Shown here: positions 1 through 64,000 of the stretch, one piece after another
Layout of the letters: each line of letters starts with the position of its first letter
How positions within the stretch are numbered: position 1 is the stretch's first letter
Source: Schmidtea nova
Lineage: Eukaryota
Direction of reading: 5' to 3'
NCBI GenBank assembly: GCA_044892505.1
Contig: CM097884.1
Span: 106,144,001 to 106,208,000, forward strand
DNA: 64,000 nt
Notes under the pieces: model-generated
Database searches by the model: none
What the model was told of the DNA's origin: nothing
Seen by the model: only the letters and a program-made list of their open reading frames with translations
Program-made: the position numbers and the translations under genes

Positions 1-95
1 TTTGGCAATCATTCAATATTACCAAGATTTGTAACAATTCACCTGTTTATATTTCCTGCATAATGAAATAACATTTTTAATTAAATTGTTTTTAG

Positions 96-269
96 AAGGA
101 ATATCATTAACTATTGAAGGCCCTTCAAAAACCGAAATAGAAACGACTAATTTAGCTGATGGAAACTGTAGAGTTGTATACGTTCCTCAATCTCCCGGAG
201 ATTATGTGCTTGCCATTCAGCAATTTGATGAGCATATCAATGGTTCTCCTTTTAAAATTACAGTAAAAT
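96..269 (+). CDS. fln: Filamin exon (Ig-like filamin repeat)
   Basis: TTTTAG acceptor at 94-95 and GTGAG donor at 270. Translates GISLTIEGPSKTEI...YVPQSPGDY...HINGSPFKITV, a typical filamin repeat; phase 1-1. Confidence 0.9.
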
Positions 270-1502
270 GTGAGGAAATTAATTGAATGCTCAATAATAT
301 TTGTGAGAATGTAATTAAAGCAATTCACTTATTAAATAAATAACTAAATGAATGACAATTAAATGACAATTAAATGAGTAATTAAATGAAGGAATGTTGT
401 GGATTGATGTGGTATGCAAACTCCTAAATCCTACATCACTGTGCGCTGATAATAATTGTGCTGTTTTTGAATTTAAATTATATTGTTGAAAACTAAGTTG
501 CGTTATTAATACGAAAAGTATTGTATCTAACGGGGGCCGTTCACAATCCTGACAAGTTGTCTGGGTTAGGGTTGTGGGGATTGTGAACCAAGCTCGTATC
601 TAACATGGGAATCATGATGGACAGTTTTATCAAAACGTCAGAAAATTACGAAATTGGAGCCGACATTGAAGATTTCATACAAGAATGTGAAAGATTTTTT
701 GAGCTTATAGGTATCTCAGAATAATACAGAAAACGTTAGTAAAAGTATTTTTATCAGCAAATGCCACAAAGAAATGCGAAGCAACTCGTGAGTACAGAAA
801 CTATTTAAATCGGTTAAAAGAAGCTTTCGAATTGACATTGAATTATATGGAAAATATATCAACAAGAAGCTTTCAAATATTGCCAATGAACTTTGTGAGG
901 AAATAGAAATTTTTGCCAAACAAATTTTGTGACACAATTTAAACGAATTTTTAAAAAATTGGCAAAGAAGACCAGAATTTCCAAATGGTACATGTAGACA
1001 TTGTTATAAATCATGGCATTTCCGTCACCAATGCTTCAAACAATATCGAGAACAAGTGATGATTGCTTTGCATTACCATTATATTTAGAAACATGCACTT
1101 CGACAAAATTTCCTGAATACTTATATTTTGAGGGTGGTGTGGTTGATTTTTTCTAGGACTAGANNNNNNNNNNNNNNNNNNNNNNNNNNNNNNNNNNNNN
1201 NNNNNNNNNNNNNNNNNNNNNNNNNNNNNNNNNNNNNNNNNNNNNNNNNNNNNNNNNNNNNNNNNNNNNNNNNNNNNNNNNNNNNNNNNNNNNNNNNNNN
1301 NNNNNNNNNNNNNNNNNNNNNNNNNNNNNNNNNNNNNNNNNNNNNNNNNNNNNNNNNNNNNNNNNNNNNNNNNNNNNNNNNNNNNNNNNNNNNNNNNNNN
1401 NNNNNNNNNNNNNNNNNNNNNNNNNNNNNNNNNNNNNNNNNNNNNNNNNNNNNNNNNNNNNNNNNNNNNNNNNNNNNNNNNNNNNNNNNNNNNNNNNNNN
1501 NN

Positions 1503-2784
1503 GTACCCGACCAAAGGTAAAAAAATGTAATGACACATTTTAGTTTTTTTGTGTAAATAAATAAATAAATATAGGTTTTGATTTCAGTTATTGTTTTATT
1601 TTATCAAACGCATTAAAATTTTTATTGTGACATTTTGAATTTTCGTCGGTGTAATGATTTCAGACGTTGAGTATCGCAGCGTTATCAAGTTCTTTGTGCT
1701 GCAGAAGAAGACGTGCAGTGAAATCTACGATCTTTTGCAGTCGACTTACCTACATGACTCCCCATCTCTGACAACTGTTAAATATTTGGTCAGAGAGTTT
1801 AAAGGTGGTCGCACCTCCGTTTTTGATCAAGAAAAATCAGGTCGGCCACAAGAAGTTTTTGACACAGTTGATGAAAAATTGGAGAAGATTGTCCAAGAAG
1901 AGCGTCGAATCACCATGAAAATGCTGTCAACGAAGCTCAACATCAGTGTTGGTACAGCCCACGCCAAATTGAAATACATGGGTATCAGAAAACTGTGCTC
2001 CAGATTCGTACCCCGCTTCTTGACTGGTGAAATGATGCGAAACCGCTTGGAGTGCAGTCAGAACAACTTGAACCTGTGGGACCAGCATGGTGAGACTTTC
2101 CTGGCAAATTTAATAACGGAGGATGAAACCCCACTCAGTATGTATTTGCCGGAAACAAAGCATGAGTCAGCAGAGTGGAAACTGCCTGGAGAGAAGCCAT
2201 CTTTGAAGATGCGAACGGGGACTAGTCATGGGCGAGCGATGATGCTTTCCATTTTCTGGGATCATAAAGGTGTTATTCTCATTGATTTCGCGGATAAAGG
2301 CATCACCATCAACGCTGCCTATTACAGCCTACTCGTGGCAACCACCAGAAAGAATAGACGGAAGCAGAAGAATACGCCACTGTGGTTTCTCCACGACAAT
2401 GCGCCAGTGCACACAGCGGGCGTTTCTCGGGCCACAATTGAAGGTGCTGGACTAGTGCTTGTGGATCATCCTCCGTACAGCCCAGATTTGGCACCAAGCG
2501 ATTTTTACCTCTTTAGACACCTAAAGAAGCATTTGAGAGGCACCCAGTTTGGATCCAAAGACGATTTGAAGGTTGCCGTGGAGGATTTCTTCAATGCATG
2601 TCCCCGAGATTTCTTCAAAAATGCGTTTTCTGAGTTGATTATTCGTTGGCGGAAGTGTGTGGAGCGAAATGGACATTATGTTGAAAAATGATGCCTACAT
2701 ACGTTAAGCTTGTTGTGTTATAAAAATAGCCCATTTTGGAATTCGTTTTCTTCGTCAGGTCGGGTACTTATTGAACGCACCACG
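1503..2784 (+). mobile_element. Mariner (Tc1/mariner, DD34D) transposon; left end in assembly gap
   Basis: Right TIR GGTCGGGTACTTATTGAACGCACCACG followed by TA; partial left TIR GTACCCGACC immediately after the gap. Confidence 0.92.
1654..2691 (+). CDS. Intact mariner transposase, 345 aa
   Basis: Uninterrupted ORF with FVPRFL (WVPH-equivalent), TEDET, HDNA and YSPDLAPSD motifs; 34 residues between the second and third catalytic Asp. Confidence 0.95.
   Translation: MISDVEYRSVIKFFVLQKKTCSEIYDLLQSTYLHDSPSLTTVKYLVREFKGGRTSVFDQEKSGRPQEVFDTVDEKLEKIVQEERRITMKMLSTKLNISVGTAHAKLKYMGIRKLCSRFVPRFLTGEMMRNRLECSQNNLNLWDQHGETFLANLITEDETPLSMYLPETKHESAEWKLPGEKPSLKMRTGTSHGRAMMLSIFWDHKGVILIDFADKGITINAAYYSLLVATTRKNRRKQKNTPLWFLHDNAPVHTAGVSRATIEGAGLVLVDHPPYSPDLAPSDFYLFRHLKKHLRGTQFGSKDDLKVAVEDFFNACPRDFFKNAFSELIIRWRKCVERNGHYVEK

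Positions 2785-2843
<59 letters not shown>
2785..2843. repeat. (TAGA)n microsatellite
   Basis: Direct reading. Confidence 0.95.
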
Positions 2844-3904
2844 TGTGAAATATATTTTCGAATTTATCGACCAATATATTAAATATATCGCGTCATGCCG
2901 TTAAATTGTAAAGTGAAAATACTGTGGTTACAATTTAAAAAAATAGTTGAACATAAAAATATGGAGCACCAGAAATTATACACTGTGATAGAGGGAAATT
3001 ATTTAAAGTTAAAGGTATGGAAAATTTAATATAAGCTCAAAATATTAAAATATTTTTTTCAAATCCTTACCATAATTCTGCAATCAGAAAAATAGAAAGG
3101 AATTTAGGAAAATTTGAAACGCAATTCACATTTATTTGAAGATACAAATTATAAAAATCGGGCTGAGTTGTTACCAGAAATTGTGTTTTCGATTAAATCT
3201 ACATTACAAAAGTGATTGACCAAACACCTTGTGAAAGAGTATTTGAAAAGCGTATTCACGTAGAATGAATAATAAATATGTCAGAAGGAAACAAATCCGT
3301 TTTTTCAATTACAAAGAATAAGAGGTTGGGAATAGAAGATGTTGTTTTAATCAAAAGCAGCACGAATAACAAAATTGACTGATATTTTGGACTTGTGGAA
3401 GTCCTGAAACAACTGCATGAAAGGAATCATGAAGTAAAACTTGATAATGGAAGCAGATATATAAGAAGCTATTTAAATGAATGTAATTTAATAAACTAAA
3501 TAACAATTAAATGAAAGAATGTTATGAATTGACGTGGCATATGAAATCCTTATGCGTACATTACTCTGCGTTGAATAAAAATCCTCATTGTTTGAGAACT
3601 GTAAATTGCATTGTTTTTAAATTTAATAAATAGTATTATTAATGACATTATTAATACTAAAAGTATTGTATCTTACAGTATTAAAAAGTAAAATGTTTTT
3701 TATGTTGCAGATGTATTTGTTGAAAATAAAATTCATATCGTAATTTATATATGTATGTGTATTTAAAAGCTCTTGAACACAATCGAGTCTCCTTTAAAAT
3801 TGTATCTAAGCCGACCTGTGGTGAATGTTGTTTTAAATAGTGTATGTGTGTGCGTTTGTATGTAATAATAACTAGTAAATCAAAAAAAAATTCTTTTTTC
3901 AAAT

Positions 3905-4420
3905 CCATGCTTTATGCGAGCAGAACTCCACTTGGCTGAGAAATTTTTTTTTGTTATATTTTGTAGAAGGGAAAATTATATTACATTTTTCGTGTGTCCT
4001 CAAAAAAAATTTTTAAAAAAAAATTTGTTTTCAAATTTTTTTTCAAAACATTTATTTTTATATTAAAAGTTAAATTAATTAAATAAAAAAGCAAAAAAAA
4101 GCATTAAAAAAATTAAAAAAAAATTTCACTTGAGATGATTCGAACAATAATTTATATTACATTTACACGCAAAATTTCTCTGAAGACACCAACACATTTA
4201 CCTCTCGTCCATTGTTAAATGTATGGGGAAATTCAAATTGTTATTTAGTTAACTTAATTAACTTTTTTTGGTCAAATTTATCAATTTCCATGTATTGTCA
4301 CCGGAAGTGAGCAAGTGTGCAAAATTTGAAGTGAATCGGTTGAGAGAAAAGCACTAAAAATTGATTTGTAATTTTGTGGCACACACATATATATAGAAAG
4401 CAACCTTATATAAAGCATGG
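3905..4420. mobile_element. Non-autonomous element (MITE-like) with short terminal inverted repeats
   Basis: CCATGCTTTAT ... ATAAAGCATGG; no ORF; no clear TSD. Confidence 0.45.
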
Positions 4421-5623
4421 AAAAAATGAAACAATAAAAATAAAGCTACCCACGGAAGTTATTAGTAAAAATTTCAAATCTGCTAATTAATGTTTTTTCT
4501 TACTTTTTAATCTCTTTCCAATTTCTTGTTCGTAATGAACTTTATTATATTGACTTTCAATTTCTTTTTAGTCTTGAACTTTTCCTATCTTTATTATTCG
4601 ATTTCCCTCGTTTTGTATCTGCAAAATTCCTATCGTAATAAATTTTCTAAATTTATTTTAAATATATTTTCAAAATTTCTTAAGTAATATTTTTTTTGTA
4701 AGTCAATTTTATTTTCGAATCTATTTTTTATATTCCTATAGTAATGAATTACTATAGGAACTGATTTATTTTATAAAATTTATTTTTATTTACGCCTCAC
4801 AACGAATAAAATGAGGCTACAATGTACCAAAAATATAATTAAAAGTTACACTACTTAGATAACATTCACAATTTATATAAATAATAAATATTGCCATAAG
4901 TTTTGAAATTCGACAACACGCCTTTTAATTTACTTTGCTATTATATGTACATTTACAATATATAAATCACAGGGTACTTACGGTTATTCATTTGCTAGTA
5001 AGATTTCAAAGCTGTTAAGTAAAATATTTAACAAAATTCTTGAAAGATGAATAATTTTAAATATTTCATTAGTAATTTCATTTTGCGGATTTTAGTAGAC
5101 TGCCGAATCTCATTATAACAATATTTAGATAAAAAATGTATTCTAATATTTTGGAATGTTCTTCATTAATCCATTCAGTTATTTTTTACAGGCATGAGGC
5201 CCCGGCGGCCACCCATTGCGCCCATGCGTAAATCCTGGCCTGCTTGTGATAGTGCTAGAATAATGCGTTTAAGTTATAATATTTATGAATACAAATATAA
5301 TAATGAATGATCCTGACCTAGAAACACGTAAAATAACGAAGTAATGAGAATACAAACATACATGCAGCATATTTATATTTGTGCGTTAATTTAATATTTA
5401 GGCCGCAGTCATATTTGTCCATTAAGTACGATGATAAAATGTATTATATGTCTATGTCGCTATATACTTGGCATCATAATATATCACAGCGACAACGAAG
5501 TAATTTTTAGAAAATAATAATAAATAGTTTCACGCTACAATTTTATTTTTTATTTAAAGACATTGACATTTATTTTATTTATTTTTAAAAAATTGTGAAA
5601 AATTATATTTTTTCAATTTATAG

Positions 5624-5811
5624 CAAATGATATTGATAAAACCATTGTCACCACAATTTCAACTAGTAAAAAGGCATATGCAGAAGGTCAAGGACTAACT
5701 GATGCAATTATTGATTTCCCTAATCAATTTAACATCTTTACAAAAGAAGCGGGTCCAGGTGGTTTATCATTATCTATAGAAGGTCCAAGTAAAGCCATAA
5801 TTGAGTTTAAG
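5624..5811 (+). CDS. fln: Filamin exon
   Basis: TAG acceptor and GTAATG donor. Translates KAYAEGQGLTDAIIDFPNQFNIFTKEAGPGGLSLSIEGPSKAIIEFK; the phase 1 start matches the previous exon. Confidence 0.9.
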
Positions 5812-5971
5812 GTAATGTTATTCACTTGTTATATTAAATAGTTAAGTTATGTTTTGGGCCTGTAAATGCGCAGAATGTTGCACTCTGAGGCAGTTGGGCT
5901 CCAAGCAAATAATCAAATTAAGTTCTTGAAAATATAGTTTAAAAATTAACTACAATAAATGTTATAATTAA

Positions 5972-6276
5972 GGCTGGCAAAAAGTTGGAGAACGTGCGCC
6001 CTGTTACGCGTCCGCTCGACAGGTGGGTAACCGAATACTTGTTCACGCCACAATCTTCATATGAAATTGCACTAAACTATAACACGATGTACTTTGTTAT
6101 TACAGGAAGACCTAGATAACAGCAAGCGATCAGCAATATCCAGTCGAAAGTCATGAGTTATGACAAATAAACGAATTGAATTATAAACGGAACGAGCGTG
6201 TAGTCGATCTCTGATTAGATACCCGTGTAAGATCCGACGGTCGGTTACCCGGAAAACCGGGTAACTGTTGACAGCC
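5972..6276. mobile_element. MITE flanked by TTAA (Kolobok/Harbinger-type ends)
   Basis: TTAA|GGCTGGCAA ... TTGACAGCC|TTAA; internal perfect hairpin GTTACCCGG-AAAA-CCGGGTAAC. Confidence 0.55.
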
Positions 6277-8611
6277 TTAATAGTAATATAATCTAAACCT
6301 AATGTTCAAATAAAATTTAATACAAATCAAAAACTTATAAAAACATGAAATTTAAAATTAAAACTGATTTTCAAGCTTTTGCCTATGAAAATAATAAGGA
6401 TTGTAAAAAATTTTAAATTATCGTTATAATTTTTATTTAGTCATATTGTTTTCTTAAAGAAATAATGGCAGTAAAAAGTCTTATAAATTAGTCAGTTTTA
6501 ATTAGTTTTTTAGGATTCTGTGTTATTTCATTCTTTGAAATGTACGACATCTTAGATTTTCATCTTAATGATACGGATTGAATGTGATTGGTGGTTTCAT
6601 GGTGTCCAGTTGACTGCCAACAATGAAATAATTTTGATTTATACGATGGTTTGGAAAAATACATTACACTATTACCCCGTATTTAGGCTGAAATACTTTT
6701 CTAGAAAATTGGCTGTGAAACAAAATATCATGTAAAGAAGCAGTCCAAACATCATTTCAGATGTTCTTCTTTTGTTTAATATGATGGGGTTGCGTTTAAA
6801 CAAGTACGAAATAAAATAAAAAATACAAACTATATACAAATCAAAAAAACATCAAAATTTTAAAAGTTATAATTAAAGTACAAAAATTACAAAAAATTTG
6901 GACAATTAAAAAATAAAGATTTAGCGGGAGAGATTGCTATGGAGAATGCCAAATGATGAGACAAATTCAAAATATGGTAATTATAAAATCAAATAAAGGT
7001 CCCAGAAAGAAATATTAAGAAAAAACAAAGTAATTACCTAATAGAAGACACGAGCTGTATGGGAAACTCGAATCAATAACAAAATTGTTGAATTACGAGG
7101 GGAAAATTGGATGATGTAGAGGAAGCCCGGGTGAGAAGATGTGAGGCAATTACTCTGAACAAAATTAATTATCGGGAAACGCGGAGAAAGATTAAAAATC
7201 CCGAGTGGTGAAGGGAAACCGAACCTAGATAAAATAATTAGTTTTTCAGATTAATTGGTTGAGACAAAACACTTTAAAAATAAAAGTAAATTTAGTTGGT
7301 AGAAAGATAGTTTTGTGAAGACAAATTTCTGTAGTTAAACAGAAAGTTAGCTAGAGTTCACTTCAAATCAATTATTGCGTACCAGAAAAATATATCTCCT
7401 ATTGGAAGACCTACCTCTATCGCTGAAAAGTGCAGAAGCAACAAGTTTAACTGTAACTGTGTATTGAAATTTAAATAAAAGTTCTTGTGTTGGGGTTTTG
7501 TCAATTGATTTTTAAAGAAAGGACACGTGTCATCAGAGAGTAACAGACTATATAATAATAACCGAACAGATATAATTTTTTTTCAAAATAATAATAATAA
7601 TACAGAACAAACGCCAGTCCAAAATTATATTCCGCACAATGTATTTAGAGAACATCATTCTCATCATCAGGTGCTTTTCAATCAAACATTCTAATATAAA
7701 TGAAATAAATTAATTAACTGTAACTGTGTATTGAAATTTAAATAAAAGTTCTTGTGTTGGGGTTATGTCAATTGATTTTTAAAGAAAGGACACGTGTCAT
7801 CAGAGAGTAACAGACTATATAATAATAACCGAACAGATATAATTTTTTTTTTCAAAATAATAATAATAATACAGAACAAACGCCAGTCCAAAATTATATT
7901 CCGCACAATGTATTTAGAGAACATCATTCTCATCATCAGGTGCTTTTCAATCAAACATTCTAATATAAATGAAATAAATCGATTAAGTTTAATCCTAGCT
8001 TGATTAATATAACTTGATAATAATANNNNNNNNNNNNNNNNNNNNNNNNNNNNNNNNNNNNNNNNNNNNNNNNNNNNNNNNNNNNNNNNNNNNNNNNNNN
8101 NNNNNNNNNNNNNNNNNNNNNNNNNNNNNNNNNNNNNNNNNNNNNNNNNNNNNNNNNNNNNNNNNNNNNNNNNNNNNNNNNNNNNNNNNNNNNNNNNNNN
8201 NNNNNNNNNNNNNNNNNNNNNNNNNNNNNNNNNNNNNNNNNNNNNNNNNNNNNNNNNNNNNNNNNNNNNNNNNNNNNNNNNNNNNNNNNNNNNNNNNNNN
8301 NNNNNNNNNNNNNCTAAACTAATTTCTAGTGCGCAGAAGCGAATATGAGGTTCATAAACCATGTTTAGAAGTTTTTAGATTATCTCTAAGACCTTGCATA
8401 TCCAAGTAATGTGATATCTATTGTACCAGGAAAAGTATTCAAAAAAGTATTTCCAACTTGGTTTTATGCTTAACTTGTGTAAAGAGTAATCTTTACGTCT
8501 CCTGTATAGCACTGATAACAGCTAAAAGCTCGAAACTATTCTGTTATTGGGGTATTCCACTGAGTGTATCACAAAGCTTTACCTTTTTTATTGGTTTTTT
8601 TTAAATAGATT

Positions 8612-11600
8612 CAGCTCCGGCTTTATGCCTAGTTGACATAGGCGGCTGCCTAGGATGGCATTCTTTTAGGCGCGGCAACATTATAAAAAATTTTAATTTA
8701 AAAATATTTTTTAAGTTATGAAAATTATTTGTTGTGCTTCGTGCTACTAATATCACTTTTTATGAAGCCACTCGCTCCACATAATTTCATTATTTTGAAA
8801 AATTGAATTTGAAGAAGTGTAGAATAAAATAAGTGTACCGTTATGCTCGAAATCGCTCAGAATGGTGACGGAAAGTTTAATTTTTTAAAGTCACGTGACA
8901 CATGGTTTAAGACTTTAACTTAACTTATTACACCAATATTTTAGTCACTTCCGTTCAAAGATGCCTGTCTGGGTCTGACAGTGTGCTTTCTTATGTAGGA
9001 ATCACTATTTCTTTAATTTTTTAATATTTTAATTTTATGGAAAATATCGGAAAATAAATAATATAGTTAATATTTATTAATTAATAAAAATAAAATCGAA
9101 AATTACTTACAGTTTTTTTAATGCATTTTCTAATTTTACAGTTTTTACCCATCATGGGAAAGGCTAACACGGGAAAGCGCACCCGTTTATCTGGAGCACA
9201 GTATATGGAAAAAAAAGAATGCAAAACAATCGTTCATAGAATCACAGAAAGGATCTATTTTTAAATTGTTACCAAAAACAGAATGAATTGCGTAGAAGTG
9301 ATGAAGAGTCAGAATTGTCAAATAACTCAGTTTCTAACGAAGTAACCATAAGGAAAAGCATATCACCACTGGAATCAAATTTAAGTGATGTTGATTGTGA
9401 CATGCCGTTTTATTCAGCAGAGGTTTAACAGTCTCAATCCATTCCTCAGGTATTTTCAACAAAAGACGAGATTGACAACATTGATGTCATTGAAATGGCA
9501 GAAGTTCAGCCAGTGCAAGAAATTGAAGATCCTACTTATGAATATGGGAATGTAAGTTTGAATTTAACAAAATTAGATTGAGATATAATGGAGGATACTG
9601 GTAAATGGTCAGATATAAATGATAATATTCGTTGTTTTCTTATTCAGCATGATCCAAAGCAGATCAAATTAGAGTTTGTTTATCCAAAAGATGAAAGTGG
9701 ACGACAATTTTCTAATTACCACTATACACGCAAACTGGCTAACGGAGAAACTTTAAAAAGGTCATGGTTGATGTATTCCACGTCAGTGGATAAGGTATAT
9801 TATTTTTGCTGCAAAGTACGTAACAGGAGTAAATCTGCCCTACCAACACATGACAGTTGTGACTGGAAAAATATGTCAAGTATATTGCAGCACCATGAAA
9901 AATCACCAGATAATTTAAGCAGTTATCATGATTGGAAAGATCTGAAAATGAGGATGGTGTTCCATTATTGTGCCCCGAGTTGTTGGTACACAAAATATAC
10001 CATTACACAGGGATCAATATCGAAGAGTTGCTCATAATGGTTTATAATATGGTGCTAGGGCTGACATCAAGTGTGTCGAAAATTACGTTCTATGTAAAGG
10101 TTCAATGCGAGTTTCATGTATCAATAGATGCGCTGGTTGATATGACTTTAAAAGACAACAATCTGTACATATCTTTGGTTGCTGAAATGCGAAAGACATA
10201 CTATGATGAATTTTTCAATACAAAGTAATTGCTGAATATTTATTTAAATAAAGATTTATTTTTAAAATACTTGGTGTTTTTGTTGTTTATTTAGTTTTTA
10301 TGAATTTTTATTGTTAAAGGTTAAATTGTGAGCATTTTGATGTTGAATTCTGACCATTTTTGGCCAAGTTAGATTTTTGTGTAAATTTGATTGGAGGAGA
10401 CCAATTTTTCATGATTTTACTTTTTGACCCTTTTTTGTTCGCCATTCAATTCTCAGTAGACTGGTATAAACATTATTGAATTCTGAGCATTTATTTAATT
10501 TTTGGAGGTTGTGGGAGTTGACCGTTTTTACATATAAAATTTAGTCTGATGAGACAAAATTTTCATGTTTTTACTTTTTGACCTTTTTTGTTCGCCATTC
10601 AATTCTCAGTAGATTGGTATAAAAATTATTGAATTCTGAGCATTTTTTGATTTTTGGAAATTGTGGGAGTTGACCGTTTTCATATGTAAATTGACCGCAG
10701 ACTTTAACATACATGTTTTTTTGAAAAAATTAATTTTTAAAAAAAAATTTCAAAAAATAAAAATTTTAATTTTTGATAAAACTTTGAAAAATAAAATAAA
10801 AAAAAAAATTTTCAGTATTACATAACCATTTACACGGTGTTTAATGTATTACGTAATGTATAAATTATTATAATATAGATTGCGTAAAGCGTAAAGTAGT
10901 ATGTACTAAATACGTAAAATGTAAAATGTAAAGTATTAAATAATATAGAAGTGTTGTGTAATAATTCAGTAACGATTCCAGAAATATATGCAGTACTACA
11001 TAATGATTACATACTGATTGTATGAAATATATATAATATTATACAATGTTTTCGTAATGATTAAATATACATACAGTATTATGTGCTACAATATTTTTCC
11101 CTGGTGGGTTCACTGTATAATTATTGTGTAATATGTACAGTTTAGGGATACATGGCTTGTGTTAGACCGTTCACTTCCCCTACTGACGTTTCACGTACTG
11201 GACAACATTGAACCCAGTCACCTGCAGAAGCTAAGGGAATCTCACAAAAAATGCTCGATTTCAAATTCGTTTGTTCATTAGTGATTTGAAGTGATATTTT
11301 ATTTAAGATTAATATATCTAGCAAAACATTTCAAGAAAAAGATCTTAATTTTAAAAAAATGAATTCAACAATTGATTACAACTAAAACTATGCTCCAGAA
11401 TTACAGAACAGATGAAGGTTTTTCTAAAGCAATTACAACAGCTAAGTCATTGGAAGAAGAACTTGTTATTGAGTGCACTTTCCCTAAGTAAATACAGATA
11501 AAATCTCGACAAAGAAAGAGACTATGATGTTCCAGACGATCCAATTCTTGAGCCAGAAAAGAATTTTAGAGTAATTTTTTTAATCAGATATTGGACACCG

Positions 11601-12380
11601 CAGTTAACATCTCACAGTGGCTTATTTGGATTTTTGTATAACATTAAAAAACTTGAGAAATATGGAACAAAAAGAAGTTTTCAAAGATTGCATGGACCTT
11701 CAATGAGCTTTAACATCTGAAAACGAGGATTCAGCAGACATTAATGCAACAGAACTGTGCGATGAGTTATTTGCTTTATCAAGAATAATTACTGAAAAAT
11801 CAAGTCCCAGAGTTATATTAGACTATCTATGCGGAATGGGCTTGGTTAATCTTTTTCCAAACGTGTACGTGGCATTGCGAATATTGCGAGTTCATAGAAA
11901 AGCTTTTGGGAGCTCAAACTTATAAAAACATATCTTCGTTCTAACACATCTCAGAATCGTTCGGTTTTAGCTACCATATCTCTAGAGAGCACGATTGCAC
12001 AAGAGTTGGATATTACCGAAATAATTCAGGAGTTTGCTTCTACTAAAGCTAGAAAAGCATATTTTTTATGAAATCAACTAATAAATACTTTTAGTGTTTT
12101 ATTAACAAAACATTTCAAACATTTTTGTTTTTATTACTTTTCAAAACAAAAGGCTTCTTAAATTCAACTACTTATATGTCTATTGAAAGCTCTTAATTTT
12201 TATAAAGTTGTCAAAATTTAACAATTTGTGTATTAAAATTATAAAAATTTCACATTTTCATATTTTGGATTTTTACTTCAAAATAAATAGAAATTAAAGA
12301 TTTTTCTTAGAAAACTGAACCCAGTAATGGCGGCATTTCTATCCTTGCCTATTGGCCAAAATTGTCTAAGGCCGGCACTG
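8612..12380 (+). mobile_element. Decayed hAT transposon (TTF-type zinc finger / ZMYM1-like transposase), centre deleted and replaced
   Basis: TIRs CAGCTCCGGCTTTA / TAAGGCCGGCACTG; 8-bp TSD AATAGATT / AAAAGATT (7/8). N-terminal fragment KRSWLMYSTSVDKVYYFCCK at 9588-9950; hAT dimerisation remnant (LFPNVYVALRIL...KLIKTYLRS) at 11850-11950. Confidence 0.85.
9950..11184 (-). mobile_element. Orphan terminal fragment of a Polinton-type element inside the hAT
   Basis: Minus-strand end reads AGTAGGGGAAGTGAACGGTCTAACACAAG, matching the termini at 53932 and 42968. Internal ~135-bp duplication; the left boundary is approximate. Confidence 0.5.
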
Positions 12381-13490
12381 AAAAGATTAAGTTATTAATA
12401 TGAATGCAATAAATTAAATAATTATAATAAAATTAAAATAAGTATTTAGGAATTGGTTAATAGAAATTAAATATAATGAATGATTATTAATAACTATAAA
12501 TCAAAACACATCTGCATTGAAAAAATATCAATTAGCTACTGCCTTCTTAATAGTAGAAAATTTGAGGATTGCCTAGAAGTTGGGTTGCAAGATGTTGAGA
12601 AGCTAAAAATAGGACAAATCAATAACAAAAACAATGATGAATAAAAAACAATTCAATATATTTGTAAATTAAAGATTTTTTTACACAGCAGTTTTTATTT
12701 ATTATGTCTAAACTTATATTTTTTATCATTCTTTGCACATTTTAATAATTCAATGTCATTTTGTATTATTTCAAAAAATTGTACGCAACTGCTTTTCGAA
12801 TTGATGCTAATGAGAAGTTCTGCTCTAATTAGTTCAGAAGAACACCTATTTCTTTCATCAGTTTTATTCATAATTGAAAATACACGTTCAATAAACTTTA
12901 TTAAACTGATTTTAACAAATGTTTATAGAAACTGATTTTATAAAAATAAATCAAATCAAATACATACATACAAACATGTTTAAAAATATTTTCAGAATTT
13001 TTTTTAATATTTTAATCTAGATGCCTTTGCTTTGAATTATAAAGAGAAAAAGATTTTTTTGTTAAATTTAAAAGGAAAACGGTACAAAGTAGAGTAAATA
13101 TTTCAAAGTAAGACAATTTCCCTTTCATGTAGTACGTAGGACAAATATCCAAATTGTAAGACTGTCCTACCGAAAGTAGGATGCGTGGCAACTTGACCTA
13201 GAAGTTCTCCAGTGATGACAGAGTTCTCTATTATCTGCAAATTGTTTTTAATGAGTTTGAATGATAATGTAAAAGTATTCATTAGATTTCTTAGCTGCTT
13301 AAATATCGATGCTCGAATTATATTATTATCATACTAATAATAATGCTTGCGTATATTAAAAAGATTTTTTGTGTAATAAACATTTTTTAACATTGATATA
13401 TTTGTTTTGATTGTCTTATTTATAGCTTTTTATAGGTATTGTTTTAGCTAGCGACTTTTATTACTCATATTTTAATATGTACTTTTATAG

Positions 13491-13682
13491 GACGCGAAAA
13501 ATGGCGTATGTGGGGTCACTTACAGAGTTACTGAACCTGGATTATACACATGCATCGTAAAATTTAACAGAAAGCATATAATGGGTTCTCCGTTTGCTAT
13601 AAATGTGAACCCAAAGCAAATAATGGGAAACAGGTCAAATGAAATTCCTACTAAATTGGAGCCGTATAGACAAATGTATCAG
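13491..13682 (+). CDS. fln: Filamin exon
   Basis: TTTTATAG acceptor, phase 0. DAKNGVCGVTYRVTEPGLYTCIVKFNRKHIMGSPFAINV completes the repeat begun at 5624-5811. The 3' boundary (46-nt intron 13683-13728) is inferred from frame. Confidence 0.85.
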
Positions 13683-13728
13683 GTTTTGAACGCAATGTTA
13701 TTAAGATTATATTTTACTACTGATTAAG

Positions 13729-14068
13729 ATTGGAAAGAAGTCAATTTTTAAGACAAAATTAAATAAAATAAATCTTGATCCCAAAATTGTGTGGTTTGCG
13801 TTGCTTCAATCTCCATCCGGTGATAAGAAAGAAGTTTATATCAACTACGATTACAAAAATGATATTATTTGGGCTGAATTTGTGCCCAATGAAATTGGCA
13901 TTCACTGGCTCTCATTTATGTACGAATCCGACAAGCACTTGCCCATAAATTTTGACACCTCTTTTCAAATAATTGTACAAGAAGTCGATAATTTTGACTT
14001 GACTAAGTTTCACAGAGAATTAGAATCGATTAAAGTTTTCGGTAAAGGTTTGGTAAAAGGTAAATCCG
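13729..14068 (+). CDS. fln: Filamin exon (diverged repeat)
   Basis: In frame after a 46-nt GT-AG intron: LQSPSGDKKEV...AEFVPNEIGIHWLSFMY...KVFGKGLVKGKS; GTAGGT donor at 14069. Confidence 0.75.
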
Positions 14069-14119
14069 GTAGGTTCCATTTAATTTCGTAAGTTATTATT
14101 ATTAACTTGCAAAAACAAG

Positions 14120-14364
14120 GAACTCCGAACTCCTTTCAAATTGAGATTGGAGAGTCGGTGAGTGGTGCTCTAAATGTTACCGTAGATGGACCGAGCAAGG
14201 TAGAGATCAAATGCAATGAAACGGAAAAAGGTTTCAGATTTTCATACATTCCTGCTATTCAGGGAGATTATTTGGTTACAATTAAATATGGTGGAGAATA
14301 TCAGATCAAGGGTTCCCCTTTTCAAGTTTGTATCAAATTGTTTTATAATCAGTTATGTTTTTAA
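14120..14364 (+). CDS. fln: Filamin exon (repeat-23-like); 3' end uncertain (read-through to stop or splice to an exon beyond)
   Basis: Follows a 51-nt intron (14069-14119): GTPNSFQIE...GALNVTVDGPSKVEIKC...FSYIPAIQGDYLVTIKYGGEYQIKGSPF. Confidence 0.85.
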
Positions 14365-15345
14365 CGATTTATTTGCTGATCTGGGACTTTTATATCGCAC
14401 GTGAAACAATAGAATAAAATCGAACTTTTCTGTGACAGATGTATAAAAAAGAAAATTTCAATTTCAATTTACTCTTCAAATAACTTATCACAAAATCTCT
14501 CGCAGTGGAGAATTGCAGTAAATTAATGTATACGCAATTATATTCCATTTTTATTTATAACCCTTTACGTTTGTATCATACAGAGTGGGTCAGAAATCCC
14601 TGTCATATTTTATTTGTAATGAAATTCCCTTTATCTTCACTTTTTTCATACTGTAAATCAAAATAAATAAACATTTTGATTTATAATTTGAAAAAAAATA
14701 AAGATAGGAAAAATTGAAATGAAAATGAAAAAAATTAAAGGTGAAAAATATTTAAAATATTTTTTTGATTGCAATAAAATTAAATAGTTTCTTTTAAAAC
14801 ATGGGTAACAACAAAAAGACTTTGTTAATCCAATGACTTTTTATGTTTTTTCATAAATTTGACATTGCTGATTACAAATAAGAAGCCAGGCATAAAATAG
14901 CACGTCAGAATCTTAAGCTATATATATGAATCTTTTTGATGGCAGTATTAGATGTTGCTAGAGCATCTTCTAGGTTGTTTTCTAAATCAGATTGAGAAGT
15001 TGAAGTCATAATTCCAAGTTTTTATTTTATGAAATATGATATAATTTGTAAACAAATTATATAAGACAAAATATTTTAAAATATGTAAATCTAAAATTAT
15101 TTATAAAGTTATATTTTTTAAAAATTTAATTATACATTTTACCGACTTAAAAATAAATATTAAAATTATAAAATTTATTTTATTTTAAAAAATCTTAAAT
15201 TTTTAAATTATTTGTCATTTCAAATTATCTTAATAAATTATTAAAATATTTAGTTCTCAGCGGAAAACACCTCACAGGCATAGTATAAGTGTTAGACATG
15301 GTAATAGATTATCATCAATATTTTAACCACTTTAGAAAAACAAAC

Positions 15346-17758
15346 GGTACTTACGTATTAACGCCACCGCAGCTACAGACAAAAAATTCATCTCTAAAAA
15401 CAATGTTAAATTGATATTTAATTTTAATATTTAATTAACTGTTTTTAATATTTGATTAACTGTTAATAATTGTTGTTCGCATACAGATTTTTTAGTGCTA
15501 TGAAAATGGTTATTTTGGATTAGAGGTTGTGATCGAGAATTCTCGATTTCTCGAGAATTCTGAACACTTACCATTTCTCGATTCTCGAGATTTTTATTCT
15601 ATTTCTCGATAAAAAAAAGATTATTTAAATCAAATTAATTTTAAAATACAATTTTTTCTGCGAAGTGTCGATTGTTTTCTAAAACCATTTAGAAAACAAT
15701 TGAAAGAAAATCGTTAATCGGAAAATATTTATTTTTAAATTTTGTTCTATGTCGAAGTAGGCTTGTTGTGTTGTAAAAAAATTTAGAATTTATGGGTATT
15801 TGTTCACTGGCTCATTCATTTTTTATTATTCATTCGTAGTATTGTAGACTGATAATCAATCGATAATATCGTAATAAAATTTTTCTTTTTTAAACGTAAG
15901 TATAAGTACATTCAGAAAAAAATATTTACTGGTTGTTTTAAAATTTTAAACAATTAAATAATTTAATTTTAATATAAATTTTTAAGCCATTAAATGGAGC
16001 AGACACATTACGAAAATTGTTGGCAAAATTTTTAAAAAAAACTGGGGATAAGGATATAGCTGTTTGCAATCTATGTAAAAAAAGTATATCATGCAAAGCA
16101 TCGCAAACAACTGAACTTCATCGGCATTTAACTGGTCATCATAGCTTGAAGAGGATAGCAATAGCAACTACAAGTTCAAAAAGCCATAGTTTTTCAAAAT
16201 CATCAACGCTTGACAAATTTGTGACTGTCACGAATGCAAATAATGATATTGAAACATTGGAAGAAATTGTGGCTAAATTAGCAGTCAAAGATGGTTTCAG
16301 TATTTTGGCTATAACTAAAAGCGAGTTCATTCATAAAAGTATAAAAAGCAGGGATTTTCTTTGCCGCAGCAGCCATCAGATGTCATGAATTTGGTGTATA
16401 AGTATTATTCCTTAGTGAAAGATAAATTAGTTAAAATTAAATCGCTAAAAGAACAGAATTACAAATTTAGTTTGTCTATTGATGAATGGACCAGTTTCAA
16501 AAACAGACGATACATGAATGTCCACTTATACTTGGGAAAAGTAGATTCTGTTAATTTGGGATTAATTCCAATAACAGGAACATGTCCTGCTGAAAAAATT
16601 ATAGAAATGGTAAATACAAAATTGGAATCGTTCGGTATAAGTTTTTCTAAAGATATTGTGGCAATTACATCAGACGGTGCGAGTGTTATGGTAAAATAGG
16701 GTAAATTATCACCTGCCCATTTACAAATAATCAAGCTATCCATTTGGCGATTATATCGGTTCTATACGCAACTAAAACAGAAAATAATGAAACCAGCGAT
16801 GACGAAAGTTGTAATTGTGATCCAAACGAAGATGATTTATATAATAGTAATTTCCAGGAACAGCATTTAATTTCTCCAAGCGGTTTGATAATCAATCCCG
16901 ATCCCGATATAAATATTAATAACACTATGCAGAACATACGAAAAGTTGTTAAGCTTTTCAAGAAATCACCAGTAAGAATCTTGCAAAATTACGTTAAAGC
17001 CGCAGAGCAAAAAGAGCTATCGCTATTATTGGATTTATTGACAGCGGAAGGAGTTCTAAAATTTCTTTTTCAAGCACTAGAAAATATTCATTCTGCTTTA
17101 GCGTTAAAGTTGCTTGAAGAACTAAAAATTCATATAGGAAAGAGAAGGGATAAATCATTAGTGTCTCTTCTTAAATTTTTACAGGACCCATTCTCTTTGG
17201 AAAATGAGGAAGATGAATTTTCAGCATGACCATTAAAAATGAAATCACCAAATTGGCTAAAAACTTGATGGTAAGGCTATTTCCTGTATCACCTGATGAA
17301 TCACCTGGTAATAGAAATCCTATTGTTGAGATACCTACAGAAAATTCAGAAATAATTGAGATTGAAGATTGCGAATTAGAATCGAATGATATGAACCAGC
17401 AGGATACGAACAATACTAATGAAGATATTCTTAAAAAGCAGCTGGAAAACTTTATTCGCGAAAGCAACAAATCTTCTCAGGTATCTGATGCAGGCTTCAA
17501 AGCGTTATCGAGAAAAATTACGATTTTTTCTATCAATGGCCAACTTACGCCAAACTTAGCGTTGTTGCAAGCAGCATTACAAACGATAAAACCAATTTCT
17601 ACGCAAAACGAAAGGAATTTTTCAACTGCGGGAAATTTCGTTTCGATGAAAAGAACAAGCCTCTCAGATCAATCAATTGATAGTCTCTGTTTTTTGAAGT
17701 ATTATTATTTGAATAATCAATAAATTATGTTTATTTATGTTAATTTTAAAAATTTAAT

Positions 17759-17800
<42 letters not shown>

Positions 17801-18557
17801 TTTTGAATAAATTTTAATGAATTTATTTTTGTAAAATTTATACTTTTTTATTAGTAAATAATATAGTTAAAATACTTGCATTAAATATTACAATTAATTC
17901 AAGTATTTTTATCTATTTTTTGTTAATTATCAACATTTCTTGAAATTTCTCGAGAAATTTCGAGAAGTGCAAATTTATTTTCTCAATTTTATTTTGTTGA
18001 GAAATCACAACCTCTATTTGGGATTTCCAAAAACAGAACAAAATGCAGTTTTATTTTTTCAGGAGCGAAATATTTTACCAAAAAACAAAAATGTACCAAT
18101 TCCCATGACATGAAACTTTATTTTGGTAAACGTAAGTTTTGGAAATGTAATTTAAGATAGTGTGATCAGCAATTGGGGCTTAGAAAAGACAACTGGTTTG
18201 AGGGAAGCAGAATTCCATTTTGTTCAGCTTTGAGATTCATATACTGCTGGCGCGAGGAGTTGACGTCGATTAAATTTTGTAAAAAGCAACTTGATTTATC
18301 GGATAAAACTGTTATAGATTGGAATAATTACATGCGTGAATTATGTGTCTTGGATATGGAAAATAAACCAAACAAGAAGGTAGGTGGACCAGATTGCATT
18401 GTGGAAATTGTTCAAAGTTTATTTACTAAACGTAAAAATAATTGACTAGTTTGTTTTTAAATAAAGTGTTTTGAATTTTGAAAGTGTTTTGATTTTAAAT
18501 TAAGTATTTTATTTTATGATTTGTCTGTAACTGCAGTGGCGTTAATACTTAAATACC
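15346..18557 (+). mobile_element. Merlin (ISXO2-like) DNA transposon, internally deleted, with nested hAT
   Basis: Long TIRs GGTACTTACGTATTAACGCCACCGCAGCTACAGACAAA / TTTGTCTGTAACTGCAGTGGCGTTAATACTTAAATACC; perfect 8-bp TSD AAACAAAC; transposase fragment VGGPDCIVEIVQSLFTKRKNN at 18173-18445. Confidence 0.88.
15521..18016 (+). mobile_element. Decayed hAT transposon (BED zinc finger transposase, frameshifted)
   Basis: TIRs TAGAGGTTGTGAT / ATCACAACCTCTA; TSD TTTTGGAT / TTTGGGAT. BED finger (CNLC...HLTGHH), SIDEWTS, ITSDGAS and NERNFSTAG motifs are spread over four ORF fragments. Confidence 0.9.
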
Positions 18558-19749
18558 AAACAAACATTTATAAACCAAGTTTCTATGAATGTAAAGTTGT
18601 ATTTTGTACCATATATAGTGTCATTTGTATTTCATACTCAAAAAAATACTCCTAAATACAATTAAAAATGTTTAACGTTGTCCTTTACGCTTGTAACCGT
18701 TTGCAGCGTCTCTTTAAAGAATAAATCAATATTCGCCATCATGTAAGAATTGAAACATCTTTGGTATCGTGCTGATCCCCTGGTGAAACCTATCAGTATG
18801 TTCATTGCTCATTAACTTATTTAGGGTTGAGTTCATTTAATTTATAACTATGACTACAACCAAAATAAATATTCATCAGCAAATTAAATTATCTGTACAA
18901 TCAACTTAGAGAACTAGTTGCATTAAATGAAGATAGATTTTTTTTAAAAAAAATTATGTAAAATAAATATGGGTTGCGATGGACCGACAGACAGTAGCAT
19001 TGTGTGTGTGTGGTAAGTGTTGGGCCAACCAAATAAAGCCTTAATGTAAATAGAGTTAGAAATAATAAGTATGTAGACAAACAAAAATGCTCTAATTACA
19101 TTATCCATGTTTAGAGAAAGATTTGGAAAGAAAAAAATAATCAAGAAAAACAAAGGTAAATAAAAATATAAATTAACAGTAAATACTTGTCAATTATCAT
19201 GGAGCATAGGAAAGGCGGATGCCTGAAAATAAATACAATTACCGAAAAAAACATTTAAAAATAAAAATACAAATTAAGGAATAAATAATTATTGCCACAT
19301 GTAGCGAGATCAGGAATGTCTGAAATAAAAAGGAAAATCAATTATTTTACAAAATAAACAAATCACCTGATAATGCAAGATAAAGCCGACCTGAAGGGAG
19401 AAATATATAAATAAAATAAATATTTATGAATAATTACATTAGCAAACCCGAATGGAATCTCAAAATCTGAAAATTGAAGGAATTTAAAATCTAAACAACA
19501 TGCAAATAGATAAATTATTACCAATTGGTGAGCGTAAGAAGCCCTCTGATTGGTTGATTAGAAATCTCAACTGTTATAAATACCAGCTCTGAAATCAGTA
19601 GTGTCATCTTCAGCATGTGAGTTTGTAAACTTGTGCATTTGTGTTTGAATCTACTCATAATTTGTGTGAATCATCTGAAACCTAAACTAACATTATTCGA
19701 GTAATAAAAGGTATACTTTTAATTGTTTTATTGATTTCATTTTTATTTA

Positions 19750-22700
19750 AAAATCATTAGATTTACGCCCTAGTGGTCTCGCGACCCATAGGGCGGAATT
19801 GGGCTCTCTTCCAGACTCCTTTGGAAGTTGGGCGATGCGGTCACATGCACCTAATACGGAGAGGGGATGGCACATAGGACATTTCAATTTGTTAATGTTA
19901 ATAGTTAATTAAATTTTATTTCATTGTGAGGTTGATTTCAATGAATTGGCGCGACCTCATAGGACATTTGATTTATTTGATAATGATTGGCATTAAGAAA
20001 GAGTAATTCCACATGCACAAATCACTTAGGTATTGACAATTTCAGCAACAAACATAGGCATTGGATAATTGATTTTATTTGACAATGAAGTTTATTCGAG
20101 AATGAATTTTAATTGTTTGGGCATTGAGAAAGAATTTCGACATGATGACATAGCCGATTGAATTAGAAGTCCACGTGAAAAATGGATCGATTACCCATTT
20201 GGGGGAGGGTGTGAATGATCCACTGTAAGGCAAGTAATTGATTTGTAGTGAGAAACTTTTGTTAACAGTATAATCAATTGAGGGATTATGCGTGTGGATA
20301 GAGTGATTATTGATGCCGATGAATTTGTGTGAAAGAAATGTAAAGCGCCAATATAGCGGGTCAGTGACCCGATTTTTCGCGTGGTCTATGAATCAATTTT
20401 GGAAATGATAACCACCGATTGACCAAATCTATGTGGTGATATGCCAAGGAGGAGTGAACGGAATGATGTGCGGTTGAATAAAGAGTAACAGCTCGATAAC
20501 ACTAATACTGACCATGTATGAGGTCAACCAGTTATGTAATAGTAAAAGGACCGATATATAGATGTCAATTAGAGCCACATAAGTACCAGTAGACATTCCC
20601 GTAAACAACGTTAAATTCCGTAGCTACCGTTTTAATAAGTCGAGGTCAGCTAAATTTGTGAAGAGTGGCATGAAATGTGTATCCAGATTTTACCACACAT
20701 AATTTACACACGCGCATATAAAAGGAAAGTCACGAATTTGGGTTGACATTTAATTTTCGATTTTAATTATATTTCGCCGTAATCGTATCAGTTCGATGGA
20801 AAGAAATCAGAAAATGTTCCACAGTACCAAGTACTCAACGAACAATCGGAACCCTAATATTTTATAGAATATTTTTATTTCAGAAAACAAACCATGAAAT
20901 TCACTATGCCGATTCAGTCTCCGAGAATCGCCACTGGGTATCACAGGGATGGAAAGGTCGCAGTACCAGCCGTTTGGCCACTCAAAGGAATCCCTTTTGC
21001 AGTTGCTAACGAATTGGTTGGCCATTCATGAAGATGCGAATTGAATTTCTGAGGCCAGCGCCCTTAGGAGAATGGAAAAATGACTGCGAGAAAGTATGGT
21101 GGCAAGGTGACCCCCAATGGCCTGCGACGGTTTAGGAAACTCAGTGCCTACAAAAACGCCAGCATTGGTTTATCGTGCTGCGTGATGAGACGACGATGCC
21201 ACGATGGTTATTACATTTTGGAAATTTTACTGTGTCGGAATTAAATTCCTTGTAATTCATTCTGCTGGACAAGCCACGACATATTCAGACAGGCGAAGTA
21301 TTGGGATATTCGAACCTCCCGTTCGGATTCCGCGAACAATGGCGAGAAAAATGACAGCCGAAATACACATCCAGGAGGTTTTCCTCTACCAATCAACCCT
21401 CTGCTGGAGACCCAACCCAGCTATTTACGATGAGAAAGGGGATCTCTCTCAAGAGCTAATCTGACGACTAAACCGGGGGAATCGAGTGTCATTTATGATC
21501 CAATCAAACATGACGAAAATTTAAATCTAATCGATTTTTCCTGTTTTTTATTTTTGTATTTAATTTTAGTATCGTTGAGAGATTCTTGTTTTTTTTATGT
21601 TGTTATTGTTTTTTGTGTGCTGCTGATTGTTTGACGTTGGGATGGATGATTGGTTACTGATAATAGTCCGCTGGAACGACGTAACGAGGGTTGAATGTAT
21701 GAAACAAATGACGGGGGTTTAGTAAGAATATAATAAACGATAATTATAATGATATGAATGGTGAAGCGGAATAGTATAGACCCATACAGATGTTATTCAA
21801 ATAGGACGACTAATAGAACTACGTGAACATGTATTTTCCTTGTAGATGCCGGAAAATTTGAGAGAAACTAAGGAAGTTCGACACCTGATCTCCGAACTGC
21901 GGAGCAAGAATAAAGCATTGACGAGGGAAGTCGATCGACAGATTCATTTGAACGAGGAACTACGTCAAACCTTGTTCACTTCAGCCTCGATGAAAATCTT
22001 ACTACAAAGACTTGACAGACTAAATCAAACGATAAGCGATCAAGCAGCAGAATTGGAACTAAATCGGTACATCCGAGCAGTCGTATATCGGCACCTAAAA
22101 GAGCAAATACGACCAATCACTTTCAACAAGTGGACCACTCAGTATTCGTCATCGGGAGAAAAACAAACAGATCTCTCCCCAACCAGTGAGTTGATTGCAT
22201 TAGTATCTGTAGCTACTCAACAGCCCTCAAAAGAGACTAAGACGAAGCACAGAAATAGAATGGGAGCTATGAGAAGATGGAACACCGCGCATATGTCGAA
22301 ATACTTGGCAATTAGGTGGATCTACTCAGTGGCTTAAACGAACAACAGCTAATCGAACAAATTAATTCTGCTGTGTTTATATGAAATAAATGTGTATTTA
22401 TGATTTAGTTTGTGTTGACTTTAATTTAACATTAAGTATTGACTAGAAAATTTTGTATATTTGAGTGGTTTAATTAGATTGCAAAAGGCAGTTAACTTAA
22501 AATTTTATAAAGGGGCCAGATGTTCGACAGGGAAAGGTCTTCTATCGACCGACGAGAACCCGTATGGGCAAGAGAGTAATAGTAACTGCCTAGGTTGTTC
22601 ACCTGCCCTCTTGACATACACCGGTTGGTGCAGTTCCAACGTGAGGTACAATTAGGGGTATCTCACGGGCACCATCGCGAGGTTTATGATTTTATGTTGG

Positions 22701-22770
22701 TGGAGTTAACCCTAATAACCAGCAATAAAAACTCATTTTCCACCACACCAGCATAAGGTTAAAAAGTCGT
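19750..22770 (+). other. Unclassified, relatively GC-rich insertion with decayed coding fragments and a 163-aa coiled-coil ORF (21846-22337)
   Basis: Higher GC than flanks; TATAAAAG at 20717; stop-interrupted reading frame at 21028-21440; hairpins near both ends. The family could not be assigned. Confidence 0.35.
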
Positions 22771-22842
22771 TAGACATATCGAATTTATAATGTCAATTAA
22801 ATATTGAAATTAATAAATTCATGTTTTAATATTAAATTTTCA

Positions 22843-23093
22843 TGGCGTCACGAGCAGTTATTCAGGAACTGTTACGGAAAGAAAAAATTTCAAATTTATT
22901 AATTTTTCAGAAATGTGGGAATGGTGGAGAAGCTGTAGTAAAACACATACCAAGAGTTAAAGAATACGTGGATTTCTTTAGTCAATATGATGATGTTACC
23001 GAAAAAGATGAACTCCAGATATTTCGACAATGAAATTATCAAAGAAATGAACTTTTAGAAAAATAAAAAAGACGGAAACGTGACATGGATTGT
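22843..23093 (+). mobile_element. 5' part of Ty3/gypsy element (putative PBS and gag start), interrupted by Polinton copy 1
   Basis: ...TTTTCA followed by TGGCGTCACGAGCAG (LTR end + PBS-like); the gag-like frame continues after 49440. Confidence 0.5.
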
Positions 23094-23658
23094 AGTAGGA
23101 TTTGAGCCCATCAGATATAGGTCAAGACCCCCTCTAAAAAAATTTTTTATGTAGGTCAATTTAAGGATACTTTAAGGTCAAACATTTTGCTCAATGTCAC
23201 TTTAAGGTCAAAAAGTAGGCCAAGGTCGATTTAACATATTTTTAAGATGAATTTAAGGTCAAATTTATGGTTTATGGACAATAAAGTATGTCAAGGTTGT
23301 TTTAAGGACACTTTGAGCTCAAAAGGTAGGTCGATTTCAGGTCACGATGAGGACAAATCAAGTAGGTCAATAATATTTTTTTTAATTTTTCTGTCAAAAA
23401 TAAGTAGGTCAATAATAATAATAATTTTCGAAATTATTCTAAGTTATAATAATAAATTAAAAATTTAAGTAGGTCAATATAATTTTGTAAATTTTTCTAA
23501 GTCAGAATTAAGTAGCTCAAATATATTCAAAATCTGAATTAACTATTAAGTGACACAACACTTTGTGACTCACGTGGCATTGTAAGTGCAAGTTTAATAA
23601 AGCCAATGCAATCAAGCTGCAAGATTAACAAAGGTAAGTAAAGAATAATTTGATTAAT
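23094..23658 (+). repeat. Left terminal inverted repeat of Polinton copy 1 (runs into gap)
   Basis: Reverse complement of 48632-49439, near-identical over the inner ~120 bp; internal TAAGGTC/TAGGTCAA subrepeats. Confidence 0.85.
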
Positions 23659-23939
23659 NNNNNNNNNNNNNNNNNNNNNNNNNNNNNNNNNNNNNNNNNN
23701 NNNNNNNNNNNNNNNNNNNNNNNNNNNNNNNNNNNNNNNNNNNNNNNNNNNNNNNNNNNNNNNNNNNNNNNNNNNNNNNNNNNNNNNNNNNNNNNNNNNN
23801 NNNNNNNNNNNNNNNNTTTGATTAATTTTAATTATAATAATTATAATTATTATAATAGTAATAGTAATAATATTAATAATAATAATAATAATAACTTATA
23901 AAATAATACCAAACGTTTATGTTATTAAAAATGGTACTA

Positions 23940-24809
23940 CCGTCTTAACCCGAAAATAACACCATGGTGTTGTATTTGAGTTTTTAAAAAATTTTGACTT
24001 TTTAAAACATTGAAGAAAATTTCAAATATAACACCACTTTAAATATAACACCATGGTTTTTTATTTAATATTTAAACATTAATATAATGCTAATTAACCA
24101 AGCATATGTATCCCAAAATACTGATCAATTTTTACCTTTACCACAGTTTGAATTGGATTTGATACTAGATATTCAAATGAAGTTTTAGTATTTGCATTTT
24201 TTATTATAATGTTCCAATTTTCTTTAATGGACACAGCAAAAATCTCGTTTTCAGATGCAGGTATGTCATCATTCTGAATGTTTTCAAAATAATTAGCATC
24301 TACTAAATCAGATAATTCATGCAGAGATTGCATAAATAAAATTAATTGATTTTTATACTCCTTCCAAGTATTTTCAGCTTGATTACCATATTTCTTGTGG
24401 TGTACACACATATAAAAGCTTGCAGTATTTGAATCTGGTAAGTACCATTCTGGTGGTTGATATTTTTCTTCATTTATATCATCGTTTTCAGGTGTAACAT
24501 ACTCAGTTGCATATAATTCATTCCAGATAGTAATGTCAAAAGATGGTTGAAATAAAGCTTTTAAAGGTGGATGGAGAATATTCATATCAAATATTTCTTT
24601 AGGAACCAATCCACATACCTTGAATGCATTAACTACTTATTCTGGCGTTTTTCTGCTAATCCATTCAATAATCCAGTTTGAAACCATATATAAAAAAAAG
24701 TTATTACATTAAAGTATTTTAAAACACCATGGTGTTATATTTGAATAAAACACCAGAGTGGTCTTATATTCAAACATAACACCATGGTGTTGTTTTCGGG
24801 TTAAGACAG
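23940..24809 (-). mobile_element. pogo-like deletion derivative nested in Polinton copy 1
   Basis: TA|CCGTCTTAACCCGAAAATAACACCATGGTGTT and matching right TIR |TA. Internal frame VSNWIIEWISRKTPE*VVNAFKVCGL resembles the C-terminal part of the pogo DDE_1 domain (covers ORF 24094-24609). Confidence 0.75.
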
Positions 24810-25147
24810 TAGTCCCTATATAAAAACATTTAATATTTACACAGGTTCCTATATAAAACAAACAATAAAAAACTTTAAAAATAACAAATTTTTGTAAATA
24901 TGAATGTTTTATTTTNNNNNNNNNNNNNNNNNNNNNNNNNNNNNNNNNNNNNNNNNNNNNNNNNNNNNNNNNNNNNNNNNNNNNNNNNNNNNNNNNNNNN
25001 NNNNNNNNNNNNNNNNNNNNNNNNNNNNNNNNNNNNNNNNNNNNNNNNNNNNNNNNNNNNNNNNNNNNNNNNNNNNNNNNNNNNNNNNNNNNNNNNNNNN
25101 NNNNNNNNNNNNNNNNNNNNNNNNNNNNNNNNNNNNNNNNNNNNNNN

Positions 25148-28038
25148 ATCTCGCTCCATCGGTATTGGTTGAGGATCTGGCAATTCTTCGTGTGGATTAT
25201 TATCGCCATCAGTCCAGACATTGACTTCTAAATAATGCCCAAATACAAGACTTTCGTTCCTTCCAACCCAATGGCGCTTATCGTCGTTATTGCTAATAGC
25301 AATCTTATTATTTTTAATCGTGTAGAGCTGGTGATTTTTAGTCCCTATACGAGTTTGTGGTACAGTAAATATTCGATCATTAAGATAAAAATCAATATTA
25401 TATTGATGATTGATGTTGGTGCCTTTAAGTTGAACCCCCTTGGCTTTATTTAATTCAACATCTTCAAGAAGGCTTTGACATTTCGGGCGTAAGAAAACCC
25501 ATTCCTTATATTCGTGACTCTTACTTTCATTCTTAAATTTACCTATAACAGAGTCAAGATGTCGTGAATATAAGGGATGGTCGCGATCATAGTTACATGT
25601 ATCTAAAAGACAATCTGTAATCATAGCTGGTAAAAGTGTTGTAAGTTTACAGTTTTTAACCTCAAGAAAGAACGAGTCAGTGTCGCCAGCAACAATGCCT
25701 ATAGTACAATCAAAGAGATTCCTATATTTCTGCAATTCAAAATATTGCAGTTGATACATCCGCAGTTTAGATAGATCTAGTACCGTTTGACAGATATAAC
25801 TAGGTCTATCTAAACATATTAAATCTTTATTCAGATGTGCTGCAATCAGATCGTCATCAATTTTGATAGACTTTCTGAAAGACTGCTTTGAAGAATATAT
25901 AATCATTTTTTCAGATGAATTACATAATCTAAAATTCATCCATTTTTTCAGATTTTCGACGGATTTACCATAAAGCTGTTATTCAAAAGCTTAAAGTAAT
26001 TTTTATCAAGATCATTACTCGAGTTTGCTCTAAACTTAGTATTAGCATCGATATAATCCTTAAAGATTTATCTAATTGCCCTATGAATTTTCGAAATTTA
26101 GCCCCAAGAGAAACAAACATCTTAAGAAGTCTCCAATGTATTACATAGTTATACTTCGGATAATGCGTGAGCATTAACTTCTCAACTTTGGCAGGTACAT
26201 CTTTTTCAGAGCAACAGGGAAATCATCCAAAAAACATTGCATGTTTTCAGGAATATTAATGTCAACTTCCATAGTGTAACCATATGAAAGATCTTCAATA
26301 TCCGTCGACATACACTCGGTCAAAATATCTTCGAGATTATTATGCACCCACCTGAAATCACCGAAAGGAAGACTTCGGCTAAGAGCCTAACCATATAGAT
26401 TATTAATATCTATATACAAAAGTTCAGTGTTATCTGACGCTTTAACATAATGTGTTTTGACAAATGTCAATCCATCCCGTATTCCTCCTTCGTAGAAATT
26501 ATACATTTCCATATCCTGAAGAAGTTCTATGGGTTCCTTTAATGTCATGAGCGCTGAAGCCCATGACATACCGGGAATTCCATAAAAATTCAAAGGATCT
26601 AAGCCATTGTGTGCAATAGACTTAGCTCGGAATGGTTGGAAAATTCTACGAGGAGAAATACGTCTAATTTTAGATAGACTATCATGCAGTCAAGTAAATT
26701 TATACAGTTATTTTCGCACCAGATTTCTTGAGCTTTTATATATTGAGTCTCAGTTACTTCCTCCCAAATTGGTGGCAACTCAAAAGTATTTTCTAAAATC
26801 TCAAGACTGGTAGCAAAATTAAATGGAAGAATGCCCTTACAATTAATGTTAGAGCCACTGAAAACTGATGAGGTAAGAGGAGAAATGGACAGCGATTTTA
26901 CCGCTTTATCCAAAGAAGCTGTTACGAATTGATAAATATCAATAAACCTAACAGCAAGTTTATTAATATTAGCTATAAGAGAAATAAATTTCTCTGTAGT
27001 TTTTGGAATAATATCTAATTCCCATAAGGGGAAATCCGACAGACCATACTTCAAAATGTGATGTAGGTCATAACCTCTCAAATTATGAAAGATTACAGGC
27101 AAATGATGACGAATTCGCCTAGTATTATTGCAGATCTTACATGCTGTCCCAAGATATCTACCGGAAAAGTGATCAAAATCCCTAATTTGATTCCTAATCG
27201 GTTTCTTACAAAGAAAACAGTTCAAACAAGATCGAAAAGATTGTTCCTCAGAAAAAAATAATGTCTCAAATGGAACATTTCCATGAATGTCGTAATAAGA
27301 CAGGACAATTGTGGTGACAGTATTTTTCTCCACTTTCTTTAAAAATTGTATTACGCATTCAATACCTATGAATTCGTAATATGATTTTGAATTATTTAAA
27401 TTATTTAAAAGTAATAGTTCTGCTTATACCGGCAAATGTTTTTGGTGATAACGGTCATAAAGTCCCCATAAATTACAAACGGTGGGGTTACAGTTTTCGA
27501 ATAATCCTCAAATTCTAAATTTTTATTTTTAGGTAAACTATAAAGGGTAGTTCTCACTTGATTTTTCTTGCATAAATTATAATGTTTATCAAAGGTTTCC
27601 TGAATACGGAAACCATTTAAACATCTAGGACACCATAACGATTGAATTCTACTAGTAATTAGATTAATTTTATGACAGTTCATTAACCTTTGTAAATTAA
27701 TGACTGCTGTGTAATGGTAAACTCCCTCATTTTCCAATAATAAAAGATAAATGGGGTTAAAATTATTTAATTTTGTTCGATTAATTATTTCCAAGTGGGG
27801 AGGATGAGGAACATAGTCATCATCTTCCACATCAATATCATTATTAATAATTACTTTCGGGTTGTATGACAATACGTTAATTGCTAAGTCTGGGTTATTA
27901 TACTCAAATTTCGGGATGTTACATAATTGCATGGGACAGACCTCTATTGGGTCAAAAACTAAACCGTTTAAATAAGGAGTGTAACTTGAAGTTACACAAT
28001 GATTATTTGTGGTTGAGTCATGTTTAATATAGCCAAAA

Positions 28039-28072
<34 letters not shown>

Positions 28073-28650
28073 CTCGTCAGAATTTTCTACATTAATAATA
28101 GCCCTTTTATTTAACGGTTTAGGTGTTTTAAAATGTCCATGGCCAGATAATCAACTCATGGCGGAATACTTTTTCAAAATAAAATAGATTTCCCGTATTT
28201 TATTTACAATCCAGCCGCTACCCATCTGTGTGAAATTTTCAATTTTATTGTTTAGTTTCTTAATACCCCCCCATTAGAAAATTATCCGAAAAGATTTGGG
28301 CATTATTTGATAAAAATTCATTTTTAAACACCCCGTCTTTTTCAAACTGTATATTAAGCGCGAATTGAATTTTTACATTCCCCATTTCACGTATTTCATT
28401 ACGTAACCGTTCAGAAATTTTGTCTGTGACAGCAATTTGATTAATATTGTGAGACTCAGCGTTAAAAGTTAATGATCGTTGAGATCCTTTTAAATCTTTT
28501 TCGATTACAGGCTCGTCATTTATATTAATTGAACTCCCTATTTGATTATTTATAACAATTTCATCGTCGTCGCTTAAAATAATTATCTTAGGTTTATTTT
28601 TCTTGGGTTCAATAAATTTAATGGTATCAGCAGGTCGTTTTTTGTTATTT
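25148..28650 (-). pseudogene. Protein-primed family B DNA polymerase (pPolB) of Polinton copy 1, frameshifted
   Basis: Motifs in order: MGSGW, AIINVENSDE, FHNLRGYD (exonuclease II), YIDINNLYG (motif A), GDTDSF (motif C), LRPK, KAKGV. A (TA)n expansion lies at 28043-28070; the 5' limit is approximate. Confidence 0.92.
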
Positions 28651-29144
28651 TTAAATTTTATTATTTTGATTAATTATTTTTACATTTGTTGTATGTAGTA
28701 AGTTATTTATTAATATATTATTATTATTATTTAAAAGAGATGATGACTTAGTTAAGTCTATGGTAACAGATTTTTTTGAATAAGAGATGTTCGAAGTCTC
28801 AGGATTAAGTTTAAAAATAAATTTTTTAGATTTAAAAAATTGTGAAAGATGAACTTGATGTTCTGTATAAAAATCAGAAAAAGGTATGGGTTTGGAAGTC
28901 TCAGATTTAAGGCTAATAAGGATAATAAATTGCCATAAGTTTATGACATCGAATGCCGTGTTTGCTTGATGAGTTGCAATAATTATGATACAAAGAGCCT
29001 GAATATATATAATTCAAAAATATATTTAGAATAATTTAAAATAATAATATAAAAAATTGATATATTTGAAGAATCATTATAGTAACCTATTTACAATAAT
29101 AAGCCAACAAATATTTAAAATAATTTATTATTAATATAATTGAT

Positions 29145-29217
<73 letters not shown>

Positions 29218-29218
<1 letters not shown>

Positions 29219-30512
29219 GTGGTGCGGTCAAAAGGTTTCCGGCCTACCCTACTTAACAAATTGATTTTTTAATGGAAATAGGTTTATTTTATTGGAAATT
29301 TATTGACAATTTCATGTTTAAAATCTTATTGACCTAATCCATTTACTTTATCTGTTGCAGATGGAAATGTCGTTGCAAGTGCATTCGCTGGAAAAAATTG
29401 AGTATCGCAGTGCTATTCGCTTTTGTGTTCTTCTCGGCCAAACAAACAAGGAAATCATGGCAAATCTGAATCGAGCCTATGGCGAAAAGTGTCCCTCTCA
29501 GTCTACCATCAAGTTTTGGGATGCTGAATTCAAACGGGGTCGGCAAAGTGTGTCAGATGAGGAACGAGAGGGTCGACCAACGACTTCGAGAAATGAAGAT
29601 GTGAAGGACAAATTGGAGAAAATGGTACTGGAAGATCGCTGTATAACTACCAGGCAGCTGGAAGAATCCCTACAAATATCACACGGCACCGTAGTTCAAT
29701 TATTGAAAGACTTTAAGTTCAACAAGGTGGTGTCTCGCTTTGTGCCTCGCTTTTTGACAACTGAGATGTGCAATAACCGAAAGAATGCGTGTCTCATGAA
29801 CTTCGCCATTTACCGCAAGTATGGAGAAATATTTATCCAAAACATCCTCATTGTTGATGAGACACCGTTGCCCCTACATTAGCCTGAATCAAATCGGTAG
29901 TCTATGGAATGGAGAAAGCCGGAAGAAGGAAAAGTTTGGAAGTCTCGTTCCGGAATGTCGCACAGACGGGAACTCATGTTGACTGTGTTTTGGAGTCATA
30001 AGGGAGTGATCCTCACCGACTTTCTTGAGAAGGGACGGACAATCAGCGGAGAATATTACGGTAATCTCGTTTAACAAGCTCGTAGAAAGTGCCGAAAACT
30101 CTATGGTCTCCCTCACTGGTTTCAGCATGACAATGCGCCAGTTCACACCAGCCGCATTGCCCAAGCAAAACTCAATGACTGTTGCTTCGAGATCATTAGC
30201 CATCCTCCATACAGCCCTGATTTGGCTCCCTCAGATTACTGCCTATTTACGGAATTGAAGAAGAAACTGCGGGGACAGTATTTCATGGATGCAGGCGATT
30301 TAGAGGAGGCTGTAAATCGGATTTTTGACCAGCTTCCACCCTCATTTTACCATGGGGCATTCGAAGCCCTCCCTGGTCGTTGGCATAAGTGTTTCGATGC
30401 CGGAGGTAATTGGTTCGAGAAGTAATAGTATTGGTGTTAATAAAAATATAGTTGTGGTTTCTTGCTTTTAAATATTTCTGGGGTAGGCCGGAAACTTTTT
30501 GACCGCACCACG
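29218..30512 (+). mobile_element. Mariner transposon, full length, transposase 29355-30425 with three in-frame stops
   Basis: TIRs CGTGGTGCGGTCAAAAGGTTTCCGGCCTACCC and its reverse complement, in a (TA)n tract; FVPRFL, VDET, HDNA and YSPDLAPSD motifs. Confidence 0.93.
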
Positions 30513-30518
30513 TATATA

Positions 30519-30599
<81 letters not shown>

Positions 30600-30963
30600 G
30601 GTGATAAATATCTCGGTTTCTCATTATGTGATATTCATAATATTATTATTATTAAAGTTTCTAAAATAAACAGAGAGTGATTCCGGTAAATATTGTTATT
30701 TCCAATCACAAAGACTAACATAAAATAGTATTTTTCCTACTATGTGATTATATATTGTAATTTTTATTATCAAAAAGTATTTAAATTATTATTATTAATT
30801 AAAATATTATTTAAAATAACTATTTTAATATAAATTACAATATATGTTAAATTTCTAATTTTTATAAATATAGTATTTATAATATCAGCAAAAATTAGAG
30901 TATTATTATTAAAATTAAATATTTTTGTATTCATTCAAAATGTATTTATATACCAGATAAGTA

Positions 30964-32257
30964 CGTGGTGCGCCCAATAAGTCATGAGACTAAAATATAA
31001 CGACTTAAGATATCAACACAATACTTTGTATTTAGAACAAGCACGGTAAATAAGCATCATTTCTCAAAATAATTTCCTTCTGCACTGACACAATTTTCCC
31101 AGCGAATAACGATGTTTTCGAAGGCGTTTTTGAAGAATTCTGGAGGCTTTTCTCCCAGAAAACTCTCCACGGCTGCTCTCAAATCATGTTTGTTGGCAAA
31201 CACCTGGCCCCGCTGATGCTTCTTAAGATGGTTAAACAGGAAAAAATTGGAGGGAGCCAAATCGGGGCTGTATGGTGGATGGGAAAACAAATTGAGCCCG
31301 CAACGCTCGATTTTGGCTATGGAAACGCTGCTGGTGGTAATGGGAGCATTATCGTGTAAAAAATAGAGATCACACACTCTGCTCTTGCGTCAAGCCTTCC
31401 TTGATTGCTGCACGATGTTGGAGTAGTAAGAACTATTGATCTTCACGCCGGATTCAGCAAAGTCAGTCAGAATAATGCCATTGGCGTCCCACAACACTGT
31501 CAGCATGAGAGCTTTTCGGTGGCAAGTTGAGGACCGCATTTTCAGTGAGCTCCTTTCTCCTGGCAGTTTCCGTTCTTGAGACTCTCTTTTAGATTCGGGG
31601 ACATAAAGGGACAACTGTGTCTCGTCCACGGTGATGATATTATCAATGAAACGGTCTCCAACATTGGTCCTGATCTGCAGATTCTCCAAGCAGCATTCCA
31701 AGCGTCGTTGTCGCATTTCCATCGTTAAGAAGCATGGCACAAAACGGGAACATAGTTTTCAAATACCACTTTCAGTGAGGAGAGTATGCACAGTGCCTTT
31801 GTTCACATTTAGACGGGTTGTGAGCTCTCTCGTCGTTATTTTGCTCTCGTTTTGCACGATTGTCTGCAGCTTTTGCATTATTGTTTCATCAATTTCTGAG
31901 GGTCTTCCAGATCTTTCTTCGTCCACCACGGAGGTTCTACCACTCTGAAAGTAATTGAAACAACGATAAATTGTTGCTGTGAATGGGCACTCTTGTTGGT
32001 AAATAGCTTTCAGTTCAGAAAAAACCTCTTCTCTATTTTTTCCTTTCAGAAAGAGAAAGCGAATAACGCTACGGTATTGAATAGTTTCCAGAGGCATTTT
32101 TTTGAATGTTCGCAAAAATATCCTTAAACAATAATGGATTATTAAAACAAAATACATTTTCTTTACCTATATATGTTAAAGTTTAAATATGTCTGTATCA
32201 ATTTTTTTTACTATTATTATTTCTATATTAGTCTCACGACTTATTGGGCGCACCACG
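30964..32257 (-). mobile_element. Mariner transposon, full length, frameshifted transposase
   Basis: TA|CGTGGTGCGCCCAATAAGTC ... GACTTATTGGGCGCACCACG|TA; transposase in three fragments (31759-32157, 31390-31740, 31057-31377). Confidence 0.93.
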
Positions 32258-33178
32258 TATTTAATAGGATGTAAAAATATATAAAAAGGTTTAAAAACTT
32301 TTATTATTTAAATATAAATTTTAAACAATTTAACAAAAGCGAGTCATTTATTTCGCCCAAATTTTCAGGATGCATTAAAATCCTCCGTGGCATTGATTCC
32401 ATCTGATCCTTTTTCATTATGATTTCTTGAATTTACTTTGTTTGAACATAAAATGGTTGAAGTCATCTCCATTGCTGTCTTGGATGATTCTCCATGCTTA
32501 TTATTTACAATTTCTAAATTAAAATATATAAAAACATATTAAATATAAAACAATAATTTACTATTAATCAATTCTTCATCAATATCAGTGGGAAATATTC
32601 GTCCACATAGTTTATGATCAAACGATCTTAATAAATTAGAATTCACCGTTCTAATTTATAAAAAATATATAATCAAAAAATATATTGCAATAATAATAAT
32701 AATATACCATTTTGCCCTAAACAATATTCGCTGGGGTTTCATACTTAAACTTGGAACCATTTGAGGCTGCTGAAAATTAAAATTATATAAAAATTATATA
32801 TTAAAATAAAAATAAAATTACCCATGGCGGCGACATTCATTTTATTAATATTTTGAATATTATTGATCATATTGATTAAATTTTTGAATAGTAAAATTGG
32901 TTGTTTAAAAGTGACGAAAAATGAAAAGATATTGTATATAACTAAAACTATTTCAACGATTATTAACCAGCCAATCAAAAACTTTTAGATTAGAGAAATA
33001 TGCGCACACATATATTTATTTATGGTTATTACAAATGTTTCTAATACTAGAATGTGTGTGTCAAAATAAAACATGATGTCATGTCAGTTTCCATGTGAAT
33101 TAATAAAGACATACGAGTACATGACCTCTAACGTCGTTGTCGTATTTATCTAGTCTTTTTTAACTTTGTAAGTTGACA

Positions 33179-33223
<45 letters not shown>

Positions 33224-33274
33224 TATAATAATTATAATAATAATAATAAACATTAATACAATGAAATAAATTTA

Positions 33275-33709
33275 TTAAAATAACAAAACATTTATGGCTT
33301 TAAATAATCTATAACACCACGCAAACATCATTTTAAAGGCACAAATATTATGGTCTCTATACGGACATGAAATATTATTTGGAACATCTTCAATTTCTTT
33401 AAAATTATATTTAATTAATCTCAATTTCGGAAAAGATTTCTTCAACACTTGTAGTTTATCAATATCAGTGACATGGAAAATGGCACTGGTATCTTCAATA
33501 TCATTCATAATACACGTTGGACAAAAATAATCTTGTCTTTCATACCATTTCAATCGATCAGGTATTCCAATACCCATCCAGAAAGGTAAATCATTGTATA
33601 TATAATACTTTGGTTTAAATTTATTATTAACATTCATAATACATAATTCTTTAATTATTGTTCCTCCCATATCATTATAACCGTAAATATCAATAAAATA
33701 ACAAGTCAT
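33275..33709 (-). CDS. Polinton copy 1 DEDD/Maelstrom-like ORF (homolog of 63449-63850)
   Basis: MTCYFIDIYGYNDMGGTIIKELCIM...CPYRDHNICA aligns end to end with the copy 2 ORF; functional label is inference. Confidence 0.75.
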   Translation of the reverse strand: MTCYFIDIYGYNDMGGTIIKELCIMNVNNKFKPKYYIYNDLPFWMGIGIPDRLKWYERQDYFCPTCIMNDIEDTSAIFHVTDIDKLQVLKKSFPKLRLIKYNFKEIEDVPNNISCPYRDHNICAFKMMFAWCYRLFKAINVLLF

Positions 33710-33725
33710 TTTATAATAAAGTTTA

Positions 33726-34121
33726 TTAAACTAAATTGTTTAATACATATAACATAGATTTTAACCGTGCAAGACAATGTTGAGCACAAGTAATTGTTAA
33801 TGGATGTTGATATCGAATTATATTGTATACAATCGGTTTACCCAAATTTTGCAATTTACTAACTAATAAATTGGGATAATAACATCCAAATGGATCAAAT
33901 ACATATATTCGATCTGGTTTAACTTAAACAGCAATCCAATGTTCACCGCCCAAAGTCGATGTCTGAGTATTGACAATAATCGCTTGATTAACATCCAAAT
34001 AAGGAATTTTATCTAATGTCTAAACTAGAATAAATTGATTTCCCAATAATAGTTTTCCAATACGATTAACCTGAATAGAACTATTTTAATTAATTATTTT
34101 ACAAATTAATACTTACTCCAT
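33726..34121 (-). pseudogene. Adenain-like cysteine protease of Polinton copy 1 (in-frame stops; 36-nt intron 34081-34116)
   Basis: Reverse complement translates MD|SIQV...GNQFI...VNTQTSTLGGEHWIAV*VKPDRIYVFDPFG...QHPLTITCAQHCL. Confidence 0.85.
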
Positions 34122-34177
34122 GATAATTTTATTTTAGTGATTTAGTTCATTTATACCAATAAGTCGTTGAACAGAGT

Positions 34178-34240
34178 TCAAACCAGTACTGTTCGATTTG
34201 CAGTAATTTGTATTTCATTTTCAAAAACTCCATATATTAT
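34178..34240 (-). pseudogene. C-terminal remnant of major capsid gene, Polinton copy 1
   Basis: IYGVFENEIQITANRTVLV* matches the MCP end in copy 2. Confidence 0.8.
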
Positions 34241-35439
34241 GGATAAATACAAAGACTTCTCATAATTAAGGTATTATCTTTATAGATTACTGCATAAATT
34301 TCATAGTGACAACTATTGCAATGAAATAATAGGGCAATATTATCGATATGCAAATAACGAAGTCAACTATTCTTTCGACTCACCTCTAATACCGCCCAAT
34401 ATATATTTCCTTTTATTTCTAACATTATCTCCTTTGAAATTAATTCTCATGTTTAAGAAATGCCCATTGCATTAATTATTATTAATAAAAATAAATTAAT
34501 ATTATCCAAAACACATTTAAAAATTCATTAAAAGATAAAAATTAATTAATATTATCCAAAATACATTTGAAAATTCATTAAAATATAAAAATAAATGAAT
34601 AAAAATATGAATTATTAGAAAATATATATCAAATTTAAAATATTAAAGAAATTTGTTTAAATTAATTGTTTGCGCAAAGTAAAAATTATTTAAATGTTTA
34701 CAGATTAGATACAAAAATTTAATAATTATTAAATTAATTATCCAAATGTAATCAAATTAATTAAAATTAATCAATACTTACATTGAGCATTCGTCACCAC
34801 ATCAGGTGTAAATCCATCATTCATAATATTTTCATTACTAAGATTCATAGTTTGAACGTACATTTGCTCATTCATATTTGCATCATCTAAATTAATATAT
34901 AAATAAATCAATAATTAAAAATATTTTACCAATTCTATTCTCATTTTCATCTCAATTCAAAGGAGATTGAAATATTCTCACTTGTATTTACTAAGTTAAT
35001 ATAATAATAGAAAATAAAAATATATCATTTTCTTTGTCAATTAGTTCTTCATTCATAAAATTAATTTTCATGGAGCTCATTTTTAAAGTTTGGCATATGT
35101 TAAAAGTGAATAGTGAACCTTTCTAGCAGAACCTTTATTAGCAGAACCTCTATTAGCAGAACCTCTATTATCAGAACCTTTTTTTGTGATGGTTTTTATC
35201 TGCCAAAGCTTCATACTGTATTTTCACTCATATACCATTAGTGTTACATTTTCATTAATTTTATTCAATAGCAGAACCTTTCTAGCTGAACCTTTAATAG
35301 CAGAACCTCTTTTGTGATGGTTTTATCTGCCAAAGCTTATTACTCATACATATAGTTATTATTGTTACAATCAACATTATTCATTAACATAACCCATTAT
35401 GGTCTTTGATCAATTACATTATCCCAATGTTTCAGTTTT

Positions 35440-38400
35440 ATCTAGTAACAGATACAAATTGTGATAGGTTTGAAAGCTTCTTACTTGAACATGCATTTCA
35501 CAATATTTCCATACACTTTCGTAATATTTCAATGACAATTTGTGATGTATGTGATGATTTTCTATGTATTTTTGATATTTTATCTGTATTTTTGATGATT
35601 TTCTTTGTATTTTCTATATGTTTACTATGTGTTTTCTGTGTTTTTATGTCATTTTGTGATGATAATTCATGTTTGTAATGATATTGGATCATGTACATTA
35701 TACGGCATAAAAAGTGATCATGTACATTATACGGCTTATTTTTAAATTAATAATAATCAATAAAAATTTAAATTAAAAATATCATGTACATCATACGACA
35801 ATAAATTAATAATAATCAATAAAAATTTAAATTAAAAATATCATGTACATTATACGGCATATGATGTCGTATAATGTACATGATCCATGATATTTTGTAT
35901 GTGTGGTAAAGTTTTAATTTATTTCTGATATTTTGTATGTGTACCTTTGATGATTTTTGGTGTATTTTCAATGATAGTGCACTAAAGCAGCGTTTCTCAA
36001 CCCTTTTTTTGGTCTGTGGCCCCACTACAAAATTTGTTCGAAAAAAGTAGGCATTAAAAACAAAACTTTATTTAAAAATTCCAAAATATATTTTTAATTA
36101 ACTTGTACATATATAAAACATACATATTTTTTCAACAAATTATGTAAAGAAATTGATCGTCTACTTTATTTAGCGTGATCCTTGTGCTTGTTGCAATTTA
36201 GGGAGTTAATTATTTTCCGGCTTCAATGTTGTTAGCGACATACGCAAATCGCCTCTTTGCACATCATCAAGACGGTTACTTGCTTTTGAGAGGAGATGCA
36301 TAACTCGACTAAATCCAGATTCAACCAAATGAGAAGTGGGAAATGCAATGAAATATAATCTAGCTTTCTCCCATAACCGTGGAAATGTACTGGCTATTTC
36401 ATTGCAGATCCAGAAATTATCTTTATTTAATTTAAATCTAACTTGTGCATTCATATCACTTTGCAAGTCCACAAGACTTTCTTCCAGTTTGATATTGATA
36501 TCAGCTGCATTCACACTAAATGGATTAATCACTCAATCTGGAATATTTAAATTAATAATATCAATAAATCTAACTCGCATATCCTCACGAAGCTGTTTCA
36601 AATGATTAATATATATTTCCAAATTATCATCTTGTATTTCATTTGAAATTGTGACCAATGATGAAAATTGCGCTAACTCACGACGACCAATATTTGTTAT
36701 GAAAAGATTCAGCTTTCCCAAAAAAGAATAAATTACTTTTTTACACGTTATGAGATTACAATCTTTTACTTGTAAATGTTTGTTTAATAAATTAGGTTTT
36801 TCAAATATATCTGATAAATAAAATATATCACATTTAACACTAACTATCTCCTCTCCGAATTCTGCATCTTTCATGAAAGATATAATACTATTCCAAAGCA
36901 CAACAAACCGTTTTAAACTATTGCCCTTCGATAACCACCGAACTTCTGTGTGTAATAGGAGGCGCTCAAAGCCTTCCTCATTTTCTTCACATAGTTGTCG
37001 GAAGATGCGATCTCGAAGTGGACTTGATTTAATGAAATTTATTGTTTTTATTACAATATTAAGAGACTCGTGTAAACGCCCTCCTAACTTTTTTGCAACC
37101 AAATGTTGACGATGAATTACACAATGTATACATAAAATATTTGGCACATCATTCTTCAGATATGTGATAAATCCTCGATATTTACCAACCATTGAAGCAG
37201 CCCCATCGGTTGCATATGCTAATATATTTTAAAGCGGGATATTTTTCTCTATAAAAAAATTTTTAACTTCTTGATATATCTTTTCACCTTTTGTGTCAGT
37301 TTTAAGTTTTCTGGCAAAGAGCATTTCTTCAATAAATTTGTCATTATCTTGAAATCTAACATACGCCATTAATAGAGCTTCATTATCACGTATAGAAGAT
37401 TCATCTAATTGCAGGGCAAACTTCTTAAATTGCAAATGAGCAATTAGTTGTTTTTCCACATCATCTGCCATTTCATCGATACGCCTTGATACTGAAGAAT
37501 TGCTCAAAGGAATGACTTGAGTAATTGCATTTGGGTTCTGATTCATGACCCTTGAAATAACAATAGACACTGATGGCAAAATCAAAGATTCAACAATAGT
37601 ATGTTCTCTTCCAACTTTTGCAATTAACTGCGAAATCTCATAAGAAGCAATTAATCCATTGTCAATCATCGATGACTTTTCATTAAATAGTTGTAAAATT
37701 GTTTTTCTTGATCGAAAATCATCTCGGAGTTTTTTAAAAAATTCAACTGGCTTGTCTTTTTTGTCTTCATGTGTAGTTTCTAAATGTTTTCGTAATTTAC
37801 ATGGTCGCATACTTTCGTTTGATAATACAGCCATACACAATAAACACATAGGCTTTTTAATATCTACTGTCGATTGAATAAATCCATACGCGAGATAATC
37901 GATAGAATATTGTTGACATTTTTTTTAGTCTCTCTACTCATGGTTATCTAAAAAAATATTTTTATTTTAATAAAATTTGCTATTAAAGTGATTTAAAAAA
38001 TCTCATTGGTCTTGAATTACATATGCATACATATGTAATAAGAAAAAAACATGTAATAAGAACATTACAATAAAGATAAAATCGCAAATTTATAAAAACT
38101 TACAATTTGAAGAAAATTATAATTCACTGTTGAAATATCGAATTGTTCTACGTCTAAACTCAAAAAGTGTCAAAACTTGACTAACAATAACAAGAATGGG
38201 CTTTGCGAGCACGTGCAAGATTCAACTTGTCTTTGTTTACGCAATACAAACGCACAGTCAAAAGAAACAAATATATTTAATATTATATTACCTGTATGTA
38301 TTATAATTATTATATTTAATTATATGAATGGTGTGACAACTAAATCTTTCTGGCTCAATTTTTTCAATTTAATTTACTTATAATATTTTATTATTTAGTT

Positions 38401-39430
38401 TTAGCTGTGGCCCCCTAGAGTTTGCTATGGCTCCCCAAAAGTTTATTTTTGACCCGTGGCCCCCTTGAAAATTCTGTGGCCCCAGGGGGCCATATGGCCT
38501 TAGGTTGAGAATCGTTGCACTAAAATATGATGACATTTTGTGATGATATTTCATCTATGTGATGATATTTCATGTGTGATGATATTTTGTGAGTGATGAA
38601 TTTCTGTGAAATTTTGATATTTTGTGTAATGAATTTCTATGTATTCTTGATAAATTTTGTGTTTCTTTGTTTATTTTCCATATGTTTTTGATATTTGGTA
38701 TATCTTGATGTATTTTGTGTATATGTGATGAATTTATATGTATTCTTGATATTTTGTTTGTAATTCTTGATAATTTTCTAAATATTTCTGATATTTTGTG
38801 TGTACTTTTGATGATTTTTTGTGTATTTTTAATGTTAGTGCACTAAAGTATGATGACATTTTGTGCTGAAATTTCATATATGTGATGATATTTTGTGTGT
38901 GTGTGATGAATTTATATGTATTCTTGATATTTTGTTTGTAATTCTTGATAATTTTCTAAATATTTCTGATATTTTGTGTGTACTTTTGATGATTTTTGGT
39001 GTATTTTCAATGTTAGTGCACTAAAGTATGATTACATTTTGTTATGAAATTTCATATATGTGATGATATTTTGTGTGTGTGATGAATTTCTGTGTATACT
39101 TGATATTTTTGTGCATCTTTGTTGATTTCCTGTGTTTTTGATATTTTTTATGTATTTTAGATGCTATTACACTATAGTATGATGACATTTTATGATTATA
39201 TTTTGTATGTATGTGTTTATTTTTTATGTATGTGATGATATTCTTTGTGTGTATTTCATGTATACAATGATATTTCATGTATGTAATGATATTTCATGTG
39301 TGTTTTGCATTATAATATGATTATAATTTGTGTGTGTGTATCATAAATTTCTATATATATTTTTTTTGTGTGTGTTTGTACTATACTGTATAAAATATTT
39401 TGTATGTAATGATTTCTATATCATGATAAT
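35440..39430. repeat. Degenerate TG/AT-rich tandem repeat region (~190-bp unit), split by the Buster element
   Basis: Near-identical units at about 38720-38900 and 38900-39090 containing GTGCACTAAAGTATGATGACATTTTG. Confidence 0.7.
35988..38517 (-). mobile_element. hAT Buster-family transposon (ZBED5/SCAND3-like transposase 36206-37941, disrupted)
   Basis: TIRs CAGCGTTTCTCAACC / GGTTGAGAATCGTTG; 8-bp TSD CACTAAAG / CACTAAAA with central TA; motifs CLLC..VLSNESM, ALQLDESS, HCVIHRQ, HTEVRWLS, PTSHLVESGFS. Confidence 0.92.
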
Positions 39431-40929
39431 TTATCATGTGTATTTACCCACACAGTCTCGTGTGATGCTTTTCGTCATTTATTTATCATAGTGACAGAAC
39501 GTTGGTAGCAGCATCTTTGGTAACATAACCCTTTTTGTGATGGTTTTTTGAGCCCAAAAGCTTTCCACTTGAACATATTTATAATAATAAATATACTTTT
39601 TCTAAAAGAAAATTGATAATTTTGTACTATAAATTGATATTATAAACCTTGATAGCAGAACATTTGGTAACATAACCCATTTTGTGATGGGTTTTGAGCT
39701 TAAAAGCTATTTTCAAACCAATGTATGATCACATGAATTTCACTATATTTGATAATGGCCATGATGAAAATGCAACATTGCTAGAAATGTTCATGTTACC
39801 CAGTAAACTATCATTTTACACATATCAAATAAGATAACGTTTATTCTGATTTTCTTCAACAAATGTAATTCGTTTACCTGACTAACAAATTTAATGAGTA
39901 CTAGAACCCTAGTAGCAGAATCTTGGTGATTAAAAACCCATCTCTATTGTTTTTGGCACATTTATTCAATATTTTATCAAATTATATCTAGTAATTAAAT
40001 ATGTATAAATAAATTCCATTTGTTATTCATTTAATTAAATATGTATAAATAAATTCCATTTGTTATTCATTTAATGTTAAATTTAATATCAAATGATAAA
40101 TTTTAATTATTTTCATTTTAAATTTGATTTTTAGACAAACTGATGAAAATTTTAATATCCAAGAGCTTTATCAATTAAAATATTTGATATATATAATGGG
40201 CTCCAGAAATTATATCATTTCGAATATGGATGTCAACTGGTTCAACCGATGTAAAAGCTGGTTTGATCTGTTGACGACTTATCATTTTGAGGAAAGAGCT
40301 GGGAAAATATCATTTCACATGTAATGTTGATAATTAATAAATCAGTCAATTTGTCTTTTTTATTAAAGTTTTTACTAAAAATATTTCACTGGTCAGTGTT
40401 TAATTTTTAAATTTCGGGATATTAGTAAAACAATTTGCATGCAATACGAGTACACCAAGCATGAAGTGACTCACATAGGCATGCACCTCAACAAAGGCAT
40501 ATCATGAATAATTCAGACATGTCTCATACAGGTCACAATCATTTATCGTATACACCGACCATGCATCCTTCTTAACTGTAACCTTGCATTATAATTATCT
40601 GAAATATTTTAGAAAAACATGTCAACTGTTACAACTTGTGGCCATTATTGAATCAATGCATTTGCAAGTGTGTGCGATTTATTGAATAAACCTCATCGAT
40701 TTACTCCAATAACCAGTATTTGCTATCAACTGTTGCCAAATACCACTAAAAACGACAAAATGTTTACTAAAAAAAGCACAAAAACCCTAAACAGGTATGT
40801 TTTCACTAAGAAATCCCTCTTATTTGTACATAAATTACTTAATAAATTACCTGACAGTTACGAATCCATCCATTAAAAAATTAAACTATAACTGTGATCT
40901 ACCCCATGATACCGTCATTATTCTAACAG

Positions 40930-41330
40930 TTTTGACCCATCGTAGCCCATGTAATAAGATAGTACAATTCGCCCATCAGCTTTGACCCATCACATCCCAA
41001 GATACGTCATTCGTCTATCAGTTTTAACCCATCACATGCCATGTAATAATATAGCACCATTTACCTATCGGCTTTGACCCATCACATCCCATGTAATAAG
41101 ATGTCGCCATTCGCTTATCCGCTTTGACCCATCTGGTTCCCAAATCCGATAAAATTAATCCCAATGTTTGATAAAAACACACGTGTATTTTAATTTGTAT
41201 ATAAAATATTAAATACAGTACAATTACGATCCCATCCATTAAAATTCAACAACCGTTAATATGTTGATATCAGCTTTGATCTATCACATCCCATGTAATA
41301 AGATGTCGCCATCAGCTTTGATACACGGGC
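40930..41330. repeat. Degenerate ~50-bp minisatellite (TTGACCCATCACATCCCATGTAATAAGAT...)
   Basis: About six imperfect copies read directly. Confidence 0.7.
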
Positions 41331-42539
41331 TTCCGATCAAATTAGTCTGAATGTTTGATAAAAAACACATAAGTATGAGAATTTGAACGCATTCAAGAAC
41401 CATTTTTATTAAAAGTTCAATGAAAAACTCCTATTTTTCATTAAAATTAGACAATTCACTAAATTGAAAACTAAATCCAAAGTTAAAATAAAATTTTATT
41501 TCAAACTCTGAAATAAAATCTTAATATAAGTTAGATTGTAAATTATAAATTAAATAAAGATTTTCAAAGTTATATTACAAATTATAAATTAGAGAAAAAT
41601 TTTCAATACGTGTTAAGTTTATTATTATTTTATACTTGTGTGAAGTTTAATATAAGTTACAAATTTTAAATTACATATATTAATTAAGTTCTTAAATTAT
41701 ACTAAGAAATTTTATATTTAAATATTAATTTAAAGTATGTAGTTTTTTTTATTATTTCATTTTAATTGTTTTCATAATAGAAAATTTGAACTTGGACATT
41801 TTGTTGAAGTTAGTTTAATTTTATTATTATAATTATTGATTTGCTTTTAGGTAAAATTCAAAATAGAAATGATAATTCAAAATGTAATTGAGGTAAATTT
41901 TATTTATAATTTTGATTTAAATATTTGTAAACTTTATATGATATCCGACTCGGTAGATAATCTGACTAGATAATCCTACCAAATTAAAGGCCTCTGCGAT
42001 GTTTGCTTATTTTTGATTTAACGTTAATTAAATTCGGTCATAGTGTCTATGACGATATCTTGCCGGCACATTCATGGCGTATGAAACACTACGTTGTGAA
42101 TGATGTCTTGGTAGCTGGCTACCCTTGATTATCCGAGACATGATCGCTATAGATAGCGAACTATTGATGCCCAGGTCCTGTTGACCCCACTTTGGGGAGG
42201 CACAGACGATCCTTGTGGACGCGATCACTTTCCCAGCGTGTCTTTTAGGCACAGGCATTTAATCTTTAGGACTGGCAATATTAAAGCACATGTTCTTTAT
42301 CTTGTCTCTTCTTTTCTTGATATAGATTAATAATATTAATAATAATAATTGTTATAATAATAATTGTAATAATAATAATTGTAATAATAATAATACTTAT
42401 AAAATACTAATTGTAATAAAAAAAGTTATTAATTGTAATTATAAAATAATATTAAATAAAATAATAATACTTATAAAATATTATTAGTAATAAAAATAAT
42501 ATTAAATAAAAAAATACATATAAAATATTATTAGTAATA

Positions 42540-42968
42540 AAAAAATTCAAAAATTGCGCCAAAAAATTAAAATATTTACTGTATTTAAACAAAATCTAAA
42601 ACAGCGATAACATTCAAAAATTGCGCCAAAAAATTTGTATTAATTTACTTTATTTAAACAAAACGGCGGTAAAATTTAAAAATTGCGCCAAAAAATTTAA
42701 AACAAAAAATGACCTTGACCTTTGACCCCAATTACACAATGACCTTGACTTCGAAACGACCTTGATCTTTGACCCCGATTGTGTAATTATGAGATCATAA
42801 CTCGTGTGCTGCGTATTAGGCCTAGAAATATTATGTAATAACGTATGTATTATATGAAGCCCGCGAATTGCATAATGATTGTCTAATCATGTGTGTTACC
42901 AAAAGTCCTAGCGATTATGTAATATATACACAGGGGGTAGTGGTTCAGACTCCTCACTACATCCTACT
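42540..42968 (-). mobile_element. Orphan Polinton-type terminus inserted in the MCP gene of copy 1
   Basis: MCP homology stops at 42969 and the minus strand then reads AGTAGGATGTAGTGAGGAGTCTGAACCAC; GACCTTGACC repeats and three TTGCGCCAAAAAATT copies lie internally. Confidence 0.55.
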
Positions 42969-43271
42969 TATATTATTAAATCCAAGAATCGCATCTTTGA
43001 AAAGAGTATGAAATAGGTAATTATTTGGTACTACATCAATCGCATCAGCTTATTTATTTCTATCTTTATCTACAACCTTGACAGTAACGGATAATAAAGC
43101 ATCGTTTAAATCTAAATATTCGGTTTGAAAACCGTTAATGTAAAATTCTACATCATTTCTACTATCTGTAATAGAATTCATTGGAAATACATCTTCAAAT
43201 ACCTCATATTCAATAACTGCTTGGGGAGATGGTCGATCAAAAATACGTAATTCACATTTATCGCAAATCAT
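42969..43271 (-). pseudogene. N-terminal part of major capsid gene, Polinton copy 1
   Basis: MICDKCELRIFDRPSPQAVIEY...YLDLND, homologous to 61735 onward; truncated by the insertion. Confidence 0.9.
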
Positions 43272-43654
43272 TCTTCAAATATAGTTCTATGACCTTTCAT
43301 TCGATTGTTTATACATTTTCTACCCTTTTTACGTCTTGGTCCTACTGGTTCAGGTTCGTGTTCAGTTTTGGTAAACATATTTTTAATGGAATGAAGCATT
43401 TGTGTTACAGCAGGTAAGGCTTTATTAACTGCATCAAAAGCATCTGTTTTCAATGATGGTAATATTTTATTATCTTTCACGATAACATCTTTGGCAGTTT
43501 TCATTCCGAAACTACCTATTCCCTTAAGAATCGGAAGTGCAAATCTACCAATAGTTTTCAACCAACCTGATCCATACTGTTTACCTACAAAATACGGGAA
43601 TTCGCCACCAGTTTGGCTATTACTGTACAAAAAAACTATATCGGGATAACTCAT
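43268..43654 (-). CDS. Polinton copy 1 small virion/core-like protein (homolog of 61373-61738)
   Basis: QTGGEFPYFVGKQYGSGWLKTIGRFALPILK; open frame of 128 aa. Confidence 0.8.
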   Translation of the reverse strand: MSYPDIVFLYSNSQTGGEFPYFVGKQYGSGWLKTIGRFALPILKGIGSFGMKTAKDVIVKDNKILPSLKTDAFDAVNKALPAVTQMLHSIKNMFTKTEHEPEPVGPRRKKGRKCINNRMKGHRTIFEE

Positions 43655-44651
43655 CGCTTTTTCGAAAATGTAGAGTCAAATGAGTTTTTGAATCTTTTGA
43701 AAAGTTTATTAAATTACCTCTATCATCTCTGATATTAATTTGTATATTGTTTATACAAGAAGTTGAAACCGATAAATACATTGGATTTTCAACTTGTATT
43801 TGAACAACTTCATCCTGTTCATGTTTTTCAATCCATACCAATTTTAACATGGGAACTAATGAATCGCCAACAATTATAGGATTGACTGTAAATGAACATT
43901 TGTTGATGAAGTTTAATTATTTTCGGTTTATTTATTCTTACATTTAAATATTCATCTTGAGCATAAGTTGCTTACCTAATCCCAATGATTTTTACGGGGT
44001 TTCTGTCAAAAGTAATTTCACTAATATCCGAATTCAAACTGAATTTGAAGTAATTATAATCTATTAATTCCAATGATTTAAAGATACTTCCACAATTTTG
44101 AATCATATGATTGCATTTCATCTAGTTTCGATATGTATAAGTTATCTTTATATGTATATATGAAAATAGTATCAGCCTTGTACTCTATCTTTATTCTATT
44201 TATTTCCAACCTTTCTCCAACTTTGATATATTAAGTAGCGGCATCTTGTATGTATCCGTAAGACTTTGATAACTCTGTTTCATTAATCCTAATCTTTTCG
44301 CCATCGCCAAAGTATCAAATGTTATTGTGAAGGGATAATAATCGCAGGTTAAATAAGTAAAATTCTTATCGCTGGACATTTAAGAAATATCATCGGCAGG
44401 ATTATATATATCAAATTCATCTAATTACCAAATTTTTATATTTTGAGTGCAAAGTTTTCATTTTGTACCGAATTTCAGCTTTACTATAAAATGGAAATGG
44501 ATTATACACAAACGTAAAGTCAAAGAGAGCGACTTCCCAAATACCTTCTAAATAAATCGGATTTTGTAGATTGATCATGAATTTACTGGCAGTATTATCT
44601 GGATGTTTATCGGGACAACTATTGCTTGGTAAAATCGTAAAAAAACTTCAT
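43620..44651 (-). pseudogene. Minor capsid (penton) gene, Polinton copy 1, frameshifted
   Basis: Colinear DNA homology to 60355-61380; C-terminal fragment QVENPMYLSV...INIRDDRG...LTLHFRK. Confidence 0.85.
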
Positions 44652-45590
44652 TTTACGAGGTTTTTTGACGATATCCATGATGGTTCTTTATATCCATACC
44701 ACTTGATATAGTATTGTTTATCTTTACCGACCATTTTAGTTTTCAATATTTTTGAATTCGAAATATCGTTGGAAGGGGATTATCTTGTAATTCTTGTTCA
44801 TAGAATTTCCCACTGACTATATTGTTATCAGAATCAGAAATAGTATACATGACAGGATTCTGGACTGTGTTGACTTTCGATATTTGATATACCTCATCGC
44901 TCCAATTACTATCAAAGTTTTTAATGAATGGCGATGCACTAATTTTACTAATTCGAACATGATCACTTATTTTATATTTTGGTTTCTTTATTTTCGTATC
45001 ACTCAAAATATTTTCAGTATTAACTACTTCAGCAGGTTTCCTGCCATTTATACCTCGATGAGCAGAATGATTATAACTATGAATAATTTGTGGTAAAACA
45101 TAAATCCATGTTTTATTCCATTGATACAAAAAATATTTCTTCAGACGATCTCTTAATGTAATATTAAATCTTTCAACATGGGCTGCTTTGAATTGAGAGA
45201 ATACTGAGTAATGATTGATTCCCGTTAGAATTTCTTTGACTTTACTATTGTAAAATTCCTTACCCAGATAAATAGTTATCATTTTATAAAATAATATATA
45301 ATCTTACATAAATCAGTTTGTAAATTAGTTGGACGTCCACTTTTGAACATTGTTTTGAATGCAATAGCCATTTCATTTGCAGATTTAGATTTTACGTGAA
45401 TAGCCCAAGCAAAACGACTGTAAACATCAATACATGTCAAAATATACTTGTATACCTTGTTAATTTTTTAATATAGAATCATTTCCATCAAATCCATTTG
45501 CCACAAATCATTAATTCTATATGTTTTATATGCTCGAGTTGGAAACCGTTTCAGCATCGATTTGTTTAGACTGTGTGCAAGTTGCTTTTG
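44648..45590 (-). pseudogene. Retroviral-like integrase, Polinton copy 1 (5' deleted, stops, intron remnant)
   Basis: HVERFN, KPKYKISDHVRISK and FYEQELQ motifs; joined to the ATPase by an ~0.8-kb deletion. Confidence 0.88.
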
Positions 45591-46103
45591 TAGCTTTTGT
45601 AGCATCTTGAAACGCATCAATCAAGAAATTCCGATTAGAGGGGTATGCTTGTCTTGCCAGAAAATAAATAACTGTTGCATCTCTAGGATTTTTAAAAACA
45701 ACTAGGTATTGAACATTCAAATTACGAGTTTGATGACTGCCGCCCTGATGAAATAAATTCTGAGTAATAAAATTAACTGTAACACCTTTGTGTCTAGCAA
45801 TCTTTGTAAATAAGTTATTAAAATCCTTTTCTTTATTTGCTTCTTGATGCAAGTCATCAATAATAATAACATCACCTTGTTGTAATCTAGTAGACCAATT
45901 TTTATCAAAACCTTTTATTATAGTCATTTTTATCTTACAAAATTGATCTTGAGTCATTCCATGTTCACCATTCGCCCCCCTATGCCAAAATATTTTATTA
46001 AATTTGGACTTGAATAATTTTGATTGTAATAATTTACAAACAACGTTTTTCCACTCCCGCTCGGACCAACAATTTGAAAAACTGCATCGTTTCTTAATTC
46101 CAT
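45590..46103 (-). pseudogene. A32-like packaging ATPase, Polinton copy 1 (frameshift after Walker A, 3' deletion)
   Basis: GPSGSGKT and IIIDD motifs; homologous to 58069-58692. Confidence 0.88.
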
Positions 46104-46191
46104 ATTTCTAATTTTATTATTATTGTTTATATTCGTTTTAAATAATAGTTGTCATTGTTGTTGTCATATTTAAAAGATATTCATTAAAGTA

Positions 46192-46650
46192 ATGATTAGC
46201 AACATAAATTATAAGGGTAAAACTGATGTATCTCACATGAATTTCCCAAAGGGTAAACCACAGCAAATTATTGATAGAAGTGGTAAGTACCCGATAATAT
46301 TTTTTAAGACCGGGAGATTTAGAATTATGGGATGCAAGGAATTTATTATTGATGAAAAAGTAAATATTTATGATTTAAAAATACAATCAATTACTGTAAC
46401 GGTAGACTTGGAATTTAGTTGTAATTTAACTGTTTTATCTAAATTAATGGAATGTGTTTTCGAGCCAGAAATATTTCCAGCTTTGAGATATATAAAATAT
46501 AATCCTATTTGTGTTAATATATTTGCAAGCGGTAAAGTAGTTATATTAGGTTTAAAAATTAGGGATTATTATAATATAGTTGATAGTATTATTATCGATA
46601 TAAAATCAATTATTGAGGATAAAGACTTCAGATTTTTTATTAACGTGTGA
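46192..46650 (+). CDS. TBP-like (TATA-binding protein fold) protein, Polinton copy 1, 152 aa
   Basis: KIQSITVTVDLEF...FEPEIFPALRY...VNIFASGKVVILG matches the second TBP core repeat; about 75% identical to the copy 2 protein by manual alignment. Confidence 0.85.
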   Translation: MISNINYKGKTDVSHMNFPKGKPQQIIDRSGKYPIIFFKTGRFRIMGCKEFIIDEKVNIYDLKIQSITVTVDLEFSCNLTVLSKLMECVFEPEIFPALRYIKYNPICVNIFASGKVVILGLKIRDYYNIVDSIIIDIKSIIEDKDFRFFINV

Positions 46651-46791
46651 CTCTTGATTGCAATAAACCTACAATAGTAATGCACGATTCTGATTGGCTC
46701 TGTATGTATTTATCAAATAAAGACATTACGTGTATTCGAATCTGATTGGTTATGTGTATATTATTTTATATATGTTGTGTGTGTTACTATC

Positions 46792-46850
<59 letters not shown>

Positions 46851-46947
46851 ATGAACATTTTGTGATAATTCACATCAACAAAACTAAAAAATGGTAAATT
46901 AAAAAATTACTAGTTAACATTTTTTATAATTTACATTTGTAGAAAAG

Positions 46948-47465
46948 ATGATGGCTGTATTATACAGAAAACTGGAAGAAATATTCCCCAAATTGATGAC
47001 TTAGCTGACTTGCACAGCACCCGAACTATTCCCGTATAAGATCCAGTGTATTACGGGAATAGACATCAATCAAATATTGCTGGACCACCTCGCAAATCTG
47101 TATGTTGAGATCCCTTTCATGGCTGAGCACATCAACGCGGGCATTGTACCGACCGAATTGAGAGATTCCGTATATGGATTTTGTGGACGGAACTAAAAAG
47201 ATTCGAATTAGAATCCGCAAAAGAAAAAGAAGAAGAACCTAAAATATGGCCCAATAGTACTCCGGATTGCGATGAATCCGCTGATTGTCCGGTTCCTTCA
47301 GAATACGACAAATTGGTTCAATGTGATAAATATTCACAATGCGACGAATCACCAGAATCACCTGATTGTGACGAATGTCATCGCAAGATTCCCGATGATC
47401 TTCCAGATTACGGCGAATGCAATCGTGAGATGACTGATTGCAATCAATCATCACCGCAGCAATAA
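46948..47465 (+). pseudogene. Acidic Cys-containing accessory ORF, Polinton copy 1 (stop and frameshift; homolog of 56699-57235)
   Basis: TAPELFPYKI, MAEHI, WPNSTP and CDESPESPDCxxCHRK shared with copy 2. Confidence 0.8.
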
Positions 47466-47899
47466 TTTAATATATTGTATATATGTTTATTATTATTTAT
47501 GTTTTGTGTGTTATCATTTAATAAATGTATTATCATTCGTATTTTAGTTTGTTTATAAGTTTTTATTAAAGTTCAGTTTTTTAGTTTTTTTATTTTAAAT
47601 AGTAATATGTTTTTATTGATATAGAGGTTTTCTTGATTAAAATAATTTTTTTAATAATTTGACATATAAATAAATAAATATTAACATTAAGTAAATACAT
47701 AAACATTTTAAATAAAGACATTAACTAAAACATTTAACTACATAAAAATACGCACACATGCATCAACTATATATAACATGTGACAAAGATACACATGCAT
47801 AACATATACAGTTTGAATGCGTCATTTTCATTAGACAATAACATAAACTCGTGACTATAAATACAAAGCCATTTTTTAGATAATGTCATTATTATTAAA

Positions 47900-48367
47900 A
47901 TGCAATCACACAAAGCAATTTTTCCTACTTATGATAAAATTTTTAACAAACCAATAAATGGGGAAGATAACAGGAAAGAAGAAATTAAAACAAAAATCAA
48001 GACAGAAGTCAAACCAGTGCAAATGTATTAGGACTATAAAATTTATTTCTTGGTAGAAGAAATACCTTTTAGTTTATCGTATCCGGTCAAATTAACAAAG
48101 TCATTGTATGGCAGTTTAGCTGCAAATATATCTAAAGAAGATGTTGTTGCACTAAATAAAGTTTTATTGAAAATCAATAAAAATTTAAGTTGCAAAGAAA
48201 CAATTTACATCAACAACAGAAAAACTCGTTTTCATGATGCGTTCCAAACAATCGAATACAAGGATCAAGAACACTGGTTTATTAATATAATTATTCAGGG
48301 TTATAAAGTAGATACAAAAGATGTTATAACTCCAATTTGGAGAATTGACAGTGCGCGATTTACATAA
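47900..48367 (+). pseudogene. Conserved accessory ORF, Polinton copy 1 (one in-frame stop; homolog of 55793-56209)
   Basis: TEVKPVQMY*...PVKLTKSLY...NNRKTRFHDAFQTI...TPIWR. Confidence 0.8.
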
Positions 48368-48631
48368 ATGTCATTTAATAAATTTTAATATTATTAAATT
48401 TAGTTTTTTCTTGTCCAAATTTTTATTATAGTTTCGATTTATATACCAGCGTTAATTTTAATGGTATTATNNNNNNNNNNNNNNNNNNNNNNNNNNNNNN
48501 NNNNNNNNNNNNNNNNNNNNNNNNNNNNNNNNNNNNNNNNNNNNNNNNNNNNNNNNNNNNNNNNNNNNNNNNNNNNNNNNNNNNNNNNNNNNNNNNNNNN
48601 NNNNNNNNNNNNNNNNNNNNNNNNNNNNNNN

Positions 48632-49439
48632 TACTTACCTTTGTTAATCTTGCAGCTTGATTGCATTGGCTTTATTAAACTTGCACTTACAATGCCATGT
48701 GAGTCACAAAGTGTTGTGTCACTTAATAGTTAATTTAGAATTTGAATATATTTGATCGAATATATTCTGACATATAAAATTATTATATTTGACCTACTTA
48801 TTTCGGACATAGAAAAATTATATTTGACCTACTTTGTTGACCTTAAAGTATCCTTAATTCTGACTTAGAACAATTTTGAAAATTATTATTAACCTACTTA
48901 TTTCTGAATTAGAATAATTTCAAAAATTGTTATTGACCTATTTAATTCTGACAAGGAAAAAATTTTTAATTTATTTATATTATAACTTAGAATAATTTCG
49001 AAAATTATTATTAACCTACTTAATTTAGACTTAGAAAAATTTTAAAAATTATATTTGACTTACTTATTTCTGACATAGAAAAATTTTGAAAACTATTTTA
49101 CCTACTTATTTTAACTTTAAATTCACCTTTAAAATATTTGACCTAATTATTTTGTCCTCATCGTGACCTGAAATCAACCTATCTTTTGAGCTCAAAGTGT
49201 CCTTAAAACAACCTTGACATACTTTATTGTCCTTAAAATGTCCTTAACCCATAAATTTGACCTTAAATTCATCATAAAATGACCTTAAATCGACCTTGAC
49301 CTACTTTTTTAACCTTGGAAGTGTCCTTAAAGTGACCTTAAACGAAAACATTGGCCTTAAAGTGTCCTTAAATTGTCCTACATATAAATATATTTTTCTA
49401 CGGGGTTCTTGACCTATATCTGAAGGGCTTACATTCTAC
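48632..49439 (-). repeat. Right terminal inverted repeat of Polinton copy 1
   Basis: Reverse complement of 23094-23658, with extra copies of the GACCTACTTATT subrepeat. Confidence 0.85.
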
Positions 49440-51500
49440 GATTGATTTTTACTCAAAAAAATCGCTAAATTATTGAATCTGAAATTACATTAATAGCTGC
49501 AATTTTCAGGGAAACAGCGCAGAATAAAGACAAAAGCATTGTTGATTTTGGAAAAAGAATCAGAATGCGCTGTATAAACTGGGAAACAGATCGTGAATCG
49601 TTTATGGTAAAAGTATTTTAAAGAAGTTCAAAATAGGTATATAGCATGTTCTTTGAAGTTTACAAAGCGAAAACATTAGAAGAAGCTCTGGAGAAGGTAA
49701 GAAGAAAGCAAATTAGAAATTTCTACTGAGGAAGAACGAGCTTATTGCAGTGCAATGAAATATATAATTGATCAATTTGATATAATTAAACCCTTAAAAG
49801 AAGAAATCTTAATGTTAGAAAACAATTGAACAATTGCAGGCAGTACAAAGAAACGACAGACAAAATTGGGGACAAACAGGTCAACGTCAATTACATGGAG
49901 TAGATACGGGAAAATGTTTTAAATGTAAAAAATTGGGGCATATAGCCATTTGTTGTAGATCAGAGCAAAACAGCACTAAAACTCCAATCAAATGTCTTAA
50001 ATATAAGGGAAATCATTTGATCACTGCAAAAATCTGAATAATTTCAGATATTTTCAGAAAGAAAATGATAGTGAAACCAATTTAGTCTATGAGACAATAA
50101 GCAAAATCGAAGAAAAGGTTTAAATGTTATTAATGAGTGGAGCAAGGAGAGAGCAAACAAAGTTATCAAGAATTTTGAAAATAAACTAACATTGGACAAA
50201 AAATATGAAAATTTTATTAATGGTAATGCCTTAAAACCGAGGAAACAACTTTATGGATACCAGGACACTTGAATATCAAATAGGAGAAATAAGAGGGCAA
50301 AAAACAAACCAATTGCAGAATGCTTAATATGAAATCATAAATTTTTTTTGATACTGGAGTGGATCTAAATGTCATTGGCGACCAATTACGTGAGGATTTA
50401 ATAAACAAAAACGGTGTGATTAAAGTATATGAAAGTAACACTAAATTTAGAAGCTAAAACGAAAGCAAAGTAAAATCTATTGAAAAAGTGAAATTAAGCG
50501 TTGCAATAAGACCGGTTTTTACAAACCATGTATTTTATATTATTCCGAATATTTTCCCATATTTATATATTGGTATCAGAAGTATGAAGAAATGTGAAAT
50601 AAAAGTAAATCCATCTGATTATTCAAAGAATCAAAGTTTCATTTTGTCAAAAACTGTAGAAGCTCCTTCTAACTAATACTTATCATGTTATTGAGCCGAG
50701 ATACGGATAAGGATGGGAATCAGGTTCATAAATTATCTTATAATGATTATTAGAGTTATTTTGGTCGATAATATTTTTTGTATATAATAATTACCCAACA
50801 TTATCTGTTTATTTATTTATTTATTTATCTGTGATTCCAGAACGCTCAAAGTTTATATTCTAATTCTAATATAATATTATGATACTATCAAAGATAAGTA
50901 GCATAAAGATTAATTTAATTTTAATTTAATTTAAAATATTTTTTAGAATATTATAAAAAATATTATATTATAATATATAATGAAAATAATAAGATCAATT
51001 TGACTGCCTTATATATCACTATATATTATATATTATATATTATTATTATTTTATCATTATTAATGTGAAAAATATATAATATTTACCCAACATTATCTGT
51101 TTATTTATTTATTTATCTGTGATTCCGGAACGCTCAAAGTTCTTCCATATCTAACACTGAGAAATAAATTAAATTTTAAAGGTAATGAAAACGAAAATAA
51201 TGAGTTCTTCATTATCAAATTAATTTTTCCGTTATTTTTAGGTACTGATCTTTAAAAAAACATTTATTTTTTTTCAATTATTTAATACTAAAAATTGAAA
51301 CTGCCAAAAGTGAAAAATTGACTAAGGGGGCGCCTTGGCGCCTTAGAACAACCTAGTAGAGATTAATAATGTTGGTGAATATTTTGTTAATGGAATGATA
51401 GTAGATAACAGCAGAGGACGAATTTGGAGATTGGATATTTAGTATGGGAAAGCAAAAGATGGCTGCAAGAGGACTTTTAGTTTGTGATTGTATAGAGAAA

Positions 51501-51576
<76 letters not shown>

Positions 51577-53931
51577 TAAGTGTGGGGTCGAAGACTTTAC
51601 ATGCTGATACAACTCTTGGATTTGCTGAAGATATGATAGAAATTAGCGAAGTTTTGTCTGAGAAAGAATTTGTCTGAGAAAGATATAAAAAAGAATAACG
51701 TTCCAGATATTAGAAAATATAGAAAAAGACATGGACAAGTCTATTAAAGTGGAAGATAAAATTAAAGTAATGAAAATTATTAGTAATATAAAAAATATCT
51801 TTAGCAAATATAAAATAAATATTGGAGTATCGGACGTAATTAACCATGAAATTGACACAGGATTAGCAAAACCAATAAATTTCAAACCTAGGAATGTACC
51901 TAGAGGTTTAGAAGAAAGTGTCAATAACATGGTAGTGGAAGCAGGCTTTATTAGAGAGAGCAACTGGCCATGAATTTTTCTAATAGTAGTGGTAAAAAAG
52001 AATGTGAAATAAGAATGTGTGTCGATTATCGAGCATTAAACGCTAAAACATCAAGGTCAATATACGCTATTCCATCATCAAATGATTTATTCGACACCCT
52101 TGGAGAAGCAAAGTATTTTTCAACTTTAGATTTATCTAGTTGATACTATCAGGTGAAGGTCGATGAAAAAGACGTACAAAAAATAGCGTTTAGTACAAAG
52201 TATGAGCAGTATGGATTTATAAGAATGCCTTCCCGATTGTGTGGAGTCCAGCAACTTTTCAAAAGTTGATGAATGTTGTACTAAGAAACGTTGGGCTGGT
52301 AGTACTGAAATAAACTATTTTTGTTTTAATGCGTCGAAAATTAAATACTCAGATAAAGAGGCGAATTCAAAACTCGTGATAACACATAAGAGTATTAGGC
52401 AGAAAAAAAGCACAAAAGTATATAGGATAGTAAAACACAAATAAGTGCAAATAGTAGGCATATGAGCCGCATTTCATAAGTCGGTCGAGGTAGGGTTAAA
52501 ACGATAATAAAAATGCAGCTCAAAAGAGAGCACACAATTTGAGTGCAGGTCAAATGTACATACGAAAGACCGTACGAGAATTTAATGTGGAAGATCATTG
52601 CTCATATATTAAATACAAAAAACGTGATAGTAGATAAAATTTGTATTAAAATAAAGAGAATAGTTTATTAAAAATTATAGAAGAAATTCCCATTAAAATA
52701 TCGTTAAAATTACAGAAATAGGGACAAAAATAGAAAGAAATGGTCATTTATTATATTAACGCGAGCAAATTGGCCCCATACTGGACGCGCGCATAATTTA
52801 GTAGAATTAAAAATAAATATTTACAAACTAAACAAAGTAAATTATAAAACTAAATTTACTGAAAAACAAATAAATAATTGATTTATTAAAATTAATAATT
52901 TAAATATTAAAAGTAATCTATAAATTAAATTATAAATATTTCTGTTTAATGAACAGAATGCGGAGGTGTAACACAAATAAATAGTTTATGTAGGCCTTCG
53001 AAAATCATTATTTTAACCGAATTTTCACCATAAATTTTGGAAAAACTAGTTTTGCTTACAGATAGTGATCTTCAAAGTTTTCTCGCTCACCAGCCCACGT
53101 CAGTATTGTTATTTATAAGTCTTGTGGAATATCTGATTACGGAATCAGCAGGTATGTTTACGTTTAATATTTTCATGTGTAAAGGAAATTGATTATAAAT
53201 ATTGAAGTAAAATCATTTATTTTTGCTACACTATCTCAAATGATACCCCGATTAAACTGATTTAGGAAGGTCTCTGTCGACTCACCGGTCATAAGTTCCT
53301 TATGTGTTGGAGAAACCGAACCGAAGAGTTGTAATTTTCTTTAGAGCAGCGGAGATTATAAATGAAGGAAATTCAAATCAAGGCTTTAAAATACATTTAA
53401 TACAATTAAGAAATTCAAAAGGTAAATTATGACAAAGTAAGAATATCTGATGAGATTAAAATTGGCGATTTGGTGTTAGTTCGTAGAGAAAATAATCAAA
53501 GTCCCAATTCGAAATGTTATGGACCGTTTTCTATTGAAGCAGTCATTAATAAATGGACTTATCTACTATGAAGTAAAGATGGAAGAATTCTTCAGAAAAA
53601 CTACAACCAAATAAAAAAGGTGCCAAATAATTCAAGGGGTGTTGTATCACCGGAAACAAGTGTGCAAACAAGACCACAAGAAGATATCCAATAATTTCCA
53701 GAAATAATGTAAACCCTGTTTACCGTTGATCCTTACGAGGGGATGTTATATATTAATAATTTATAAAATGAAATTGTTTTATTATTAATACAGTTTTTGG
53801 ATCTTGATTTAAAATTGTTATAATATAAATTATTATTATATAAATACAACAGAATGTCACCATGAGAGAAATGTTTATTAAAACAAATTGAACCGAAGAC
53901 ATACAAAAGTATAAGAATGGGATTCATCAGA
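49440..53931 (+). mobile_element. Decayed Ty3/gypsy retrotransposon (gag, protease, RT, integrase remnants, start of 3' LTR)
   Basis: CFKCKKLGHIAICC knuckle (~49920); FFDTG protease (~50345); MCVDYRALN and FSTLDLSS RT motifs (52015-52140); GPF motif (~53520); polypurine GAGGGGA then TGT at 53744. Confidence 0.85.
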
Positions 53932-53976
53932 AGTAGGTAGATGTGTGGAGTCAAACACAAAGAAATGAGTCATAAT

Positions 53977-54041
53977 GCGTGGGCGGAAAATTTTAAACAA
54001 AGAACTTTTTTTTCCGAACCCCCCCCCCCCCGGGGGGGGTC

Positions 54042-54072
<31 letters not shown>

Positions 54073-54905
54073 CGCGCCAAAAATTTTTGAATTTTTTTTT
54101 TGAAAAATTTTTTAACACAAAATTTTTTTTTAACACAAATTTTTTTTTTAACACAAATTTTTTTTAACACAAATTTTTTCAACACAAAATTTTTTAACAC
54201 AAAATTTTTTAACACAAAATTTTTTAACATAAAATTTTTTAACATAAAATTTTTTAACACAAATTTTTTCAACACAAATTTTTTTCAACACAAAATTTTT
54301 TAACACAAAATTTTTTAACATAAAAATTTTAACACAAATTTTTTCAACACAAAATTTTTTAACACAAAATTTTTTAACACAAAATTTTTTAACACAAAAT
54401 TTTTTAACATAAAATTTTTTAACATAAAATTTTTTAACACAAATTTTTTCAACACAAATTTTTTTCAACACAAAAGTTTTTAACACAAAATTTTTTAACA
54501 TAAAATTTTTAACACAAATTTTTTCAACACAAAATTTTTTAACACAAAATTTTTTAACACAAATTTTTTTTTTTTTCACAAATTTTTTTTTTCACAAATT
54601 TTTTTTTTCATACAAATTTTTTTTTTTAAATTTTTTTTTTTTAAACAAAGAACTTTTTTATGCGTGGGCGTAAAAAATTTAAACTAAGAACTTTTTTATG
54701 CGTGGGCGTAAAAAATTTAAACAGAGAACTTTTTAATGCGTGGGCGTAAAAATTTTTAAACAAAGAACTTTTTCGAAACCCCCCCCTCGGGGGGGGCTAA
54801 ATTTTTTTTTTTTTTTTTTTTTTCAAAAATTATTTTTTTTTTGCGCCAAAAAATTTTAAAATTTTTAAAATTTTTTTTTTTTTTCAATTTTTTTTTCCCG
54901 CCAAA
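53977..54905 (+). promoter_or_regulatory. Cluster of EGR (4x GCGTGGGCG), E2F (TTTCGCGCCAAA, TTTCCCGCCAAA, TTTTGCGCCAAA) consensus sites, preceded by AP-1 TGAGTCA at 53966
   Basis: Motifs read directly at 53977, 54662, 54700, 54738 (EGR) and 54070, 54839, 54894 (E2F); function not demonstrated. Confidence 0.55.
54110..54600. repeat. Tandem 15/16-nt array (AACACAAAATTTTTT)n in the terminal region of copy 2
   Basis: Roughly 30 imperfect units read directly. Confidence 0.92.
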
Positions 54906-55143
54906 TTTATAATTGTAAATTAATTTTTTTTTTTTTTTACACAAATTTTTTTTTTACATAAATAATTTTAACAGAAATATTAGTCATCGAAAGGTTTGCA
55001 ACACGCGTGCAACTTAAACAAAGACAATGCAATACACGTGCAAGACTTTGCAACACGCGTGCAACTTAAACAAAGACAATGCAATACACGTGCAAGACTT
55101 TGCAATACACGTGCAACATGAACAAAGACATTGAAAATTAAAT

Positions 55144-55725
55144 TTATTTATAAATATATCGTTGTGTACGTGTACAAAATTTAGTTTCAAAATTATTTAC
55201 ATCTGGATTATTACTCGGAATATTATTCATAGGAATATTATTCATTGTAATATTATTCATCGGAATACTAGTATTTGTCGGAATATTATTCTTTGGAATA
55301 TTTGAAATCTTCTCCAGCCGTATGGATGCCGATAACATCATTATAATTATTAATATAAATAAACTTATATAATGTAATACAATGGCTGTTTTTTCATTTT
55401 CAACTGTTTGATTTTGGTATCTGACTTCATATTCTTTTTTAACAAAAGTTTGATTGATACATTTTAATCGTTCAACTATTTTCATCATTATTTTGGCAAT
55501 CATTTTTTCAATGTCATTATTAATCACATTATTTTTGGAAGGACATTGATTACATTGTAATTTTATTTGACTGCATTCAAGGTTTGAGTAAAGACATATA
55601 TCATTATAACTCGCACAAGTACTATCGTGTTTTCGAAACGGATGGGATGATTGACAATCTTCCAAAGCTTGTTCTCCTTCAGTATTGTGAACACATAATA
55701 ACAAAATAACTATATTTAATTTCAT
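55144..55725 (-). CDS. Predicted type I membrane glycoprotein with Cys-rich ectodomain, 193 aa
   Basis: Hydrophobic N-terminal signal, six-Cys cluster, two NQT sequons, TM segment AIVLHYISLFILIIIMMLSASI, tail with IPxNN repeats. Confidence 0.75.
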   Translation of the reverse strand: MKLNIVILLLCVHNTEGEQALEDCQSSHPFRKHDSTCASYNDICLYSNLECSQIKLQCNQCPSKNNVINNDIEKMIAKIMMKIVERLKCINQTFVKKEYEVRYQNQTVENEKTAIVLHYISLFILIIIMMLSASIRLEKISNIPKNNIPTNTSIPMNNITMNNIPMNNIPSNNPDVNNFETKFCTRTQRYIYK

Positions 55726-55792
55726 TTTAAAAACAAAAAACTAATATCAAAACTAAAATTGTTCATACTAAAAAATATTTATTAAAAAACAA

Positions 55793-56209
55793 TTATGCGT
55801 ATCTTGCATTGTCAACTCTCCAAATCGGAGTAACAACATCTTTTTTATCAATCTTGTACCCTTGAATAATAACTGTAACGAACCAGTGTTCTTGATCCAT
55901 GAAATCAATAGTCTGAAAAGCATCATGGAACCGAGTTTTTCTGTTATTGATGTACATGGTTTCTTTACATGTCAAATTAACATTGATCTTTGAAAATAAT
56001 CGATTTAATGCAATAATATCTGCTTTGGAAATAATTACAGCAAGACTGTCATATAAAGATTTTGTCAACTTTACCGGAAATGATAATCGATACGGTATTT
56101 CATTAACCAAAAAATAAAGTCTGCTGTCGTAGTACATCTGGACTGGTTTTACCTCAGTCTGATATATTTTTTCTTCGCTTATATCTAAATTTTCTTTTCT
56201 TGAATTCAT
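55793..56209 (-). CDS. Conserved accessory protein of unknown function (possible OB-fold SSB), 138 aa
   Basis: Open frame with a clear homolog in copy 1; conserved upstream TATAAATACAAAG. Confidence 0.75.
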   Translation of the reverse strand: MNSRKENLDISEEKIYQTEVKPVQMYYDSRLYFLVNEIPYRLSFPVKLTKSLYDSLAVIISKADIIALNRLFSKINVNLTCKETMYINNRKTRFHDAFQTIDFMDQEHWFVTVIIQGYKIDKKDVVTPIWRVDNARYA

Positions 56210-56698
56210 TTTATAAATTGTGACAATATTTTATAAAATGTCTTTGTATTTATACTAATGACTGCATGTCTTTGTCCAATCATATTCATGCATTTATCTT
56301 GCACACACTATGCACATGTATTGCATGTCTTTGTTATGTTTTTGTTGTATGTATGTTTACATGTTTTATTTAATTAGATATATATATATATATTTTTTTT
56401 TTAAACTTTCATTTTAAATTATTTATATAAACTCTATTTATTTACTTTATATAAATATATAACTTGATTAATAAAAATATAAATGTTTAATAAAAAAGTT
56501 ACTTAAACTAAAAAACAAAATATTACAATTAATGTAAAAATAACTTAAAACTAAAACTATCATAAAAATAACTTAAATAAAAAACTAAAACTGAAATGAA
56601 AAACGTTTATTTAACTAAAATAACAAAACTAAAATGACATTAACTATAAAACTAAAACTAAAACTGATTAAATTAAATTAAACACAAAAAATTGATCA

Positions 56699-57308
56699 TT
56701 ATTGTTGTTGTTCTTCATCGTTTTCTCCTTGTTGTTGTTCTTGTTGTTGTTCTTCTTCTTCATTATCAACCTTCCTGTGACAATCAGTACAATCAGGTGA
56801 CTCTGGCGATTCGTCACAATCTTTATTATCTGATGATTGTTCCATAGGACATTCGATATTTGATTGTTCGTCAATCGGCTCTGGAGTTGAGTTTGGCCAG
56901 TTTTGTTTTTCAATCTCTTCCTCCTCTTCCTCATTGTCCTCCTCAACTTTTTCCAGCTGTTGAGTATCAAATTGCTTTAGAGTATTTCTTAAGATCCAAA
57001 TATGGAATTTGCGGATCCGCTCGACGCAATTACCACATTGATAGGCACATACGATGTGCTCGGCCATATGGGGCAAGTCATTTGATAGATTTGTCAGATG
57101 GTCCAGTACGATCTGGTTCACATCTATTCCGGTCAACACCATGATTTTATATGGAAACAGCTCCGGTGCTGTATAGGTGAGTGTCGGCATGAGGTTCGGA
57201 AATATTTCTGACAATTTCGTGTAGACAACTGACATAAGCTTTTCTAAAAAAAAAAAATAATATTAATATTGAAAATCAATAAGTAGTGTCCTTACCACTT
57301 TTCAACAT
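56699..57308 (-). CDS. Acidic/Gln-rich Cys-containing accessory protein; probable short first exon 57296-57308 and 52-nt intron
   Basis: Main ORF 56699-57235; GTAAG donor at 57295 and TAG acceptor at 57244 join MLKS in frame; homolog in copy 1. Confidence 0.75.
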
Positions 57309-57507
57309 TGTTTGTTCTAGACACATTTTTTATATGGATATAAACTATGTGAGATTGTCTATAGTTTATATATGAAAGAAACACACATGACTTAGAAAAC
57401 GATACACAATGAACCAATCAGAGTGAAGCATGCACAACATGTCTTTATTCTCGAAATACACACAGAACCAATCAGAATCGTGCATTTCTAATGCATCGAT
57501 ATTGCAG

Positions 57508-57975
57508 TCATGAGTCACATGTTAGTATGAAATCAACAAAGGCTTTATCTTCTATAACTGATTTTATATCGTTAATAATATCATCAACTATAGTTGAATA
57601 ATCTTTGTTTTTTAATCCTAATATGACTAATTTCCCACTTGCAAATATATTTACACACATGGGATTATATTTGGTATACCTTAAAGCTGGAAACAATTCT
57701 GGCTCGTAAACACACGGTATCAATCTCGATAATTCATTCAAATTACAAATGAATCCTAAATCCGCAGTTACAGTTATCGATTGAATTTTTAAATCGTAAA
57801 ACTCAACTTGTTCGTCACTAATAAATTCCCTACATCCCATTATTCTATATCTTCCTGTTTTAAAGTATATTATTGGATATTTCCCACTTCGATCTACAAT
57901 TTGCTGGGGTTTTCCATTTGGAAATTTCATGTGTGATACATCTGTCTTACCTTTGTAATTAATGTTTCTAATCAT
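57508..57975 (-). CDS. TBP-like (TATA-binding protein fold) protein, Polinton copy 2, 155 aa
   Basis: IRNIN...IIYFKTGRYRIMG (repeat 1) and KIQSITVTADLGF...YEPELFPALRY...VNIFASGKLVILG (repeat 2). Confidence 0.88.
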   Translation of the reverse strand: MIRNINYKGKTDVSHMKFPNGKPQQIVDRSGKYPIIYFKTGRYRIMGCREFISDEQVEFYDLKIQSITVTADLGFICNLNELSRLIPCVYEPELFPALRYTKYNPMCVNIFASGKLVILGLKNKDYSTIVDDIINDIKSVIEDKAFVDFILTCDS

Positions 57976-58068
57976 TACTGAAAATATGTTGAAATGAAAT
58001 AATTACTTTGAGAACCATTATTTAAAACAAATATAAACAATAACATTAAGAAAATATAATTTTTAAAT

Positions 58069-58692
58069 ATGGAATTAAGAAATGATGCAGTGTTTCAAAT
58101 TGTTGGTCCGAGCGGGAGTGGAAAAACTTTATTTGTTTGTAAATTATTGCAATCGAAATTATTCAAGTCGAAATTTAATAATATTTATTGGCATAGGGGT
58201 GCTGACGACGAAAATGGAATGACACAAGATCAGTTTTGTAAAATAAAAATGACAATCATAAAAGGTTTCGATAAAAACTGGTCATCTAGATTAAAACAAG
58301 GTGATGTGATTATCATTGACGACTTGTATCAAGAAGCAAATAAAGAAAAGGATTTTAATAATTTATTTACGAAAATCAGTAGACATAAAAGTGTTACTGT
58401 TATTTTTATAACTCAGAATTTATTTCATCAGGGCGGTAGTCATCGAACTCGTAATTTAAATGTTCAATATCTTGTTGTTTTTAAAAATCCTAGAGATGCA
58501 ACAGTTATTGATTTTCTGGCAAGACAAGCTTATCCTTCAAATCGTAACTTTTTGATTGAAGCCTTTCAGGATGCTACAAAATCTCCTCATGGATATATTT
58601 TCTTGGATTTTACTCAACAATGCAGTGATGATTTAAGGGTTAGAACTGATATTTTTAACAAGGAAGGAGCCATGGTTTATAAACAAAGTTAA
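58069..58692 (+). CDS. A32-like (FtsK/HerA superfamily) DNA packaging ATPase, 207 aa
   Basis: Walker A GPSGSGKT, Walker B IIIDD, SRH, ITQNLF, VFKNPRD and PHGYIFLD motifs. Confidence 0.93.
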   Translation: MELRNDAVFQIVGPSGSGKTLFVCKLLQSKLFKSKFNNIYWHRGADDENGMTQDQFCKIKMTIIKGFDKNWSSRLKQGDVIIIDDLYQEANKEKDFNNLFTKISRHKSVTVIFITQNLFHQGGSHRTRNLNVQYLVVFKNPRDATVIDFLARQAYPSNRNFLIEAFQDATKSPHGYIFLDFTQQCSDDLRVRTDIFNKEGAMVYKQS

Positions 58693-58712
58693 ATTGATTT
58701 ACAGTAATAATA

Positions 58713-59258
58713 ATGTTAATGAAATCTCGAGTAAAGTTTGAACGATTGATAAAAGCTCGAAAATCAATGAAAATAGGTAAGAAAGCAGGTCGAAGAAAGA
58801 AATCGACAAAGAAATCCGTTTCAAAATCAGTTTCAAAAACAAGTTATACACCATCGAAAAAACTAATTATGGATAATTTTCCCAAACAAAATCAAATTCC
58901 AATTAATTTGAAATCAAATGCTAAACAAGTACATCATCGGAGTTTTCCGTTTTTTAATGCATTGCTTAAAGCCCCATCCGCTAGAAGAATGGGTATTCTT
59001 CAATCGTTTCCTAATTACGTTATCGATGATTTACTCACTATTTTAATTAAAGTAGTACGAGGTAAAATGCATCTCAGTCCATCTAATCGACGTGTTTTGA
59101 ACAAGCATAAGAAACCATTGTTGTCGCTAGTAAAAACAAAAAATCGAAAACTTATGCGAAAAATAATATATAAACAACAAGGAGGATTTATTGCCGCATT
59201 ATTACCACTAGCTTTATCATTATTGGGAGGTGCTGGTTTATTGGGACAAAGGTCATAA
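58713..59258 (+). CDS. Basic Polinton virion/core-like protein, 181 aa
   Basis: Lys/Arg-rich N-terminus; C-terminal KQQGGFIAALLPLALSLLGG typical of the Polinton gene between ATPase and integrase. Confidence 0.8.
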   Translation: MLMKSRVKFERLIKARKSMKIGKKAGRRKKSTKKSVSKSVSKTSYTPSKKLIMDNFPKQNQIPINLKSNAKQVHHRSFPFFNALLKAPSARRMGILQSFPNYVIDDLLTILIKVVRGKMHLSPSNRRVLNKHKKPLLSLVKTKNRKLMRKIIYKQQGGFIAALLPLALSLLGGAGLLGQRS

Positions 59259-59313
59259 ACAATGGGTCAATCATTACCTAATTTAAATTTAAACTTTAAA
59301 TCTTCTTGTTGTA

Positions 59314-60358
59314 ATGGAGAAGATCTGGACGAACCCAAAAGACGACGCCGGTTTCGGTGGAGTCGAAAAGCTAAGGAAAAAAGCACAGAAGTCGAAACAA
59401 CAGACACAAAGTTGGTTATCGGGGCAACTTGCATACAGTCTAAACAAACCGATGTTGAAACGGTTTCCAACTCGAGCATATAAAACATATAGAATCAATG
59501 ATTTGTGGCAAATGGATTTGATGGAAATGATTCCGTATTCCGCTATTAACAAGGGGTACAAGTATATTTTAACATGTATTGATGTTTACAGTAGATTTGC
59601 TCGAGCAATTGGAGTCAAATCTAAATCTGCTAATGACATGGCAATTGCTATCAAGACAATGATGAAAAAGGATCGGCCAACTAATTTACAAACTGATTTG
59701 GGTAAATTTTAATTTAAATTTATAAATTTAATATTTTTTAGGAAAGGAATTTTACTACAGTAAAGTCAAGGAAGTTATCAAGGGAATAAATCATTATTCG
59801 GTATTCTCACAATTCAAAGCCGCTCATGTCGAGAGATTTAATCGAACTTTGCGGGATCGATTGAAAAAATACTTTGTTTTTAAAGGCAATAAAACCTGGA
59901 TTAATGTCTTACCTCAATTGATTCATAGTTATAATCATAGTGCTCATCGGGGTATAAATGGCAGGAAACCAGCAGAAGTAGTTGATACTGAAAATATTGT
60001 GAGTGAAGTGAAAGTAAAGAAACCAAAATATAAAGTTGATGATCATGTTCGAATTAGCAAGATTAGTGCATCGCCATTCATTAAAAATTTTGATAATAAT
60101 TGGAGTGATGAGGTATATCAAATATCGAAAGTCAACACAGTGCAGAATCCTGTCATGTATACTATTCGTGACTCTGATAACAATATAATCAGCGGCAAAT
60201 TCTACGAACAAGAATTACAAGTTATTCCTCCACCGACAATATTTAGAATTCAAAAAATCCTGAAATCTAAAATGGTGGGTAAGGATAAACAATACTATGT
60301 AAAGTGGCACGGATATAAAGAACCATCATGGATATCATCAAAAAACCTAGTAAAATGA
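59314..60358 (+). CDS. Retroviral-like (rve) integrase with C-terminal chromodomain; spliced (exons 59314-59701, 59742-60358), 334 aa
   Basis: WQMDL, LQTDLG|KEF and VERFNRTL catalytic D-D-E; YYVKWHGY chromodomain; removing a 40-nt GT-AG intron restores the frame. Confidence 0.92.
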
Positions 60359-61380
60359 ATTTTTATATGATTCTACCTAGCAACAGTTGTCCAGATATAC
60401 ATCCAGATAATACTTCCAGTAATTTCATGGTCAATCTCCAAAATCCAATGTATTTGGACGGGATTTGGGAAGTCGCTCTCTTAGACTTTACATTTGTGTA
60501 TAATCCATTTCCATTTTACAGTAAATCAGAAATTCGGTACAAAAAGAAAACTTTACATACAAAATATAAAAATTTGATAATCAACAATCAATTTTGTGAA
60601 GTTGATATATCTAATCCTGCCGATGATATTGCTCAAATCAGTAGCGATAGACAATCTATTTATTTTACCTGTGATAATTTTCCCTTCACTATAACTTTTG
60701 ATACTTTGGCAATGGCAAAAAGAATGGGATTAACGAAACAGAGTATTGTAAGTCCTACAGATACATACAAGATACCGTTACCACATTATGGTATAGATGG
60801 TCCATTACTGGAAAAAATTAGAATAAAGATGGAGTACAAGGCTGATTCTGCATTTATACATACATTTACCGATAATTTATACATATCGAAACTGGATGAA
60901 ATGCAATCATATTTTATTCTAAATTGTGCAAGTATTTTTAAATCTCTGGAATTGGTAGATGATAGTTACTTCAAATTCAGTTTGAATGTAGATGTTAGCG
61001 AAATAACTTTTGACAATAACCTTGTAAAAACATTGGGATTAGCGAAAGCTACATATGCTCAAGACGGAAGCTTCACTGTTGGAATATATAAACCAAAAAT
61101 AATTAAACTTCATCAGCAAATGTTCATTTACAGTAATATAGTCAATCCTATAATTGTCGGTGATTCATTAGTTCCCATGTTGAAATCTGTATGGATTGAA
61201 AAATATGAACAGGATGAGGTTGTTCAAATACAAGTTGAAAATCCAATGTATTTATCTGTTTCAACATCTTGTATAAACAATATAGAAATAAATATCCGAG
61301 ATGATAGAGGTAATTTAATAAACTTTCCAAAAAATTCAAAAACTCATTTGACTCTACATTTTCGAAAACATCATGAGTAA
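60355..61380 (+). CDS. Minor capsid protein (penton, single jelly roll)
   Basis: MNFYMILPSNS...NFMVNLQNPMYLDGIWEVAL...YSNIV..IIVGD...INIRDDRG...LHFR signature; ATG overlaps the integrase stop (ATGA). Confidence 0.9.
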   Translation: MNFYMILPSNSCPDIHPDNTSSNFMVNLQNPMYLDGIWEVALLDFTFVYNPFPFYSKSEIRYKKKTLHTKYKNLIINNQFCEVDISNPADDIAQISSDRQSIYFTCDNFPFTITFDTLAMAKRMGLTKQSIVSPTDTYKIPLPHYGIDGPLLEKIRIKMEYKADSAFIHTFTDNLYISKLDEMQSYFILNCASIFKSLELVDDSYFKFSLNVDVSEITFDNNLVKTLGLAKATYAQDGSFTVGIYKPKIIKLHQQMFIYSNIVNPIIVGDSLVPMLKSVWIEKYEQDEVVQIQVENPMYLSVSTSCINNIEINIRDDRGNLINFPKNSKTHLTLHFRKHHE

Positions 61381-61738
61381 TCCCGATATAATTTCATTGT
61401 ACAGTAATAGTCAAACTGGTGGCGAATTACCGTATTTTATAGGTAAACAGTATGGATCAGGTTGGTTGAAAACTATTGGAAGATTTGCACTTCCACTACT
61501 TAAGCGACTGGGCAGTTTTGGAATGAAAACTGCTAAAGACGTTATAATGAAAGATCAGAAAATTTTGCCTACATTGAAAACGAATGCTATGGAGGCTGTA
61601 TCCAAGGCGATACCGTCAATTTCAAATATGTTTTCCAAAAACGAACCGCAACCTGAACCGGTAGGACCAAGACGTAAAAAGATTAGAAAACGTATAAACA
61701 AACGAATGAAAGGTCATGGAACTATATTTGAAGAATGA
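61373..61738 (+). CDS. Small virion/core-like precursor protein, 121 aa
   Basis: QTGGELPYFIGKQYGSGWLKTIGRFALPLLK, amphipathic segment and basic C-terminus. Confidence 0.82.
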   Translation: MSNPDIISLYSNSQTGGELPYFIGKQYGSGWLKTIGRFALPLLKRLGSFGMKTAKDVIMKDQKILPTLKTNAMEAVSKAIPSISNMFSKNEPQPEPVGPRRKKIRKRINKRMKGHGTIFEE

Positions 61739-62955
61739 TTTGCGGTAAATCTGAATTATGTCTTTTTGATCGACCATCACCTCAAGCAGTTATTGAATAT
61801 GGGGTGTTTGAAGATGTTTTTCCAATGAATTCTATTACAGATAGTAGAAATGATGTTGAATTTTACATTAATGGATCGGCAACCGAATATTTGGATTTGA
61901 ACGATACTTTATTATCCGTTACTGTCAAGGTTCTAGATAAAGATAAAAATAAATTAGTTGATGCGAGTGACGTAGTGCCTAATAATTACCTATTTCATAC
62001 TCTTTTCAAAGATGCGATTCTTGGATTTAATAATATAAAAATCGAGGGTGGAAACAATACATATGCACACAAGGCCATAATCGAAACTGTTTTAAATTAT
62101 ACTAGCGATACAAAAGAAACATGTCTTACTCCAATGGGATATGGTTCCGCTGACGATCGGAAAAAATGGATCAAGGGATCTAAACTTTTCAACATGTGTT
62201 CATCATTACAACTCGATTTTATGGATCAACCAAAATACTTACTTCCCGGAGTTAATGTACATATTAGATTGAAGAGATCTGAATCTTCATTATCATTGAA
62301 ATCTGCAGCTGGGAAACCTATAATCCAAATAGTTGATGCAAAATTAATGGTAAGAAGAGTTCGATGTGAATCTTCAGTTTTGGCCGGTCATCAAATTGGT
62401 TTAAATAGTAAACATGCAATTTATCCATTAAAATCTAAAGAAATCGTATCGTTTGCAATCGGTAAAGGGGCATCGTCATTTTACAAGGAGCAAATATTTG
62501 GAGATAGAAGAATGCCTAATTTCATTCTTGTGGCTTTTCAAACTGAAAATCAATATAATGGATCATATGCTGAATCTGCATCTACATTCAAACATTTCAA
62601 TGTGACTTCATTATCGTTATCGAAAAATACCGATTTTCGAGAAACTTATACTCAAGATTTTGAAAATGATAATTTTAGTGCCACATATATGCAAAGTCTT
62701 GTCCGAAATCTAGGATATTTGGATAAAAACTTGAATTGTGGTATAAGTCTGGATGAATTTAAAAGTAAATATCCATTCTTTACATTTGTGCTCGCTCCCG
62801 ATTTCGATTTGAATCAAAGCCAAATCCCTCAAAACGGGAATTTACGACTCGATATAAAGTTTGCAAAACCCATTGATGAACCGGTTCATGTAATTATATA
62901 TGGAGTTTTTGAAAATGAAGTACAAATTACTGCCAATCGAACAATACTAGTTTGA
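61735..62955 (+). CDS. Major capsid protein (double jelly roll, hexon-like), 406 aa
   Basis: KSELCLF..P..Q..IE, VEFYI, YLDLNDT, FMDQPKYLLPGV and GNLRLDIKFAKP signatures of Polinton MCPs. Confidence 0.92.
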   Translation: MICGKSELCLFDRPSPQAVIEYGVFEDVFPMNSITDSRNDVEFYINGSATEYLDLNDTLLSVTVKVLDKDKNKLVDASDVVPNNYLFHTLFKDAILGFNNIKIEGGNNTYAHKAIIETVLNYTSDTKETCLTPMGYGSADDRKKWIKGSKLFNMCSSLQLDFMDQPKYLLPGVNVHIRLKRSESSLSLKSAAGKPIIQIVDAKLMVRRVRCESSVLAGHQIGLNSKHAIYPLKSKEIVSFAIGKGASSFYKEQIFGDRRMPNFILVAFQTENQYNGSYAESASTFKHFNVTSLSLSKNTDFRETYTQDFENDNFSATYMQSLVRNLGYLDKNLNCGISLDEFKSKYPFFTFVLAPDFDLNQSQIPQNGNLRLDIKFAKPIDEPVHVIIYGVFENEVQITANRTILV

Positions 62956-63004
62956 GGTCTGCAAAAAAAAAACATTATTGGTTTAAACAGTATAAATGAC
63001 CAAA

Positions 63005-63036
<32 letters not shown>

Positions 63037-63040
63037 CATC

Positions 63041-63417
63041 ATGGAGTAAGATTTTTATTTGATTAGTTATTTATTTTAATTAGTTCTATTCAGGTATTAC
63101 ATCAAGGTAAAAAACTATTGGGAAATCAATTTATTGGAGTATTTCCTCTGGATAAAATACCTTATTTGAAAATGAATCAAGCCATCATTGTAAATACTCA
63201 GACATCTACGTTGGGCGGTGAACATTGGATTGCAGTTTACGTGAAACCAGATCGAATACATGTATTTGATCCATTTGGATATTATTATCCGAATTTACTT
63301 GTTCGAAAACTACAAACTATTGGTAAACCTATTGTGTATAATAGAATTCGATATCAGCATCCTTTAACAATCACTTGTGGTGAACATTGCCTTGCATGGT
63401 TGAAATCAATGTTATAA
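63041..63417 (+). CDS. Adenain-like cysteine protease; spliced (exons 63041-63045, 63084-63417)
   Basis: FIGVFPLD, IVNT, GEHWIA (His), FDPFG (Asp) and Q....TCGEHC (Cys); a 38-nt intron supplies the only nearby ATG. Confidence 0.9.
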
Positions 63418-63448
63418 ACAATTTATTTTAATATATTTTATTTGAAAA

Positions 63449-63850
63449 ATGTCTTGTTATTTTATCGATTTTTATGGTTATAATGAAATGGGTGGAACAA
63501 CAATTAAGGAATTATGTATAATGAATGTTAATAATATTTTCACACCCCAGTATTATATATACAGTGATTTATCTTTCTGGCCTGATCGTATAGAATCGTT
63601 TGAAGGACAAGATTATTTTTGCCCAAAATGTATAATGGATGATATCACAGATAAAGGAGCTATTTTCTATGTTACCGATAATGAAAAGATGTATGTTTTG
63701 AAGAAGTATTTCCCGAAATTAAGATTAATCAAGTATACTTATAAAGAAGTTGAATATGTTCCTGAAAACATTTCATGTCCCTATAAAGACCATTGTATGT
63801 GTGCCTATAAAGGGTGCTTGTCTGCTGTTGTAGATTATTTAAAGCAATAA
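63449..63850 (+). CDS. DEDD/Maelstrom-like accessory protein, 133 aa
   Basis: IDFYG...IKELCIM and CPYKDHCMCA; homolog in copy 1. Confidence 0.78.
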   Translation: MSCYFIDFYGYNEMGGTTIKELCIMNVNNIFTPQYYIYSDLSFWPDRIESFEGQDYFCPKCIMDDITDKGAIFYVTDNEKMYVLKKYFPKLRLIKYTYKEVEYVPENISCPYKDHCMCAYKGCLSAVVDYLKQ

Positions 63851-64000
63851 ATGTATAATGTGATTTTATTATTTTTTATTATTATTTTTATAAAATATTA
63901 TTAATTTTATTATTATTTTTATAAAATATTATTATTTTTATTATTATTAATATTAAATATTATTATTTTAATCATAAAGACATGACCAGTGCGTGATCAG

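Follow-up and report, generated by a model that had tools for sequence, protein, structure and literature searches.

A cluster of GC-rich words resembling binding sites for EGR, E2F and AP-1 factors lies in an AT-rich tract of the window (the whole 64-kb stretch of DNA that was analysed), and raises the question of what this tract is and to which state of the host cell, if any, such words might couple it. The original prediction placed the words in a viral terminus and proposed that the provirus ties its induction to injury and to S phase in stem cells, much as adenovirus terminal repeats and early promoters use host factor sites.

We show herein that the tract forms the left terminal repeat region of a Maverick/Polinton family that is present in high copy number and carries a TBP-like gene; the far end of the element lies beyond the window. 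The element, hereafter copy A, ends at 53932, a position on which contigs placed on 53300-54100 agree in all four runs (4/4). At the boundary 53931/53932 the contigs pass into unrelated flanks (41+76 contigs in run X1, 18+30 in X2, 17+39 in X3 and 1+1 in X5), and the agreement between contigs in the outer flanks is just 0.40-0.44. The same end recurs at more than 100 insertion sites in a single run, and the summed depth across 53932 in X1 rises from 56 to more than 600,000, a figure that is no measure of copy number. Runs X1 to X3 come from one study, and X1 is possibly the source sample. The first letters of the end, AGTAGG, match five of the six bases of (AGT)2, the terminal motif of Mavericks in the available text of PMC8097293, and two further Maverick ends within the window start in the same way. 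The sequence to the left of 53932 reads as the decayed 3' part of an apparent Gypsy-type element, for which no family match was obtained. Thus, with an element end located by contigs, the claim of a viral terminus held.

Copy A leaves the window at 64000, and its genes within the window are arranged as follows.

55144 to 57975, minus strand: left-arm accessory genes of 193, 138 and 178 aa and a 155-aa TBP-like protein, all directed toward the terminus
58069 to 63850, plus strand: core module, consisting of a packaging ATPase, a 181-aa basic ORF, an rve integrase and a 350-aa probable minor capsid protein, continued by a 121-aa ORF, a 406-aa probable major capsid protein, an adenain-type protease and a 133-aa ORF

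Judged by its predicted integrase, ATPase and protease and by its end, copy A is a Maverick; the polymerase and paired terminal inverted repeats (TIRs) were seen for a sister copy, B, only. The integrase scored above the cut-off (PF00665, E 2.6e-8), and the packaging ATPase and protease matched PF04665 (E 1.3e-6) and PF00770 (E 8.1e-6), respectively. The capsid ORFs were named from their place in the gene order and from a weak Pfam match: the candidate major capsid protein, of the double jelly-roll type, matched PF21738 below the cut-off (E 0.0048), had 151 unnamed homologues and no solved-structure match by sequence, and its position between the penton-like ORF and the protease is conserved in related loci. 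The integrase is spread over two frames, split at the same point in A and B, and the split is probably a short GT-AG intron. At the split point in A (59700-59741), GT...AG surround an AT-rich stretch of 40 nt. The TBP-like protein (PF00352, E 8e-14) is 76% identical between A and B, and its gene was present in eight of the 23 related loci of at least 3.5 kb. These 23, which were mapped, belong to 70 related loci from a metagenome scan, and seven ends of four loci were inspected. None of the 70 gave a comparable terminus and none of the seven ends was clearly terminal; the EGR word was absent from all 23 mapped loci and an E2F word followed at 4 nt by a CHR (see below) from all 70, which, in loci with no clear termini, is no gauge of conservation. 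Scans of viral contigs found nothing.

The terminal tract itself contains the following features.

53932 to 53964, plus strand: element end of copy A, starting AGTAG, placed by contig ends; presumed core origin and integrase recognition end, the origin role being taken from PMC8097293
53965 to 53973, no strand assigned: AP-1-type word ATGAGTCAT, nt 34-42 from the end, present only in some copies
53975 to 53986, plus strand: outer EGR-class site, nt 44-55 from the end, overlapping a CDE-type GGGCGG, with TTTAAA 5 nt downstream
54015 to 54039, no strand assigned: outer copy of a C-run/G-run palindrome, hairpin-capable (fold of -11.5 kcal/mol for 54005-54050, computed without a shuffle control)
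54070 to 54091, plus strand: palindromic E2F site, 4-nt gap and CHR TTTGAA, preceded by T27
54104 to 54570, plus strand: 15-bp T-tract satellite of about 31 copies, with a higher-order period of 180 bp
54640 to 54773, plus strand: 38-bp unit in 3.5 tandem copies, each with a AACAAAGAAC-like word and an EGR site (54661, 54699, 54737)
54734 to 54977, plus strand: inner duplicate of the outer block, with EGR site, C-run/G-run (54774-54796), T-tract and E2F word (54839-54850)
54894 to 54911, plus strand: second E2F word TTTCCCGC, then, 4 nt later, TTTATA, one mismatch from a CHR

A letter search of the window recovered all eight words on which the prediction was built. The EGR word TGCGTGGGCG occurs at 53976, 54661, 54699 and 54737 and nowhere else in the 64 kb; the E2F words are TTTCGCGCCAAA (54070-54081), TTTTGCGCCAAA (54839-54850) and TTTCCCGCCAAA (54894-54905); and the AP-1-type word is that listed at 53965-53973. 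The EGR words were described as exact sites, and indeed all four match the 12-mer EGR3 consensus NTGCGTGGGCGK (PMC5958205, in excerpt). GC-rich words of this kind were also described as very improbable in such a tract, which is true of the long EGR and E2F words taken singly; the AP-1 7-mer is a common word in the window. A single EGR 9-mer appeared in 0.2% of 2000 dinucleotide shuffles of 53932-54960, and a Markov model trained on the window gave an expectation of 0.0001-0.0002 copies per kb for the EGR 10-mer and for each E2F 12-mer. The AP-1 7-mer has eight sites in the window versus 5.5 expected from shuffles (P 0.24) or 6.9 from the Markov model, and 0.7 copies per window are expected of the AP-1 9-mer.

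The number of sites is a different matter. The 38-bp period is that of the 3.5-copy tandem array, with 92% matches, and a second copy of the block 53973-54188 lies at 54734-54977 (72%, E 3e-32). Because of this array and this duplication, the four EGR sites go back to one origin and the three E2F sites to two. The EGR and E2F counts of the terminus are therefore not independent, and once the repeats are allowed for, what is left is a single origin for EGR, two for E2F and one AP-1 word. The possibility that the EGR word is merely a CDE was rejected, as three of its four copies end in GGGCGT and have a gap of 6-7 nt to TTTAAA. The hairpin-capable C-run/G-run palindromes sit in both duplicates and resemble ZIC/GLIS-type sites; in one related locus, L006, a G-run likewise forms the end, upstream of the polymerase. 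A 52-bp repeat (54995-55130) with CACGTG and CACGCGTG palindromes and a ACAAAGAC word is situated between the terminus and the first gene's 3' end.

The 1029-bp tract is 20% GC, versus 29.7% for the whole window, and its 16 CpGs fall in the EGR words (eight), the E2F words (four) and the C/G-run palindromes (four); no CpG of the tract lies outside these. T-runs of at least 6 on the inward strand of 53932-54960 outnumber A-runs by 43 to 3, or by 15 to 3 with the satellite set aside, and a bias of 7:0 was found on the inward strand of a second Maverick-type end in the window, terminus C. The four ORFs nearest terminus A are all antisense and directed at it, and no ATG-started plus-strand ORF of at least 70 aa occurs between 54900 and 58069, a span in which short spliced exons could escape such a search. 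Since the nearest four genes point toward it, the terminus is not an early promoter of the adenovirus type (E1A- or E4-like), and no sense-strand gene was found directly inward of the terminal sites.

Two further Maverick sequences in the window allow the terminus to be compared with those of relatives.

23094 to 49439, minus strand: decayed sister copy B, with TIRs of its own (23094-23640 and 48632-49439) and a protein-primed polymerase
42546 to 42968, minus strand: terminus C (AGTAGG at 42968), inserted in copy B, with three units of TTTGGCGC, 4 nt and a CHR, and with AGGTCA repeats

Copy B is 77-84% identical to A over three long gene segments. Its TIRs are 76-77% alike, its target-site duplication matches at five of six positions (flanks GATTGT/GATTGA), and its polymerase matches PF03175 (pPolB, E 7.6e-10). 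The TIRs of B contain 9 and 11 [AG]GGTCA words versus 0.6 and 0.9 expected, and one AP-1 word each; their sequenced part, which runs into an assembly gap on both sides, has neither an EGR nor an E2F word. They are tandem arrays of AGGTCA-containing units, unrelated to terminus A. Terminus C has three E2F words, five [AG]GGTCA words and no EGR word. It interrupts the capsid gene of B, part of which is missing at the junction, and the other end of its element was not found in the window. Each of the termini is made of short words that recur and look like host factor sites, AGGTCA presumably being a nuclear-receptor half-site. Because copies with 77-84% identical genes have unrelated termini, the termini change far faster than the genes: in the three termini compared, the terminal cassette turns over much faster than the genes, and related elements of the same genome carry different words. 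The genes at both ends of copy B are directed toward the TIRs, with the polymerase directed toward the other TIR, and because of this orientation the TIRs need not be promoters. The polymerase of B (24875-28673) has the same direction as the capsid gene; it is opposite in all seven related loci that hold both (L003, L006, L008, L010, L021, L055 and L058), and B may have undergone either a lineage-specific inversion or a later rearrangement.

In mammals, a DREAM/MuvB element comprises an E2F word, in either orientation, which is followed 4 nt downstream by a CHR or a hexamer resembling one; TTTGAA, TTCGAA and TTTAAA are the common CHRs (PMC5716687, available passages). The E2F word TTSSCGC is matched by three of three sites in terminus A and three of three in terminus C, and a perfect CHR hexamer lies 4 nt inward at five of the six E2F 8-mer sites of the two termini. 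In terminus C, a perfect CHR begins after a gap of exactly 4 nt at each of the three E2F words. In terminus A, a CHR lies 4 nt from the reversed 8-mer at two of the three sites (TTTAAA in the case of the inner word, 54839-54850), and a hexamer with one mismatch takes its place at the third; if the E2F word is taken as the 7-mer of PMC5716687, the distance in A becomes 5 nt. None of the three other E2F 8-mers in the window has a CHR at 4 nt, the background frequency of CHRs being 0.011-0.018 per position. The gap has kept its length in the two duplicates of A while its A/T make-up differs, and the pair of E2F word and CHR occurs independently in terminus C, with an E2F orientation opposite to that in A. 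This pattern, noticed post hoc, has two independent origins, and CHR-like words are common in A/T runs; the pairing in termini A and C is therefore suggestive of a DREAM/MuvB layout, and not proof of one.

Variation among copies bears on the other two words. In at least 65 contigs of X1, 27 of X2 and 30 of X3, the segment with the AP-1 word is missing and the EGR word is kept: these contigs leave the window sequence after 53967 and run straight into the EGR word, with 10 bases missing, which brings the EGR word to nt 35-44 from the end. Because many copies thus keep the EGR word and lack the AP-1 segment, EGR appears to be the stable word and AP-1 a trait of a subfamily. An altered, decayed outer EGR word was found in at least six contigs of X1 and at least six of X2, and another variant in at least nine, eight and nine contigs of X1, X2 and X3, respectively; the loose-end consensuses behind these variants agree at just 0.54-0.73 over 30 letters. 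The AP-1 version is shared by some copies nonetheless, as one X5 contig (record 22) has the AP-1 word at another insertion site, and the summed depth remains high past this word. The comparison reaches as far as the T-run, contigs being cut within 54003-54100 and 54029-54100, with its E2F site, being uncovered. The expectation that EGR and AP-1 words would both be conserved across copies was accordingly not borne out for AP-1.

What the terminus presents is a locally duplicated module behind a short core end, made up of an EGR-class site, a C/G palindrome, a T-tract and an E2F word with a CHR. We favour, tentatively and with slightly less than even confidence, the reading that this cassette of host-factor-like words gates the copy A family to cycling cells, with EGR as a signal input. 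DREAM/MuvB and E2F/DP would act on the E2F/CHR pairs to silence the element in resting cells and derepress it in cycling ones; the T-tracts may keep the terminus nucleosome-poor; EGR would add a signal-dependent input; and AP-1 would be an optional add-on of one subfamily. Because the neighbouring genes point toward it, the cassette would act not as a gene-proximal promoter but over several kb as an enhancer of internal promoters, or on the excised linear genome. T-tracts feature in planarian stem-cell and constitutive promoters, and no enriched factor motif was found in the stem-cell promoters (both from PMC10558129, in the part available). With their CHR partners, the E2F words strengthen the S-phase or proliferation half of the proposed coupling. 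The wound half is not supported, as AP-1 is dispensable among copies, the four EGR sites are one amplified unit, the close sister B has no EGR or E2F word in the sequenced part of its TIRs, and the genes next to the terminus are directed at it. The proliferation reading is thus better supported by the sequence than the wound reading.

Other readings of the same words have points in their favour. The provirus may have a wound-response enhancer proper, in which EGR and AP-1 activate it after injury and E2F ties it to S phase of stem cells; we consider this rather improbable. The exact EGR sites were amplified to four copies, the AP-1 word adjoins the outer EGR word and is present at other insertion sites, and egr is induced by amputation in acoels (PMC9849279). 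During head regeneration in Hydra, the timing of some Mavericks groups with that of Jun/Fos and the timing of others with that of EGR, but the same clusters also include many other transposon classes (PMC13465017, in excerpt). Moreover, the AP-1 word is missing from the many contigs counted above and is not enriched in the window, planarian EGR motifs are accessible in uninjured epidermis and brain (PMC10558129 and PMC12660999, in the passages available), and planarian Polintons are de-silenced in normal differentiation (PMC8532177, in part). The words might instead be auxiliary elements of the origin or of excision, through which host factors would help to load the protein-primed polymerase or the integrase, with transcription being secondary. 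The AP-1 and outer EGR words lie at nt 34-55, where adenovirus ITRs have Oct-1 (nt 40-48) and Sp1/NFI sites (PMC2397415, available text); the EGR word is in the same region in copies that lack the 10-bp segment, and the end genes of copy B point toward TIRs that need not be promoters. However, three EGR sites and two E2F words are 730-970 nt away from the end, a distance beyond the reach of an adenovirus-type origin; the spacing to the end differs by 10 bp among copies, and E2F words paired with CHRs are an arrangement of transcriptional control. We regard a role in the origin or in excision as unlikely.

Transposases typically bind tandem sites in terminal repeats, and the words could be sites for a protein of the element itself, for example the TBP-like protein on the T-tract array or an accessory protein on the GC words, their likeness to host consensuses being incidental. 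The element does have a conserved TBP-like protein and several ORFs with no assignment. Yet A and B, whose proteins are close, as the identity of the TBP-like proteins shows, have none of these words in common at their termini; the left-arm and core ORFs of A yielded no C2H2 or E2F-like domain; and a match to the full EGR 12-mer together with E2F/CHR spacing would be a double coincidence. We give this reading little credence, and as little to neutral turnover of repeats, in which a few chance GC words would have been copied by slippage in a low-complexity terminus, with no function. The reduction of the counts to a few origins would fit the latter, as would the wholly different termini of close relatives and the decayed outer EGR word of some copies, and motif matching was uncorrected over all known factor families. 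The expectation for each of the three long words nonetheless remains far below one, the CpGs are confined to the three word types, and the E2F word with its CHR recurs in the unrelated terminus C. A bolder extension of the gating by cell cycle is that swappable terminal cassettes, in the manner of retroviral U3 enhancers, adapt co-resident families whose genes are nearly identical to different cell states, with A waking in injured, cycling stem cells, and that hundreds of dispersed ends seed injury- or cell-cycle-responsive enhancers. The word sets would then be EGR and E2F/CHR in A, E2F/CHR and AGGTCA repeats in C, and AGGTCA arrays and AP-1 in B. We consider it unlikely that this extension holds as a whole.

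Much of the element is familiar from the animal Mavericks/Polintons, or adintoviruses (PMC8097293, PMC10748475 and PMC8502044, each in part), with which it shares the rve integrase, A32-type ATPase, adenain, probable capsid genes and an AG-starting end, as well as, in sister B, TIRs and a 6-bp target-site duplication. It differs in starting with AGTAGG rather than the (AGT)2-type AGTAGT, and in having a TBP-like gene, although TBP-like genes have been noted in related viruses (PMC8502044, in part). In the available portions of these three sources, Maverick ends are described by 6-bp end motifs, with no internal factor sites. General features of Mavericks are given in PMC10748475 and PMC6431247, and their expansion in Dugesia genomes in bioRxiv 10.64898/2025.12.11.693146, as far as the accessible text of each goes. 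The adenovirus ITR, with its core origin and Oct-1, Sp1 and NFI sites, likewise has host-factor-like words just inside the end of a protein-primed linear genome; it is about 160 bp long, however, whereas the terminus here measures about 1 kb, was built up by tandem duplication, has words for other factors and is followed by no sense-strand early gene (PMC2397415, available text). The E2F/CLE and CDE/CHR elements bound by DREAM/MuvB resemble the terminus in that TTTGAA or TTTAAA stands at a distance of 4 nt from an E2F word of either orientation, but they were defined in mammalian core promoters within 200 bp of a start site (PMC5716687, available passages), and the 4-nt gap in terminus A holds only for the 8-mer E2F word. 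The C. elegans Polinton_CE_TIR, a species-specific TIR of 744 bp, shows a similar turnover, diverging next to genes that can still be recognised. Putative factor sites were noted in the repeats of which it is part; the passages available describe no E2F/CHR or EGR cassette, and the TIR was studied as a cause of host gene rearrangement (PMC11414722).

A search of the literature, with coverage of few subscription papers or Repbase reports, turned up no work on factor sites in the TIRs of Mavericks. In retroviral LTR U3 enhancers and polyomavirus control regions, fast turnover of host factor sites by tandem duplication sets cell tropism. Those regions lie upstream of the genes they drive, whereas the cassette of A faces gene 3' ends. 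What appears to be new here is the pairing of E2F words in Maverick termini with CHRs at DREAM/MuvB spacing, for which the evidence is suggestive. Maverick particles have not been seen so far (PMC8097293, in part), and what triggers the activation of animal Mavericks is an open question, for which terminus A offers testable triggers, namely cell-cycle entry and immediate-early signalling. The exact EGR sites and E2F/CHR pairs also predict which knock-downs should alter the expression of the family. Should termini be exchanged between families more quickly than the genes evolve, it is they that would determine the tropism of these viruses, and a family in high copy number would then supply the host with ready-made regulatory sites.

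Several minor observations concern the genes and their surroundings. The 193-aa ORF (55144-55725, minus strand) has a signal-like N-terminus, a cysteine-rich stretch, a hydrophobic segment and a repetitive tail; it looks like a small receptor-type membrane protein, with what we take to be a likeness to TNF receptors. It had no match in Pfam or PDB, and no counterpart was seen in copy B. The 138-aa ORF had no atlas match. That it is an E1A-like protein was rejected: its LxCxE Rb-binding motif, present in A and B, is absent from the homologues in L003 and L021. Upstream of the accessory genes are CATG pairs 5 nt apart and CATGTCT words (56260-56335, 57429-57445 and 57509-57521), with no strict p53 half-site, and two CCAAT boxes precede the 178-aa ORF. 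In the TBP-like gene (57508-57975, minus strand), the second repeat is well kept, with EPELFP invariant or nearly so in eight aligned copies, and the first is degenerate; among related loci the gene is found on either side of the core module. In L058, a distant relative, the left end (1-300) has TGAGTCA, CACGTG and ACAAAGA repeated upstream of the first gene. Exons of the filamin gene of the host occupy 35-14364 of the window, with mariner and hAT insertions nearby; one of them is 100% identical to one database protein, and the preceding exon is clearly diverged.

Follow-up and report, generated by a model that had tools for sequence, protein, structure and literature searches.

Does the integrase of this Polinton depend on the host spliceosome to assemble its catalytic core? 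The question is raised by a 40-nt GT-AG stretch in a DDE integrase gene of Schmidtea nova, and it carries two others with it: (i) whether removal of such an intron would be regulated; and (ii) how the intron came to be there. The window referred to below is the whole stretch of DNA analysed, 64,000 nt at positions 106,144,001 to 106,208,000 of contig CM097884.1 (GCA_044892505.1). Coordinates are window positions on the + strand unless marked otherwise.

The ORFs of vertebrate Mavericks are described as intronless (PMC8097293, which finds this consistent with Kapitonov and Jurka 2006), and in nematode Mavericks the core genes are called intronless, introns being placed in cargo genes (bioRxiv 10.1101/2022.07.12.499685). 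The statement of the initial annotation that Polinton genes are intron-poor agrees with the accessible text of both sources. Maverick expansions have been reported in planarians, according to the portion available of bioRxiv 10.64898/2025.12.11.693146. In the accessible parts of the literature, no core gene of a Polinton was found to have a spliceosomal intron, and a single text match to 'contain introns' came from PMC10120064; Repbase entries, subscription journals and supplements lie outside this scope and may describe such introns.

Results

A predicted intron in the integrase catalytic core

The integrase gene begins with an ATG at 59314, in agreement with the N-termini of homologues. Exon 1 (59314..59701, 388 nt) extends to the second catalytic Asp and matches Pfam rve (E 2.9e-08), and exon 2 (59742..60358, 617 nt) supplies the catalytic Glu, a chromodomain (Pfam Chromo, E 1.6e-05) and the stop codon. 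The product is thus a DDE integrase of the retroviral type with a chromodomain, and its DxGxEF motif recurs in 103 of 120 homologues. Between the exons lies the predicted phase-1 intron (59702..59741), which starts with GTAAAT, ends with TTTTAG and splits the Gly codon of QTDL-G-KEF within the catalytic core; its interior is AT-rich and of low complexity. The VERFN glutamate and the chromodomain are both in frame downstream, and the unspliced frame reaches a stop right after G-K-F. Both features had been described in the initial annotation, which placed a 40-nt insert after the second Asp and a stop in unspliced RNA ahead of the Glu and chromodomain, and both are confirmed. Four sequencing-read runs cover the whole region and show no joint across the intron; they have Tn5-type adapter ends and look like DNA, and so have no bearing on splicing.

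A different 44-nt insert occupies the same integrase site in copy 1 of the window, a subfamily B copy on the − strand (45264..45307). The insert had been noted before and is indeed present (45307-45264), but the decay of copy 1 had been overlooked: the 3′ end of its insert is GG, its exon 1 contains a stop and its exon 2 a frameshift. In the 29 nearest relatives of copy 1, the inserts are 43-44 nt long and end in AG in all except one (28 of 29).

The length of the predicted intron is in keeping with the host's own genes. The precedents put forward earlier, filamin introns of the host measuring 46 nt (13683-13728) and 51 nt (14069-14119), are present by inspection, and the candidates inspected measure 42, 43, 43, 46, 48 and 51 nt, with an additional candidate of 68 nt. 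As a length for an intron, 40 nt is very short. Because the candidate filamin introns span 42-51 nt, a size of 40 nt appears ordinary in this host, the minimum host intron size being based on six inspected candidates. The window itself lies within this filamin-repeat gene (+ strand; 101-256 and 13485-14325), whose long introns contain Polinton copies as well as mariner- and hAT-type remnants.

A trait of the family

Fifty-three loci yielded 31 distinct introns, all of the form GT..YAG, 40-48 nt long and distributed over all three length classes modulo 3. The GT, a T at −5 and the YAG are invariant, and the flanking Gly codons vary between subfamilies. Ends of the U2 type (a GTAAG-like donor and a T-rich YAG acceptor) were found in 31 of 31 distinct variants, with donor strength that is not uniform (GTTATA in one subfamily).

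Searched with a pattern on both exon flanks, the whole genome contains 10,568 copies with a gap of 31-60 nt and 196 with a gap of 3-30 nt, compared with 0 and 4 matches, respectively, for reversed-pattern controls; these copy counts are lower bounds because matching was exact and the patterns derive from the families concerned, and divergent intronless families are perhaps under-counted. GT and AG are found in exact register in 10,213 of the 10,568 copies, which is not chance, given the 0 of the reversed-pattern control, and introns shorter than 40 nt account for only 155 of the 10,213. More than 10,000 Polinton integrase copies in a 1.25-Gb AT-rich genome correspond to about one per 120 kb, and if most copies were full length they would make up an estimated 15% or so of the genome.

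Selection on the two exons was estimated from the 8 of 12 subfamily representatives whose reading frame is open in the stretches of both exons. Of 28 pairs, 27 were usable for each exon; the median dN/dS came to 0.15 in exon 1 and to 0.11 in exon 2, where no value exceeds 0.16. The intron interiors of the same 8 representatives are 57-90% alike, so that the frame is restored on removal of an interior that drifts, as in U2-type introns. Both exon frames are open in 18 of 30 copies sampled in genome order. Because the catalytic Glu lies in exon 2 and exon 2 is under purifying selection, exon 2 has been read in frame by ribosomes for as long as the clade has diversified, and splicing would be the simplest way to keep it so. 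Judged from the copies compared, the insert is a trait of the family rather than a product of decay. The spliceosomal reading of the initial annotation is strongly supported by this comparative evidence, and we conclude that 59702-59741 is very probably removed by splicing, likely as an ordinary U2-type intron.

The main-clade integrases also have a D-x31-E spacing (59742-59840), compared with 33-34 residues in relatives; the second Asp and the Glu are separated by 33 residues in the intronless families, in lineage D (described below) and in 82 of 91 scored homologues. That a D-x31-E integrase of the main clade is active we infer solely from selection. In the protein database there is no spliced full-length protein of the main-clade integrase, the best match being 72% identical.

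The element carrying the intron

The integrase is encoded by a bona fide, complete and recently expanded Polinton. The left terminus, with its terminal inverted repeat (TIR) region (53932..55500, inner end approximate), is identical to that of four sister elements and is mirrored in L091, a locus just past the window end. It is followed by a TBP-like accessory ORF on the − strand (57508..58002; Pfam TBP, E 8.7e-14), an A32-like packaging ATPase (58060..58692; Pfam Pox_A32, E 1e-06), the integrase, an ORF assigned by position only to the usual place of the minor capsid protein and lacking a Pfam match (60319..61380), a probable major capsid protein (61732..62955; a weak Pfam DJR-like match below the cut-off, E 0.0048) and exon 2 of an adenain-like protease (63084..63417; Pfam Peptidase_C5, E 5.2e-06). 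The ATPase and capsid genes are single ORFs, and the Pox_A32 and Peptidase_C5 matches are above the cut-off, as expected of a Polinton. Locus L091 contains a 1383-aa polymerase ORF; this ORF has no Pfam match to DNA_pol_B_2 itself, but an ORF of the window with which it shares 52% identity does have one, which identifies a protein-primed type B DNA polymerase. The TBP-like ORFs at 57508-58002 and 46174-46650 (E about 1e-13) are arranged head-to-head with the ATPase.

Of five sister elements examined at both ends, four have both termini; these are 17.8-18.3 kb long, within the 15-20 kb of Polintons, and have long TIRs starting with AG and perfect 6-bp target site duplications (TSDs) in four of four. 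The right end of the window copy abuts another element: a second Polinton (subfamily B, with a 43-nt integrase intron) begins inside or against the right TIR (L091:8684 onward; L092).

The element thus resembles animal Polintons/Mavericks in its polymerase B, rve-chromodomain integrase, A32 ATPase, adenain-like protease and probable capsids, and in its long TIRs, 6-bp TSD and length of about 18 kb. It departs from the intronless core genes that are a reported, non-defining trait of Polintons, since GT-AG inserts occur in the integrase, protease and polymerase regions.

Further predicted introns

The integrase intron had previously been treated as a lone one, which is not borne out. A 38-nt, phase-2 GT-AG intron (63046..63083) is predicted in the protease gene, after 5 nt of coding sequence; it has 8,841 genome-wide matches and 22 distinct variants of 37-47 nt. 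Family C, which has an intronless integrase, shares it, as do five metagenome contigs; five more distant metagenome contigs (L167, L193, L204, L207 and L215) lack it. The observation covers window 63046-63083 and loci L144, L149, L150, L156 and L157. Because the protease intron occurs in integrase-intronless families and in five metagenome contigs, it is older than the integrase intron. Introns have therefore built up stepwise in the lineage, with the integrase intron a later one.

In the 5′ region of the polymerase, four phase-1 introns are predicted before the ORF in two subfamilies, with all exons open (L091:1253-2543; L092:8754-9895). Three are 47-53 nt long and one is 656-719 nt, and they connect short, fast-evolving exons to the conserved Cys/His-rich start of the polymerase ORF. 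All 14 of the 14 copies checked retain an AG-G acceptor. Given the predicted protease and polymerase introns, the element would already have depended on host splicing before the integrase intron arose.

Gain of the integrase intron

Among metagenome relatives, the integrase site is continuous in 75 of 80 contigs; the remaining five start too late (at the site or beyond it), stop short of it or have no motif match, so that all 75 informative contigs are uninterrupted. Homologues from the database, a source that favours uninterrupted ORFs, likewise read straight through the site in 103 of 120 cases, and no relative was found in a viral contig set. Because the outside relatives are uninterrupted at the site, the intron appears to have been gained. 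When the junction is masked, a protein tree places 25 copies that carry the intron in one clade (100/97), nested among intronless relatives. The L-G-K codons of intronless integrases read TTR-GGT-AAR, which amounts to a ready-made proto-splice site.

The single clean gain suggested by this first protein tree was weakened once lineage D was added. Lineage D is a rarer sister whose integrase has, at this very site, an intron of 38 nt with a GTAT donor, and whose spacing is the ancestral D-x33-E; four intronless copies fall inside its clade, with support of 98/99 from protein (three of the four) and 97/96 from DNA. A DNA test rejected a single clade of all intron-bearing copies (p-AU 0.0009) and was borderline for a clade of the intron-bearing D copies alone (p-AU 0.05); the DNA tree is partly saturated, with one outgroup row misplaced, and the bootstrap of the D protein tree is not settled. 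Two histories would fit: loss of the intron by an active D lineage, or separate gains in lineage D and in the main clade. Parallel gain is quite possible, though short of probable.

The initial annotation had held that copies encoding the integrase without the insert would speak against an intron. Such copies do occur in divergent sister families, but not in the main clade: the 17 intronless copies found with an ACB-codon pattern comprise five of D type, six of family E, three of family C, two C-like and one unplaced. None being of the main clade, this set offers no processed retrocopy as proof of splicing, and precise intron loss in individual copies would seem to be rare. The intronless copies sit in element context, and a reading of them as processed mRNA copies was rejected. 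An origin of the intron by tandem duplication was likewise discarded, the intron ends being no closer to the flanking exons than are protease introns or shuffled sequences (score 11.6 versus 11.3 at the 5′ end and 10.8 versus 12.3 at the 3′ end; 1 of 62 shuffle tests under 0.05).

Family C (L132-L137; G000:C1:17243516-17257751 and about 162910042-162924283) is a 14.2-kb, almost fully palindromic Polinton derivative. Its two 6.85-kb arms are 99.8% identical and each carries an ATPase, an intronless integrase and capsid genes around a single central protease; its TSDs are 6 bp, and no polymerase match was found in it. The family C type accounts for 81 of the first 100 short-gap matches listed, often as pairs in inverted orientation with a spacing of about 7.25 kb. 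Family C has the appearance of a helper-dependent satellite.

Discussion

We consider it likely that the predicted intron was gained by the main Polinton lineage and is removed constitutively by the host spliceosome, without special regulation. The gain would have occurred at a pre-existing AG/G-GT proto-splice site formed by the Leu-Gly-Lys codons, and constitutive removal of the 40-nt intron would yield a 334-residue DDE-chromodomain integrase. Any part of the integrase intron in regulation would be small, since splicing it out should cost little in a host whose own introns are equally short.

Two other readings dispense with splicing. The insert might be an inactivating one, with the elements moved in trans by the intronless integrase of another family; family C of the same genome, with two uninterrupted integrases per element and 6-bp TSDs, could be such a source. 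We regard this as very improbable, since exon 2 dN/dS is at most 0.16 across subfamilies near synonymous saturation and GT and AG are kept throughout, and since intron-bearing copies outnumber short-gap copies by about 54 to 1 with the exact genome patterns. T4 gene 60 is known for ribosomal hopping, and the Gly codons on both sides of the gap are reminiscent of it. Crossing of the gap in translation, by ribosomal bypass or frameshifting, is nevertheless the most improbable of the readings, because the lengths fall in all three classes modulo 3, the invariants are GT, T at −5 and YAG rather than matching codons, and the same architecture occurs at phase 2 in the protease gene.

A true intron could also be spliced under control of cell type or of piRNA and chromatin, gating integration as does the third intron (IVS3) of the Drosophila P element, the possibility raised by the initial annotation. 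When IVS3 is retained, a repressor results, and retention is brought about either by piRNA or by an exonic silencer that contains pseudo-5′ splice sites (PMC7776569, as far as its accessible text goes). The likeness is that retention would yield a truncated, inactive recombinase: the intron lies between the second Asp and the Glu, and its retention inactivates 29 of 31 variants by a premature stop. The hallmarks of IVS3, however, were not seen. Read-through tails are 3-20 residues long across subfamilies, with two of 31 introns in frame and stop-free, so that no conserved truncated product is apparent, and a simple motif scan of the 80 nt upstream found a pseudo-donor, a weak one, in only 1 of 12 copies. 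The integrase intron moreover resembles the element's own protease and polymerase introns, and sister families without it have spread too. With unconserved tails and pseudo-donors near-absent, the sequence lends the proposal no support, and we think it unlikely; since the piRNA control of IVS3 has no specific sequence need, according to the same partly available source, control of that type would leave no trace in the DNA and could operate here. More doubtful again is a combined scenario. In it, sister Polintons of a single host would have acquired introns at this proto-splice site on two or three separate occasions, and host control of splicing, gating integration by cell type or piRNA or protecting against silencing directed at intronless RNA, would have allowed one lineage to expand beyond 10,000 copies, its intronless sisters numbering only tens to low hundreds.

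The element differs from the systems nearest to it, as far as the accessible text of the sources cited in this paragraph and above describes them. Vertebrate and nematode Mavericks differ from it in that spliceosomal introns are here predicted in the integrase, protease and polymerase, at more than 10,000 copies. The introner-invaded Maverick-Polinton-like elements of dinoflagellates are similar in having intron-type sequences within Polinton-like elements; introners, however, are mobile families mostly inserted after integration (PMC11957031), whereas here single introns occupy fixed core-gene sites, are inherited with the replicating lineage and appear to be kept under selection. Ginger1 transposases have 1-4 GT-AG introns in a Gypsy-like integrase/transposase gene (PMC2836005), but Ginger1 is a small cut-and-paste element without polymerase or capsid genes.

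Finally, we note some implications for the Polinton family. Annotation of Polintons, and the scoring of copies as intact, presupposes ORFs free of introns; a splicing-dependent lineage would be classed as defective, and estimates of how abundant and active it is would be too low. A need for splicing would tie the element to nuclear Pol II transcription and may give the host a means of controlling integration. Because young copies number in the thousands and sister lineages differ in the presence of an intron at one codon, S. nova may provide an unusually well-sampled case of recent intron gain, possibly in parallel.
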